Positions 1 to 64,000 of a stretch of DNA of 64,000 bases are shown one piece after another. The stretch lies in the NCBI GenBank assembly GCA_965153455.1, contig OZ234493.1, positions 22,620,213 through 22,684,212 on the forward strand, given 5' to 3'. The notes below the pieces were generated by a model. That model ran no database searches and was not told the origin of the DNA. It worked only from the letters and a program-made list of their open reading frames with translations. Positions within the stretch are counted from its first letter, which is position 1. Each line of letters begins with the position of its first letter. The translations under genes and the position numbers were made by a program. This DNA comes from Sphagnum compactum. Taxonomy: Eukaryota.

Positions 1-796
1 TGTTGAAAATTATCAATTTGGGTAACAAAGATTTATACTATTCACATGGCAAGGGAAATGATAAATATTTCATCAAGTAACCTACACATACCATGTGGGT
101 ATACATGGGTCAACATGGGGTAAATACTTTGCACCTTGTATGAAACATTGAAAGTGGAGAAAGAAAATTGGGTGAAAGCATAGTTAGGTGACTCATTATT
201 AGCATTTTGAAGAGTCCACATGATACTCTAGCTAAAATTCCTACAATTATAATAATTATCAAACTATAACTTTTATAACTATCCCTTATGCTTTTGGTCA
301 CAAATATTGATAGGCCACTTAATATATATCATTAAACATGAGACTGGTCAAAAAATCCATGTGAAAGTTTGAAGATTTCAATATGAAAAAAAAAATGATA
401 TAAAATGACAAAAATTATGGCATTTAAAAATTAAAAAAATGAGGAATTCTTGTATTAAAAAAGTTTCAATGTGCATCTTATATTAAATTTTTCATTCGAT
501 GGTGGTTTTTTTTTTTTTTCGTATGACTATTTCTTGAATTCACATTTTTCACTTTCTCTATGACAAAAGTAGTGTTATCATTTCAAAAGTTTATAATAAT
601 TCCATTCTTTTCTTAAAGCTCATCCATAATTTTTAACTTGAAGCAAAGCTCATTAAAATCTATTGTAACATGAATGATTCAAAAATTGACAATGTTAATG
701 TTGAATACGACTTTACATTTTAAATTCATGTTGTAATTCAGAAAGCTACAACTATGATAGTCCAAATTGTTCCTTTCAATATGCTTTCGCCTAATT

Positions 797-2030
797 TACT
801 TGTGCAATTGACATTGCAAACATGAACATGTGAAATTTCAAACATGTTATCAAAAATAATAACAAAAATAAAATGAAACCAATCAATGGCCTTTGAAATT
901 ATAATCAAAACAATTTAAAAAGGGGTCCAATTAAGGACATAATGTGAGAATTTTTTTCACGATAATCAAGGTAATGAACATAAATGACATGCCATATATA
1001 TCATAGTTAATCACCATAATTTGAACAAATTCATCATAACTAAATGCATCACAAAATATGAAAATGCACATATGTTTTACAATGATGTGATCACATATTT
1101 GAGTTTTTTACCCACTTCAAAACACTTTTTCTCTCTTGGGTAAGGGAAACTTCAAATATACATTAGCCAAGTAGGGTTTAAAAAGGTACATAATTTTTTT
1201 TTTTATCAACTAAGTAGGCCATTCAAAAAGGACCACAAAAAAATATTAACTAAGTAAGGTGTATATCTACCTTGTTATATACATGTGGGTATATTGGGGC
1301 AAATAACTTCCCCACCCAACAAACATCAATGTTAGGTGGATTAATGAATTTTAATATATGAGTTGAGGAAAGGTAAATATAAAACTTCAAGAGATATATA
1401 TCATCCAATAAATGAAAATAATTTTCACTCAAATTCCACACAAGGTAAGGGCACATATGCTTTGCAAAATTATCCATATGGGTAAATTTAATTTAATAAA
1501 TGTCTAACATTTGCCCTATTCACAAAGTAAGGAAATATATTTCATCATGCGGTTGTAAGAGGTTAAACATAAGGTAAGGGAAACATTTATAGCGTATGGC
1601 GCATTTCAAAAAGGAAAATGACATTCAGTTGTGCAATTGGCATTGCAAAATCAAACATTTGGAATTTCAAACAACTTAATAATAGCAAAATAGAATGTAA
1701 TCAATCAAGAGCTTCAAAAATACAATCACAACATTTTCATAATCCCAAGTGATAATGCAATTTAAAGGGTTTCAAGAGCATATGGTAAGAATTTTGTTCA
1801 AGGTAATAAGTGTGATGAACATAATCAAGATGCAAAAAATAAAAATTCAATAATTAGTCACCATAATCCTTTGTAAGCATGTGCATTGCAAAATATGGAA
1901 ATGCATGTATATTACATTAATGATTTTGGCATATACTTTTTTTAAAATCCATTTCAAAACAATTATCCTCAGTTAAATAAAGATAAACCTCACACATATA
2001 CTAGCAAAATAGGGCAATTAAAAGGGTAAA
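797..2030. repeat. Degenerate direct repeat in AT-rich intergenic DNA (two copies, ~400 bp, about 830 bp apart)
   Basis: ttgtgcaattgacattgcaaa...gaaatttcaaaca... from ~799 is matched by ttgtgcaattggcattgcaaaa...ggaatttcaaaca... from ~1629, with shared downstream blocks (caccataat, caaaatatgRaaatgca, ttcaaaaca). Boundaries approximate. Confidence 0.6.
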
Positions 2031-2431
2031 AACACTACCGGTTAGGTAGCATACATATTCATGTTGTGATATACCCATGGGTATATCATGGTGCAAAACT
2101 TACCTACCCAATACCGCTAAAGGCCAAAATAGGGGGTGGGGGTGGAGATGCTTTCTAGACATCAATTATGTATCAAGGTGATATTTCTTTGGTTTTCAAA
2201 TTTTTGACTACATAAATCACTAAAAAAATCATAGCAAAGAAGCCAAAGACCTAACAAAACAAGTGAACCTGAAGTATTAAAGAAAATTAAAATGAAAATT
2301 AAAATAGAATGGACTTGAGTCATGTGTGTGTGCACACACAAAAGCCAAGATATCTACATTTTGTGGATGAGAAATTGCACTAAAAAATAAGGCGAGTTGC
2401 CAATACCATAACATGGGGTCAATTTTCACAT

Positions 2432-2630
2432 TGACAAAATGAATAATTATTTATTTTCAAAAAATCAATTTGTTATTTAATTTTGAAATTATTATTATTT
2501 TCATTATCTACTATAATCTTGTGATGTGAGTGACAAAATGAATAATTATTTATTTTCAAAAAAATGTTTTTTTTAAAATTTTGAAATTATTATTATTATT
2601 TTCATCATCTACTATAATATTGTGATGTGA
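2432..2630. repeat. Tandem duplication, 2 x ~100 bp
   Basis: tgacaaaatgaataattatttattttcaaaaaaat...tctactataat..tgtgatgtgag occurs at 2432-2530 and again at 2531-2630. Confidence 0.85.
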
Positions 2631-2825
2631 GTCGTGAAATTATTCAGAGTGTAGTTTATGGTAATTACGATGGTTTTCAACTTTATATTTTCACAAAATT
2701 TCATTTCGCTATTTCGAGGATTATTAAATGACGAAATTGACCTTAGGGTAAGGTATAGTACACTCTTAAAAAACAAAGCAACTCATCACGGAGTGACTCT
2801 ATGTGTCATTTATAACGGGTTTTTA

Positions 2826-3135
2826 TGGAACATGTTCATTCATCATATATGCACACATAGTACATGAAATGCCACTCATACATCAGGTCAAGTATTTTTA
2901 CGAAACATGTCCATCCATCATATGCATGCATGATATTTTTTAAATTATCACTCACGTATCGAGGTCAAGTATTTTCAAAAAGGAACATGTACATCCATCA
3001 TCGTATGCACACATAGTAGTAATTCACATGTCACAAACACGGTATGGTATGGGGGTGTAAGTACTTTTGTGAAACATATGTGTATATGATATGCACGGCC
3101 AATACTTCAAATATTGCTCACGTATTTGGTCAAGT
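2826..3135. repeat. Degenerate ~75-85 bp tandem repeat (3-4 copies)
   Basis: Recurring aacatgt..cat(c/t)catcat..atgcacacatagta and cactca(c/t)Rtat..ggtcaagt blocks at ~2828, ~2903, ~2983 and ~3072. Confidence 0.6.
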
Positions 3136-3252
3136 TTGAGCCAAAATTTTATGCTAAAGCTTAAGAACAATGCTTTAGTTTTCTCCCTTTCGGGCATACC
3201 CAACAAATTGTTAGTGTGGGTTGTTTTTAGAATGTGATGGGTGCAATTTTAA

Positions 3253-3283
<31 letters not shown>

Positions 3284-3322
3284 TAAATTTAAAAAAAAAT
3301 TTGGGTTGGGGGTACGTGGCTT

Positions 3323-3555
3323 ATAAACCTAAGGTTGAGTAACCTTTTTGCCAATGCCGAGTTCAATTGCGGCCACTTGGAAAAAAAACTTATAAACATG
3401 AGATTGAGCAACCTTTTGCCGATGCATAGTTCAATGCGGCCGCCACTCACTCGGACGGGAAAAAATTAAAATAAATAAATAAATAAATAAATATAAACAC
3501 AAGGAAGGTCGAGTACCTTTTACCGATGCCTAGTTCAATGTGGCGGCTTGGGGAA
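3323..3555. repeat. Three degenerate ~60 bp units upstream of the pyruvate kinase promoter
   Basis: ataaac..aaggttgagtaaccttttgccRatgc..agttcaatg(c/t)ggc at ~3323, ~3392 and ~3493. Confidence 0.7.
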
Positions 3556-3839
3556 AAAAGACACCGAAAAAAAACTTTAAAAAAAAAAGAGTCCCGCACC
3601 ACTACATCTCCTCTCGTAATTGCACATGTGTATGATTCCGCAATGTTAGTTCGTTCATTCTTAGCCCAAGGTTTTTTTTTTTTTTTTTTTTTGCTCGGTT
3701 TTTTTGGGGTGGCAAGTAAGGGTGGCCAGCGGAGAGAGGGGGTGGTGGGAGGGGGTGGTGGTGGGTTAGTTCTTAGCCCGAGGTTAACATGGCGGTTACG
3801 GATTGGTAACGTATGGTTAATCCAAATCCGTCCGTGAAG

Positions 3840-3970
3840 CTACGTGGCAGGAGCCCATTCCGCGTCGTATCACACCAGTTTTGGCCGGCGCGTAATGCGT
3901 TGTGGCCACGTAAGTGATCGATGATGGGGGCTAAATAACATCCCGTGACGTCTACCGCATGACGTGTTCC
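3840..3970 (+). promoter_or_regulatory. CpG-rich proximal promoter with clustered ACGT (ABRE/G-box/C-box-like) elements
   Basis: tacgtggc (3841), gccacgta (~3905), gtgacgtc (~3945) and tgacgtg (~3960) lie within 130 bp, 730-860 bp upstream of the PK ATG. Function is inferred from motif only. Confidence 0.4.
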
Positions 3971-4074
3971 GGTATGTTATACTCAGTCAGAATCGGGTGC
4001 TGACTGACACGTTCTGAACCGACATTTCTAGAATTCGGATCCATCCCCGTAATAGCAGCGGAATTTCGCGGAGT

Positions 4075-4538
4075 GATTACGGTCCGGAAACGTATGCCCT
4101 AATTCGCTCATGGCTTTCTTCCTGTTGTTTTGCTCCTAAGCTGCTGTTTCCTTTCCTCCTTTGCAAATGCTGTTGGACTGATTATTACGCACCGGAAACG
4201 TATGCCCTAATCCGCTCACGCCTTCTTTGTGTTCGTTGCTCCGCTCCTCCTGTTCTTCGATTGATTACGCTCCGGAAACGTGTGCCCTAATTTGCTCACG
4301 CCTTCTTTGTGTCGTTTTTTCCGCTCCTGTTGGACTGATTACGCTCCAGAAACGAGTGCCCTAATTTGCTCATGCTTTCTTTGTGTTGTTTATTGTTTGT
4401 TCCGCGCGTGTTTTGCTGATTACGCTCCGGAAACGAATGCCCTAATTTGCTCATGCTTTCTTTGTGTTGTTTATTGTTTTATTCCGCGCGTGTTGTGCTG
4501 ATTACGCTCCGGAAACGAATGCCCTAATTTGCTCATGC
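4075..4538 (+). repeat. Six-copy tandem array, conserved ~38 bp core, period 74-108 bp
   Basis: Core GATTACGCTCCGGAAACG(T/A)(A/G)TGCCCTAAT(T/C)(T/C)GCTCA(T/C)G starts at 4075, 4183, 4263, 4337, 4418 and 4500; pyrimidine-rich related spacers between. Confidence 0.9.
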
Positions 4539-4697
4539 CTATTTTCTGTCGTCTGTATCTAGCGTTTTCTTTTCTAGTTTCATGTTGCTTGCTTGCTTGC
4601 TCGCTCGCTCGCTCGGTGCTCCCTCTCTCTCTCATTTCTTCCTTGTAAATTGTTTGCGTTTTGCATTTGATTTTGTTGTTCCGTGTTCGAATTCGTC

Positions 4698-7600
4698 ATG
4701 GGATCGTCGGCAGTACTGTCGCCTGCATTGACGATGCCGGGGACGGATTTCGGCCGGTACTGTGGGCTTCGCAGGCAAGGGGGGTGGTATGTGGCGCAAG
4801 CTAGTTGGCGTCATGGGAGCAATGCTGCTGCTGCTGCGGCGGCGACGGGCATCGTGCGAGCCACCGGATTACGGCCTCGCCGTATACCCGAGCAGGAAGC
4901 GCGCATTGTACCTGTGTCGCCTGACGACGATCGCCTCACTTTGCCTCCCGGTGCTGCTGCTCCCAAGGTATTTGTGTTTGGATGCTGCAGAATCCAGGCA
5001 GCCGTTGTCGTCTGTTCCTGGTTTGCTTTTTCTTTTAGAGTTTGAGTAGTTCTTATGGAGTGGGACGTGTGGATTCGGTGTGGTGCTCGGACTGGCTTCA
5101 ATTAGATTGCGCAGAAGTCGAGTCTTGTGCTAAGTCTTGTTGTCAGCTGCCTTCATTAGGGTTTGAATGCCATGCTTCTTTTGAATGCGGTCAGGAATTT
5201 TATCTTCAGTCGGCGAAGCTGCTGTAAATGTAGGAATCTAGGGGGGTTTTGGAAGGCATCTTTGAAGTCATTTTTTTGGTCTTTGTTAGGGTTAGATGCT
5301 CTGGAAAAGATTGCAGCAACCCTAAGGGTGAAGCGACAGTGGCTCATGCTTATAAGCAGACATTGTGGCATTATTCTTCTGTTTTCTCAAGCTTGCTATA
5401 GCATTACAGCAACCTATCTTTGCCTTGGCTTATTTGAAACACCAAGGAAAATGCTATTTGTGGTGTCAAAATTGTACCACTGAAGACAGAGATCAGAGGA
5501 TGCCAAACCCAAAACGAAAAGAGCAGTCATGTCTGGCATGTTAGAGGAAGCAGGCATGAAGGATTGATACAGTAGTATGGGCTGCTAGTGGCATATTATT
5601 TTTCATTTTCTCTTTGGTACACTGAGCATGTGCTGAGTCATTGACATGTGCAATAAGTGAATAATTGGTGGCCAGGTAGGGTTCATGTTGGTGTTTTCTT
5701 CTGATATGGTGATGTCTTGGACATGGATGAAGCAGTTGGAGACTACTTTGTCAATTGAGCAGTTGCTGGCAATCCATGAAGGGAGAGCAGAGATGTGGGT
5801 GAAGCCAAGTTTTCAACGCAAGACCAAGATTGTTTGTACTATTGGACCAACATCAAACACACGTGAGATGATATGGAAGCTTGCTGATGCAGGCATGAAT
5901 GTGGCAAGATTGAATATGTCACATGGTGACCATGCATCTCACAAGAAGGTTATTGACCTTGTGCGGGAGTTCAATGCACAGGCAGCTGCTAATGTCATTG
6001 CCATAATGCTCGATACCAAGGTATGCTTGGTCATTGGAAAGGATTGAATGGCTTACTTTTTTTTGCAATGAGGGTCTTCGTCTTGTTCTAGTGTCATGTT
6101 TGGATGAGCACCTGCAGATATCCCTGAGGATTTATGGTTTGCTTTGCAGGGCCCAGAAGTTCGGAGTGGGGATCTGCCACAGCCTATCATGCTGAAGAAG
6201 GGGGATGACTTTACTTTCACTATCAAACGTGGAGTGGGAACTGACACATCTGTTAGTGTCAATTATGATGACTTTGTCAATGATGTGGAAGAGGGTGACA
6301 CATTGCTCATTGATGGTACATCTCAACTTTTGGTCCCCATTTACAGTGTTGACAACTGTAGTTTCTTTCTTTCATTCTCTACATTCCAATATTATTTCTG
6401 GGTGTCCTGGTTCTGGCAACTGCAAAAAAAAAAAAAAAAAGGTTTTTATTGGGAGTTATCAATGCTTATTGTTGTGGCTTCCATGGGACTGACTTAAGCT
6501 TAGGATGAGGGGTGGATAGGAGGTATGATGTCATTGGTAGTCAAGTTAAAGACCAAAGAGTCAGTGCTGTGTGAGGTTGCGGATGGTGGTGAGCTCAAGT
6601 CCCGCCGACATCTCAATGTTCGAGGCAAAAGTGCCACGCTACCGTCCATCACAGGTATGACAGAACCATTGTTTTTTGGAGATGGATGGCCATACTTGTG
6701 ATGTAGAGTGACTGTAGAATGTTTACTGTGGGCTGCAGAGTCTAAGCATCAGCTTGCATTAATGAAGGTGTCGGAACACAGAATGCTGAGAAGCAACTGA
6801 TCATACAGATGAAAACTTTGATATTGCAAGCCAACAACTCTTTTTTCAAAAGACCTAATGCTGTTGTTGATGGGACTGTCCAGTGACCTGACTTTTGTGT
6901 CTGTTAGACTCTGGAGGGACATAGATAGAGGAGCAGAAGACAAATGTTTACTCTAGGCAAGGGTTGCTAGGGACTGTTTTGCAGAGAAGGACTGGGAAGA
7001 TATCAAATTTGGAGTGGAGAACAAGGTGGACTACTATGCACTCTCATTTGTTAAAGATGCAGAGGTGGTGCATGAGCTAAAGGACTTTCTGAAAGGTCTT
7101 GTGTTTCTCCATGTTACCTCTGAATTCTTCTATGTTATTTGGCTGTGCCTTGAGAGGGATAGTGCACAAGTATGCAAAATTAAGCGTTGAAATGCTGCAG
7201 ATCGAGGAGCTGATATCCGTGTCATTGTGAAGATTGAGAGTGCTGACTCTATTCCCAATCTACAATCAATTCTTGATGCTGCTGATGGGGTAGGTGTCCC
7301 TGCAGTTTGGTCTAAATTATTATTGCAACATGTCTTATCCAATCAACTAATTGTCCAGAGTTTTAAATTCCCAGTTCTACAAGGAGACCTTTTGGGTGTG
7401 GTCAACTTGATGCAAATATTTGTGTAACTTGGCAGGCTATGGTTGCAAGAGGAGATCTTGGGGCAGAACTGCCTATTGAAGAAGTGCCTCTTCTTCAGGT
7501 GTTGAAACTGCAAATTTTGCCTTTGTTTGTTGGATTGTTGTTGATCAGATTATTTTAACAAGTCACTCTAGTGAGGAAGGAGAACAATTGAAGGTCTGCT

Positions 7601-9836
7601 GTTACAGGCTTGTGACAAGGGTGACTGTGTCTCATGGCAGGGAGAAATAATCAGATCGTGCAGGGCTATGGGGAAGCCAGTAATAGTGGCCACCAACATG
7701 CTGGAGAGTATGATTAACCATCCAACTCCAACACGTGCAGAGGTATCAGATATAGCTATTGCTGTGCGAGAAGGTGCTGATGGCATTATGCTTTCTGGAG
7801 AAACTGCTCATGGGAAGTAAGTAATCCACATAGGTGGTCTTTTGCATCAATCATAGTCAAGAAAGATTCATGTGAATAACTTTTGTCTAATACATGTCCC
7901 TTGTTTTGGGCAGAAGAACAGGAGTGCATGTGTAAAAGCTGCTGCTGATGTGCATGCAAAGATATTAATTATTTTGTGCAGAAAGGGAGATATGTCCAAT
8001 CAATGCAAGTAGGAAACTTGTTTTCCACTTTCTCACTGCAGACACTCAATGCTTGTCTGGATAGAATCTTCATGTTTATTGTCTATGCACTGACAGGTAT
8101 CCATTAAAAGCTGCACGAGTAATGCACACAGTAGCCATGCGCACTGAAGCTACAATGCCAGAGGAAGAACCTCCTGCCAACTTAGGACGTGCTTTCAAGG
8201 TATTTACCTCTTTTCCATCATTCATATATGATAATTGCAAATCTCAGTCTGCAACTTGAAGAAGCATACAAAGTTGCAAATGCTGTAGGATTTGGATTGG
8301 AAACTGAAGTCTCAGACATGACAAATATCGCACTCTTGCAACTGCATGATGACAGAGCAGCTTTATCAAGTTTGGACATGCCAGATTTGTTGTTTGAAGT
8401 TAGCTCTTGAAATTGGCAGTTGGGTATTTGTTGTTTAACTCAAATTTGACATGTTTCCCAACTGGCAAGACTTGGATAATTGTGAAATTGATTCTTTATA
8501 CAGAGATATGTACAAATGATAAACATATTTCATATGTATAATGGATACAAAAGACTCTGGCAAGAACATGCTCAATGGGTCTCTTGTATCTCGTGGTATA
8601 AAGCTACTTTGTAGCTTGACCCTTCACTATCTTTCTGCTGAATGTCACAACAAAAGCTGGTGGGGACCCAAGAGTCAGGATCCCACACTGTCACTTTTAC
8701 AGCAAGAGGTTAACCCTGTGCCACTATTGGATCTCTGTGAAATGCTATGGATAGAATGATGAGAAGTGAGCTTAATGTCCTAACGCAGAGTGACTCTTAT
8801 AGCACCCAGTTTTGAGATATGTTTTGAGATTTGCCATATGAAAGGCAATTTTGTTAACTTTGCCTGTGCAAGTGAAGGACTGATCTAAAATGTGTTGGTT
8901 GTTTCTATACATTGGGACATAAAGGCAGGACCAGAGCTCACAAGGTTGGGGTTGCTTCTTGGGAACAGAATCATATGAGTGAGATGTTTGCATTTCATGC
9001 CACTATGATGTCCAGCACATTGGGAACCTCCATTCTTGTGTTTACACGTACTGGCTTCATGGCCATGCTGCTTAGCCATTACCGTCCAGCAGGGACTGTG
9101 TTTGCGTTTACCAATGAGTAAGCATCTATTCTTATCCACTCAAGATGATGCTCTGGTACTTTCACTAAAACAGTTGTTGCAGGAAGCAACTCAGATTATT
9201 ATTGTCATTTCTCTTACTTTCTATTGCTGACATGTTTGGTATGTTCCAAGTTAAGTCTGGTGTATGACAGAAATGATGATGGGTCTCTGCAGTAAGAGGG
9301 TCCAATCAAGATTGGCCCTTTATCATGGTGTGAGATCTTTGTATATCCCCTTTTCTGATGATGCTGAGGAGACCTTCTGCAACGCTCTGGCTATCTTACA
9401 GGTTCTCATCTTGCCCCTTCTGCAACACTGTGGTTATCTTGTTGAGTATTTTAGATTTTGCTCAAACTGCAATGTAGCCTTTGTTCTGGCAAAAATTTGC
9501 TATGTGCTGGGGTCTTTAGAGACTTGTGATGAGATAGTGAAACTAGCTCCTGATACCTCCCAATGGTACCTCCTGATACCTACCAATAATGTAGCAGATT
9601 GGATCATGACTGTTTTGACTCAAATTTGTTCACAGTACCCAAGCTTGACTTTTCCTCTGCAATTGCTGTAGTCTGAGACTCCTTAGAATCAAATACTAAT
9701 GACTGCTGGTCGTGTTATTCAGAAGCGGGGCATGGTTAAGGATGGTGAGGAGGTTGCACTAGTGCAGAGTGGGAGGCAGCCCATCTGGCGTTCAGAGTCC
9801 ACCCATCACATTCAAGTACGCACAGTGCATGCCTAG
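4698..9836 (+). CDS. PKP-beta: Plastidial pyruvate kinase, beta-subunit type (12 exons)
   Basis: Exons 4698-4967, 5736-6020, 6150-6315, 6520-6654, 6985-7095, 7201-7289, 7436-7498, 7641-7816, 8097-8199, 8969-9117, 9293-9401, 9723-9836; all GT-AG and phase-consistent. Motifs [69 protein letters not shown] and C-terminal GRQPIWR; Ala/Arg-rich transit-peptide-like N-terminus. Confidence 0.95.
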
Positions 9837-11002
9837 TACTTCAAACATGGGACTACCCCTGCTATACAATCAGCAAATGGACCCACGTTTGTAGGGGAAG
9901 CACAGCACAATGCAAGGAACAATTCGAGCATTAGGAAGTAAGCTGCTCTGAATAATGCAGTTTACACACATGCCTTCGGCAATCTTATCTTTCAGCTCCA
10001 GATTTGAATAGTTTCAATTTTGATAAGACTTACAGTGGCTGACATTGCCAAATTTCTATTACTTTAGTAAGAAAAGGGAGAGCAAATGGGAGATTACGGT
10101 GAACTGCATGTGTTTGGTGATTTGACCCTCACAAGCAGCCAGCCCTTACAGTAAGAACTGCATGTCTTACTCATCATTTTCAATACCAATTAAAAACAAT
10201 AAACCCTGGAGCTACTGTAGTTGACACTTGGATTCTCTAACCAGGTCTAGTTCTTGTGGATCAAGAATCTAGATCTGAGTACTTGGGATGGAAATTGATA
10301 TGTAGGGGACATTTTAACTGCAAATTCATGGGATATTTTTTTTCCTCATTGATATATGATTAACACATCTATACTGGATGATGAAAGCTCTACAGTGATT
10401 TGGTGGGCAAAATGCCAAGGCGCTCCATGCACAGCTTGCACTCTCAGCTGGTACTTCAGGTCCATAGTACAATCAGTGTGAATATGCCGAGATAATTATC
10501 CTGAGAAAAAATTGAGGTTTGGGTTTGAACCTTTTTAGACATTTTGTTTTGTTATGTTTTGGCCATGAAATAAGTTCTCAATCAACGCATTGGTTATTCC
10601 AATTCTTGGGCCTGTCTGGTGTGGTGGGTATGTCTCTTCAGGTTGAGGCTCCACCTTTGGGCAGACAATGTAATCCTTTTAACAAAATAAACCAACATAA
10701 GAGAAACAAAAATGCTCACAGTAGTAGGCTATTGAACAACTTCAAATACATGAAACTAAGATCAATGACCACACTGGACTAAATGTTTCTGGTTGATATT
10801 CAAGCTCTCATTCCAAGCTTTCTTTGCACCATTTCCTACTCAAAATCAAAGATTGTGATGTAATATGCTCATGCATTCATGAACACATGGGTCATGCCAG
10901 CATCTCAAGTGGTATTGCCTCCCCCCCTCTCTCATTACATGTTTGAAATATGGATCAAAACATGGGACTAAAACATGTGCCTCTTGAAACATGGTTGGAG
11001 AA

Positions 11003-11029
11003 AGGGTTTAGGGTTTAGGGTTTAGGGTT
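11003..11029 (+). repeat. Short interstitial telomeric tract (TTTAGGG)~3.5
   Basis: agggtttagggtttagggtttagggtt. Confidence 0.8.
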
Positions 11030-12436
11030 CATGAGACTTAGCCACAGTGTCAAAATTTTGGGGAAAATATTTTCATTTGAGTTTCAAAGTGCAATGTCTC
11101 ACACATTTCAGACCCATCGATATTCAAAGGTGGTTTTCACGTACGGATTTTTGAAAAGTTAATTTATTTTAAAATTTTACAATTCAATTGCACAAAAAAA
11201 AAATTTTTAATAAAAAAATCACAACAATTACATTATGATAACAAAGAATTTGGATGTTATTTGTACTTATGAATTTTACACTAATTTCACATTAATTTAA
11301 TTATAATACAACATGACAAATGATTTGATACTACACACAAACTTTAAATAACAACTTAGTACAAAAACAATATTTGATATTCCAAACTATTTTATGACTT
11401 TTGTGACACAAATTTGGCCATAACAATGTGGACTCCACCTGCAGTTCAATAATTCAACCCTTGATTGAACAATATCTAATCATTTTTTGGACCCACCCAT
11501 CAATTTCAACAACACAAATAATACAAAGCACTTTGTTTTCAAAATGCTCAATACATGGGTAATTAATTGTTGGGAACATTTCTTTTGACATATTTTTTGA
11601 TCCCCAATGGCAAACTATGTGCACCCATCATACCCATGTGGTTACATGGCTACACCTTCTTCTATCCTCTTGTCAACATCCAATATTCCATGTTGTATAC
11701 ATACATTAACACAACAAAACCTTATGGCACATTTCAAAATTCCTCCATCATGATATTAGATGAAGATGTTTCATTATAAAAGACGATTTTCTAGTAGACC
11801 CCATTGTGCCCCTTGAACTCTAATAATAACAAAAGCAACATAAATATGTTTGTTTTGGGTGTTTGGGAATCGGCCTTTGTAATGTTTGATGGTTTCGTTT
11901 TCTTTGAGTTCTTGACCATTTTACTTTGAAAGGTCATAATTATCTCATTTGTAATTGGTTTTCGATGATTCTTAGTGTGTCAGATGCATCAAGAGGAGGG
12001 GTTCAAGTTTTGTTTGGACAACAAAAACAACGGATCAAGCCCTCCCCTTCGATTCGGCCTGCCCTGAGCACTTAAATGTTCGGTCACCTGCTGGTCTACC
12101 CTGGCTAGCAAAAAAGAGAAAAACTTCCCTCCTCCTTGCCTCCCTCTCTTCCTCACTCCCTCCCTTCCTTCCCTCCCTTTGGAGTGTTGCTGGATGGCCA
12201 GGTTTGTGCCACCTTGCCTATGCATTCCACCGCTTCTTCATCTTCTTCTTCTTCTTCAGCTTTGCAATAAAGACACGACACACTTGTCTAGAATGTCCTA
12301 CCCATCATCACCACCACCACCACTCACTTGTGATTTCTCAAGCTTTCTTCACCCATTTCACAAAATGTTTATCATCTGTTGCTTGCTTGCTTGCTTTTAG
12401 CTCATGATGATGAGTGATTCTTTTTAAAGGATTTTT

Positions 12437-12496
12437 GATGATGATTCAAGCAAGTATCATGAGCTTCAGGAGACATTTGGGTGCTGCATGTTTGCT

Positions 12497-12536
<40 letters not shown>

Positions 12537-12610
12537 GATGATGATTCAAGCAAGCATCATGAGCCTTAGGAGACATTTGGGTGCGTGTTTACTCTGAGAC
12601 AGAGAGAGAC
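12437..12610 (+). repeat. Tandem duplication (~95-100 bp) separated by a (GA)n microsatellite, upstream of chlorophyllase
   Basis: gatgatgattcaagcaagYatcatgagc..aggagacatttgggtgc..tgttt.ctctgaga at ~12437 and ~12537; (GA)n at 12499-12531. Confidence 0.85.
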
Positions 12611-12635
12611 AGACGGGTTTGTGTTGTGGAAGGAT

Positions 12636-14682
12636 ATGGGAGACATGGGTGAAGATGGGAAGAAGACGAGAGATGGTTTTGCACATGGAGGAGTGTATGA
12701 GGATGGGGCTTACAAAACGCAAATTGTGAGGTTGGCGGCGGTGCAGAAACAGGCATCGAGATGTCTGCCCGTGAAGAAGATGATGAAGAAGAAGAAGCGT
12801 CATGGAGTGCGAGTAGTAGGGCAGCAGCAGCAGCAGCAGCAGCAGATTTCTTCGAATTCGCCTCCGAAACCGCTGCTGATAGCGGTGCCCAAGGCGGAGG
12901 GGAAGTACCCCGTGGTGCAGTTTCACCATGGTTTCACTCTGCAGAACAATTTCTACAGCCAGCTCATTGCGCATCTCGCTTCCCATGGTTTCATTGTTGT
13001 TGCTCCTCAGGTAAACACAAAACTCTACCTTCTTCTAGATTTTCCTTTCTTTTCTTTTCTCCTCTTCTCTTCCTCTCAGAGAAATCTCTCTCACCTCTCA
13101 ACAACAATTGAAGCTCCCATGGTTTTGAGCATGATCTTCTTCCAACCTCTTGGTGGTCGGTCAGTTGGTTGGCTTTCCATCTTTGAAGGATTGAGAGATT
13201 TTGCTTGCTTGCTTGCTGGGTTGGGTTGGGTTGGGTTTTTATTCTGCAAAATGCATCAGGGTATTGATTTTGCAAAATTCATTTCAGGATTTTGCAGAGA
13301 AATCCGCCCCCCCCCCCAACCCTAATTCTGAGATGAAGTGGTGTTTGTTATGAGACCAGATGTACACTATATCAGGCTCAGATACGACCAGGGAAATTGA
13401 GGATGCTGCTGCAATACTAAACTGGATGCCAACCGGTCTCGAATCTGCATTGCTCTCTGACTTCCCAAACATAAAACCAGATTTCTCAAAAGTGGCACTA
13501 GCAGGACACAGTCGAGGGGGTAAAGTTGTGTTTGGTCTTGGTCTTGGTGTTCGCAAGAGTGTTTTGCAGTACTCAGCGATTGTTGCATTGGATCCTGTTG
13601 ACGGAACTGCAAAAGACAGACAAACACAACCACCGATACTTCGATTCTCACAACACTCCTTGGATCTGGGTGGTGTTCCAACACTGATTGTTGGATCAGG
13701 GTTAGGATCTAAGAAAAGCTACTTCTTTCCTCCCTGTGCACCAGATGGTGTTAGCCATCAAGAATTTTTCTTTGACAGCTCTGCTCCTGCATTCCACTTT
13801 GTGGCCAAAGAGTATGGGCACATGGACTTTCTGGATGATGATTGTAAAGGAGCGCAAGGGACACTCTCATACTGCGTTTGTAAGAATGGCCCATCGAGGA
13901 CACCAATGCGACGCTTTGCAGGTGCAGTTCTTGTTTGCTTTTGTTGTTGAATGATCTATTCAGATCTTTCTCCTTCTGCATTTTCCCAGAAATCTCCATC
14001 TTCAACCAACATGGTCTTCTTCTTTTTCTTCTTCTTTGGGTGCCTGCCTAATTGTGGCTGTGAAGTCCTGATGAGGATATTGAATGACAGTCCCTAATAT
14101 CTGTGTGTTGCAGGTGGTATTCTTGCTGCCTTTCTTCAAGCAGCTTTACTCAATAACACTACTTCTTTTGATGCTGCACTTGCACATCCTGAGTTGGCAC
14201 CTGTGCTTTTGGAGCCTCCTGAGAGCTATGGAAAACTGCCCCAGAATCTGGTGAGCTCTAACTTCCTCACAGCTGATTTCATCGTTGGAACTGATCCATC
14301 AAATGGCTACTTAAGAGGATTTTAACTGTCAAGAATGGGTGTAGACAACAGCACATGCCCGGATCTTGGTTTGCTTTCACATCTTGTAGTAGTTCATGTA
14401 TCATCAGACTAAGCAAGCCAGTGGTGGCATTCAAGCTTGCACCTATAAAATGCATGACTGGTTGTATGTCCTGTGTTAGGAAAACTCCCCTCTCACATGG
14501 AAAGAAGTTATCTTCTTCTGTGGGAGTGCTTTGCAGGCACTTTCTGATTGTATTGTGTCTATCAATGTCCGGTCTCATCCTATTCTGTTGCTTTGCATGA
14601 TGTGCAGAATTGGCAATTGCCATTTTCAAGGATGAACGAGGAGAACCAAAGTCAACTTGTGAAATCGGCCCATCAGGATTAG
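12636..14682 (+). CDS. CLH: Chlorophyllase (alpha/beta hydrolase)
   Basis: Exons 12636-13010, 13360-13921, 14114-14250 and probably 14608-14682; read-through of the donor at 14251 gives a stop at 14325 instead. Motifs PPKPLLI, YPVVQFHHGF, HLASHGFIVVAPQ, GHSRGGK (catalytic Ser), DPVDG, PPCAPDGVSH, YGHMDFLDD. The start could also be 12645. Confidence 0.9.
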
Positions 14683-15269
14683 GAACATATTTTGCTGCAT
14701 TCTGTTTACATGGAATTCTCCTTGTTACAGTGTGAACAGCACCAAGGAAAACAGGGATTCTAATACAAAGGCAACCATGCAACTTCTTCTAAAATGGTTT
14801 CTTGTGAACTGTATATAAATAATAAAGTGCACAACAAAAGTGCCCAAATGGATTTGCCAGTAGGAAGTGATGATGGTTGCTATGTATAGTCCTTGTTTGA
14901 AAGGATAGGAAGACATGAAACAGAAATTATGAAATGCAAATTGCTTGTTACCATTGCAGCCTGGAAAAGTACACAAAATTGCACAGTTGAAAAAAATAAT
15001 ATCCTAAAATACTTTTCAATTTATGTCGGATCTGGTTGATCTAATGGGAAATTGAGCAACAGCAAAAAATTGATTTACTATATCACCTAATATTTGTTCT
15101 TCAACAATTTCTCTGTGCTCCAAGTCCCCACACAGAGCTCAACAACAACAATGTGCAAATGGGTGGAAACTGTTCAAGGACAGAGAAGCACCAAAGAATG
15201 CACTTGAATCACCTAATAGTTTCAGATTTTACAACACCAAAAACATGAACTTCAGTGTGGAGAAAGAGG

Positions 15270-18200
15270 TTAATCTCTACTGGGTGGACTGTGCAAAGCA
15301 TTGCTATTTTCAAGTTTGCCTGCATAGCTCCACACGTTGGTTGTTGCATCTGGAGGGATCTTCACCAAGCCTTCTTGTTTTTGCTTTGCCTCAGCAGCAG
15401 CCTCTAGCTTCTCACTAGATAGAAAATCTGCCAAGACTTGGTTAAAGTGGGGTCCTTGTATGAGTATGGTCCCTTCTGTAACATCATTTCGTGGTGTTGA
15501 ATTGAGTGTCAGGTTTGCATTCACAGTCGGTGAAGTATTTGGAGACACGTAATGGGTAGTGGTATGAGGATTACCCACATTTGGTAATTGCACAGCATAA
15601 ACTCCATTTGTCCTCTTGAGTTGGCGGGTGGTAGCGGTTCCAGATTTTGCTGATGGTGGAACTGCTGGAAAAATTGATGACATCCTGACAAGGTTATCAG
15701 CATATAGAACATCATCAATGCGTGCAATGATGGTGGACGCCAAGCTTTCCAGCACGCGTGAGTAGCTTTCCAGTATGGATTGCCCTACATCCTGCAGATG
15801 AAGTGCAGACAATCTCAATCAGTGACTGCATTGCAACCACTAGCACCGTCAGCACCTTCCAAGATGTATGAGTGCATCTACTACACCACTTTGGGGGTCA
15901 AAGACTGGCAATCAAAACTCACAGGTTTAGCGTTTAGGGCCTTACCCTGTTGTACTGAATCTTGTTCATGTCTAAAGCTGTCTGTGTCAGGCCTGGAAAA
16001 CGCTGTTTCAAGCAGAGGAGCAAACTCTCTGCTCGATCAGTGATTTGCTCACGCTTGTTCTCATCTGCAACGAAGTCTTTCATGATTCCCCAAGATGATT
16101 TTGAGGCTGGATTTGACTGCTTCGTCTGAATCTTGCGTTGCCATATGAGGAGCGCTGTCTCTAGCCGATCTGCTATTTCCAATTGACCATGCTCACTTGA
16201 GAGATCTAATGTAGATAGGAATTGTGCAGCTGAGAAATTCTCAGATGAAAGTCCTTTGTATAGAGTATCCCCAAGGCTTGCCTTTCCATTCTGCATATGA
16301 ACATATGAGGAGTTAAGGAATCAGCCAATTTGATCTACAAGATTGCACTTTGTTTTTAGAGCATCTCCTGCCTCCATCTATTGCACAGCCTACACAAAAA
16401 CCACACTTTCTAACTTTAAGTCAAAGAGACCAAAAATGAGTTGAATCACAGCCCGCACCTTCGGAAGGGAGTCCCAGTAGGCTTCAGGGACTTCCATCTC
16501 AGATAAGACCTGGCCATTGATGGCCATAGCTGCTTTGAGTATTTGGCTCATGCACTCCCTTTGATGTTGCAATTTTCTTCTCGCTTCCTCAGATAACCCA
16601 TTGACTGGAACTTTGGGAGTGGGTAGCCACCATTTCTCTTCTTGTCGTTGAAGAGAGAGCTTTGGACCCTCCCGGGTATCTCTCTCAGCCATTTCAATGC
16701 CCCGATCTACATACCAGAACTCTGTTTCTGTGTAGCCATCCAGTGAATCCTGTAACAAAAACATGCACAAATCAAATCAAATAAGCAAATTTATTCACCA
16801 AATGATGAAACATTAATTCCCAGCCCAAAAACAACTCTTGGAAAGTTAGCTCCCAGGCTCACAACCAGGATCTTGTGGAAACAAACGTACCAAGATTTTA
16901 TTTTGCTGCACACTGCAAGTGCAAAAATCACATTTTGCTTAATGCTTTTTCACAGGTGAAGCAAAATGTTGTGTAGAGTTTTGATCTGTGAACATACCAG
17001 CAGCATGGTATCCAACTTGCGCAAAGCTGGGAGATTTAGGTGAAGATCTGAGCGAGGCTGGCTCACCATCACCTGCATTAAAACATTGACAAAATGCCTC
17101 ATAATTTGCAATCCATTTAGGGTGAACACATTTCACTCCAGAAGCCAACAATGGGTGTAGTGGGAAAGGAGAGATAAAGAGACCCATGTACAGAATCATG
17201 GTGAAACGAGATGTTCATGGGTAGATGATCCTTACCTCCAACGTACTACCATCTGGAAAAGTTTGCCATGAAGGGACCAACTCTACAATGTGGTCACTGA
17301 CTGAGAGAAGCCATTCCATTTCCCTCCTCCATCTTGTACGCCGATCCTCAGCAAGTGGTTCTAACCTCTGGAGCTCACCAAATAGGGAAGCTGGCACCAC
17401 AAAAAGTTAAATCAGTTTCTTTCTTCCAATTTCGGTACGAGATCTCTTTTACAAATAGGCAGATGGATTCATGCCTGACGCATGATGTCCTTTGACAAAC
17501 AGCCTGCATAAAATGCACTGCTTTCTGCGTATATTGTTGACAGCCTTATTGCACAATGCAGAGCCTTGCCAGGGCCACTGCAAAGTGCTGCTGCACTTCA
17601 TCCATTAGCAGGGGTAGAGACAGGAGAGGTAGGTTAATCTTTCAGTAGCTGGCTAGTACTAGTGCATTGAAAGTGTTTTTCTGCTTTACCTGAGAGATTT
17701 GTAATTGCGTTGGAGATGGCTAATGCAGTACACACTCCTTTAGCACCACCAGACATGTCGTCCCCGAGGAGCAGCTTTGCAAATCTTTCCTTCATCAACT
17801 CTACCTCTGCACAGCAGCAGCAGAAACAGGTGGGGAACAAACCAAAAACACTCAGCATATACCTAGTAGTGCCACATGATTGGTAGAAATAGGAATTTCT
17901 TGGAGACATCCTTCGATGTCTACAGTCTGACCTAAGCCCACTCACCCACACACTCTTACTATCACAAGACAGAAAAAACTACCCACAGCAAAACAACACA
18001 ACATGAAGGTCATCATCAAACAGCAACTGTAGCAGAGTAAATAAGAGAAAACCAAAGAGCATCATGAGGCAATGATCATCACACAGGTACTACAGTTTAC
18101 CTTTGAGACCAACAGCAGCCCAAAGACAACAAAGTCTAGTAACATGGAAATTGTGTGATTATGATCACCAGGCATGACAATTTCACAACAGCAGCAACCA

Positions 18201-19048
18201 CCAAAAAAACATAACCTAAATTCCACCTTCCGTAAGGTTGTTGGGAATTCCTTTGGTTGTTCCTTCCAATGGGTTGTTGTTGTTGTTGTTTATCCACAAC
18301 AACCATCAATGTAGCTAGGGATTTAGAGTCTTGTATTCTGCTCTATGGAGTTCAACTTTGTGAAGAACCTTGTTGTATTACCATATGTATGATATCTATG
18401 CAGAGAAAGAAATCTCTGCAATGACAATTCAAAAGATAACAAGACGACAATCAAGTGCAGTCACAATCTTATGAGAATCAACTCACAAAGTGGCAGACCA
18501 TCACTTTCTTCATCACAAATAGCAGTGCCAAGCTGCCATGATGATGACTACCCAGTCCTTTTTTGTTTTTTATTCTGTTAACATTTTTGTGAAGCAAATG
18601 TGTTTGTGGTGATGGTACCTGAAAGTACAGTTTGTCTTTTCTCTCTCTTCTGCTCCCACATGAATGGATCTCTGCTCCTGTTGAGTTCAGAGGACGATGG
18701 CGAAGGCTCACCACTTGGGTGATCTGCTCTTCCAAGAGGCCAGCCCAAAGGTGGCGATGAGCCATCTGAAGAAGAACTAGTACTGGTACTAGTGCTAGAA
18801 CTAGTGCCACTACTACTGACCAGTGCATCCTCGGCCACCTGTGTGTTGTGCCTGAAGCTGCTTGTATCACCATCTCCCAGCAGCAGCATTTGCTCTGAGA
18901 TCAACAACCCATCTGCTGTACTGATGGTAGTGGTGATGCTGCTGATGCTTGACCTACCATCTGTACTCCGTCTTCGCTGCTCATATCGATCATCCACTGT
19001 TGTTGTTGTTGGCATGCGTCCATGTAAACCTGCTCTCATACGTCCCAT
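15270..19048 (-). CDS. ROPGEF: Rop guanine nucleotide exchange factor (PRONE domain), 7 coding exons
   Basis: Exons 18619-19048, 17690-17806, 17236-17390, 16998-17072, 16459-16749, 15946-16290, 15270-15791; phase-consistent. Motifs [99 protein letters not shown]-terminal SPPSRD. Confidence 0.95.
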
Positions 19049-19437
19049 GAAATCTGGACCACCAAGAAACAAACAAACAAGGCCACAGTAATCAATCAGA
19101 CTTCTTTGCCATCTCCTTTTGCATTGCCCCCTTCCTTCGTTCCTACACACTCTCATTTCTTGCTACAAAAACCCAAAACCCCTCCAAACTTCTTCTGCTT
19201 CTTCTTCGGCCTAGCCCAACAGGAAGAAAACTCATTAAACCCAAAAACCAAAAAGAAAAAGAACATCCAAACCCATTGACTTGCATTTTGCATTCTCGGA
19301 CCAAAATGCTGAGAGCTGGCGTCTTCTGTCTCACCACCCAAATGTCTCTCTCCAAACACAAGAATATCATAACATGTGACAATGCTTGCCAAAACCCACT
19401 GTCAGTCAACAAGCAGGAAAAAAGGGAAAAGGAAAAA

Positions 19438-19440
<3 letters not shown>

Positions 19441-19482
<42 letters not shown>
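19441..19482. repeat. (AG)n microsatellite in RopGEF 5' region
   Basis: About 21 AG units, directly visible. Confidence 0.9.
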
Positions 19483-19483
<1 letters not shown>

Positions 19484-19858
19484 AGCTGGAGTTGTCTGTT
19501 CCCATTAGGTATTATTACCTTTGGACCCCATTCCCTGCTGCTGCTGCGCGCCTACATGCTTCATTCACCAGACTTCTTTCCAAGGAATGCTGCTAGCTTC
19601 CACCCACACCACCTGCTCACCAAAACCGACGACGACGACGACCTCCACCGCCTTTCTTTCGCTATTGTAGTAACTTCTGGAAACCAACTTCTTCTTCTTC
19701 AAAAAAAAAAATTCCTTCAACAGCAGCAGCAAAAGCAAACGCAGCAGCTCAGAAAGACGCGGGCGAGAGAGGGAGGGAGAGAGAGACAAGAGAGCGGTCG
19801 CGAAGGAAACTCGCTCCTCTGTCTAGAGCGTTATCGCCAACGACCACAGCGAGCAGAC

Positions 19859-20196
19859 AGCCGAACAGTCCCACAAAGCGCCGAACAGCGGCCGCAAACA
19901 GCAGAACAGAACTCCCAAAGCGTCTAACAGAGATTCCAAAGAGCCGAACAGAGGCCCCAAAGAACTGAACAGAGACCCCCAGAGAACCGAACAGAGGCCC
20001 CAAAGAAGAGTCCCTTAACAGCCACCAGAGGCCCCCCAAAGAGCCGAACAGAGACCTCGAAGAGCTAGAAAGGGGGGAACCAAAGAGTCGAACGCAGACC
20101 TCGAAGAGCTGGACAAAGGCCCCAAAGGCTCAAACAGAGACCTCAAAGAGCCGAACAGACGCCCCCAAAGAATCCAACAGAGGTCCCAAACAGCCG
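19859..20196. repeat. ~21 bp minisatellite, ~15 degenerate units
   Basis: Consensus ccgaacagagRccccaaagag repeated from ~19859 to ~20196. Confidence 0.8.
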
Positions 20197-23100
20197 ATTT
20201 TGCGCCGCTGGTGGAGGACCCACCGCGCCCCCATCCAGAAAAAGGCCGAAAGGGGGACCAGAGAAACGGGGTTCTAATAAAGCAAAAACCCCTAAGGCCT
20301 ATAATTATAGGCCCCCAAAAAAGGCCTCTAGCCTATAAATTTAGGCCGGAAAAAACCGCCTAGCCTATAATTAGGCTGCAAAGGTGTGGTCATGGAAAGT
20401 ACGTGCAAGGGAATGGTTCTTTTCTTGCTGGCTTTGGGCGCTAAAAAGCTGCAAGGGTTTGACCTTGTACATTTAATACTTATGTCATTATTATTATTAT
20501 TTTAAATTAAATTATTATTATTTTTAATTTAATGTAATAATAATAATAATATTTTTATTTTTTATTTTTTAAATTTTATATTTATTGGGGGAAGGGTGGG
20601 TTTGTTAGGGAGAATATGAAACCCATAATTGAACTTTTAATTTATAGATATTTTTTCAGTTTTTTTACATGTTTTTTTCATTTGTGACCCTTTCTTCCTT
20701 TTTTTCTCTCTAAGTCTCCACCATCCAAACTCTAAACAATTTTCTTCATCCAATTTCAATTCTCATGCCTTGAAATTCGGATGATAATAATTAGGGGTGG
20801 GTATATGTATACCTAGTGTATATAACTTATGGCAAATATAAATATAATCTATTCAACAAATGGGGGTCCCCCCCCCCCCCTCCCCCCCAACCCCAAAATA
20901 CATGTAAGTTCCAGCACACACTAATGGAATAATAATGAGGGGGGGCTTCTTTCTTTCACACACTGAAAATGCTAGAGGAACCAAAAATAAAATAAAAGAA
21001 CACCCATTTGCTTAAATTAGGTGAGGAGGTCATGAGGACACTTTCTCTATGTGAGAGAACCACCCAATTTCTCAAACCCTAAAAAATAAATTAGGAAGAA
21101 ACAAATGAACTTTGGGTGCTCCTTTTAGAGACTCCTCGTAACTCATTTTTAGGGTTAGGAATTTGTTTGTTTGTTTGTTGTCCAAGGAGAAAAACATGCA
21201 TCATTAGGTGTGGGAGTATCAAACTTGAAGGTTTCTAAATCTTGAAGGTTTGGGGTTTTGGGTGGATTCATGACTAGGTTCACTTCATAAACTTGGGAGG
21301 AATAGGAGGGTTTAGGGTTTAGGAACCATTCCATTTGATCTTACACTTTACAATTGCATACTCACACTCCCAAACTTCATAAAGACAATGAATGGCATAT
21401 TCACACTCACAAAGTTTGTAAGTAAAGGCCCCCTTAATGGGTACCCCCCGCCCCGTAAGAAGAAGGGGTGATAACCCTTCATTGACCACTAAATGCATTG
21501 CCCGTTGTGGAGGTCAACTCATAATACAATTGGTCAGATTATGAAAATTTAGGGGTTAAGTTTAACACCATCACTTGGGTTTTTTTATTTTGCAAAGTAG
21601 ATTTTTACAAATTTGAAAAAATATTTAGAATATTTTTTAAAAAATTAAAAAATATTTAAACCCTAAACCCGAAACAACATAAGGCTGGGTACAATCACTA
21701 CTCCCCGCCTTGAGTTCGTTTGTGACTAGTGCATGTCAGAATCTCATTCTCTCTTATATGTGCTGACATACTCTGGGAAAGCCATTGTTGTTTGTGAGTG
21801 CATTTGTGCAAGTCTCTTATTGTGAAAAAAGTGGGGATTGATAATAAGTCTCTTACATCTCAATGATGTCTCTTACAATTCTAAAGTCTCTTTTCTTATT
21901 ATTATACTCCCTCTCTCTGCACTAAGTACAATTCCATTCATGTATTCAGACAATTATTGGCTTGTGTGGTAAGTAAATAAGTGTGTCTGTGTGTGTGTGT
22001 GTTTCTTTGTATGTTTTGTGTAGTGACTTTAACACATGTTTGTTCGAAGAATTGATTTAATCTTCAGTTTTCCATGTTGAAAATAGCATATTCCAGAAAA
22101 AGATTCTTCATTTTTTCCTTCACAAAACTTTTGTTCTTCAATGATTGAAAAAAAAAAAAAGGAAAAAAAGAGAAAAAGAACTAGTTGTTGAAAAATTTCA
22201 TCGTTTCAACAAATAATTAAGAAGAGAGTACAATTTCTAACATTTTGTTTAAAGCTGTCAATGGTATTCATTTGATCTGCCAGTGTTGTTGGCCAGGCTT
22301 TTTCATTTTAATATATCAGATTGGTCAGGGCAGTCCCTTGGTTTTTTTTTTTTTTTTTTTTTTTGGGTTTTTATAAATTATTTATTTATTTATTTATATT
22401 TTTATTAATAATTTTTATAATAAAATTTTAAGTCTAATTTTACTTTAAAATTATAATAATTTTAAATTTATTTTATGGGTATGGTGAATTTTTTTAATTT
22501 AGTGATTTATTTATTTTTAGGGTTTTGTTTTTGGGGAAAACCATGTTTTTTTTTTGGGGTGTAAAATGTGTCTGTTTCAGCAACAATTCACCACTTTTGC
22601 TATTACGATCAATTGATTAATTGATGAAAAAAATGAATTGATTTTCTGAAAATTAAGTTCCATTCAAATGAAAATATTAAATGACATTGCATGCAACCAA
22701 TGTCCTTTTTTTGAATTGCCAACATCCTTTTGGTTCATTTCTTTTGCCAAAGGTTGATAAAATTGCTGAAATGAAGCTAAAATGGTGTGGATTAGAGGTT
22801 TTTTTTCATTTTCTTGGTATCAAAATTTTGGCAGATTTTAACCAGAAATTTAGCAAAATTAGTCAAATTTACACCTAGAAAAGCCAAAAAAAAAAAATCC
22901 CAATTTCTGGGTCAATATATGGCAAAATTTTACCGTTAAAAAAAACCCATTGGTGTCGATCCAAAAAAATTACATTTGTCAAGCTTCCAATATATAACCA
23001 TGATAATGATAGAGGTACTCAAAAAATTTATTTAAAAGTCCCAAATTTCTTTGGATCCATGTCAATTATGTTTTAATAACATTCAAAATATTTCCAATGG

Positions 23101-25518
23101 TTTCATAAAAGGTCATCAACAATTTTCAATGTTTCCATAACATTTCCCCCAACATACTTGACTTTGTTAGGCTCTTAGATGATATGGGTAACTAGTAACT
23201 ATGGGTCTTCAATGTTGATGTGTTCATCAACAAATTTCTTGTGAGGAGTTAGTTGTGAAGAAATTTTGAAATTTTGTCATTCTCTTGGGAAATGTGCAAA
23301 TGTTACAAGTCAATCTTGTTGTGTTATGTACAAACCTTGTTGTCCTAAATTCTAATTACTATGGAAGACTAGGTTATGCACAAACTTCAAAGGATTTTTG
23401 AATTTGGGGAATGAATGAAAGTAGTGGTTGTATAACAAACACATTGAATATATTCTCCAACTTTAGCCTACCTTGGGACTCCTTAATACCAACTCAGGCT
23501 TGACTTTGTACACTCTTTAAAGCATTACATATCATAATAATATAATGTGCAATCTATAGCCTTATACTCAAGGTCTTTACACTATTGACTTTTGAAGAAT
23601 GAAGTGGGCACAATTTCCTTATTGTATTTGGAGGGCACCTTACATCCATGAATATTTCCCCCTATCAAAGAGATGGGTTGTACCCCTACTCCTTAGGATT
23701 GGATTGAAAATTATGCCTACTTTTTAGAGTTGTTAGGGTTTTTATTGTAGGGTTTTCTTGACATGTTTGTTGAAGACATAGATCTAGAAGCAACTAATGG
23801 AGTTCAAAGCATGATGAATCACCATCCTTCTCCACAATTTAAACACAAATAAGAAAGTCAAGTATAACCCTAAACCAACTCTTTTAGCACTTTATAAGTA
23901 GACTTGCTTAAGGAAAAAATTAAAATTAAAATAAAAATACGACAAGTAAAAAAATAGGGTTTTTGTTTTTGTGATATTAAAATATTTGGAACATCTTTCA
24001 CCATTGTTCTAGGTGGACGTGTAGTTTTTCTTAGCATATAATTGATGAAAATGTTCACCAACAAATATGAATGGGTTTGGTCATAATTATAGTTTTTGGT
24101 TTTAAAAAAGAAAGCTTTTTAAAAAACTTATGGGAGCTTTGTATGAGGGTCTATTGCCAATACTTGCCACACTTCATTTGATGTGGTTGTTTTGAGGTAT
24201 TTTTAAGTCAAATATTTGAGTGGGTTATTTTGTTAATTCTATTTTGCATACTTTTCAAACTTCAAAGTCTAATTGATGAAACCAAACAACAACCTTTCAA
24301 TTTCATAAATGTTACATTTTTTGGTTGATTTTTTTTTTTTAAATTAGAAAAACTAGTTTAAAGGTTGTTCATATAGTACGCTATAATGAACAACTCCAAA
24401 AATACATATTAAAGACACAAATTAAAGACACATAGCCTTAAGGTTGCTATTTTATGAGCATCTAACCTGGTCATTGTGAGTGCCATATTAAGACGCATGC
24501 ATTAGCATCACGTGGAAAGTCTTTTTTTTAAATTATTATCAACAAAGCATTGGATCCAACCTCGGGTAGCACTTTGGCCATGTCTAGCCTTGCTATCTCC
24601 TTATTTTAGTTGAAATTAGTCTGATAACTAAAGCTTCAAATGGAGATAAAAATGAGTGTAGGAAGAGGGCTTAGGCTCTTAAGGGTGACAACAACCTCTT
24701 CTTTTTTGGTGCAAAATTTTATGTATCAAATTCAATAATTTTATAAAAATTCCAAAATTTGAAAAACAATTCCAAAAAAAAAATCCTTAAAATCACAAGA
24801 TTTCCATACATGGTTCAAGTAGGTAGCAAAAAATATATAAACAACCCTGCCTCGAGTTTTACCCTAGTACACATATTCTAAAGGAAAATAAAAGAAATTT
24901 CCCCTTGCTTCTCAAGACACCAAAATGAAGGTTACTTACAGGTTTTTTTTTTCCTTCGAATTCATTATGTAAGTGCATTGGCGAGGATCCCCAGCACTAA
25001 TTAGCATTAAATGGCAAATTGTCCTAGGTGGGCTATAGCCTTTTTTTACAAAAATGCCACAACAAGTGACGACGTTGGAAATGCCTAGACTAGATATGGC
25101 TAATGTACTTATTTTTTTATTTCCAAAAAAATGGTGAAAAGCCCACTAAGAATCACAAATTATTATTTTTTGTTTTTATTATTAATTTTTACATCCTTGA
25201 ATGAATGCATTATGGAAGTCAGGTGATGATGAGTCATGACATACAGATCTCCTTATTTGGAATCATAATGAAACCACAGAATTAACCAGGGTTTAAAAAA
25301 AAAACTAAAGACCACAGTAATCATCAATAATGCACTAACCACACCTGCCAAGTTCATAACAATTTGTTGATTCGCCACTCCGCGCCGGGGGTTTACATGA
25401 TCTTTCTCTTTGATGTTCTCCTTGGATACGCCCACTTAGCTTGCGAGAACATAAATGGCGTCATTGGCACTATTGTGCATCCGGCCATAGTCATAAAGGC
25501 AAAGATCAATTATTTTGT

Positions 25519-25844
25519 CAACAAGCATGGAAGGCTAATAATCATAACATTGTTTATGTTTTTTTGGATGAATTTTGTGATGTTGTCGTCACAATGGTGA
25601 TCGTCCATAGGAAGATTTAGCCATAAACAAGATATTAAATAATCTTCTATATTTTTTTTTGGCTACCTACTTGACTGAACCAACAAGCATGGAAGGCTAA
25701 TAATCATAACATTGTTTATGTTTTTATGGATGAATTTTGTGATGTTGTCGTCACAATGGTGATCGTCCATAGAGAAGATTTAGCCATAAACAAGATATTA
25801 AATAACCTTGTATATAAATTTTTGGCTACCTACTTGAACGAACC
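25519..25844. repeat. Tandem duplication, 2 x ~162 bp
   Basis: caacaagcatggaaggctaataatcataacattg...ttttggctacctacttga starts at 25519 and again at 25681. Confidence 0.9.
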
Positions 25845-27035
25845 CATGTATAGAAGAAAAACTGGCAATTTTTTCTTTTTAATTTTTTTTTTGGGCAATT
25901 TTTGGCATTTGAAATTCTCAACAATGGCTTCATTTTAGTCATTTTTATTTATTTATTTGCTTCGCTTTCTTTCAAAAAAAATTCCAGTAAAAAAATTGCT
26001 GAGCTATGTATGATGACAAAGTTCTTAAGGCATACATATGAGTGGTTCAAACTCTGAAGGATAAGAGATGCCAATAATAATAATAATAGTGTTGTTATTG
26101 GCTATCAAGGATTCCCCAAACAAATGTTGGGCCAAAAAAAGTGATATTGAAATTGCCTAAACTTTACTAAGTATAAGTTGGCTTACGACTTCATACATGC
26201 AAAAAAATGATGTATTTGTATTTGGAAAAATATATACCTTTTTTGGGTTTTTTTTTGGTTGAAATTTGGAAGTGAATTGGTTAATCCCACTAAATTTTTT
26301 AGCCTTGGATTGTTGTGAATTGGGCAAATTTGTGGAAAATCGGGTCAATGGGTGAATAATTTGAGCTTCATTTAGTTACCTTGATGCATTAAATTCAATT
26401 TTTATATCCATTTTAGAAGTTGAAACCTAAGTTATAACCTTGTTTAAATAGATCATTAGCACATTTATTGACCTTATTAGGTAAGTTTACTAAGTTCAAA
26501 TTCTATTATGATGGTGTGTCCCTTCACTCACTCACTCAGCTTCACTCACACATGGATTCACTTAGTGCTTGTCTGAAACCCTAAAATTATACTATGTATT
26601 CTAGTAGGCCCAAAATTAATTCTTAGGAGCAATTTTGTGGAGCATTCATGGAATTAAACCCAATTTGAATGATCCTTACACAATTAAATTTGCAAACAAA
26701 TATATGCCTGCCAAATTATTAATTAAATTAGATTCCAAGATTCCATTTCCCCCCCAAACACAATATTCCCCCCAAAGATCCCTCAATTTCCCTACACAAA
26801 GAAATTCTTAATGAGGAAAAAGTTTTGTTTTGTTTTTTTTTATTTTTTTTGTTTTGGGTTTTTTTCTGGGGAAATTTCAATGTTCCTAAAAATAATATAA
26901 TTTGTGCCCAAGCTGCCCAGTTCTTTGGAAAAAAAAAGTTCAAAACCCAAGAACCGTCGGTTCTTTGACCTAAGGAATTTGAACCCCACGGTTATCATAC
27001 CAAAACCAGAATTTTGAGAACCAGCAAGTAAGTGG

Positions 27036-27039
<4 letters not shown>

Positions 27040-27074
<35 letters not shown>
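27040..27074. repeat. (TG)n microsatellite
   Basis: About 17 TG units, directly visible. Confidence 0.9.
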
Positions 27075-27075
<1 letters not shown>

Positions 27076-29138
27076 ATTTATGCCTGGGCTGATAACTGAC
27101 GGGTATATGTTATGTGAAATTGAAAATTTTAAAGATTCAAAAATGAAATGATTCTGGAGATTTTTCAATTGCCACAAGTGAGGAGGGAAAAATTAGTAAA
27201 AAATCATCGATTTCTATATTTGGTTTTTAGTGTGTAGCCAAAAACATAAAAAAGATGATTAAAGATAATTTGTAATTCATATATCTGGTTTATAGCCAGA
27301 TTTGGCTAAATCTTTCCTTGTCAGTCACTTTGGCTGCAAACAAAAAAATTCCTAAAAAGACACTGACTTCAATCTTTGTGTGGCTCCTCAGAAGCTGATT
27401 CTCAAGAACCCAGCTGAGACCATCATCATGCATCCTCTGCCAAATTGCGGTAAGCTCACTACAGCAACTATCTGAACTCTAATAGACAAAATTCATAAAG
27501 AATATAGTCTTGTATTTGAAGACCAAATTGGTTGTGGCATTGCAATAGATTACCTTGTCTCTGTTCATATCTACAAGATTGCCAAGAGAACTCTGCAACA
27601 AAAAGTTTTAAGGAACCTGTTCTATGATTTTCCAGCAAAACCAAGAACTAAAAATGACAAGAAAGAGCGCACAGGTAACCTTTCGAGTGTCAATTATAAA
27701 GTACTATCAGATCATCACCTTCTTCATGAACGGTAGGGACTAGCTGCCATGACTTGTTTGCCAGGAATTTTGAGCCGATTACAGATATGGTTATCTACCC
27801 CAACTGTTGAGAGCTGAGGAAGTTGGTGGGGGCAAAATCTGTGTTCTGAGCTTCTTTCTCTGGAAGCAACAAGAATACTTTGTGCATGATGTTGGCTATA
27901 CAGTTTGTTAAACTCACTACTAAATGTGAACTAGTACTGATTGTCTGGTTTAGAGAGTTTTTTTGATCTTCAGGCCTGTGATGAATCCCCTTTTGGGTGT
28001 AGCTTACATAAGAACCAAGCCTTAAGCACACTGCTTTGTGACATGTGGAAGTTGTGAGGATTTGTTTCATTTAATCTAGCATTTTATTAGAAGTTTTCTT
28101 GTTACAAAGACTATGGCAAGGAATGAAACTTCATCCCTGAGAAATCAAAGTACGACAATTACCCTATCTGAGCACAGATAAGATGGTTGTTTAGAATAAG
28201 GCAAGAGGGAAGGGAGAAAGCTTGTTTGGAAAAAAGTTTTTTGTCCACCCGGCTATCCTGGTAGGACAGAAACAGAACAATCTGAGGGTTACATTATACC
28301 TGGAGTAATCCAACTAAATGTTTTGCAGTCATCAAGTCCTTCCTTCTTCACCATGTGAAACTCTGCAAGGAGTGCTAAAGGGATAGTGTAATGGAGATAT
28401 CAATAGGAAAGTGATCAAATCTCTCACCTGATCCACCCCCCAAAAACCCATTAACATCTGGCAGTCACTCCACACAGCCCATTCGTGCAACCGACTGCTT
28501 CAATTCACCACAATTTGAATTTTTACACAGACAAAAAAGTTCCACAGCAGATCAGTAATGGTCTCCTGATGCTAAGCAAACCAGCCACATGATCACTCTC
28601 ATATCATGCTCCACTGAAAGATGCTGCAATGGTGTGACACAAAAACCTTACAGGATGTAAAATATTCAGAAATTCACAATTCTTAAAGTTTCAAACCACA
28701 GTAAAGCACATATCTGACAAGGCAAGTTCCTGGTGAAAAACCAGTGGCCCGTTTCCAATCTACCGATGCTCAAGCAACACTGAAGAAAGGTGAAAACCAT
28801 GCATCTTAGAGTCAACTCTTCAACCAAAGCTTTGATACCTTTCAGTGTGAGAAGTAGCCAGGCTTACCCTGAAACAGTTGCAGGATGCTAAGAAAATGGA
28901 TTGGTGAAGGATTAGAACTTCATGTTTTCAAAAACAAAGTGCCTTAAAAGCTCCACACAATCAGAAAAGAAAATTGTGAAGAGTCATAGAAGATGGTCAC
29001 CCCTCTTTTTGAACAGCCACTGAGGTACCCTACATGAAGATATACGAGCCATGATTACAACTACATTGTGATTAGTTTAAAACCATGTTCCATTCCAAGC
29101 TGATGGTACTACTGTCCAGGATTATGCCCACTGTGAAA

Positions 29139-30075
29139 CTACCGTCCTCGTCCTCGCCCTCTGCCACGACCTCGGCCTCGTCCTCTCCCCACTGCTTTCC
29201 CTAAATCACATTAAAAAAACAAGAACAGCATTGGAAACAGTCCAACACATAGAACAGCATTGCAGACCAAACCAGACACACATAGGACTTAGGACTGGGG
29301 AGATTTTCTTAGGGAGTGCAAGAATGGATGGATTCAAGCAAAAAGGGGCATACCAGCAGTGGGTTTCTTGACCTTCACACGAGGAGTATCATCAACAAGA
29401 AGAGTGTCGAGATTCAAACTGTCAGGGAGAATGTAGTATCGGATATTGTTGCCACGAATACTGAGATGATCAAGTGTGACAGGGTTTTTCCCTCTCAACG
29501 TCAGCTTCACTGTCTTCAAATGAGTATTCATGCTGATGTCCACACCTGCACGACGTTTGTTTGTTTGTTTGTTTGTTTTTTATCCCCAGGTTACATTTGA
29601 CATTTGAAACATGCACACAGCAACTGGCATGACCCCTTCATTTTGCACACAAGACCAAAGAAAAAAAAAAAAACACAGAAGTACGCGTGACCTAGACTAC
29701 GACCAGAAAAAACGTGCGAAGGAAGTGAGGGAGAAGAACCTGTGATGGTGCCATGCACTATAGTTCCATTCTTCAGTTCTATCGACACCGTCTCATTGTT
29801 AAGCTTCATCAAAAACCTGCACACCGACAGAATCCAGTCACCCGCTACAAAACCTTCAGTCTCTAAACCGCCAAACCTAACGGCATTCCATCGTTTCCAG
29901 GGCGACTAACTCTCCCCGCATCCCCCCCGTTATGCCCCGCGCCTCAATGCTCAGAATCAGAAACAGCATAACAAAAAATTCCAAAATCTTAAGACGTCAA
30001 TCTCTCTCCTAAGAAATTGGGAAAGAAAAGAAACTAGGGAGTAGTAAAGGCAGGAGCATACCTGACGAGCTTCAT
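29139..30075 (-). CDS. SmD1: Small nuclear ribonucleoprotein Sm D1 (4 exons)
   Basis: Exons 30062-30075, 29740-29816, 29354-29545, 29139-29200 give [46 protein letters not shown]...[26 protein letters not shown] followed by a GR-repeat tail. Confidence 0.97.
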
Positions 30076-30286
30076 GCTGCCAAGAAACCTTTGTTTTCGC
30101 TCTCTGTGTCGAAACCAAAGAATGAGCAATCAATCAATCAATCGAAAGCTATGGCGGTCTCGATCGTCCACACTAGCGTTCTTGCTCCCGATTCGTGATT
30201 CTCTGCAGTCGAACGTGAAGGTTGGCGGAGCTCCGAGCCGCGCGAGACAAAACGGCCGGGCTCTTGCGCAGAGACGTGTTCGCAGT

Positions 30287-30332
30287 AAACCCTAATCACT
30301 GCAGACGTAAAATACTACTATCCTTAGGGTTT
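30287..30332. promoter_or_regulatory. Two telo-box (AAACCCTA) elements in opposite orientation in the SmD1 promoter
   Basis: aaaccctaa at 30287 and ttagggttt at ~30324, 210-260 bp upstream of the SmD1 ATG. Telo-boxes are known upstream of plant translation and RNA-processing genes. Confidence 0.5.
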
Positions 30333-31248
30333 CGTTATACATCCAAATTTTGTCATTCGTTGGAGGTCCGTCGACAGAAAAAAACTATTTGTTGACTTTA
30401 TCATTCATCTCGCCGACAAGGTCCGTCGTCCAATTTTTGTTTTATCAACATCAGGGTTTTCCTTTTTTGGCGAAATTTCGGCAATTGGCGAAATTTTTTC
30501 AAATTGAAGAAATATATATATATCCTTATTTAAACTGAACATAATTATTGTTTCCTTTTGTAGTCACCAAATCTGGCTAAATCATCTTATGGATGATCAC
30601 CATCTCGGCTCCATCACAAAATTATTGGAAAAGAAAAAAACCCCCACTCAACATTTGAGACCAAAAACATTTAGTTATCCAGCATCTACCAACATCACTA
30701 ATCCACTTGAAAAGTGGTTGAAGACAAAATTCTCTCGTCACTTTTGCCACTTTGGTTTCTATGACAATTGCATCCATTCAGTCAAGACAGATACAGGATG
30801 CAGGAAACCTCAAATACCGCATTGAATAAGGTGCAAGCACTACATGCATACCTCTTCCTTTGTATTCAGACACCAAGAATTCCCCGAGACATTTGATTTT
30901 TCAACCTGTTAAAATGCTGCAATCAGAGTAATTTGATTGAAATTGACTCACATCTTGTGGATAAAGAACTCTGAACCAATGTAAACTGGAAGAGGTCCAT
31001 GGTCTTCCTTCAAAGAAAAGCCACACTTATGAGGCTCCAGAACACTTTCAGTTCTTTTTCTTTGGAAGAATCGATACTACCTACAGAGCCTCTAGTGACA
31101 TCTTCAAGCAGGGTATGAAAGTGTTCCAATCAGTTATGACATCATAGGTTCTAACTCAAGCATCCAAAGTGATGCAGATTTTATCTCCATTTCTCAAGGT
31201 GGGCTCAACAGTTGACAATGATTTACAAATGCTGTGTGGCAGGAGTGA

Positions 31249-34200
31249 TCACAAGTGAATCCGAAGCATCTTAGTGACCCGCACTCCACAGTTGGGCTGG
31301 TGACAAATATCAACTGGCTTCGTGTTCTTGCAATCCAAACATGGTCCCAAATGCCCTGTACATAATGTTGTCACTTCAAGAGATTAGCCACTTTCTTTCA
31401 TCAACGATGGAAGATAACATCATTTTCTTTCAAGGGAAGGGTGGAGCAGGGGTGGGGTGAACTACAAATAAATCTTGTGTTCTTAGTGTAGCCTTCTGTA
31501 GGGAGAGCCCAAACTTTGAAGGAATCAAACATCTAACCAGAGACAAAGGTAACATATCAAAAAGACTTGCCAAAGACATGCTACCCCCTGTGAGCAATCA
31601 TGTATGCAATAGGATGGAGATGGTGAGACTTACGGCAATCAAGAATCAGATGATCTGGAGGTCTTGCATAACAGTAGCAACATAAATGGGCATGTTTCTT
31701 TTGTGCTGGCTCTGCCTCATTGATCATGATACTTTCTGTAGGAATTGTGTTAAAATGATCTTCAAGCTTTGATGAAGCTGAGAATGCAGATGAACTTGTA
31801 GCCATCACATCAGAAATAGATGTGGCAACCTGTGGAAAAAATGAGAAGCACATGTCATTTGGCAAAGCATGACCAAATCATCTGTAAGGATTAGGCAGTA
31901 CCTAAAAAATAAACATATTTTCTTGAGAATGATGTGAGATTATCCACTCAGTCACCCCCTGGTAATTACTTCATCTTCCAATAAACCAGACAGTAAAGAT
32001 GACAGACTAATCCCCATTCAGAATGATGCCTAACAGTGAAATGCCTAAAGTCAACAATCTGCATGTTGGCATTCATTAGGAGTTGACCAACCTCCATCTT
32101 GTACCATGTAACTGCTATGCTCCAATATAAGGCTGAGCTAACCAGAAACAATTAAATACATTTTTAAAGTGCAATTTTGGTTGACAATTGAAATTTCCTC
32201 GTCTGCTCAGGCTACTAATTAGTGGTGCAGGAGGCGCAAGAGCTCACATGGTTTACCACATCCCTGCGTTGAAGGTAAGTTTTGTGCATGTCGTATGCCA
32301 TAGTCCATGCCTCACTGTGAGGAGAAAACTTTACTCTGCACAGAATGAAACAATAACAGCAAATTACTATTGCAGAGTTAAGATATAGAGAGCAGAAAAA
32401 ACCTAGTTGGAAGACAATTGCTCTACAGTGCACCCAGTAGCCGTATTGACCTCTTGCAGGACAATCTTGGCCATCTCTATATTAGTACTTCATCCTGCCT
32501 AGTAAAATTAATTTGATTGGATGTCACAGGACTAAAACTCTACATTAACTACTTCAGATTCACACAACATCTCCATTTACCAGGTCAATAAGGTGTGAAG
32601 TCCAGATCACTGGAAACATGAGACTATCACTTGTGATGTATGGTCAAAACTACAGACATGGATGCCAAACATATCAGGTAGACTATGTCTGCTATTGCTG
32701 TGAGCTGAAGTTTCTGCACCAAGAATCAGACAACACCACAGCTACTCAATTCCTTCTATTTACCATTCATCAGGCCTCTCTCCAGCTTACCTTAACCAAT
32801 TTTCATGTTGACTTGACGCCTCAACAATTGCACCACGTTGGAATAACCCTATCTCTTTTGCAGTCTCTTGGGGCCCTTCTCTAACCCGATGCTCTTCTTT
32901 AGGAGACACCACCTGTCATTGTGCAAACAAAGGGATTAGTCCACCAGATCTGACTATTTTGAGTGGCTATCCAAATTATGCAGGATCTTCAAACATGTTG
33001 AAGGAAACTATTCAGGAATTTTTCCAAGAGAGAACTTCCCTTTGGGTTCAGATAGTTTGCATACCTCATACAAACATGGGAAGTGCAAAGATCCAGTTGG
33101 TACACTAGAGGTTGAGGAGACCTCCATGTGTACTGCTTCTTGAGTTCTAGTCAAAGACTCAGATGACCCTGTTGCTACTCCCAGGAAACGATCCTGACTG
33201 ACTGACAGGTCAGAAGACGTGGAACTTTTGAACGGCAGTTCCTTATCACCCATTTCCCCCTCAACCTGTTGCTTTTCTCGATCTTGCTGAAAAGCAAGAG
33301 GGTTGTATGCCTGCTTGGGGCGAGGTAGTAAAAATTGAGATACTAATTCTGGAACTGGAGTTGGGTGCTGAAGTGGAGGGTTCTTCACCAAAGGTTTATA
33401 CACAGATAAGGATCGGAATTGAGGGTCTAATGGATCACGTTCCACTGGCTTTGAGGCAGTGTCATGTGTTTTCTCCTGTTGGTCTGCAACAATTGCCTGC
33501 AGTTTTCCCAATACCACTTGAGATCTCTGAAATTCTTCGAACACAAAATTTTTCATTTGCAACACTGAATGAGTTAATGAATGACTGATTCTAAAAGGCT
33601 AGTAACTGCAATCACATCCAAGCTCTCTATAATCACAAGAGCTATTTCACCAGCAGGAATGAAGTGCTACACATATCTATGGCACCACCACTGTTGGCTT
33701 CAAAGTCTAGTTATACCACAAATTTGCGACCAAAAATATTTAATTTCATAACTTCTGCAAGAAACCAGCATCTTCAGCTCAATACATGTATGAAGCATAG
33801 CTAAACAATATCTCTGTCCATCCAGCCAGCAGTAGAACACAGATGCCACCTCAATAGCATAGCCACCATCCTGGCAGTAGCTTCTACATACCTTTGGAAA
33901 CAAATGTGGAAACAGTTCCATAGGTGAAAGCTGTGGCCTTTCTTTAACTAGTGGTGGTATGGTTTCTTCAACTTTGTTCTCTAGCTCCAGTCCCAGTTCT
34001 GATCCAACTGTGCTTGCTTTGGGTGACCATGACTCATTTCCTGGAAAGTTGCCATCTGATGATATAGAGAGAGGGCTCGGAGGTACTGCAAAATCTAATG
34101 AACTAGTTGTTAAATTGAGATTAGCAGGAGCAGATACCCTATCCTCTGAGGTAGTCTTCTGCAGTTCTGTATCAAATTTAGTACGAGGTATACCAAAGTC

Positions 34201-37200
34201 CATGCTCAAAGTTTGGGCCTTGTTTTTCAACCTCAATATTGACAAAACCTGGTTAACCTGCAGTCCAAAAATTCTGATTAGGGCTTCATACATAGGTTTG
34301 GTGTTGAGAAAAGGGGTGTACACACCTAGCCGTGCCCTTGCCTAAAAGGAGCAGTAAAGATCTCATCTCAAACAATCTGTGTTGTCCTATGGACATCCTG
34401 AATCATTTCAGTTCATTCCACCTTGGATACAAGTGGAACAATCTGAACGAATGTACATTCTCAGCAAAAGTGACTCTCTGAGAGAAAACCCACAAAATGA
34501 AAACACTTTGCATAGGAAGGATCATAAACAAAGGGGATGAATTCACCCCTTTATGTTTGAGACCTTTGTTCACAATTGCAAAATGTCTGACTTTGGAATT
34601 ACTGTTCACAAAAGATGGTCAGTAGTTTCAAAGTAACTGGATTCTACAGTTGTCCAAAAGTTGCAGATACATATTTCCTTAGCTGCACCTAGACACATGC
34701 ACTATATGCTCCAATACAATTGTCTCAAGGTTTCTGCACCATATCACTAGATCCATATATGTATAGGAGAAGTTGCTGCTCCTATATAAGTCTGATGGAG
34801 GACAAAAGACTCACATACCTGGGAGAAAGAAAGGTACAGAGACCTGCCAGACATCTGAGTGGCACCAGGGTGCACAGACTCAAGCTCTGTGCCTGTGAGT
34901 GAAATAGAAAAATCATGCAAGGTTTCAAACCCAACTGAAGGGGCATACACCAGCATAGACTGCATTGTGGGTCCCATCATCTGCATCATGGGGCTAATTG
35001 TTATGAACTTAGCTGAATGGCTCCTATTTTAACTAGCATAGCCTTCAATCAATAAGGAGAGAAGCTTGAAGTAACCAGATAAGATATACAATCTTCTCAA
35101 GAAGGTGTTTCCATGCATCAATCCCACAAATCAGAAACATCAACACTATTCTTTGGCATGCAGTCAGTTGCTCTTTGTTGACTTTGTACCTCAGCACTAC
35201 CCTCCCTGTGCCACATGGAGAGAACCACAAGTTGTCCACCCCACTACTTATAATAAACAGTCCAGATTCAGGGACAGAGATAACCCTGGATGGCACAAGC
35301 ATAAGGGCAGATGTGTAACATACCTGCTGCATCCCATATGAAGAGGATTGGTACACTCCAAATGTCTGCTGTGTTATGATGTTGTAAAGAAAAAGCATGC
35401 AGGTGCCAGGAGCTATGTGAGGAACTGCCAATAGATGCTTTGTTGACACACAGAAACGCCTCATCTGCTTGTACATTGCTAGTGTCTCGTCATTGCATCC
35501 TATCACCTGATTTCAGGCTCACAACCACCAGCCATATCCAAAATTAGACATGTGCGCACTTCAATGGTCCTACCCACCATATTTTTCTTCTATTCTTCCT
35601 CATCAAGACAAAGTTGCCTATTTACCAAACCAAGGGCAGAGATGCTGGAAGAGAAGTGACCACTTACTTGGCCAAAGAGAGAACTTGGTTTGCTGTACTC
35701 TTGGACTGGATAAGGAGAAGGTGATAAGCTTGGTGTACCATACTCAAGGGGAGGGAAACCAGAAGCTGATTCAGTCTGTGTCAGCATCCAATTGGGTTCA
35801 TTGATATTGTTGCTGTAGTAAACATGGGAATTATTGTTTTGGGGAAAAGGTGGCTGGTGAAAGTCAGGGGATGGTGGAAATTGGTAGTCGTGAATAGTGG
35901 AATAATGTGGTATTCTGTTCTCATCAGCCTTGACAGAAGAGACAGCACCATCACTAACATGCATGAAACTTCTTGTATCTACAAGGGGTGTTCCAGGTCG
36001 AGAAGAAGAGGTGAGGCTACTTGATGCAATGGAGGAATTGCCAATGCCAATTGAGGCAGGATATGTTGCATTAGAAGCTGTAGCAGAATCCATTTTGGAT
36101 AGCCCAGCAGATATTGACCCTGCTGCAAGGGTCCCTGCAGTGATAATAGATGAGTCTTCTGTACGTCTCAGGCCGTGCACTGAGGATTCTCCAATCACAA
36201 ATGGCTTTGCAGTAACCCGCAGTGTGGTCCCAAAACTTTTCATGGAAGTTCCTTTCAAGACCTCTGAACTCTCTGTCAGCTGGCCACTAGATGAATCTGA
36301 ACCACATGGAATTGTTGTAACAGGTGACTTGGAGACAGGTTCAATGGTTGAGACTTGCAACAAATTTGTGCCATGCAATTTTGGTGAGACAGCATGTGGC
36401 ACAGAGGGAGCCAATACCATTGGCAGTGTCATGGAGTTAATAATTGGAGTTGGACTTGCTCCTGGTCCTGATGCTTGTAATTCTGTTGGTTGGCAGGACA
36501 GTGTTGAAGCAGGTTGTGAATTTATGGCACATTTTACTGCTGGTGCAGGTAGTGGAGACCCAGGGCGCATACTTCCATGATTATGAGAGATTTCATCATG
36601 TTGCATTGTGGCCCCTGCCATGGCAAATAATTGACTTAGCCCAAAAGTCATTAGCAATTGACAATATGCACAAGTATGAAGAATAAAGCTCTAAATGTTC
36701 CATCCACTACTCTTATCCACAATACCTGCAACAGCAACCTGAGAATTTCCAGAACAGAAAAACGTCATTGACATCATTGTAGCCAGCAAGGCCTGAAACC
36801 CTTATACAAAACCAAGCTGACAAGAGGTAATGCATAACTCACTCTCAAATTCATGGGCAAGTAAGTATTCTTCAGCCACATTGTAGAAAATATCAGGTGG
36901 AAGTTGCTGCACACATTCAAACATCTTCATGAGAAAGAGACATTGACCAATTTTGAAGCAGTGCACAAATGAACTGAAGAAACTTGCATTCTTGGTTCAT
37001 AAGGTGAAGTGCTGCAAAAACAAAATCCAAGGAAACCTGTAAGGATGATAGTTTCAAACTTCTTGGTGTCAAGTTGACTACTCATGTCTGCCGTAGACCA
37101 TTCTGTTTAAGAGCAATGACTTTTTCTTACAGCCCATTATGGTTGTGAGACAGCTCCCTTGTTTCCTCTACAGATTGTGATCATGAAGTTTGTGCAGATT

Positions 37201-40200
37201 TTTCCCAAGCCCCTATTGAAATTCTCTTGCCCTTGTGAAAGGCATTGACAACCTTGCATTTTGCTCTAGGACATTAAGTCTTGGTCACAACTGTTGTACT
37301 ATATTCTTGCTTCTGGACACACATGGGCTCCACACCTGGAACAAGATGATAATAATGGAGACAACTTTTAAGAAAAAAGAAGCAACCTTGCAGACTAGTT
37401 CAGTAACCACCCACCTGCTTAAGAAAGTATGCACACTTCAGCTTCATCCCATGCACAGATGTATCATTGGTAAGAACTCTTGCTGTTATAGCTTCTTCCC
37501 AAGATCTGCAATATGAACTCAGCTTATTAGATCTAGTCATTTAGCCTCTAATACAGCAGTCCTTAACATGATTTGAGATCAGATTCAGCTGTGTACAAGT
37601 ACATTTGTGCTAAACCCAACCCTTCAGTCAGGACTCAAATCATGATAAGTTACAAATGAAAACTATAAAATGTAGCATATGTAGGCAAATCTCATGGTTG
37701 ACATGTGATTGACTTAGAGACCTTGAGGCAACAAGTGCTTGCGTTGGCAACAGAAGCCCATGAGAGCCAGAGGTCAAAAGAGGGAAATAGAAAATACCCC
37801 ATGGAAACTGTAGCTATGTGGTAAAAAGGAAACAGTTCCAACTGAACCACTGTGCCTCCTTGAGTGAGGAAGTCTTTTATTTCTGCATAATCTGCTTGAG
37901 GATGCACATTTTCAATGAGCATGTGCGGTGATCTGATGCTTTCCTGCAGAACGTTGTATGAGTGAGCAGTAATACCTCAGGGCAAACCCTTCTACTATGC
38001 CCAAGAAAGAGTGAAGAAGAAAATCCCCTCGTTTCACTTAAACATTAACTTGCAACCAAACCTTGTCTTTGTATTCATGCTTATACATGGCATAGGTGCT
38101 TTTTGTTGCTTTAACATGTCCCAATACACTGTGTCTCTTATACATACACAATACTGAAACTGCAACCAGAAATTGGATGCTTTACCAGACCTTAATTTTC
38201 AAAATACTACACTAAGAGACAACTGGCTGCTGAGTCTGTGAAGACCTGAGAGTGTATCACAAACCTGGAAGAGCTTGCTGTCAAGACATTTGGGTCAAAT
38301 GGCATCACAAATTTCCTCTACTAAACTCCATGCAAAACATGTGCAGCATTTCTATGCATGTCTCTGGTCTGGGGTGCACAGCTGTAGTCATGTCTGTATG
38401 AGTGTACCTGGTGCTCTGGGTCCACTAGTAAGGACCGTTCCTTCAGCACAGCCAATGGTGTGAAAACTGTTGATTTGGGGTTTGTAATAACAGAACTCCC
38501 ACCTGCAGACAGTGGCTGGTCACATATAAACTGCAGTCAGTAGGTAAGAACAGTGATACCCCTTGTCAACAGGAAATATGCAGTGTTGCAGAGGTGACTT
38601 GAGCACATATCTAATCTAAACAGGATTAGATCAATCCGGCTGGGTGCTAAATAAAAGACAACCAAAGATGTCTTCTCTGCTTCAATGAAAAGCATAGGAC
38701 TACTGCTTGTGCTGGGGTAAAAAAGGGGAGAATATCACTCACTGGAAATTCAGCCAACAGCTCAGAGGTGAGAGATGACAGCACTTGACCACTCCAGTCA
38801 CCATGTGCCATTCCAACCACACCTGAGTCAGAATCATCCTCCTGTTCTTCAGCTGAAGGGAGAGTGAAACCATCCCGAAACAAATGAACCTTCTTCCCCT
38901 TTGACTTTGATTTCTTTACCTGCCAAAAAATCATGCATGCAAATATGCCAATAAGGCAAAATCACTCATCCTACTGAAAAGAGCTGTCTCTAAGTCTCTT
39001 ACCTCCAAAGCTTTATCAACCTGATACCCTACCATGGGCATTGGTTACTGGGCCTTCATTCAAAGGGCAGACTTTAATCCCTCAATGTAAGTGTGCCTTT
39101 CACTGTAAATTTAAAAGTTTCTACATCAGTTTCTTGAACTCTTTGGAAACATCAGAATTTCACAGAAGGGTGTCTGAGTCTCTGTCCACTTCACTTCAAT
39201 CTGCCTGTTCATTCATTTCATCATTGCCCATCATATGTGTCTTTCTCACTTGATACCCACCATCTATAAAGAAAACTGGGGTTACAAGGTCATGTCATCC
39301 AAAGCTCAAGCTAAAACCACAGCCTGTCAACACCAAACATACTGCTCTTCAACAAGCTCATGCAGGAAGCACAGACCTTGGACTTTCTCTTCGGCTCCTT
39401 TGACACTGCCATAACTTCTTCATTCTCTTTCTTGTACACCCGAAGGGGCCCTTCTAGTACAACTGTTGTTGTAGTAGAGTCTTCCCCAGCTGCACTAAGC
39501 TCCATGTCCTGTCAGACATACACCTTCAATGATATAGATCTGGAGACTGACTACATCCAAGTTAACAGTTGTACAGCTGTACATCTGGTGGTAGTTGTCA
39601 CTAAAAAAAACAGTTTGCATTTAGCTGCATAGAATTTGGATAGAAACACACATAATCATATCTTTCATGAGAATAGAGAAATCTCCGTTCTCACGATGAA
39701 GAAGAAACAGCAAGGCTAACACTTCCTCAGGAAGCCACAGAAAGAACCAAACAAGGGAAGACAAAAAACGAAACAAAAAACAAAAAACACACATAATCAT
39801 GACATAAGCAAGTTTCAGCCAGAACATTGCACACAAGGTACCTCTTCAGGGCGGACATCACAAACAATTGGTACATTGGATGCAGATGCATTTGAGAGTT
39901 CAGCAGACTCAATACAATCTCTCCTTTCAAAAGACTCAGATGATGAGGAATCCAATTTTGCAATCCCTGCTCGCTCTGCAATTTCAGCTGAGGAAGGTCT
40001 AGCTTCCTTGGATTTTCGCTTTGCCCTTTTCTCCTGGATCACGAATTGAAGAGGATCCTATGAGCAAATCGATAGACAATAGAGAGATACCACAGGTTCT
40101 TGAATGCTCATGTCTTAAGGTGCACAGCACACGAGGTAGAGGAGGTGAGAACTTGAAAACTCCACTACTTCAACCTGACAAGGTGTTTATCAAAACTCCA

Positions 40201-43200
40201 AAACAAGGACTACACTTCAGGAGATCTTTGGCATACAACTCCTTGAAGCATACAAGTTGGAAAACCTATTATTTTGACATACAGACAAGCACAAGCACCA
40301 CATGCTAGGATCTCATCAAGACTTAAAACTGGAAGATTTTGCAAAAGACAGTATGGAAGATGAGAGAACCATGGCACTGCAACTTTGAAGAAAAACCTAT
40401 AGTCATGAAGTAGAAAAAATACCAATCTTTTGCTCTGTGAAGAAGGAAGATCTCTGTGTGCAGCAGGTTTTGTCTCATTCTTCAATTCCTCTACAAGCTC
40501 ATGTATAACCTACCAACCAACACAATGTGCATCATACACAATTACAAAGAAAATAACTCTTTATGAACCAACCAATCACAGAAGTTTTGCACCCTTGGCA
40601 GAACATCAAATGTACATGGGATTGCAGAGAAAACTCCACAGTCAGCACTTTCCAAGGTAACTGTTCTGTCAATTCTCAGCAAACCAAAACCAACACAGAA
40701 AGAATAATGGCAGTCATAACATTATGAACAACATTCACAAAGTGTCAGACCATCATCTTCATCATAAATGGCAATGACAAGCTTCCATGACTCCCACTTC
40801 ATCAGCTCCCAACTCAGGTGTATGTTGAACTTAATGAAAATTAGAAATAATATCAATATATATAAATAATAATATCTTGATATCTAAATAATGATATTCC
40901 GCACAAAATTTAAGGCAAACCATGATACAGACACCTGCATCCTGAGTTTCTGCATCCTTGGCAGGACATCACAGTGGGATACATCAGCCTGTCCAATCAA
41001 TACCGCACTAAATTTCAGACAGATCAGATTGACCCCCAGGTGAGAAGCCATGAGCCATACCTGCTTCCTTTCTCGAGTTTGGACTTTAATTAGCTTGCCT
41101 GGGCAATCTGCACCCACAACCAAAGCCAATTTTAGTTTGTAACATTCCAGGAAGAACTTCTACAAGTAACCACAACAACTACAGACATCTAGATGAATAC
41201 AATACTATTAAGGACCTTGATTGCTACCTTCCCCACAATGGAATACTGGTTTAGGGTTTAGGGTTTAGGGTTTGGAAGATGCACTCTAAACCAGCATTCC
41301 AACCACAGCATAGGATTAGAAGATGTATCTTGTGAGCTTAACAAATGTAAATACTACACCAGCTACTGTTCAGAAGCATGAACAGCTATAAAACCCGTAA
41401 GTAAGGTCAGCTGACCAGGAGTCACGCATGCAGCCCCATGCACCATCTTCCAGTCAGCATTCTTATCCTGGAAGTTCTTCTCAAAATCCTGCCAGCATGC
41501 CTGGAAGTGAAATGACAGAAAGCAACCCTCTGAGCAGCTGAACTCTATCCGCCTGTTGGATTCCATAATGCTTCGTGATCCATTGGGGCATTGATCAGCA
41601 TTTAAGGCTCGACATAACCCTATCTCTTCATCAACTTCTTCAAGTTCAGCTCCAGACCTATGCATCGCAAGAACCTGCAGCTCTGATTCCCTCTCCACCT
41701 GCTTATTCTCAAAAAGTTCCTGTGCCAGGTCTGGTTCAAGCTTTTCAAGCTTGCTTCCAACATCTGAATTCTGTCTACTTTTCCTAAGTTTCTCTTTAGC
41801 TTCCAAGTTCCCATTTTCAAGTTTTATCTCTTTCTGTGCCTTCTGCTCATGCTTCCACAATATATTGTCTCGCCACTGCAATCATTCCAACAATTAAGTC
41901 CAGCAATTTCTGTCCAAGAAACTCCCAGACAGGTCATCCCATGTGATACAACCCTTTACACTGATCAATGAAATAACCGAAAAAACAATCTTTGTTGTTT
42001 TTTTTTGTTCCCAAATGGACATCCTTATACAATTCAAAAGACAGTACCTGCTCATCTACTGGTGCAGGGTTTGGAACTTCAGATTTTTTGTAGAGCAGAT
42101 GTCTTGGTATGCCAACAGCTGTGTATTTGTACTTAGACCTGAATGATTCTAGTGCCTCACTCCGAGGTTGTTGATTTAGTTGATCTTCTTCTTCTGCCTT
42201 GTTGACATTCGTTGTTCCCTCACCTTCAGGTATTCCAACAATGTTCTGGTTCTGCAGAACATGATCTTTATCCGCAACTTCCCCAACAACAGAAGCAGTG
42301 ACATTTCCGGGGAATCCTTCAGCTCCAGAAGCTGGAGATTCCTTTTGTATCCTGGTCCTCAGAGCACTCCTAATGACAAGACAACAATTAGAACCACACA
42401 TTCCCAGGCATGGGAATAACTCTACAGTTTTAGAGAATTCTTCCATAACATCAAGAGGGACCTAAAGAAGACCTAAAGCTACCTTGTGGATGTTATAGTA
42501 GCTTGGGAAAGAGCAAGAAGAGGACCAGAATTTCGCTCTGTAAGCTGTTCAATTTTGATTCAGAATTTCACCTAAAACTGCAAGGATCGGTAATGGATTC
42601 TTTGGTTTAGGCTTGGTGAATTCAGAACCCCCTGAATCTTCGAAACAAACTGTCCTTGAGAGAGCAGAAGGAAGGACAATTCCCATGATCAAATCCTTTC
42701 ACAATGCTCAAAGCTCTGAGAGTGTGTGTGTGAAGGGATTCTCACCAATCCAAAGCCTTCTTGTTCAAAAACCCCCTCTTCAACGCTCCAAACACATTGT
42801 GGAACTCGGTAGCAGATTTGTACTTCCTCGAGTGTTTATGATCCTCGTAAACTTGATGGTACTCATTCTCATCAAGCTCCGAATCCGATTCCTGCCAGTC
42901 GCTCCACTCCGAGAGTGAGTCCCCGCTGCTCCCTCGATCGTCAGAGAAACCATGACCGCCTTCCCGCACCAAAGACGATTCCGCAGCCCCAGCTTTGGAG
43001 GTCCGATTCTTCGAAACCTTGGAGGTCTCCGACCTCTTGTCAGCAACCCTAGCAGCAGCAGTAGCAGCAGCAGGGGCCCGAGATCGATTCCTCGCAGGCT
43101 TGGATTTGTCACTGCCATAGCGGTCAGACGGTGCCTCTGCGCCAAGAGTATCACTGTCTCCGCTATCAGAATCCGCCTCGCGTGAATCACGCCACAATGG

Positions 43201-43569
43201 ATAGCAGTCGCGTGACTTGAAGTGCGACAAGAATCTGGCTTTCACGGATTCATGACTGCTGTGGGAAGAAGACATGACAATGAGCTCCCCACCCGACGGA
43301 TTCCCAGGCCGCGTCCATCGACTGATAGCCGTGGTATGCGACGAGCCGTCCTCCTGCGGGATACTGATGATAGCGTGCACCACGCGCGGCATGCCACCCT
43401 CTGGCGCACTTCCACTATCGGAGTCGTCGTCATGATCATCGTCGGAGTCCTCCATGCGACGTCTGTTGTTGTTGTTGTTGTTGCTAGTGCTGCTATTGCC
43501 GTTCCGCGCGTTCTGATGCTCCTTCACGCTTCTCTTTGTCTCACGCGATGCTGCTGCTGCCGCCGCCAT
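31249..43569 (-). CDS. Uncharacterised ~1727-aa multidomain protein: TTC3/DZIP3-like Cys/His domain + RRM + DCD domain + C-terminal C3HC4 RING (putative RNA-binding E3 ubiquitin ligase)
   Basis: Manual 21-exon model: 42746-43569, 42048-42351, 41416-41875, 41061-41107, 40423-40509, 39842-40033, 39377-39508, 38802-38919, 38408-38502, 37798-37943, 37415-37505, 36726-36738, 35626-36614, 35324-35506, 34819-34980, 33892-34257, 33065-33526, 32791-32912, 32248-32335, 31634-31829, 31249-31355. All GT-AG, total 5184 nt, no internal stop. Some junctions in low-complexity parts are uncertain, and a two-gene split near 37 kb is not excluded. Confidence 0.7.
41248..41273 (+). repeat. Intronic telomeric tract (TTTAGGG)~3.5
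   Basis: ggtttagggtttagggtttagggttt inside intron 3 of the large gene. Confidence 0.8.
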
Positions 43570-44142
43570 CGCGTTGCGACCCGGGGAGAAAAACTAAGGG
43601 GCCGAAAGAGGGGGAAAAAAAAACAAAAACCAGAAGAATCTCTCGCGCTACTTTCGCATCAATCAAACTGTCTCTCCAACAAAACTGTGGAGAAAGAAAG
43701 ACTTCGCATCCACTAGCGAGGAGAGAAAGCCCTTCTTCGTATCTGCATCAGAAATCCCTGCGTAAGTCTTACCGATACTGTTCATCACCTGCATAAGTTT
43801 TACATAAGTTTTACTGATCAGCGCGTTCGATCTCACTCTGATTCGTGCAATTTCCGAATGCACTTCCTTTTCGTCGTCTTCTTCTCCTTCTGGTGCTACT
43901 TACTTTTGACCAGCAAACACTCTTGCCAAGGATGAAAGCTTTGTTGTACAATAGAAAAAGGGAGAGACAGACTGAGAGGGGGGCAGAGCAACAGGGGGAA
44001 GGAGTGGCATTGTGTGTTGTTGAGCTTGAACTTGCTTTACAAGTTGCATGGCCATGATATAGATTTGATGATAATGTGTGGCATACTGTGCCTTGAACAA
44101 TTATGCCAAGTGCGCAGCTTTGGAGATGGCATTAAATGGCAG

Positions 44143-44445
44143 TGCAGATGCGGCTTGAATGTGCAGCAAGTAAACATGTCAGACAGGAATAACACAAGTG
44201 CACAACTCTTGAGATGCGGGCGAGCTACAAAGGATATTGCAGATTCAGCTTCAAGATGCAGCAAGTTAAACATGGTAGACACAAACATCGCAAGTGCACA
44301 ACTCTTGAGATGTGGGCAACAAAAGATATTGCAGATTTGGCTTCAATGTGCAGCAAGTAATACAAGGGGATAAACTCTTGAGACGGATGGCAACAAAGGA
44401 AATTGCAGATTTTGGCTTTGAATGTGCAGCAACAAGTAAACATCA
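44143..44445. repeat. Degenerate tandem repeat, ~3.3 copies, period 74-95 bp
   Basis: tgcagat..ggctt.aatgtgcagcaagtaaacat starts at 44143, 44238, 44330 and 44404; aactcttgagat/c follows in the first three copies. Confidence 0.8.
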
Positions 44446-45179
44446 CAAGAGAATTTCAGCAAAAGATTTAGTAGGAACATGCACCAATGCCTCTCCTTCC
44501 TTACACATTACATGAGAGTTCTTACATGCGTGTCTACTTCTAATGCAAGAAGGGCAAAGGCAAGTGCATTTCTAACATGAGAATAGACAAAGCACAAATT
44601 CAACAAGTTCTACAACCATATCGTGGGTACCTCATTAGCTTTCTTAAGGAATCTAGATGGAAATAAAATGACATATTCTGAATGCTTTTTTGATAACACC
44701 CATCATCTTTCTTCATCTTTTTTCCACAAGCACCCACCTTTCAAAGTCTGAGTTTGCATTCAAAACATGAATAGCTCAGACTTCCAGCACCCATTGGCCA
44801 TTTTAGCACCCTCAAGGATTTTCAACACAATAGACTATTCCCCAACAATTGAACACACAGCATTGAGGATCACCAACTATGGGATTTCAATTACTAAGCT
44901 CTTTCAATGCTCTGTTTGAAATCTTAAGAACATGTGTATATATATTCCATGTAGTACCACATCAATGTTCCAAACCCTCCAATGCATCACATTCATCATT
45001 TTGAGTAACAGAGCTTAGGATTTGGCACAACTTCAGCAACAAGTATGAAATCTTTGAATGCAAGAACAACTGTCTATACACATTATCAGTGAACTAGCTA
45101 TTGTCACCTTTATGCTCCAGATTATCGATTCTTAGAAACCAGAAAGTGCACTGCACTCACCTAAAGCATTTTTGGAAAC

Positions 45180-48100
45180 TCAGACAAACATCATGAGCTC
45201 AGGGCGGCTGTAGCAGTTCTGCCCATCATCTTCCAACACTGGATATGCAGCTACTAAGCCATCTTGTGCCCCAATGTAGAGAGAGTTGTAAATCTTCCAG
45301 TAAACTTCTCGCACTTTCCTGGCAGGATGGAAGAGACCCTGCAAGCAGTAGCTCAAAATGATAGCAGGTCCAAGTGCTACTCTCATGCCCTCAATTGCCT
45401 CCATAACAGCATTTATTACATGGGGTGAAGTCTCAAATATGTTGGGCCAAACAAAATTTAGCAAGTGGATGAGCGCATCCTCACAACCCAGTCCTGCAAC
45501 CCCCAAAGCCATGTGTTTCACTGCTGATGCAGCTGTCTGTCTGTGGACAAGGTCACGATCCATCAGTGCATCTTCTAGAAGTGGGGTGACTGCATAGATG
45601 TAGTCCTTCCCCATTTCTCCAATGTACTCAAAAAGGAAGGAAAGTGACTTCAGCACTCCATTTTGAACATTTAGCTCTGGCACACGATACTCATTCATCA
45701 GTGCAGGAAGCACTGTGAAGGGGGAGCATGTTTCAGCCACAATGGCTATAGCCACAGTTGTGCACACACGATTTTGCCTTTCCTGAACCTTCAGATTGTT
45801 CAACAGTGTGGCCAACACATCCTGGGGTCCAATGGCTTTTGCAATGTAACCAAACGTGTTGACTGTTGCTCGCCGGATCCCCTTCTTGTGGGCCTTCAGC
45901 ATCTCCAGGAGCTCAAAGCATATCCTCATCCACTCCCGTGCAGGGACAAACTCTGCTCCCCTGTCAGCTATGCGCCCCACCAGATCAATGCAGTTCTCCT
46001 GCACCTTCTCATGCCTGTTTTTCAGGATAGGAGTCAGGCGAGGAAGCAAATCCTTGATCGGGGGTGTCATCTTCGTCATACCGATGACATTCACAATTGC
46101 CTTCAATGCTCCCAGGATGGAGCCCAGAACCTCTGGGTACTCCTCTCCCAGGTATTCATACAAGACAACCCCGAGATGGCCCATCAGCTGCTCCTCATGG
46201 CACTGTTTCATTACCACTGCAATGCGAGATATGAGGTCAGCTGCTTGCTGCCGGACCTTTGCACTCTTGTTGTTGAGCCGCCACTTGATTGTACCACAAA
46301 TTTGAGGGAGATATGGCTTCACCCTCTGACCCATTGCATTCACCACCGTACCAAACCCATTGAGCATCACATTTGCATCATCACTGGTCTGCTCTTGGAA
46401 GGCATACAGAATGCCGTCGATCAGAAGCTCCTCCAGCCGAGCATCAATGTCAGAAGCTCCCAAGCTGGCTACCACTTTCTCGATGGTTTCCATCACCATC
46501 CGCCGGTAGGGTTCGCTTTCATCTTTCAAGTCCTCCACCACTCGGCCAACAATGTCTGCCACTCCCACTTTGTTGGCAACCTCCACCGTCGTGTCCACCA
46601 GCTGCCGGTAATTCCTCCGATCCAGGGCCATCCTCCGTACCCAGAAGTTGCGAAAGAATTCAGGGAGAATTTCCTGCCTGATGTAACTTGCCTCCACCCC
46701 TTCTGTGCTCACACATTGCTTGACCACCTTAAGAACTATCTTCTTCATCTCCTCATCAGGGGATTGGAACTCTCTGATCAGGATAACCATCACCTCCTTA
46801 GTGTAGTAGCTTGCATACATAGCATCCATCAGGGGAATGATGAACCCAATAGCTTTCAAGAATGCAGCCAACACTTTGCCTCTGTGTGACCGAATACCCT
46901 TCCACAGAGGCTTCAACACAGAGTCAAAACTCTCAATACCATAGGGGGCTGCAGCCTCAGCCAGGGCTGCCAGTGACAACGCAGTGATAGTTCTGACCTT
47001 CTGGTTCTCATCAATAAGACCATGCTCAATAATTTCTACGAGGGATTTCAAGTGAGGAAGGACTGCACAACCCATCAAAATTGCAATCTGCTGCACAATT
47101 TTGATACCTGTGTGCCGTGCCTGCCATGACTTCTTACTTTGACAGACAGCCTTCAAAAATGGCAAGAGCGCAGGAATACCCAATGCAGAGGCCACCACAC
47201 TGAAAGCCCTGGCTGTTGTGTTCCTCACGTACTCATCAATGTTATCAATATCTGGCCTCATAGCAGCAATCATGGTTGCCAGTCCAGCAGCCTTGCTCAA
47301 ATTGGATATAATCTCCCGTCCTTCCACACGGGCATAGTAATCTTCATCAATCAACAAAGGTTCAATGACCACAAGAATCTTGTGAACAAAGGGCCTCACC
47401 AACTCATCCAATTTGTACAACACCCTGTCAATTACCTTCACCAGCAGATGCCGCTCTTGATCTTCTAGTGTCGGGGACATGAGCAGTGGAAGAATCTGAT
47501 TGAACAAGGGCCCTGCACCAAGTTCTCTGGCCTTGTCTGTCAGTTGTCGGAGGGCAGTTTTGCGCTGTGAAGGAGTACCATTCTTGACCTTGAGCAGCAG
47601 CTTCATGATCTTGCGCTCCTTGCTCTCTTCAGCCGTCATCTCCTCCTCTTCCTTCTCACTCAACAGAGCACCAAAGTACTGATAGTCCTCAGGTTTCATC
47701 ATTGGCAGGCCACCGGCTGCTTCTTTTGGAACATCATACTGCTGACTGCGGTCCTCCTCAGGGATGGAATACAGTGGAGTGCCACCCAATGGTGTAGGTG
47801 TGGCCAGAAGCTTTCGGGCAGGTGTTCGGATTGGCACATAAGAGGCAGGTGGGTCAAGAATTTTGTAACCTTCCATGGGAAACATGGCCTCCAATTCCTC
47901 ATCAGACAGGGGCCTATTCCTGTCCTCGATATCCTTCTCCCACCGCAGCATGTTGTACTGCTCTGGAGTCATAGGTGCCCGTAGTGCGATATGGCCAGGT
48001 GTAGGTGTAGCAAGTTCGATGCCACCCATAGGAGTAACCCCAGGAGTGAAAACAGAAGGTGTGGCACCTGGCATAGGTGTAGCACTGCCCATGGTGGCAG

Positions 48101-49043
48101 GGGTTTCATCCCACCGCGACCTCTGTTTCTTGGGCGTAGGAGTGGCAAGGCCTGCGAGCTTGGGAGTGGCATCCCAGGTCATCCCTGCGGGAGTGGCACC
48201 AGGGGTAACTCCTCCAGCAGGAGTTGCATCCGCATCAGAGGCCCGCCCAGGGGTTGGAGTCTCATCCCAGCGATTCCTACGACTTGCAGCAACGGGAGTG
48301 GCATCCATAGAAGCATGTCCAGGCGTGGGAGTGGCATCCCATCGACTGGGCCCTGGAGTAGCATCGGGATTATCCCACTCAGATCCTGCCTTGGCCTTCT
48401 TCACCTCCTCCGGCTCGACGTTCTGATCCCACCTGTTGCGTCTCTTGGATCCGGCACTCTGGGTCACGGCAGCAGTTGCTGCCACAGATGCAGTTGCAAT
48501 CTGGGCTTTGGTAGGCGCTGTGGATTCCTCTTTAGCCCTCCTTTCAGCCTCCTCTTCCTTCTTCTTTGCAATCAAGCGTAGGGTTTCCTCCTTGTCCCGC
48601 TTGAGAGCCTCCTCCCTCATAATATCTGCATAGGTACGTACAGCGGCATCGGGGGTTTTATCACCCATGGCAAACGCATCATTCCTATCAGGAGAGATGA
48701 TGCGGTTAAGTCGCTTCTTCCTATAGTCATCTTCACGGTCGATAATCCGCTGCGGCTTCTTGAATCCCAGCTGCTCATCCGTGACTTCACCGCGGGGCAA
48801 ATCCGCAAGCACACTCTTGGGAGCAGTGTAGGAAGCGAGCTTTCTAGCCACTTCTCTCTCCGTGGGGTCTTGCGCCTCTTCCTCGTCTTCATTCACGGGG
48901 ATAGAACGCTCGTAACCCTCGAACCTGTTAGCGATTCCGTAAAGCTCCCGGTCGAAAGTAAGAGACGAGAGAGCCGCAAGCTCCGCTTCCTTCTGACGCC
49001 GCTCCTCTTGAACCCTGGCGATATCAGCATCCATGGTCTCCAT
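45180..49043 (-). CDS. SF3B1: Splicing factor 3B subunit 1 (SAP155), intronless CDS
   Basis: Single long ORF; first ATG at 49043 ([10 protein letters not shown]). N-terminal RWD/TP repeats ([23 protein letters not shown]) followed by the HEAT region (KLLLKVKNG...[64 protein letters not shown]). Confidence 0.98.
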
Positions 49044-52000
49044 ACTGGGAACCCGTCCTTCCACCTTCCACCTTCTTCTATGGCACACTTACTTAGTGCT
49101 ACAACGATGCGCCGACTGCAAAAGTCCCTAACCAAACAAAAAACTCTCCGGCGTTAATCCGATCAGACCACACACCACGCTTTTATCTCCTCCCCAGAGC
49201 AACAGCACCGACCTCCGGAAGCCACTTTGCAAACAACAGAAAGAGAAACGAGCGATCAAACAAGCTCCTCAAGAGAAGGAGAGAAAAGACCGCTCGCTCG
49301 CTAGCGCGCGCACGCGGAACCCTAATTCTGCCCTAATTTCCGACACCCTCTCGTCCCTGTTAAGCAGGTACACGTTTCCGGACGTAATTAGGTATTTTAA
49401 TTTAAAACTACTAATATTTCTTTATTTATTTCTTGGCTCTCAAAGTCTAGCCTCTCCTTTGTAAGGGAGAGGATAAGGATATTTATTTATTTAATTATTT
49501 ACTTATTTATAAGGAAACTATGTAACTCAACTAGGTAGTGTAAGCTTGTTTTCCATGGGGAACTTGCAATGTGCCCAAAAGTTCCTTGGGGAACATGATT
49601 TATCCTAAGCAATTGGGGAACATATGGAAACCATGTTTGTTCCCCAAGAATGACCATCCTTCCCTTTCAAATGAAAATCATAAATGACAAAGATTTCTAT
49701 TCTCAAACTATTTGAACCCAAGACTTCCCACTTGGAATGGAAATGATCAACCAATCTACCACATCATTTAATTTACAAAAATGTAAAAAATCCCAACCAT
49801 ACTTAACACAATCATCATAATTGAGGGATACAATAAAAATATTAATTGAAGATTTTTATTTTTATTTTATTTTTTTGCTAGGCATCCCTACAAGCATGCA
49901 TATTTCTTGCATTGAAGATTGAAATACACTTAATCCATTACACATGTTTAGTGCTTGCTAGCTTTCACTTGGTCTCACATTTCGAGGATTGTTCACCTTT
50001 AGGGTTTTTTCTTTCCATTTTGTGATATCATAATTTTGAAAAAAAATTCCAAAATCTTAGCAAATTTAGTCAAATTTGAAACTAAAAAACATAATTTTCC
50101 AAAATTTTCACGATTGTTTTTTGAGAAAATGTCGAAACTTGTTGGAAAAAATCATTATTCACCTTGTGTTATTATGAATTGTGAATTCATGTTTAAGGGA
50201 TATTTCATGGACAATTTCTTGTTCAAAATATATATTGTTGGTTTGAAGTTTGAACCCATGTTGGCCCATTCTTTTCTATGTTTTCATAATCGAAGGGGGC
50301 AAGGTCTTTAGAAAAATAGGGTATCAATGATTGAATCTTCAAATTTTTGAGATTTGTTTATGATCAATTTGTTTGTTCAAACAATACACATAGTTAGCAC
50401 AAAAAAAATTGGATTTTTTAAAAAGAAATACTTACTCACTTATTTTGAACAAGAGTCAAATTTAGAATATTCAACTTGAAAATCATCTATGATAATGTCA
50501 AGGTGGGTTTTTGTATTAAAAATTTGTACTAGGTCTAAGAATACTAATGTTATAGCATTACATCACACTTCAAATAACATGAAAATGGATTTTGAATCTT
50601 GACAAATGTTGGTATGTTTTTTTATTTTAATGGGAACCTTTAGTCCCAATTTTGAAATTTTTTAGAACTTTGGATAGAACATTTGTTCTAATCCTAAGAT
50701 TGGTTTTTTAGATTTCTAAAAGCTTTGGTTCCTTTTTTTTTTACAAAATTAGATCCTAGTATGATTTAAAGCAAAATCATTTCCATTACACACAACTAAA
50801 TATAAATTTCTTTGTATATTATTAATTCATCCACTCAATCCCCATATTCCAAGGGAAAAGTTATGTCTTATTAATTATGCACAACCAATTAAAAGTAATT
50901 ACTTGCATACAAAATAAGGTTAGGATATTAAAGTTATCCATAAAATGACCTTCCATTTGGGCCCTTCTTTCATACCCCAACCCCTTTTTCATCCTTTAAA
51001 CATTGCCATCCACAAAAATAATAATTTTTTATGGAATTCAGAATTAAATACACGAAGTTTGAAAATATTTACAATTGCAAAACACATAATAATAACAATG
51101 ATTTAAAATATTTAAAATTACAATACACACAATAACATCATTGATTGGTTGAAAAAATCAAGAAAAAAATGATAGGGTGAAATTTAGATTAACATCAAAT
51201 TTGATGTTAATATGAGTTTCAATCTTGTTTAAGCCTAATGGCTTTTTTTCATTATTTTTTAGAAATTTCACCCCCTTTATGACCAAAAAAAGGGGCGATG
51301 GTGCTATGTTCTCTTCATTTTATAATTAATTTTATTATTTTCTAAATGAAAAGTTATATTGATTTACCTAAAGAATTTAAACATGTAGAAAAAAGGACCA
51401 CACCTTTGGTTCGAGGGTTCTACTACAATTTATTTTTTAAAAATTTGATCACCTAGTCTAATTCCAATGGTGGTTCCAACAAAACATTGAACCACTAATG
51501 TGAATTCCTTGAAACCTAACTTAGAACTTGGACTTGAAAAATGCATAAATCAAGAACTTGTCACGATTGGTTTAAACTAATGTTGGTTAATCCTTCTTTT
51601 TTCATAATTGAAAAGGCAAGGTCTTTGGAAATTATATTATTTTTATCCAACAAAGGGTACCAAATAATCAAATTTTGAATTTTTTGAAACCTTTTGAACA
51701 TCAATTTATTTGGTTAAACAATACCCATAGTTACTAAATTCTCTAGTTATGTTTCTCAAATGCCCACCTATTATACATGAAGGTTGGTTTTGAAATACCT
51801 AACCTAATAACCACCTTATATAGTGTGAAGGTAAATTTTTTTAATTCAAAGTTTTATTATTGAAAGATTCAAAATCTCGTGGGGATCAAACATGGAAGTT
51901 TTGGGACAAATGGATAAGTACAAGTCAAAAAAAAAATTCATCAAGCAAATTACCCAAACCAATGTATTGATTTCAATTTTTATTGCATCTTTACAATACA

Positions 52001-55000
52001 CATACTAGGCAAATGAAATTCCCATCTAGTTTTTAACCAATTTCAAATCCAATAGCTTAGTTATAAATAACCTACCTTTGAACTTTTATTGACAACTTAG
52101 ACATTTTCTTGATTTAATTAGCCAATATTTGGTTTGAACTTGTCATAAAGGGCAATTGTTCTTAATTTGAATATGTTGAAGCAATTGTTTCTAGTTTGAA
52201 TCTTGTTTCTAGACAATTTTTTTAGTTTGGAATGTTAAACTTAGGGGGTTCATGTTGAAATAGCCTTTTGGTGGAATTGGCACAAAAACTAAAACTTTTT
52301 GCTAGAACCAAAAGTTAAACCAAAACTAGAACCTTGAAAAATATTCATGAACATATATGTTCAAGTTTTTACATAGGCAAGTGGATTTTCTTTTGAAAAA
52401 TTGACAACTAGATTGAATTTTTATAACTGATTGATTGACATTTATTAGTTATAAAACTTTTGCACTTATACAATCATCAATTTTATTTTGTTGTAAAACT
52501 CTATGCCTGTACAATTTCCAATCTTGAAAAGTGTGTAGTGTATGAAGGAAATTGGACTCGAATTTTCAAGTAGGCTTTCAAATTCTTGAATTTGAAAAAA
52601 AATGCGCCAAAATTGGAATTGAAAGGTTTAGAAATTGAAGAAACAAGTTCATACACACACTTGAAAAACCTAGTACAAAAAAATTAATGTGAAAATCAAG
52701 AACAAAGGTTCTTTAAAGAAAAACCAACCAACATTGGCTTGAATTGGCCATAAAGCACAAAACCATTATGTAGTCAACCACTTGTTTTTATTGTTTGGAA
52801 AAAAAAAAAAAAAAAAGTTTTATTCAAGGAAGGGTTATTTAAATTATTTTTTTCTCATTTTTTCCAAGTAAGGTGAATGCACCATGTGCTTCTAGTGGGA
52901 TTCCATGGTGACATGTTTGCTTTTCTACTAATGAATCCAATTAGTTGTGCAAATAATATTTAGCTTTAAAAGTGGCTATGTGAAGTAGTCTATGTTCACA
53001 ATGAATGTTTTAATATGTTTAGGTGGCTTTTTTCATGCTAAAGTATATGGGGTTACTAAATGCAATATAAAGTAAAACAAGGGGCAACAAAAGGCTTGAA
53101 CATGAAATCTTTTGTGATTATCAAATAATGTCAATAATAGTGTAAAAAATAAAGTCATCACAATTCATATCACTATTTTTATCAAAGTTCATTCTTTAAA
53201 ATCAAACACCTATGTTTTTGCACAACTTGCATTTTAAAATTGTTTTGAAATGAGAAATTAAAATGATGTATACCATCTTGAAATGAATAATTTTAGAAGA
53301 AAAAAATAGTTTATCATTCTTATCGTGCACACCACCTTTTATTTCATGTTGTTTTATGTCATAATATGTTATCATATTACAATGTTCAAACACATCATTG
53401 TGATGCACAAGTAGAGTTAAAATTGGATCCATAATCATTGACCTTAAAAATATATATAGGACTCTCACTTTAGAATTTGAGAGTTTTTAATTTTGAAATA
53501 ACAAAAATGCCCAAATTAAAGACATTATTCAATTGGATTCTTACACAAAACACATTGTTAGAAATTTGTGTGTAACAAGAATCACATGTTCCAACCTTAC
53601 ATTTGTTAAAACTAAATGACTTGAATGGGTTTGTCATAGCCATGCAATCAAAATGTCAAGTAATTAGTTAGTCACCCTTCCTCTACCATGTTTGACAACC
53701 TTAATTTGAATATCATTTTGTGAGATGACATAGGCATTGTTATGTCAGTAATGGTGGTGTGAACAATAGTGGTGATGTTTAGGCTAATGCTAACAATGAT
53801 ATTATCAAATTAACTTTATGAGATGTTACCTCATCTTATTATGTCATCATTTAGAGATTAGACATAATTGGAGCTATTGGATTACTTGCGATGCAATTAA
53901 CCAACAAATGCACCATAGGTTTAATGTTTTTTAAACAACTCTTGAGTTGTCCGATGCATAGGTAATTTACATGAGTCAAAACATGAGTTGAAGCCAAAAT
54001 TTGAACATATGGAATTGATTGCACAATGTTATTACAATTATTCATTCCACAAGATATTCACATAAATGATTAACGACATTGTTATTTATCAAGGAAAATT
54101 TTATTTTTTTTCACAATGTTCAATTGAAATTTGTTTTGCCAACAATTGTTGGACTTTAACATTACCACATGCATATTGAAGTCTTTTAGCCTTTTTAAAC
54201 ATGAGAGTAAACAAATTCCCATTCACTTTTGTGATAAAACAACAAAGAATTAAAAATAAAATAAAATTCCAGAAGCGATTGCAAAATCAAGTTATGCAAA
54301 GATGGACAATCAATTTCAAACTCCACCCACATTATAACCACTAATGGTGATTGTTAATAATAAAAGGGAAGCCTTCAATGGTCAGGTTATAATCTTCAAT
54401 ACAGGACCATGACACACCTAGGTGCACAAGATATTGTAGTGGTACATTCAAGTTCCTTACTATTAGTGCCAAAATTTGACCTTACTCTACTCTACACAAT
54501 GAAACAACATTGAATTTGTCACTATGTTTATAGCTACATAAGAAAAACCTAACAAAATAAAAAATCATTAAATAAATAAAAGGTTCACATGGACAATGTT
54601 CATAACCAAGAGTTGTGATAGAAGCATGGTTCTTTTGTTTGTCATTGAAAACTCAATTGTCATTTTCTAGGTGCAAACAATTATAAGTCTGCTATGGCCA
54701 ACAATTGTCCCTTTGTAATTAATGATCCCTTATCAATGCTTGAATTTACACACACACTCACAACAATTCCATTCAACATGACTCCATGAAAGAATATCTT
54801 GTAATTAAGCAAATTAATCAAGAACTTTTTCTTTTCAAAATAAATTTGTTGTTCAAAAGTTCAATGAATGATGAAACATATTGTTTGGTTTCATGATGAA
54901 TAGTAGATGGTCAATGGATACAAAATTGTCACCGTATTCTTCCACCTACCATCCAATGTGTTGTAAAGCTTTAACAAACAACCATGTTTTCCTTCTTTGA

Positions 55001-57324
55001 TTAACATTTAACCTACATCTTACAAATAACAAATCAAGATAGATATTAAAAGAATGAACATTTGTCACAAATAAATGTTTAGATGTGTTTTAATCAATAG
55101 TGTTTTTTAGCTCCTTTTGGTAACTAATGATATACAATGCATGTAAAGAAGCTTTTAAAGACTTTGAATTAACATAAAATGTTTTTATTAAAGGAAATAT
55201 AAAGGATACAAAAGATTGCACTTGACCAACCTATTGACAACCCTACACATTTGCAACATTCAAGTTCTCAAGCTTTGAATCAACAAAAAAAACTAGAGAA
55301 AAGTGATTGCACATTGAAAAAAAATGAATGTTGAATTTTGTATTCAAAAATTCCCATTTCCAGCATTTTGCTGTTGCAACTTTCGCCACTCCATTTTTCC
55401 AAGAAACCAAACATCCTTGATACAACATTAATGCGACCTTAATTTACATTAGAACTTAGTTGAAGGGGAGTTCTACATCTTGAAACAATAGATGCCATAA
55501 CAGAAATTTTGAAAATCACACATTTTATAATGCACTATATGTGCATCTTCATGTAGTTCATATTTGATATCTACTTAAAAGAAATTTTTGTCAAATCAAT
55601 ATTCCAAGCAAATAGGGATGTTTTGGATGGATTGTATGTGTTTAGGATAGAACAGCCCATCACCGATCATTAACTTATCACCGATCACTTTGGCAAATCT
55701 TTCTCAATTCTTCTCCACTTTGAGTGATTTAAAATGTTATAGGTATGCATTCTCAAGCTCTACAAATCATAAAGCCAAACAAGCAGCCAAAAGAGAGCAA
55801 TAAAAAAAATACGTTTTTTCGAATTACAAAATGCATTTTTTTTTTTCCTTCATTTTGACCCCTCCTATTTCACCAGTGCATAACTTTCTCATTTTTTATT
55901 CAAATTGAACAATTTAAACTGCTTTGAAATCGCCATCTTAAGCTCGTCTTCTAACTTTAAAAGCAACAAAATAATATTTAAGGATTTTTTGAGGGGATTG
56001 AAAATAGCCTATGACCTATTTGGTTCAATTTTTTTGTAAAAAGACCCCCCTTACTTACTTCGAGGGGCTGTAATTTTCTCGCCTCCAATTCATTTTTGGA
56101 GATTTTTAGTGTGATAGATGCACCATGAAAAGGCTCCATCTACTCTTTGGACACCATAAACAATGGGGCCCTCCTACAAAAACGATGAGCAAACTCTACC
56201 TTAAGTGATCGTTCATGGGCTATTCTACCTTAATCAATCCAACAAATCAAGGTGCCAAAAACACAAAGATATATGATGTTGCAACTTGTGCTTTGTGTCA
56301 TTGTGCATTATTAATGATGGTCAACTAGTCAACTAATAAAAAAATGAATTGATTTCAATGTGAAAATTAAAGGCTCATTTTGAAATGAAAATATGAATGA
56401 CATTGCATGCAAATTCAAATTCAAATTCTTAAATTAAATTCATATACATTAAATTGAATTCAACAATTGGATTAAGATTCAATTGAATTGAACTCAAGTT
56501 CAACAAGAAAGAAGTGAAATGCGAATTATTGGCAAATCTATTGAAAATCTACTTGTGAATATGGTGTTAACCTTTAATAAGACACAATTTTGAAAAGGTA
56601 CTTTACCATTTCTCTTTACTTGAGAATAGGCTAAACATATTCTAGTTCAGATCTATTGAAATGACAATTATAACTTACAAAATTTAAAATTATCTTACCT
56701 AAACCAACTCAAATGATTCATTGTGATTAGGATCATTAAGGAGAAATGTGGAAAGATTTGCCTATATTTTTAGATAAAATTATGGGTAAGGACTTAGGAA
56801 ATGTCTTTTCTTTGCTTTTGGTTAATTTCAATCAAAATTGAGCAAATCGATGTGTTTGACAAGCAAATCAATGACAATCTATTCAATCATCACATCCTAA
56901 TAACAACACCATGAAAGCAATATATTGGGAATTCACAATCAAGTTGCAACCCATGAAAAGGTCTTCACATACAATGGCCAACTTATGGGCTCATCTATCG
57001 TCCCATTTCCCTATGAAAAGTGGATCATCCCAACTTGCTCAAGTTCATGCACCTTCGCTTCCCAAAACTTTCCAAGGCTACCTACCTACCTTTGTTTTTC
57101 CATTCACTAGGAGAAAGTACTAACAACTTCCCTAGGGAGGCCCCAACCACACACTTTCTTCAAGTACATTGCTTGTCTTTTGTTAAAGAAGTGAAATCAA
57201 CTTTCTTGGATTTCCACCCATTCAGTAGTTTTTCCAAATGTTGTTCTCAGAAAATTGCATTGAACTTCCTCATGTTTTCTCCCACCGCAATTTTTTTGAA
57301 AACTATGAAACCATTAACATAAAT

Positions 57325-57346
57325 GGTTTAGGGTTTAGGGTTTAGG
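57325..57346 (+). repeat. Short interstitial telomeric tract (TTTAGGG)~3
   Basis: ggtttagggtttagggtttagg. Confidence 0.8.
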
Positions 57347-57757
57347 ATGATGCAAATAAAAGTAAAGCTTCAAATCTGGTATTTTTCATGCCTCACGTGG
57401 CCTTTTTTTGCATCATTCCCTCAAAACTAGTGAGGGATCATGACTACAATGCATACAAAGTGGATGCCATGCTACGATTTTGTGATAATTGTGACACTAG
57501 GATGATTAGCATAATCTATGTGGAATGGGGTGTGGCATTCGCTTGATCTCCAATTGTGGATACCCAATGCCATTCGGGTTGAGTTTGTGTGTGGCAAATG
57601 CCCATTCACTGCCAAGCAGGTTTGCTGGTCCATCAAGGCTTAAAATGGCGAGGGACACGACAAAGGAAGAAAATGGGGCTTTCGTTACAAACTAGAAACA
57701 ATTTCATCGAAGGATTGATCATCCCATGACCCAATGTGCTCTTTAACTCCCATGACA

Positions 57758-59977
57758 TCATTTTCTTAGTTTTATCTCTACAAGCTCAATTGAAGCTCCA
57801 TTCACTAAAGACCTCTTTGAAGTAGGTAAGATTTCGAGTGCATTGATAAGTCTTGTACATTGTAAACCCCATTTGGCCATCAAATATTCCATTGAACGAT
57901 GCCCACTACATGCAAAAGATAACACAAAAGTCTCATTAGAAAACCCCCATCTAGTGTCTCAGAATGTGTAGTTCATTAGCAACCAAAACAATACAACAAG
58001 CAAAAGGTTGAAGGAGACAAGAGAACATGGATTGCAAAGTTCTAAGAGTACAGGTTTCGGGTTAAGGTGTTGGAAGAAGCTCTCACCTACGGCGTTGATA
58101 TGTGGTGATGAAAACAGAATCTTCCATGTCTTGCAACAGGAATTTCACTGTTGCAAATAGGTCATCAAAATCTGCACATCCATCTGATCAACAGTGAATT
58201 CCAAGTAGTGGAAAAGCAACATGCAGTTCCATATAAACCTGTCCTAAAAAACAGAAATAAATTAGATCATGAGACGCAGAGTTTTTGGAATTGCTTGCAG
58301 TGTGCTCCTCAAGCGCTAACAGACATTGAAGACCCCTTGTCTTCTCACTAGGAAAGCAACCCTCCCATCCTGAGAACAAACCTCTGAGTGATGGATAGGA
58401 GAACGGACCTCTACCCTCATAAAGTACATCAGCACCCAATATGATCTGAGAAGGTCGTCGCAGAGTGAAAGAAGTGGCATCCCATTGACCCCATGTAAGA
58501 CCTTGAATCTACAGAATCCAGAATTTGGGGCTTTGTTATCAAGCAAATCAGAGCTCTATCTCAACTCTCAGCTGAAACACACAAACAGTTTGCATCTCTG
58601 ATCGAATTCTAGTATCCAAATCAGAAGCATGTGTGCTGAAATCTCAAAGAGTTAGAAGCATACCACACATTCTACTTGGTTTAAATTGCATGTCCTCTTC
58701 ATGTTCTCTAAAACCTTGCGCACATCACAGCCAACCCAACAATCACTTCTTGCCACAGAACAGCACCGATTTGATGACAACGACAAACATGCTGCGGCTT
58801 AGGCAAGAACAGATACCTGAGGTTGATCATCACTGTCTGTCAAGATCACCAAAGCTCCGACTTTTGCTGCCACTATTCCAGGCAATGCAGTCCCTGCACC
58901 CAACTGCTAATCATGCATCAGACTCTGTAATTTAGGTCCATATTCCCCTCCACATCACAACCATTTCACAGAGAAAATGTAGGGTTTACCATGTGTTCCA
59001 GGTTCCTCTTTATCAGGGGGATTACAGCTAGTTAGGCTGCAATTGTGCAAGAAGTCTACTGGGAAAAAACTCATAAACGGCAAAAAGAAGACAATGATGA
59101 GCAGAGAGAGAATCAAAAGAGCAGGAGTCTGCAATCAGGACAGGGGGAAGTTTTTGCAACCACACCTCAAGCACAAAAGCTCCATGAAACCGTTCCCAAT
59201 TCTGCCAAACGTACTCAGCCAACACAATGCTGCACGGCCACACATATAGACCATAATCCTTTTGCATCACCTGCAGCCCCGATTCCAGAATGAGCTGAGC
59301 TGTGGCTTGTACACCTGGTTTTTCTCTAGCTGCGATTGGGAAGAAGCTCGGGCTTTCTTTTCCACTAGCTCAAACCCAGGTGTAATTGCAGTGCTGCTCA
59401 ATGAGATGGCTTCCACAAGATCTGCTCCGAGGTCATGATGATGGGTTTTCCATGTGCTGCTTCCCACATATTTCTGGAGACATTTCATTTGTAGTCTCTC
59501 CTCTGAATGTGACAGATGTGTGGGGGAGGGGAAGGACTGGATTCAGGGGCCTTGCAAGCATGCAGATAAGTGAATTCAACTTGTGAATTCTTAGCAACTG
59601 AAAAAAGAATGTGCATAACAACTCTTGCAGATTGCTATAGAGAGGCAATTGTTGCAGATACAAAAGAAAATGAATTTGTCTGCACTTGTTCCATTGCTGT
59701 CAAGCTCAATGTTCCTTCAAAGATGTATTCAAAGCAAGCGGCACCCCACCCACATTGCAGATAGATACAAAAGCAGCAATGCTGCTGCCAAGGAACAGTA
59801 GTAGGACAGAAATTTTACTTCGCAAATGGAGACAGAGAGGCGATCAGAACCATGGGAGGAAGAGGAGGAGGAGCGTCGAAACTGATGCTCGGAAACTGTC
59901 GTCATCTCCTCCCTCTCTCTCTTTTTCTTCTTCTTCTTCTTCTGCTCCTCTTCTGCCACCGCCATTTCCATCTGCAT
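57758..59977 (-). CDS. METTL23: METTL23-like seven-beta-strand methyltransferase (Methyltransf_16 family), 7 exons
   Basis: Exons 59819-59977 (the start could be a downstream ATG, e.g. 59905), 59166-59270, 58817-58903, 58664-58714, 58409-58508, 58087-58171, 57758-57905. Motifs YGLYVWPCSIVLAEYVW, VLELGAGTALPG (SAM binding), ILTD, GLTWG, ILGADVLY, FDDLFATV, FITTYQRRSGH. Confidence 0.9.
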
Positions 59978-60390
59978 CTTCACTCAGAAAGCAACTCACA
60001 AACCAAGAAATTTTTTTCTTCCCTCCGCAAGCTCCAAGTTTCTAAACCAAGTAACACACCCCTGATGACGACGATGACGACCAGACACAAGACCCAGCTC
60101 GCAAATTAGGTTAAGTCTCTACTTTGGACACATGGGTCCTTTCATTCTGGGCACGATCGACCCACTACAGACCGCTTTTGATCCAGGAACCCAATTCTGC
60201 TGCAATCGAGAATCCCTCACGGTGGGTGAAAGAAAATCGCGGATGGGATGAAATTTCACATCCCACCCACAAGCATTTCTTCTTCTTCTTCGCTTTCTTG
60301 AGGGCGTCAGGATGATGATGGGTCCTCATAAAAAGGCGAAGCTTCATCGCTGATCGCAGATTTGAACCCTTTGGTGAAAAAGCTTGGACA

Positions 60391-60393
<3 letters not shown>

Positions 60394-60428
<35 letters not shown>
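60394..60428. repeat. (CT)n microsatellite in the divergent METTL23/F-box intergenic region
   Basis: About 17 CT units, directly visible. Confidence 0.9.
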
Positions 60429-60429
<1 letters not shown>

Positions 60430-61248
60430 AAAGATGCTACTTTCCAGAGACGACAAGCAAAATCAATTCTTTGTCGCAAGGGATAATGGGGGCCCAAGGT
60501 GTTTGTAAGTGGTAGGTCTTCTTCTTCCTTCTCTTGCTCTTCTTCTTTTCTCTCTCTCTTTGAATCCTTGGTTTGCCCCTTTGATAGTTTGTTCTGTTTT
60601 TCCTCCTGTGTGTGTGTTTCTGACCTGTTATTGATTCATTAAGAAATCGGCTTTGCTTTGCTCTCTTCCACGTGTTGTTGATGGTAGCGTTTGTTAGTGC
60701 TTTTTGAGCTTATGTCGGTCTTCCGATCAAGGTCGGTCTTCCCTTGCTGCTAGGGTTGAGACTGGAGACACGGGCCAAGAGTCTGAGTGCTTGCTGTGGT
60801 TTCTGATCAGTTGAGTATCAAAGCATTTGGGGGGGGCAAGAGCTCAGTTTTTCTTCAAAGCTGGTCTTTCTGGGGATGATGAAGTTGTGTTTCTGAGATG
60901 CAAAATCAAGCACTCTTGATAGACTGGAAGTTTTGTGTTGCTCCTGCAGCTGTTGCTATTGCCCTCAGGTTTCCATCCCAAGTGTGTACCCGAAGCTGTG
61001 GTGTTAAGGGTTCAATCAAAGCAGTGCCAACAAGCTGGAAGCTTTGACTGTACACAGTCTGTATTAGTCCTTTGGCTAAGGATTTGGAAAGGGGTGCACA
61101 GATGGTGGTATAAGCTTGGAATTCTCCACAAATCTGATATAGTAGAAGCTGGAGTTTGGTGATGCCAATCTGCTATAGAAGCTGGAGTATGATGATGTAA
61201 TTTGGTGTTGACATATTCTTTCCAGACACAGCGACACGATCAGATTCA

Positions 61249-63711
61249 ATGACAGTACGGTGTGGATTGATGTCGGCAAGGATTAGAAGCAGTGCAGAGG
61301 ATGGATCAGGATGTTTTGAGTTACTGGAATTGCCACCAGATACTCTCACAAGTGTGCTTCAGAAGCTCACGTATGAGGATTTGGTTAGGGTGGGTACAAC
61401 ATGCCGCACACTGCGGCAATTGGTGGATGATGACATGATGTGGATTGGTTTTTGCAAGCACTGGGAGAGGCAATTGGATATAACAACATGGCATCCAAGG
61501 ATGAAGTCTGCAAAATCCCTATTTCGGCTGCTCAGGTCCTTTGATAAATTGGTGGGGTCATGGCAAGCCAAGCAGCAGGGTCCTCGTGGAGGTCTTCTCT
61601 ACATCACTTGGGTAGATCCCTCTATTTCACCAAAAGAGAAGAACATTGTAGTCCAGATAATGGGACTGTTTTTAGCTGCTGTTTTGTGTCTGATGTCTGG
61701 AACCAATTTGTGTCTCTGCACTTTTCACTTGGCTGTTGCTACAAGTCATAATTGTAGCTCAAATCTGATATTGTGTAATTTTATCTAGTGGGGTTGAGTT
61801 GTAGAAGAGTTGATATTTTCCTGGGCGGTTGCAGGGTGATGTATCCTTGGAAGCACTAAGAGTCTTGCCTCTAGCTGCAGGTACACTTTACAACTTTTAC
61901 CCTGCGATTGTGTTTTAGGTCTCAATCTCCTGCACATGTTCATCTTGGTAGGCTTTATATGCTGTTTCTGGCTTTTCTCATGTGTTTGAGTGACAGTAGT
62001 AAAGAAACAAAACCAAAGCCTTTTTTTTGCTTGTGGCATTTGTGTTGGTAATAGTGATCATGTCACTGATTATCTACCCTGATTTTGAATAGGTGATCTA
62101 AAGTTTGTGCCACTTTTCCAAGTGGTTGGGATGCTCGATGGGACTTCAAGGGTGGAGTTGCTTAACATGGGTGGTCTGGGGAATCACTGGGAAGTTTGGC
62201 TACCTGGAGCTGTGGTTTGGTCCCCTACCACAGCCAATGAATTTCACTTGGAAAGATTTGAGTGTGGTCATGAACTCCACAGACCTGCAGTAAGTGCTTC
62301 AATGCAGACTGTCTTCTTCTTTGCTTATATATCTCCACACCTCTCTTCTCTAACTGGCAAAGAGAACATAACATAATCACTGGAGGAAAAATCTAAAATA
62401 CTCATTCCCTGGGAGTTGAGGCACTTCTTATCAATGGGGTGAATTAACTCAGAGCAAAGGTGACAACAGTTTTTGTAGGAGTGTATTCACTTTTATGTTG
62501 GGTTGATGCTTCAGCTATGTGACAGCTCATTTAGCTGCAGTTTTGGTATTTCTCTTGTTGGCATTTGAGCCAGATTGACCTGTAACTGTCAATTTTTGTC
62601 AATCAGGCAGCAGAAAACAAGAATGATGTCACCAGGAGGCTCCAGGGTGATGATAGTGAAAGAGAGGTGGATGGAGTGAATGGAGCGGTGATCTGGCCTG
62701 GTAGGAACATTATGGGTATGATGATTGTTGATGAACAGCAAAACCACATGATGCGCTTACTGCAGATGCAGCAAAGGCTGACAGTTCATAACTTGGCTTT
62801 ACGATCTGAACCTGCCATAAATTCAAGGTCGTTGCCTGGTCATAGCATGTCTGAATATGGCCAAGTAAGGGTTTTCTCCTTGCAAAATGATTTCAGATGT
62901 TTCAAGCATTTTATGAACACCAACATGAGAGAAAATGTGGGTTGTTTGGGGGATTTGTTGAAGTGTGTGGGAGTTTTCACCCACTAGTAAAGGGATTCAC
63001 AGCAATCAGCAGAGTGGAAATGTAAATTTGCAGGAGGCTCATTGGCATCTGATGATATATTTTACTACTTTGCTTTTTTGGCAAAGTGAGTTCATTTAGG
63101 TTGCTATATGTTTGATGTGAGCTTTCAAGGTGACCCATGTAGTGTTGCCTTCTGAGCAATTTGGTGTGTTAATGGGCAACCCAATTTTGGCATGCTGCAG
63201 CTGCCAACAAGAAGACAAAGGACCTTGCAGTATCTATTGGGACTTGATCATTTCAGAACCCACCCATCTGCAGATGCTGGTATTCTCCACTTCGTATCTT
63301 AATCACAGCAGGTCACCTGAGTTTGCTATTGCTCTCATTTGAGATTAGGAGCCTGTCTGTGCTAGTTATACAGAAGAGAGTTCAGCTCCAGCTGGAGAGC
63401 TCATATGTTTTAGATGGGTCTCTGGAGAATTCATTGCTCTGTTAGCATATGAAGAGAGTATGGTGAAGATAGTTGTTAAATGAGCTGCATCATTTGGCTG
63501 CAATTGACAACTTGAATGGTGGTTGGTTTAGGAGGCACTAGTGATTGCAGCCAGCAGGAATGCAGATCTGCTTATGCCAAACTTTCTGGCATTGATGCAC
63601 AACCTGGGCAGGAGCTCAGAGGCTTGTGGAGTGCACTTTATGGTCCACATGGCCTTGAAATTGTTACTGTTTCCTACACCAAAGACAACATAGTTGCGAC
63701 CAAGATATTAG
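61249..63711 (+). CDS. F-box protein, FBXO31-like, with DUF3506 (cyclin D1-binding) C-terminal domain; probably continues past the window end
   Basis: Exons 61249-61611, 61835-61880, 62093-62289, 62607-62864, 63201-63279, 63532-63711; phase-consistent, no stop reached. F-box LLELPPDTLTSVLQKLTYEDLVRVGTTCRTLRQLV, then GSWQ..GPRGGLLYI, then GLWSALYGPHGLEIV...VATKILG. Confidence 0.8.
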
Positions 63712-64000
63712 GTAGTGTTTCTCTATTCTTCTGTGTTATTTGGTCCATTTGCTCTTTGATCTAACCTGATCAATTGGACCATGATCTCCTTTTCCTCTGT
63801 TATCTCTCTCTGCCTCTGTTTATAAAGCTGTAAATAGTCAGACAAATTCAGGCTGTCAACTCATTTTCAACAGACCCTTCATTGAACCCCACAAGGCTGT
63901 TGTGCCATGTGTATAAGATTTGCATGGAATGGACAAGTGCAGCAGTTGGGTTGAGCTCTATATTTCATGTTCTTTAGTGAAAGCATCAAGGCCTAGTGGT

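Follow-up and report, generated by a model that had tools for sequence, protein, structure and literature searches.

The 64,000-nucleotide stretch of Sphagnum compactum DNA analysed here (the window) contains a single expressed gene of 21 exons, which runs on the minus strand from an ATG at 43569 to a stop codon at 31249-31251. Its product, a member of a small streptophyte family, is about 1750 residues long, is mostly disordered and carries four folded modules in a fixed order: a zinc module of the TTC3/DZIP3 type, an RRM, a DCD domain and a C-terminal RING (Table 1). It may, with chances that we judge to be evenly balanced, be a reader-directed E3 ligase. In such a ligase the DCD domain, probably aided by the RRM and a basic patch, would dock the protein on RNA or a ribonucleoprotein, and the RING would recruit E2~ubiquitin and ubiquitinate proteins bound at the docked RNA or ribonucleoprotein; E3 activity, nucleic-acid ligand and substrates are all predicted.

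The gene is under purifying selection. In three related contigs (about 97% identical) the frame is intact in each case and all 40 splice dinucleotides are kept, with dN/dS values of 0.40-0.43. Indels in exons are all multiples of three, those in introns are not, and mismatches to one of these contigs (L001) amount to 91 of 5259 exon and 267 of 6947 intron positions, counted with exons 15 and 19 in an earlier version. The orthologue from S. jensenii, deposited as 'unnamed protein product' (P0020), is 96.3% identical over residues 581-1750 and has the same exon joins; its model is without exons 1-5, starts inside intron 5 and uses at exon 8/9 an acceptor that differs from the RNA-supported one. 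Sphagnum holds two paralogue groups, and the paralogues P0022 and P0023 (S. jensenii) and P0021 (S. magellanicum CY35_02G016300), which are about 61-63% identical, carry all four modules in identical order and have no counterpart to the exon 18-19 stretch. Each of P0022 and P0023 is annotated as one protein, of 1671 and 1679 residues, respectively, in which Pfam identifies the zinc module, the DCD and the RING and in which the RRM stretch aligns. Two members are algal, Klebsormidium nitens GAQ89571.1 (KFL_005370080; 1700 aa) and Mesotaenium endlicherianum ME000058S08624 (1318 aa). Both have zinc module, RRM and DCD in collinear arrangement and at comparable positions; the zinc module is identical to that of the window protein at 28-31 of 73-75 residues and the DCD at 37-40 of 133. 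The linkers are unrelated and the RING was not seen in either gene model. The algal models may miss the ligase part, or it may have been added later.

The RING forms the extreme C-terminus, with four ligands encoded by exon 20 and the last four by exon 21, followed by a 12-residue tail. Its eight ligands, arranged as C-x2-C-x11-C-x-H-x3-C-x2-C-x8-C-x4-C, are present and invariant in four Sphagnum sequences from both paralogue groups, the last pair, C-x4-C, being unlike the C-x2-C of the canonical C3HC4 spacing (PROSITE-type pattern). Pfam PF13920 (zf-C3HC4_3, cut-off 27 bits) is found under its cut-off in all four Sphagnum proteins (15.6-17.2 bits, E 0.004-0.014), MGRN1 or MDM2 RINGs account for seven of nine matches to PDB sequences (E 0.15-0.83), and the language-model look-alikes (score 0.93) carry PF13920 on all named clusters among those listed. 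These three independent look-ups lead to the same subfamily and point to a putative RING of the MGRN1/MDM2/IAP type. The spacing between ligands 1 to 6, the LIL-x-CRHL-x-x-C-x-x-C core and the short C-terminal tail after the last Cys are shared with the zf-C3HC4_3 RINGs of MGRN1 and plant LOG2-LUL, MDM2 and the IAPs, whereas these have C-P-x-C as last pair and the window RING scores below the cut-off. The fold predicted from a five-row alignment had a mean pLDDT of 41, too low to use, and a predicted complex of a RING homodimer with zinc scored 0.31 against a mark of 0.32, in a run without controls, which speaks neither for nor against the RING. A non-catalytic scaffold, in which a degenerate RING-like zinc knuckle without E3 activity would leave the protein to serve stress or cell-death pathways of the DCD type as an RNA- or protein-binding adaptor, would be in line with the score under the Pfam cut-off, the odd last pair and the algal models, which reduce the conserved family core to zinc module, RRM and DCD. 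We nevertheless consider a scaffold unlikely, as no other stretch is kept so well among the Sphagnum paralogues as the RING, in which 48-49 of 54 residues are identical and neither the eight ligands nor the LILDCRHL core vary, and as the three look-ups agree on its subfamily.

At the other end of the modular part lies a predicted two-zinc Cys7His module of the Pfam TTC3/DZIP3 type (PF19179, TTC3_DZIP3_dom, gathering cut-off 26.9 bits). The module is cut by intron 3, exon 4 carrying its last Cys pair (TPDCPGKLIKV), and exon 3 alone reaches 18.4-20.8 bits. The three Sphagnum paralogues, which match the window module at 60 of 78 residues, all score above the cut-off (33.2-33.5 bits), as does Mesotaenium (27.2 bits), and Klebsormidium stays under it (21.5-26.1 bits). 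The match to the profile is partial: of its 116 positions, Sphagnum covers 54-113 and Klebsormidium 30-113. A model of the module (from a 7-row alignment headed by P0004; mean pLDDT 67) had no Foldseek match in the PDB at E<=0.001, the best one having an E of 0.35 and a TM below 0.25, an outcome that has no bearing on the fold. The Headcase N-terminal domain, a language-model look-alike at 0.84, was rejected, being below lead level and not found by Pfam. Animal TTC3 and DZIP3 resemble the window protein in combining this Pfam module with a RING at the extreme C-terminus, and DZIP3 (hRUL138) has been reported to bind RNA. However, TTC3 and DZIP3 contain TPR repeats and a RING-H2, whereas the common region is restricted to the Pfam positions given above, the window RING is of the C3HC4 MGRN1/IAP type, and Pfam at E<=0.1 detects neither TPR nor any other TTC3/DZIP3 feature in the four Sphagnum proteins. 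Judged by these comparisons the relation is a shared module, not orthology, and the label 'TTC3/DZIP3-like', under which the protein was first described, applies to the roughly 60-85 residues that form the zinc module and fails for TPR and other features.

The RRM is split between exons 10 and 11. When a family profile built from six members (A1) was searched against PDB sequences at E<=5, 43 of 44 matches were RRM proteins (best E 1.7e-5), including cS22, PTB RRM4, RBM14, GW182 and Y14, and the matches fell in profile positions 574-729 with a core at 639-712. This whole-domain similarity to solved RRMs shows that the RRM fold is present; the UniRef name of the Klebsormidium member is 'RRM domain-containing protein'. 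Pfam RRM_1 (PF00076, cut-off 20.7 bits) remains under its cut-off in P0020 (14.9 bits) and in Klebsormidium (P0005, 18.3 bits) and has no match at E<=0.1 in P0021-P0023. On single window exons Pfam finds neither RRM nor RING because both are split by introns. RNP2 (LIENV) and RNP1 (HIATVSM) of the window protein are without the canonical aromatic residues, and these positions are similar across the family, with the exception of one Phe in Klebsormidium. In RRMs such residues stack on bases, and they are absent in RRMs that bind proteins instead; thus, RNA binding by this RRM is not assured. The RRM is directly followed by a conserved motif in exon 12, QLPPDIFYN. A basic patch in exon 7 (KRKSK) continues into exon 8 (KKSKSKGKKVHLF), where it aligns also in Mesotaenium and Klebsormidium, and is possibly a nuclear localisation signal.

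The DCD domain is encoded by exons 14-16. Pfam Dev_Cell_Death (PF10539, cut-off 27.8 bits) is matched above its cut-off by exon 14 alone (30.2 bits) and by the orthologue P0020 (34.4 bits, positions 2-124 of 126), to which the window DCD corresponds at 129 of 135 residues; P0021, at 27.0 bits, and both algal proteins, at 13.2-16.9 bits, stay under the cut-off. The domain is a divergent member of PF10539; the family profile found no DCD structure by sequence in the PDB. The motifs LFLYN and G-x-Y-x-S-S-S are kept as in canonical plant DCD proteins, whereas the canonical FGLP and PAQV are not, and the window DCD lies deep inside a 1750-residue protein together with RRM and RING. The canonical plant classes are NRP, B2, Kelch-DCD and ParB-DCD (Tenhaken et al. 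2005, cited in PMC7641849), and the available part of PMC7641849 contains neither a DCD + RRM + RING combination nor a single occurrence of RRM, TTC3 or DZIP3. In that part, the DCD is placed in the PUA-like superfamily beside EVE and YTH and is predicted to bind modified RNA and/or DNA, prokaryotic DCD being inferred to read modified DNA, DNA being left open for plant DCD, and the plant DCD ligand being stated as not known. Taken together, the four-part order proposed by the sequence-only reading recurs in the Sphagnum paralogues, and its first three parts, without the RING, in the streptophyte algae; of the Pfam domains expected, Dev_Cell_Death (exon 14) and TTC3/DZIP3 (paralogues and Mesotaenium) were recovered, RRM_1 and zf-C3HC4_3 under their cut-offs.

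A PUA-like reader of modified bases, the SRA domain, is fused to a RING E3 in UHRF1 and in plant ORTH/VIM proteins. The window protein has the same reader + RING design, but its reader is a DCD instead of an SRA, PHD and Tudor domains are missing, an RRM is added, and no sequence relation was found. This established design would suit a chromatin- or DNA-directed E3, in which the DCD would read a modified DNA base, the RING would target chromatin proteins for ubiquitination and the RRM would bind protein, and so would the RRM without RNP aromatic residues and basic patches that could be nuclear signals. Prokaryotic DCD, for which the available part of PMC7641849 infers modified-DNA reading, and plant DCD, for which it leaves DNA open, would also agree with a chromatin ligase. 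We regard this as rather improbable, however, since the RRM fold and the fixed RRM-DCD pairing in three lineages lean to RNA and since Pfam (E<=0.1) finds no PHD, Tudor, SRA or other DNA-binding or chromatin domain. For the RNA-docked ligase that we favour, the animal RING ligases with RNA-binding modules, e.g. MEX3, Roquin, DZIP3 and CNOT4, may be compared; an RNA-binding RING ligase with a PUA-like reader was not found in the literature.

The gene model rests largely on transcripts. The stranded poly(A) run X22 has its first mates almost entirely on the plus strand, so the RNA comes from the minus strand, and its reads cover all exons. Spliced reads cross at least 14 of the 20 introns (4-19 reads each), and the same 14 introns are found in contigs of two metatranscriptome runs, X1 and X5; introns 13 and 16 were placed by loose ends of RNA contigs, and introns 6, 14, 15 and 19 were inferred from sequence and agree with the annotated orthologue P0020. 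RNA contigs extend in the 5'UTR to about 43647, an in-frame stop at 43594-43596 in the ORF list lying just 5' of the ATG, and the 3'UTR continues to about 30900, reads being present as far as the 30967-31433 bin. As the sequence-only reading had it, 21 exons with canonical sites (all 20 introns are GT..AG) join into one frame; the spliced coding sequence, given as 5184 nt, is 5253 nt (1750 aa). Its spliced motifs for the first, second and fourth modules and most of that for the third are present, but the exon 13/14 join ALGL/VIGCNDE had to be rejected, as RNA contig ends give SSLFGQ/VIGCNDE (donor 35667). Likewise, exon 15 acceptors 35007 and 34959 were rejected for 34980, from GMQQMMGPTMQ in P0020 and the spacing in the algal homologues, and exon 19 donor 32256 for 32247 (CAT/GTGAGC), as P0020 reads RRRDMVNHVATSISDV. 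Intronic repeats within the window show high read depth; Rfam has no match at gathering scores in the whole window, so these repeats are not known RNA families.

Table 1. Exons and modules of the gene, with positions in the window; numbers joined by a slash are the two sides of a splice joint.
Feature	Residues	Positions	Strand	Basis and content
Exon 1	1-275	42746..43569	-	Donor joint 42368/42745 (cut +1), 6 reads X22 and X1/X5 contigs
Exon 2	275-382	42048..42369	-	Joints 42368/42745 and 41875/42048 (14 reads); join to exon 3 crossed by metatranscriptome-derived proteins P0012, P0016
Exon 3	383-536	41416..41875	-	RNA joints; coiled charged stretch, then most of zinc module
Exon 4	536-551	41061..41107	-	Joints 41107/41416 (13 reads), 40507/41059 (cut +2, 12 reads)
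Exon 5	552-580	40423..40509	-	Joints 40507/41059, 40032/40422 (6 reads)
Exon 6	581-644	39842..40033	-	Acceptor by RNA; donor 39841 inferred, agrees with P0020 DVRPEEDMELSAAG
Exon 7	645-688	39377..39508	-	Donor joint 38917/39375 (cut +2, 19 reads); acceptor inferred, agrees with P0020
Exon 8	689-747	38743..38919	-	RNA joints
Exon 9	748-783	38408..38515	-	Joints 38515/38743 (15 reads), 37942/38407 (11 reads)
Exon 10	784-832	37798..37943	-	RNA joints; RRM first half
Exon 11	832-862	37415..37505	-	Joints 37505/37798, 36906/37415 (14 reads each); RRM second half
Exon 12	863-884	36843..36906	-	Joints 36906/37415, 36613/36842 (14 reads each)
Exon 13	884-1199	35668..36614	-	Unbroken RNA contigs 35666-36613; join 35668/35506 placed by contig loose ends at 35506, same in P0020; Ser/Thr/Pro-rich linker, end SSLFGQ
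Exon 14	1200-1260	35324..35506	-	DCD N-terminal half; donor CAG/GTATGT inferred, agrees with P0020
Exon 15	1261-1314	34819..34980	-	DCD middle; both ends inferred
Exon 16	1315-1436	33892..34257	-	DCD end (to about 34210), then linker; acceptor inferred, agrees with P0020; donor 33892/33496 fixed by X1 and X5 contig loose ends
Exon 17	1437-1580	33065..33496	-	Linker; unbroken contigs 33063-33498; joint 32910/33063 (cut +2, 8 reads)
Exon 18	1581-1621	32791..32912	-	Joints 32910/33063, 32335/32791 (14 reads)
Exon 19	1621-1650	32248..32335	-	Donor inferred, per P0020
Exon 20	1651-1716	31634..31829	-	Acceptor inferred, agrees with P0020; donor joint 31354/31633 (cut +1, 15 reads)
Exon 21, coding part	1716-1750 and stop 31249-31251	31249..31355	-	RNA joint
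Zinc module	468-545	41620-41416 and exon 4	-	
RRM	787-862		-	
DCD	about 1196-1330		-	
RING	1697-1750		-	
RING ligands 1-4		31691-31634	-	Exon 20

A split into two genes near 36.6-37.4 kb is very unlikely because both introns in this stretch are seen as spliced reads, which upholds the earlier claim of one gene against a split near 36.7-37.4 kb. More generally, two or more genes (split there or before the RING) fused by mistake would be compatible with short reads, which cannot span one molecule, and with intron 19, for which no spliced read is among the joints listed, making exon 19 to exon 20 the sole body-to-RING link based on P0020 and the paralogue models, but such a fusion is highly improbable given 14 spliced reads over each of the joints 36613/36842 and 36906/37415, the even read depth between 43.6 and 30.9 kb, all on a single strand, an orthologue model that spans exon 6 to the RING and the annotation of P0022 and P0023 as single proteins.

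An exhaustive HMMER search with exon 3 gave four matches in 1.84 billion representatives, among them a spurious one to a coiled-coil repeat protein (P0003); this one search detected the family neither in other land plants nor in animal proteins. A word-index protein search with exon 3 had no match, and one with the zinc-module region of P0022 returned the three Sphagnum paralogues only; since the algal members already known were not among its matches, its result is hardly informative for other plants. The deposited relatives are labelled 'unnamed protein product', 'hypothetical protein' or 'DCD domain-containing protein', and the literature, with supplementary gene lists outside the coverage, yielded no paper on the architecture, on PF19179/DUF5861 or on four accessions. 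What is new is the absence of any study, the sequences themselves being already deposited. The suspected novelty is thereby narrowed, as relatives with the same domain order are on record, and it stands insofar as no study of the architecture and no characterised orthologue were found, the relatives all being without name or study in the literature found.

The patchy range of the family (Klebsormidium, Mesotaenium, Sphagnum) is a small evolutionary puzzle. In its boldest form, which we think quite improbable, the RNA-docked ligase would be an ancient streptophyte 'reader-writer' whose DCD reads a modified RNA base (e.g. m5C or m6A) and whose RING ubiquitinates RNA-riding proteins; if true, ubiquitin signalling would be linked directly to the epitranscriptome. 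DCD proteins have been connected with stress and cell death. A DCD locked between RRM and RING suggests a directly testable job, namely to read nucleic acid and then ubiquitinate, and the arrangement may thereby provide a handle on what the DCD binds.

The final model of the gene, on the minus strand from 43569 to 31249, comprises 21 exons and 20 GT-AG introns, with a coding sequence of 5253 nt specifying 1750 residues. Domains were scanned in single exons of the window and in homologous proteins in place of the spliced product, and the four modules proposed by the sequence-only reading fared differently. The DCD exceeds the Pfam cut-off of 27.8 bits in exon 14 alone (30.2 bits), and the Sphagnum jensenii orthologue P0020, identical to the window DCD at 129 of 135 residues, reaches 34.4 bits (positions 2-124 of 126). 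The TTC3/DZIP3-type zinc module (cut-off 26.9) is recognized in the Sphagnum paralogues (33.2-33.5 bits), with scores of 27.2 in Mesotaenium endlicherianum and 21.5-26.1 in Klebsormidium nitens, whereas exon 3 alone stays below the cut-off (18.4-20.8 bits) because intron 3 takes away the last Cys pair. The Pfam match of the Sphagnum module is confined to positions 54-113, and its conserved ligands in the alignment are seven Cys and one His, which would be enough for two zinc ions.

The RRM is missed by Pfam (14.9-18.3 bits, cut-off 20.7) and recovered by a six-member family profile searched against PDB sequences, which gave 44 matches at E<=5, 43 of them RRM proteins, on one common profile stretch (best E 1.7e-5; cS22, PTB RRM4, RBM14, GW182 and Y14 are included). 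RNP2 (LIENV) and RNP1 (HIATVSM) lack the aromatic residues typical of these motifs. Thus, as the profile matches RRMs but the RNP aromatics are absent, the predicted RRM fold may be regarded as secure and RNA binding by it may not.

All four Sphagnum proteins match zf-C3HC4_3 at their C-terminus, with scores below threshold (15.6-17.2 bits, E 0.004-0.014; cut-off 27). In a PDB sequence search at E<=10, seven of nine matches were MGRN1 or MDM2 RINGs (E 0.15-0.83), and among the language-model look-alikes listed all named clusters carry PF13920 (score 0.93). The ligands follow C-x2-C-x11-C-x-H-x3-C-x2-C-x8-C-x4-C and precede a 12-residue tail; we regard the motif as very probably a RING. A degenerate RING on a non-catalytic scaffold would agree with the low Pfam score, with the last pair being spaced by x4 instead of x2 and with both algal gene models (Klebsormidium and Mesotaenium) having no RING, but is unlikely, as all eight ligands are invariant in both paralogue groups.

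PMC7641849 assigns the DCD to the PUA-like superfamily, together with EVE and YTH, and predicts it to bind modified RNA and/or DNA, while describing the ligand of plant DCD proteins as unknown. A ligase directed to DNA or chromatin, in the pattern of UHRF1/ORTH, appears rather improbable. A PUA-like reader fixed beside an RRM would direct the protein to RNA, where the RING, at the extreme end of a long disordered chain with conserved basic patches, would ubiquitinate RNA-bound proteins. Based on the reader next to the RRM, the terminal RING and the basic patches, the simplest reading would be an E3 ligase that is brought by its reader domain to proteins on RNA, to which we give an even chance. 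Two fold predictions and one dimer prediction were uninformative on the modules.

Exon 1 contains two short blocks conserved among the Sphagnum paralogues, one at aa 57-100 (MPRVV..IPQEDGSS..ISRWTRPGNPSGGELIVMSS) and a second at aa about 255-275 (KYKSATEFHNV..LKRGFLNKKALDW), neither with a match in Pfam; a K/R-x-GF-L/F motif is found again in the algal N-termini. For the zinc module of the paralogue P0022 (residues 425-545), the Headcase N-terminal domain PF15353 is a weak language-model look-alike (0.84), with no Pfam match there at E<=0.1; a distant link between these Cys-rich modules is possible, as a lead only.

The gene model was rebuilt from RNA evidence, independently of the text of the sequence-only reading, whose 21 exons with canonical splice sites hold; its CDS length of 5184 nt and its join ALGL/VIGC had to be replaced, the latter according to RNA contig ends (Table). 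Seventeen of 21 RNA runs, drawn from 9 studies that comprise metatranscriptomes of moss and plants and one coded organism, contain 0.33-0.44 of the words sampled from window 33600-43599, a share close to the exon fraction there. Four runs were mapped onto window 30500-44500, among them X22, a stranded poly(A) run, with 974 reads (680 with >=99% identity). Its first mates lie nearly all on the + strand (21.7 vs 0.65 in bin 35637-36103), so the RNA of the gene comes from the minus strand. Of the 15 splice joints listed (39 in total), 14 read CT..AC on the + strand and are therefore GT..AG introns of the gene described here, each carried by 4-19 X22 reads and by spliced contigs in the metatranscriptome runs X1 and X5. 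Two more junctions came from contig ends whose loose letters were located in the window. Introns 6, 14, 15 and 19 were inferred first by splice signals and frame and then fixed by P0020 (96.3% identity over residues 581-1750). The public P0020 model begins within intron 5, and exons 1-5 with the zinc module are thus missing from it; its exon 8/9 join carries an extra FIYDQ, where 15 spliced window reads give ..AEFP/PLSAGG...

Table: Junctions, neighbouring reading frames and intronic repeats in the window
Feature	Window position	Strand	Evidence or match
Junction ..SSLFGQ/VIGCNDE..	35668/35506	-	RNA contig ends
Junction ..HLFPK/AIVADQ..	33892/33496	-	RNA contig ends
Junction at feared split	36613/36842		14 spliced reads
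Junction at feared split	36906/37415		14 spliced reads
SF3B1 ORF	45180-49088	-	Pfam SF3b1 (172.6 bits), HEAT repeats
Chlorophyllase, at least two pieces	12570-13950	+	86 and 234.5 bits
PRONE RopGEF end	15270-15818	-	51.8 bits
F-box	61201-61788	+	38.8 bits
Intron 6 repeat, about 140 bp	39654-39793		RNA depth
Intron 4 repeat	40620-40753		RNA depth
GT..AT joint in intron 4 repeat	40640/40735		fifteenth listed joint

A split into two genes near 36.7-37.4 kb, feared in the sequence-only reading, is bridged by spliced reads (Table). P0020 is continuous from exon 6 to the stop, and the paralogues P0022 (1671 residues) and P0023 (1679 residues) are each modelled as one protein, in which Pfam recognizes zinc module, DCD and RING and the alignment shows the RRM; intron 19 is the sole link between protein body and RING without a spliced read among the joints listed. 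A model fused from separate genes is hardly credible against the reads over 36.6-37.4 kb, the unbroken P0020 and the two single-protein annotations.

Three related metagenome contigs (L001-L003) match the window at about 97% identity over the whole gene, introns included, and all three keep the CDS intact with 40 of 40 splice dinucleotides. dN/dS is 0.40-0.43, exon indels are all multiples of three and intron indels measure 1, 2, 4, 5 etc.; mismatches to L001 number 91/5259 in exons and 267/6947 in introns, counted before exons 15 and 19 took their final form.

The intron 6 repeat shows an RNA depth of 41.8 in X22 and up to 3393 in the contig runs, and many reads continue into unlike sequence. 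It is missing at the matching site in L001-L003, L001 and L002 having a 91-93% copy upstream of their own gene (L001 1712-1849), and probably represents a small mobile element; no Rfam family was matched in the window, this repeat included. The intron 4 repeat reaches depths of 157-344 in the contig runs, its contigs pass at either end into sequence unlike the window, and the GT..AT joint belongs to this repeat. Directly upstream of the gene, on the same strand, the uninterrupted 1302-residue ORF of splicing factor SF3B1 appears intronless; the other exon-sized ORFs are listed in the Table.

Exon 3, searched exhaustively with HMMER against 1.84 billion representatives, returned four matches: an ORF from moss, Mesotaenium endlicherianum ME000058S08624 (1318 aa), a fragment clustered with Klebsormidium nitens GAQ89571.1 (1700 aa; 'RRM domain-containing protein' in UniRef), and a coiled-coil protein rejected as spurious. 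In both algal proteins zinc module, RRM and DCD are collinear with the window protein at similar positions. Exon 13 recovered the Sphagnum orthologue and three paralogues, the latter with about 54% identity over the query and 61-63% over a longer alignment. Land plants other than Sphagnum gave no match, either in the exhaustive search, which covered one exon and cluster representatives, or in a word-index search, which missed even the known algal members; the family's absence from them can therefore be taken as a lead and not as a finding.

Animal TTC3 and DZIP3 have one zinc module in common with the window protein, which differs from them in showing no TPR by Pfam, in its RING type and in having no animal match in sequence search. 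Thus, the proposed 'TTC3/DZIP3-like' character extends to the shared module and not to orthology, and by these sequence features the protein is not an orthologue but a divergent DCD protein. The suggestion that no described plant protein has this combination agrees with the published literature searched, in which the four-part architecture was not found (supplements outside the search), and does not extend to databases, where the sequences are already public, though unnamed. Among RING ligases that carry modules for binding nucleic acids, a kind already known, the family would represent an architecture for which no published account was found.

Follow-up and report, generated by a model that had tools for sequence, protein, structure and literature searches.

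A large moss gene with a split zinc domain

We analysed a 64,000-nucleotide stretch of Sphagnum compactum DNA (the window), whose minus strand carries a large gene at 31249..43569. The gene has 18 exons and encodes a protein of 1661 aa with four domains: a Cys/His zinc domain followed by an RRM-like domain, a DCD domain and a probable RING. It is collinear with the Sphagnum proteins P0001-P0003 by tblastn, and the 18 joined exons give 1661 codons without an internal stop; an open frame of this length across so many joints indicates that the exon model is more than chance. RNA evidence backs introns 1-4, while the remaining junctions come from homology alone. An Rfam search over 31000-44000 gave no match at E <= 0.1.

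The zinc domain is interrupted by an intron close to its end. The frame of exon 3 (41416..41875, minus strand, 460 nt) runs ...EEIGLCRALNADQCPNGSRSIMESNRRIEFSCSEGCFLSFHFQACWQDFEKNFQDKNADWKMVHGAACVTPG into a GT donor, the last exon base being 41416. Intron 3 (41108..41415, 308 nt, GT..AG, phase 1) then cuts the Asp codon of a TPDC motif. After ...gtgggtgcag, a microexon of 47 nt (41061..41107) reads AT TGC CCA GGC AAG CTA ... AAG CAG, ahead of gtatgg. The codon divided as G|AT encodes Asp, the spliced product reads ...TPDCPGKL, and past its ligand Cys the microexon continues as PGKLIKVQTRERKQ. The sequence-only reading that prompted this analysis had joined the ...AACVTP+G of exon 3 to the AT-TGC of a 47-nt exon, and the minus-strand sequence bears this out. 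Intron 4 (40510..41060, 551 nt) leads to exon 5 (40423..40509, 87 nt), which starts VIHELVEE, takes the Pfam match through its final positions and has a charged stretch that is conserved. In a homology-guided search over GT/GC..AG pairs, the junctions 41416/41107 and 41061/40509 were top-ranked, with scores of 224 and 200. Around 41248-41270, intron 3 also contains the repeat (CCCTAAA)x3.

Spliced in this way, the product carries the pattern C-x7-C-x17-C-x3-C-x4-H-x3-CW-x21-C-x-TPDC-x-G-x-L, with the spacing that had been claimed for it, upstream C-x7-C and TPDC-x-G-x-L included. The predicted ligands follow the order C, C, C, C, H, C, C, C. Seven lie in exon 3, with Cys codons beginning at 41614 (the first, 41614-41612), 41590, 41536, 41524, 41497 and 41428 and the His codon at 41509; the eighth is the Cys of the microexon (41105-41103). 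Eight predicted ligands are enough for two zinc ions.

Splicing and conservation of the microexon

We examined these joints in contigs of four moss or plant metatranscriptome runs, from four studies. The joint 41107->41416, skipping 308 nt with GT..AG on the minus strand, is present in the contigs of all four runs, so the junction proposed from the genomic letters is found in RNA; its shorter side measures 29 letters in every run, slightly less than our 30-31-letter rule, the maximum possible being 47. All four runs likewise contain the joints 40509/41061 (skipping 551) and 41875->42048 (skipping 172), the latter giving exon 3 an RNA joint at its other end. Across the four runs exon depth is 23-116 and the spliced 41107->41416 joint has a depth of 31-65. 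A joint from 41416 to 40509, which would skip the microexon, was not seen in the contigs of these runs, which are uninformative on rare isoforms. One related contig (L004) is itself spliced, without introns 1 and 2.

Some database entries are suggestive of regulated splicing, in which a sizeable fraction of transcripts would retain intron 3 and either be degraded or yield a shortened protein lacking the eighth ligand, the complete domain being conditional. Two products, P0015 (280 aa) and P0019 (303 aa), have intron 2 removed and intron 3 read to a stop, and 13 other listed cluster members read into intron 3, although these may be genomic ORF calls. Partly spliced pre-mRNA is, however, common in total-RNA libraries, and two intron-3 bins (41141-41197 and 41312-41368) have zero depth in the RNA contigs beside the well-covered spliced joint. 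Contigs give no measure of isoform shares, which also tells against a claim about many transcripts, and uncovered intron bins prove nothing on rare isoforms. We consider widespread retention very improbable.

The microexon is conserved across both types of related gene. The Sphagnum paralogues (S. magellanicum CY35_02G016300, P0001 with its isoforms; and the S. jensenii ‘DCD domain-containing protein’, P0002 and P0003) share with the window the exon order over the whole gene, the microexon, its phase and the four domains; they are only 64-67% identical to it in exon 3, and their intron 4 has 202 nt against 551 nt in the window. Window-type and paralogue-type loci occur in the same contig sets and are therefore probably two genes of one genome. 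Microexon phase and boundaries are kept in all seven related loci that reach that far, of both types, a count that leaves out L003 and L004, which stop before the microexon. Among the four window-type genomic loci (L005-L008) the microexon is identical at 47/47 positions and intron 3 at 278-285 of 304-308; against the paralogue 42/47 positions are identical, and one of the 16 microexon-equivalent residues differs. At the equivalent junctions, the annotated proteins of Sphagnum have the sequence ...ICMTPDCPGKLIKVQTRESKQVIHELVEE.

We conclude that the 47-nt microexon is constitutively included, and that it supplies the eighth ligand, the conserved PDC-x-G turn and the following strand. Without this join, the frame would run 16 codons into intron 3 before a stop, leaving an incomplete domain. 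This is a clean example of a microexon carrying an essential, if predicted, metal ligand. It also has a practical side: gene callers that miss the microexon yield a truncated ‘hypothetical protein’, and at least 15 database entries read into the intron.

Family assignment of the zinc domain

The domain had been assigned, from its spacing, to the family shared by animal TTC3 and DZIP3, represented in Pfam by PF19179 (TTC3_DZIP3_dom; 116 positions, curated cut-off 26.9 bits). The complete domain of the Sphagnum paralogues matches this profile above the cut-off, at 33.2-33.5 bits for whole proteins and 39.2 bits (E 6.6e-10) for the domain alone. The orthologue from the alga Mesotaenium also lies above it (27.2 and 33.0 bits), and that from Klebsormidium below it (21.5 and 26.1 bits). 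Exon 3 of the window alone scores 19.3 bits (E 9.8e-4; residues 112-155 on profile positions 54-95 of 116), below the cut-off, PF19179 being the sole Pfam family that it matches at E <= 0.01. The contribution of the microexon can be read from the paralogue, whose exon-3 equivalent scores 21.8 bits and rises to 37.9 bits once the 16 microexon-equivalent residues are added; the statement that the domain is completed only by the 47-nt exon thus holds quantitatively there. The core C-x3-C-x4-H-x3-CW-x21-C-x-TPDC-x-G is the putative animal signature, for which the HMM match lends indirect support.

Such a match could instead reflect convergence: a streptophyte-specific zinc finger that resembles PF19179 in Cys/His spacing and a short TPDC-x-G, without common descent. 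About half of the profile is matched, positions 54-113 of 116 in the Sphagnum paralogues, the N-terminal half being unmatched; the match in Klebsormidium starts at position 30 or 50, that in Sphagnum, Mesotaenium and the window at 54. Exon 3 of the window and Klebsormidium fall under the cut-off, and the link is one-way, from streptophyte sequences to the model. The nearest ESM Atlas cluster to the P0003 domain is, moreover, a different Cys-rich family, the Headcase N-terminal domain (0.85, 176/256 features), which is no more than a lead and for which Pfam gives no HECA_N match. (The best ESM Atlas score of P0008, 0.76 to unnamed prokaryotic clusters, is meaningless.) Set against these points are the strength of the domain-alone match, the position of Sphagnum and Mesotaenium above a curated cut-off, and the failure of any other of the 24,736 Pfam models to come close. 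Conservation also extends past the metal ligands: in the four streptophyte lineages compared, which range from Klebsormidium and Mesotaenium up to mosses, neither the eight Cys/His residues nor the non-ligand W-K, G-A, T-P-D and G vary. We therefore regard convergence as unlikely.

The least probable reading that we considered is a divergent ordinary zinc module (PHD, RING variant, IBR, ZZ or PCFS4-type) that Pfam has filed under PF19179. Eight ligands are typical of cross-brace modules, and zf_PCFS4 gives a weak secondary match (E 0.0094, 16 bits), followed by TRASH_ZMYM4 (E 0.069), as the next-best Pfam models. The better match to a PHD, RING or IBR domain that would betray such an origin was sought in Pfam and is not there: with the paralogue domain alone as query, PHD, RING, IBR and ZZ models are absent from the matches even at E <= 10 (24,736 models). 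Sequence and profile searches of the PDB gave no relative of the zinc domain either, the sole profile match being a chance one to RNase A (E 1.4). AlphaFold2 models built on 4- and 6-row alignments have a mean pLDDT of 34.8 and 41.9, too low for either to be of use.

With a probability of roughly three in four, then, we read the locus as a large expressed moss gene in which the Cys/His core is that of a true TTC3/DZIP3-type domain, and for whose product we propose a role as an RNA-coupled ligase. The orthologous proteins of Klebsormidium nitens (KFL_005370080, GAQ89571.1, P0023) and Mesotaenium endlicherianum (ME000058S08624, P0005) have the zinc domain, RRM and DCD in the same order, with the eight ligands invariant; they are only 24% identical overall. 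That clear orthologues occur in both peat mosses and streptophyte algae, with the domain joined to RNA-binding modules, indicates that PF19179 is not animal-specific. From the presence of the domain in streptophyte algae and mosses it is a reasonable inference that it is older than animals, as had been proposed.

Homologue searches recovered few further members. In a word index, the exon-3 query (longer lengths included) found three Sphagnum proteins among 187 candidates, and a query with P0003 425-545 the same three among 44; an alignment query (again with longer lengths) found four among 7,999 scored, adding Mesotaenium. Animal, angiosperm, fern, liverwort and other moss proteins were not reached by these word-index searches, which is weak evidence of absence. 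A phmmer search of 1.84 billion representatives gave five matches at E <= 0.001, among them two repetitive proteins of unrelated families (P0006 and P0007), which we rejected; the Sphagnum paralogue is missing from its listing, which shows that some members escape this library. Among viral contigs there were 78 pattern matches, none of which was confirmed. In the literature we found no paper on PF19179 (IPR043866) or its function, at the level of titles and abstracts for papers on TTC3 with DZIP3, and no experiment on any member.

A putative RNA-coupled ubiquitin ligase and its counterparts

The three other domains lie downstream of the zinc domain on the minus strand. The RRM-like domain (37408..37943) was located by tblastn and occupies two exons, 37943-37798 and 37505-37408. 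The family profile of this region matches 31 PDB sequences at E <= 1, all of them RRM proteins and the best being PTB (E 6e-5). Pfam RRM_1 (PF00076) scores 17.5 and 18.3 bits, under its 20.7 cut-off, and single window exons give no Pfam RRM match. The DCD domain (34819..35506; exons 35506-35324 and 34980-34819) matches PF10539 (Dev_Cell_Death): its window exon, taken as 35509-35327, scores 30.8 bits over profile positions 4-60 of 126, above the 27.8 cut-off, and the paralogue scores 33.4 bits over positions 2-84, the second half of the model being weakly covered. DCD has been predicted to be a modified-base-binding domain of EVE/YTH-like type, according to the available text of one study (PMC7641849).

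A RING-like motif of C3HC4 (IAP) type closes the protein and is encoded by the final pair of exons (31829-31634 and 31355-31249; 31249..31829). Its Cys/His pattern in the window is C-x2-C-x11-C-x-H-x3-C-x2-C-x8-C-x4-C, with C-x4-C where a final C-x2-C is usual. The paralogue C-terminus matches zf-C3HC4_3 (PF13920) at 23.3 bits (E 5.5e-5), under the 27 cut-off, and nine weak PDB matches to the region (E 0.15-0.65) are all RING E3 ligases. The RING is seen in the moss proteins only; the core of zinc domain, RRM and DCD is shared with Klebsormidium and Mesotaenium. The algal models may be incomplete; because they lack a C-terminal RING, the protein may be a ligase in mosses alone, or not at all.

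Domain composition makes an RNA-linked E3 ligase the most likely gene product. From an N-terminus predicted to be disordered, the protein leads through the zinc domain, the RRM and the DCD domain with an EVE/YTH-like PUA-fold to the C-terminal IAP-type RING. In such a protein the RRM and DCD would bind RNA, perhaps in modified form; the RING would recruit an E2 enzyme; and the zinc domain may serve as a structural module with two zinc ions, through which a partner protein or RNA is docked. Together they would make a ubiquitin ligase coupled to RNA, comparable in this respect to DZIP3, itself a ligase that binds RNA. More doubtful, though conceivable, is a wider history in which zinc domain, RRM and DCD formed an ancient streptophyte reader of RNA, perhaps of modified RNA, to which mosses added a RING. 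The zinc domain would then share ancestry with that of DZIP3, and PF19179 would be an old eukaryotic module of RNA-coupled ubiquitination that predates the plant-animal split and was lost from most land plants. Were this so, Sphagnum could serve as a system outside animals in which to find what PF19179 binds. The fusion of domains also suggests a testable link between PF19179 and RNA-coupled ubiquitination. The novelty is modest, since the Sphagnum paralogues bear PF19179, and PF10539 too, in existing precomputed annotation.

PF19179 sits in two human ligases. With animal TTC3 and DZIP3/hRUL138 the moss protein shares, by way of this profile, the Cys/His core at positions 54-113 including TPDC-x-G; the N-terminal half of the profile has no counterpart in it. 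The animal proteins are long and end in a RING-type finger, as the moss protein probably does. They differ from it in that the moss protein has an RRM and a DCD between zinc domain and RING, and Pfam finds no TPR or HEPN region in the streptophyte proteins. The finger of TTC3 is of RING-H2 type. That of hRUL138 is likewise called RING-H2, in the reference list of PMC4645096, in contrast to the C3HC4 IAP type of the moss RING. DZIP3 is described as RNA-binding in the available text of the same paper (PMC4645096), and the moss protein for its part carries RRM and DCD.

Angiosperm DCD/NRP proteins (Tenhaken subgroups I-IV) have PF10539 in common with the moss protein. The four subgroups carry the DCD domain alone, with ParB or with Kelch repeats, and the available text of their description mentions neither RING nor RRM (PMC1182354). 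At the level of accessible text, our literature search found no paper describing a ligase that pairs DCD with RING or with RRM.

For the proposed way of working, a comparison can be made with RNA-binding RING ligases such as MEX3C, MKRN1 and Not4, which combine RNA-binding modules with a C-terminal RING and are functional parallels rather than relatives of the zinc domain. The RNA-binding domain of MEX3 is KH and that of MKRN is CCCH, neither of which is shared with the moss protein; the MEX3C RING is among the weak PDB matches of the moss RING region.

The 47-nt exon and its splice junctions

The domain identified by the sequence-only reading depends on a 47-nt microexon, whose junctions we examined in sequence and RNA. 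On the minus strand, exon 3 (41875-41416) ends ...HGAACVTP and then G|GTCAGC, as read from the sequence 42300-40500 and its stop-to-stop frames. The microexon (41107-41061) is directly preceded by ...GTGGGTGCAG at the end of intron 3 (41415-41108), reads AT TGC CCA GGC AAG CTA ATT AAA GTC CAA ACT CGA GAA AGG AAG CAG, and is followed by |GTATGG. The codon split by intron 3, G|AT, encodes Asp, and the spliced product is ...CVTP-D-CPGKLIKVQTRERKQ, continuing in exon 5 (from 40509) as VIHELVEE; annotated Sphagnum proteins read ...CMTPDCPGKLIKVQTRESKQVIHELVEE across the same junctions. When candidate GT/GC..AG pairs were ranked with homology as the guide, 41416/41107 and 41061/40509 came out top.

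Four RNA runs, one from each of four studies, were sampled out of 24 found. All four contained the joints 41107->41416 (skipping 308 nt), 40509/41061 (551 nt) and 41875->42048 (172 nt), and every joint has GT..AG ends on the coding strand. At the microexon joint the shorter flank spans 29 letters in each of the runs, marginally under the tool's own minimum. RNA depth in these runs was zero in two intron-3 bins, against 23-116 in exon bins. Absence of the microexon junction from RNA, which had been named as grounds for rejection, is thus not what we find, and we conclude that the 41416/41107 junction is real. Boundaries and phase are identical in all seven related loci that reach the microexon, with both paralogue types represented; the loci L003 and L004 stop before it. 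Four genomic loci about 96.5% identical to the window match it at 47/47 microexon positions and at 278-285 of 304-308 in intron 3; for the paralogue the figures are 42/47 and 218/339.

The contig L004, from a metagenome collection, covers the first three window exons with introns 1 and 2 missing and stops precisely where the exon-3 donor lies, marking it as a transcript fragment inside a "metagenome" collection. P0015 and P0019, database products of 280 and 303 aa, derive from window-type transcripts with intron 2 removed and intron 3 read through, reaching a stop after 16 codons (...CVTPGQLTLL...) without the eighth ligand; 13 more listed "hypothetical proteins" of their cluster (67-168 aa) likewise end in intron 3. 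At about 41248-41270, on the minus strand of intron 3, lie three tandem CCCTAAA units, a plant telomere-type repeat, and RNA contigs touching it continue into unlike sequence. Intron 4 is 551 nt long in the window versus 202 nt in the paralogue. Within it, 40685-40798 has an RNA-contig depth of 220-1650 against 23-138 on adjoining exons, and the contigs there show numerous loose ends and unusual joints; it has no Rfam match and no second copy within the window, and is probably part of a repeat or transposon that is transcribed elsewhere.

Identity of the zinc domain

The spacing proposed from sequence proved exact in the spliced reading: an upstream C-x7-C, then C-x3-C-x4-H-x3-CW-x21-C-x-TPDC-x-G-x-L, with 41614, the end coordinate of that finding, the position at which the first Cys codon begins. 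The likeness to animal TTC3 and DZIP3 noted in the sequence-only reading was also accurate. The domain is of the Pfam PF19179 type (TTC3_DZIP3_dom; 116 positions, cut-off 26.9 bits). Window exon 3 alone scores 19.3 bits (E 9.8e-4, profile 54-95). Its closest named relatives, the Sphagnum paralogues P0001-P0003 (64-67% identical within exon 3), score 33.2-33.5 bits as whole proteins, and the P0003 domain alone 39.2 bits (E 6.6e-10), both over profile 54-113. The Mesotaenium orthologue P0005 scores 27.2 bits whole and 33.0 as a domain (54-110), and Klebsormidium P0023 and the fragment P0008 score 21.5 (30-113) and 26.1 bits (50-113).

That the domain is completed only by the 47-nt exon was borne out by a within-sequence control: cut after ...CMTP, the P0003 domain scores 21.8 bits (54-95), and with the 16 microexon-equivalent residues 37.9 bits (54-108), so these residues lift it past the threshold. 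Because only one of the 16 differs between window and paralogue, the window's spliced domain would be expected to pass as well. The runner-up Pfam families for the domain alone were zf_PCFS4 (E 0.0094) and TRASH_ZMYM4 (E 0.069), and no PHD, RING or IBR model was among the matches. Of the three outcomes named as telling against the sequence-only reading, namely no profile match, a better match to a PHD, RING-variant or IBR domain, and a junction missing from RNA, none occurred.

Eight residues, in the order C, C, C, C, H, C, C, C, are invariant in the window type, the Sphagnum paralogue, Mesotaenium and Klebsormidium, as are W-K, G-A and T-P-D..G. The bridge from this streptophyte domain to animal TTC3/DZIP3 is the Pfam HMM alone, and the Sphagnum and Mesotaenium matches start at its position 54, covering only the C-terminal half. 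A PDB sequence search returned no relative of the zinc domain, and two AlphaFold2 models, built from alignments of 4 and 6 rows, reached a mean pLDDT of only 34.8 and 41.9. In an ESM Atlas feature search with P0003 residues 425-545 the nearest clusters were those of the Headcase N-terminal domain (PF15353; 0.85 and 0.77), for which the P0003 domain has no supporting Pfam match; this likeness may point to a broader superfamily of Cys-rich domains.

Gene architecture and distribution

Sphagnum proteins tile the window from 43401 to 31252 (tblastn), and joining 18 exons at homology-guided junctions produces a 1661-codon open frame (43569-31249, minus strand). The gene is expressed and spliced, and combines a PF19179-type eight-ligand core with a DCD domain, one window exon scoring 30.8 bits against a Pfam cut-off of 27.8. 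An RRM and a RING are probable. The RRM scores 17.5 and 18.3 bits, under the cut-off of 20.7, and with the family profile 31 PDB sequences match on this region at E <= 1, every one of them an RRM protein (best PTB, E 6e-5). The window protein has a C-terminal C3HC4 motif, which in the paralogue scores 23.3 bits on zf-C3HC4_3 (E 5.5e-5; cut-off 27), and all nine weak PDB matches of the region are IAP, MGRN1 or MEX3C-type RINGs. The algal orthologues have the zinc domain, RRM and DCD in common with the moss protein; no RING was found in the Klebsormidium and Mesotaenium models. P0035, an annotated isoform of the S. magellanicum paralogue, diverges past ...HLILDCR and is missing the later half of the RING motif; an alternative 3' end is one possible cause, an erroneous gene model another. 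Immediately upstream of the gene, stop-to-stop frames include an uninterrupted one of 1302 codons (45180-49088, minus strand), which we take by eye to resemble the splicing factor SF3B1, apparently intron-free.

Members of the PF19179 type were found in Klebsormidium nitens (GAQ89571.1, from the P0008 cluster) and Mesotaenium endlicherianum (ME000058S08624), and as two Sphagnum-type paralogues, one of the window type and one of the P0001-P0003 type, which occur together in the same metagenome contig sets. Word-limited homologue searches, a representative protein library and viral contigs yielded no further members. Loss from other land plants is only suggested, because the searches were word-limited and the library missed even the Sphagnum paralogue.

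Comparison with known DCD proteins

In such a protein the RRM and DCD would bind RNA, the RING would recruit an E2 enzyme, and the putative two-zinc module would dock a partner. The 2020 EVE/DCD survey describes the DCD as a predicted modified-base reader of the EVE/YTH kind, and does not mention an RRM (PMC7641849). The Sphagnum paralogues are already tagged PF19179 and PF10539 (DCD) in precomputed annotation, and our literature search returned no paper on the PF19179 domain or on this architecture. Compared with the DCD proteins of Tenhaken 2005, this architecture falls outside their four subgroups (PMC1182354).
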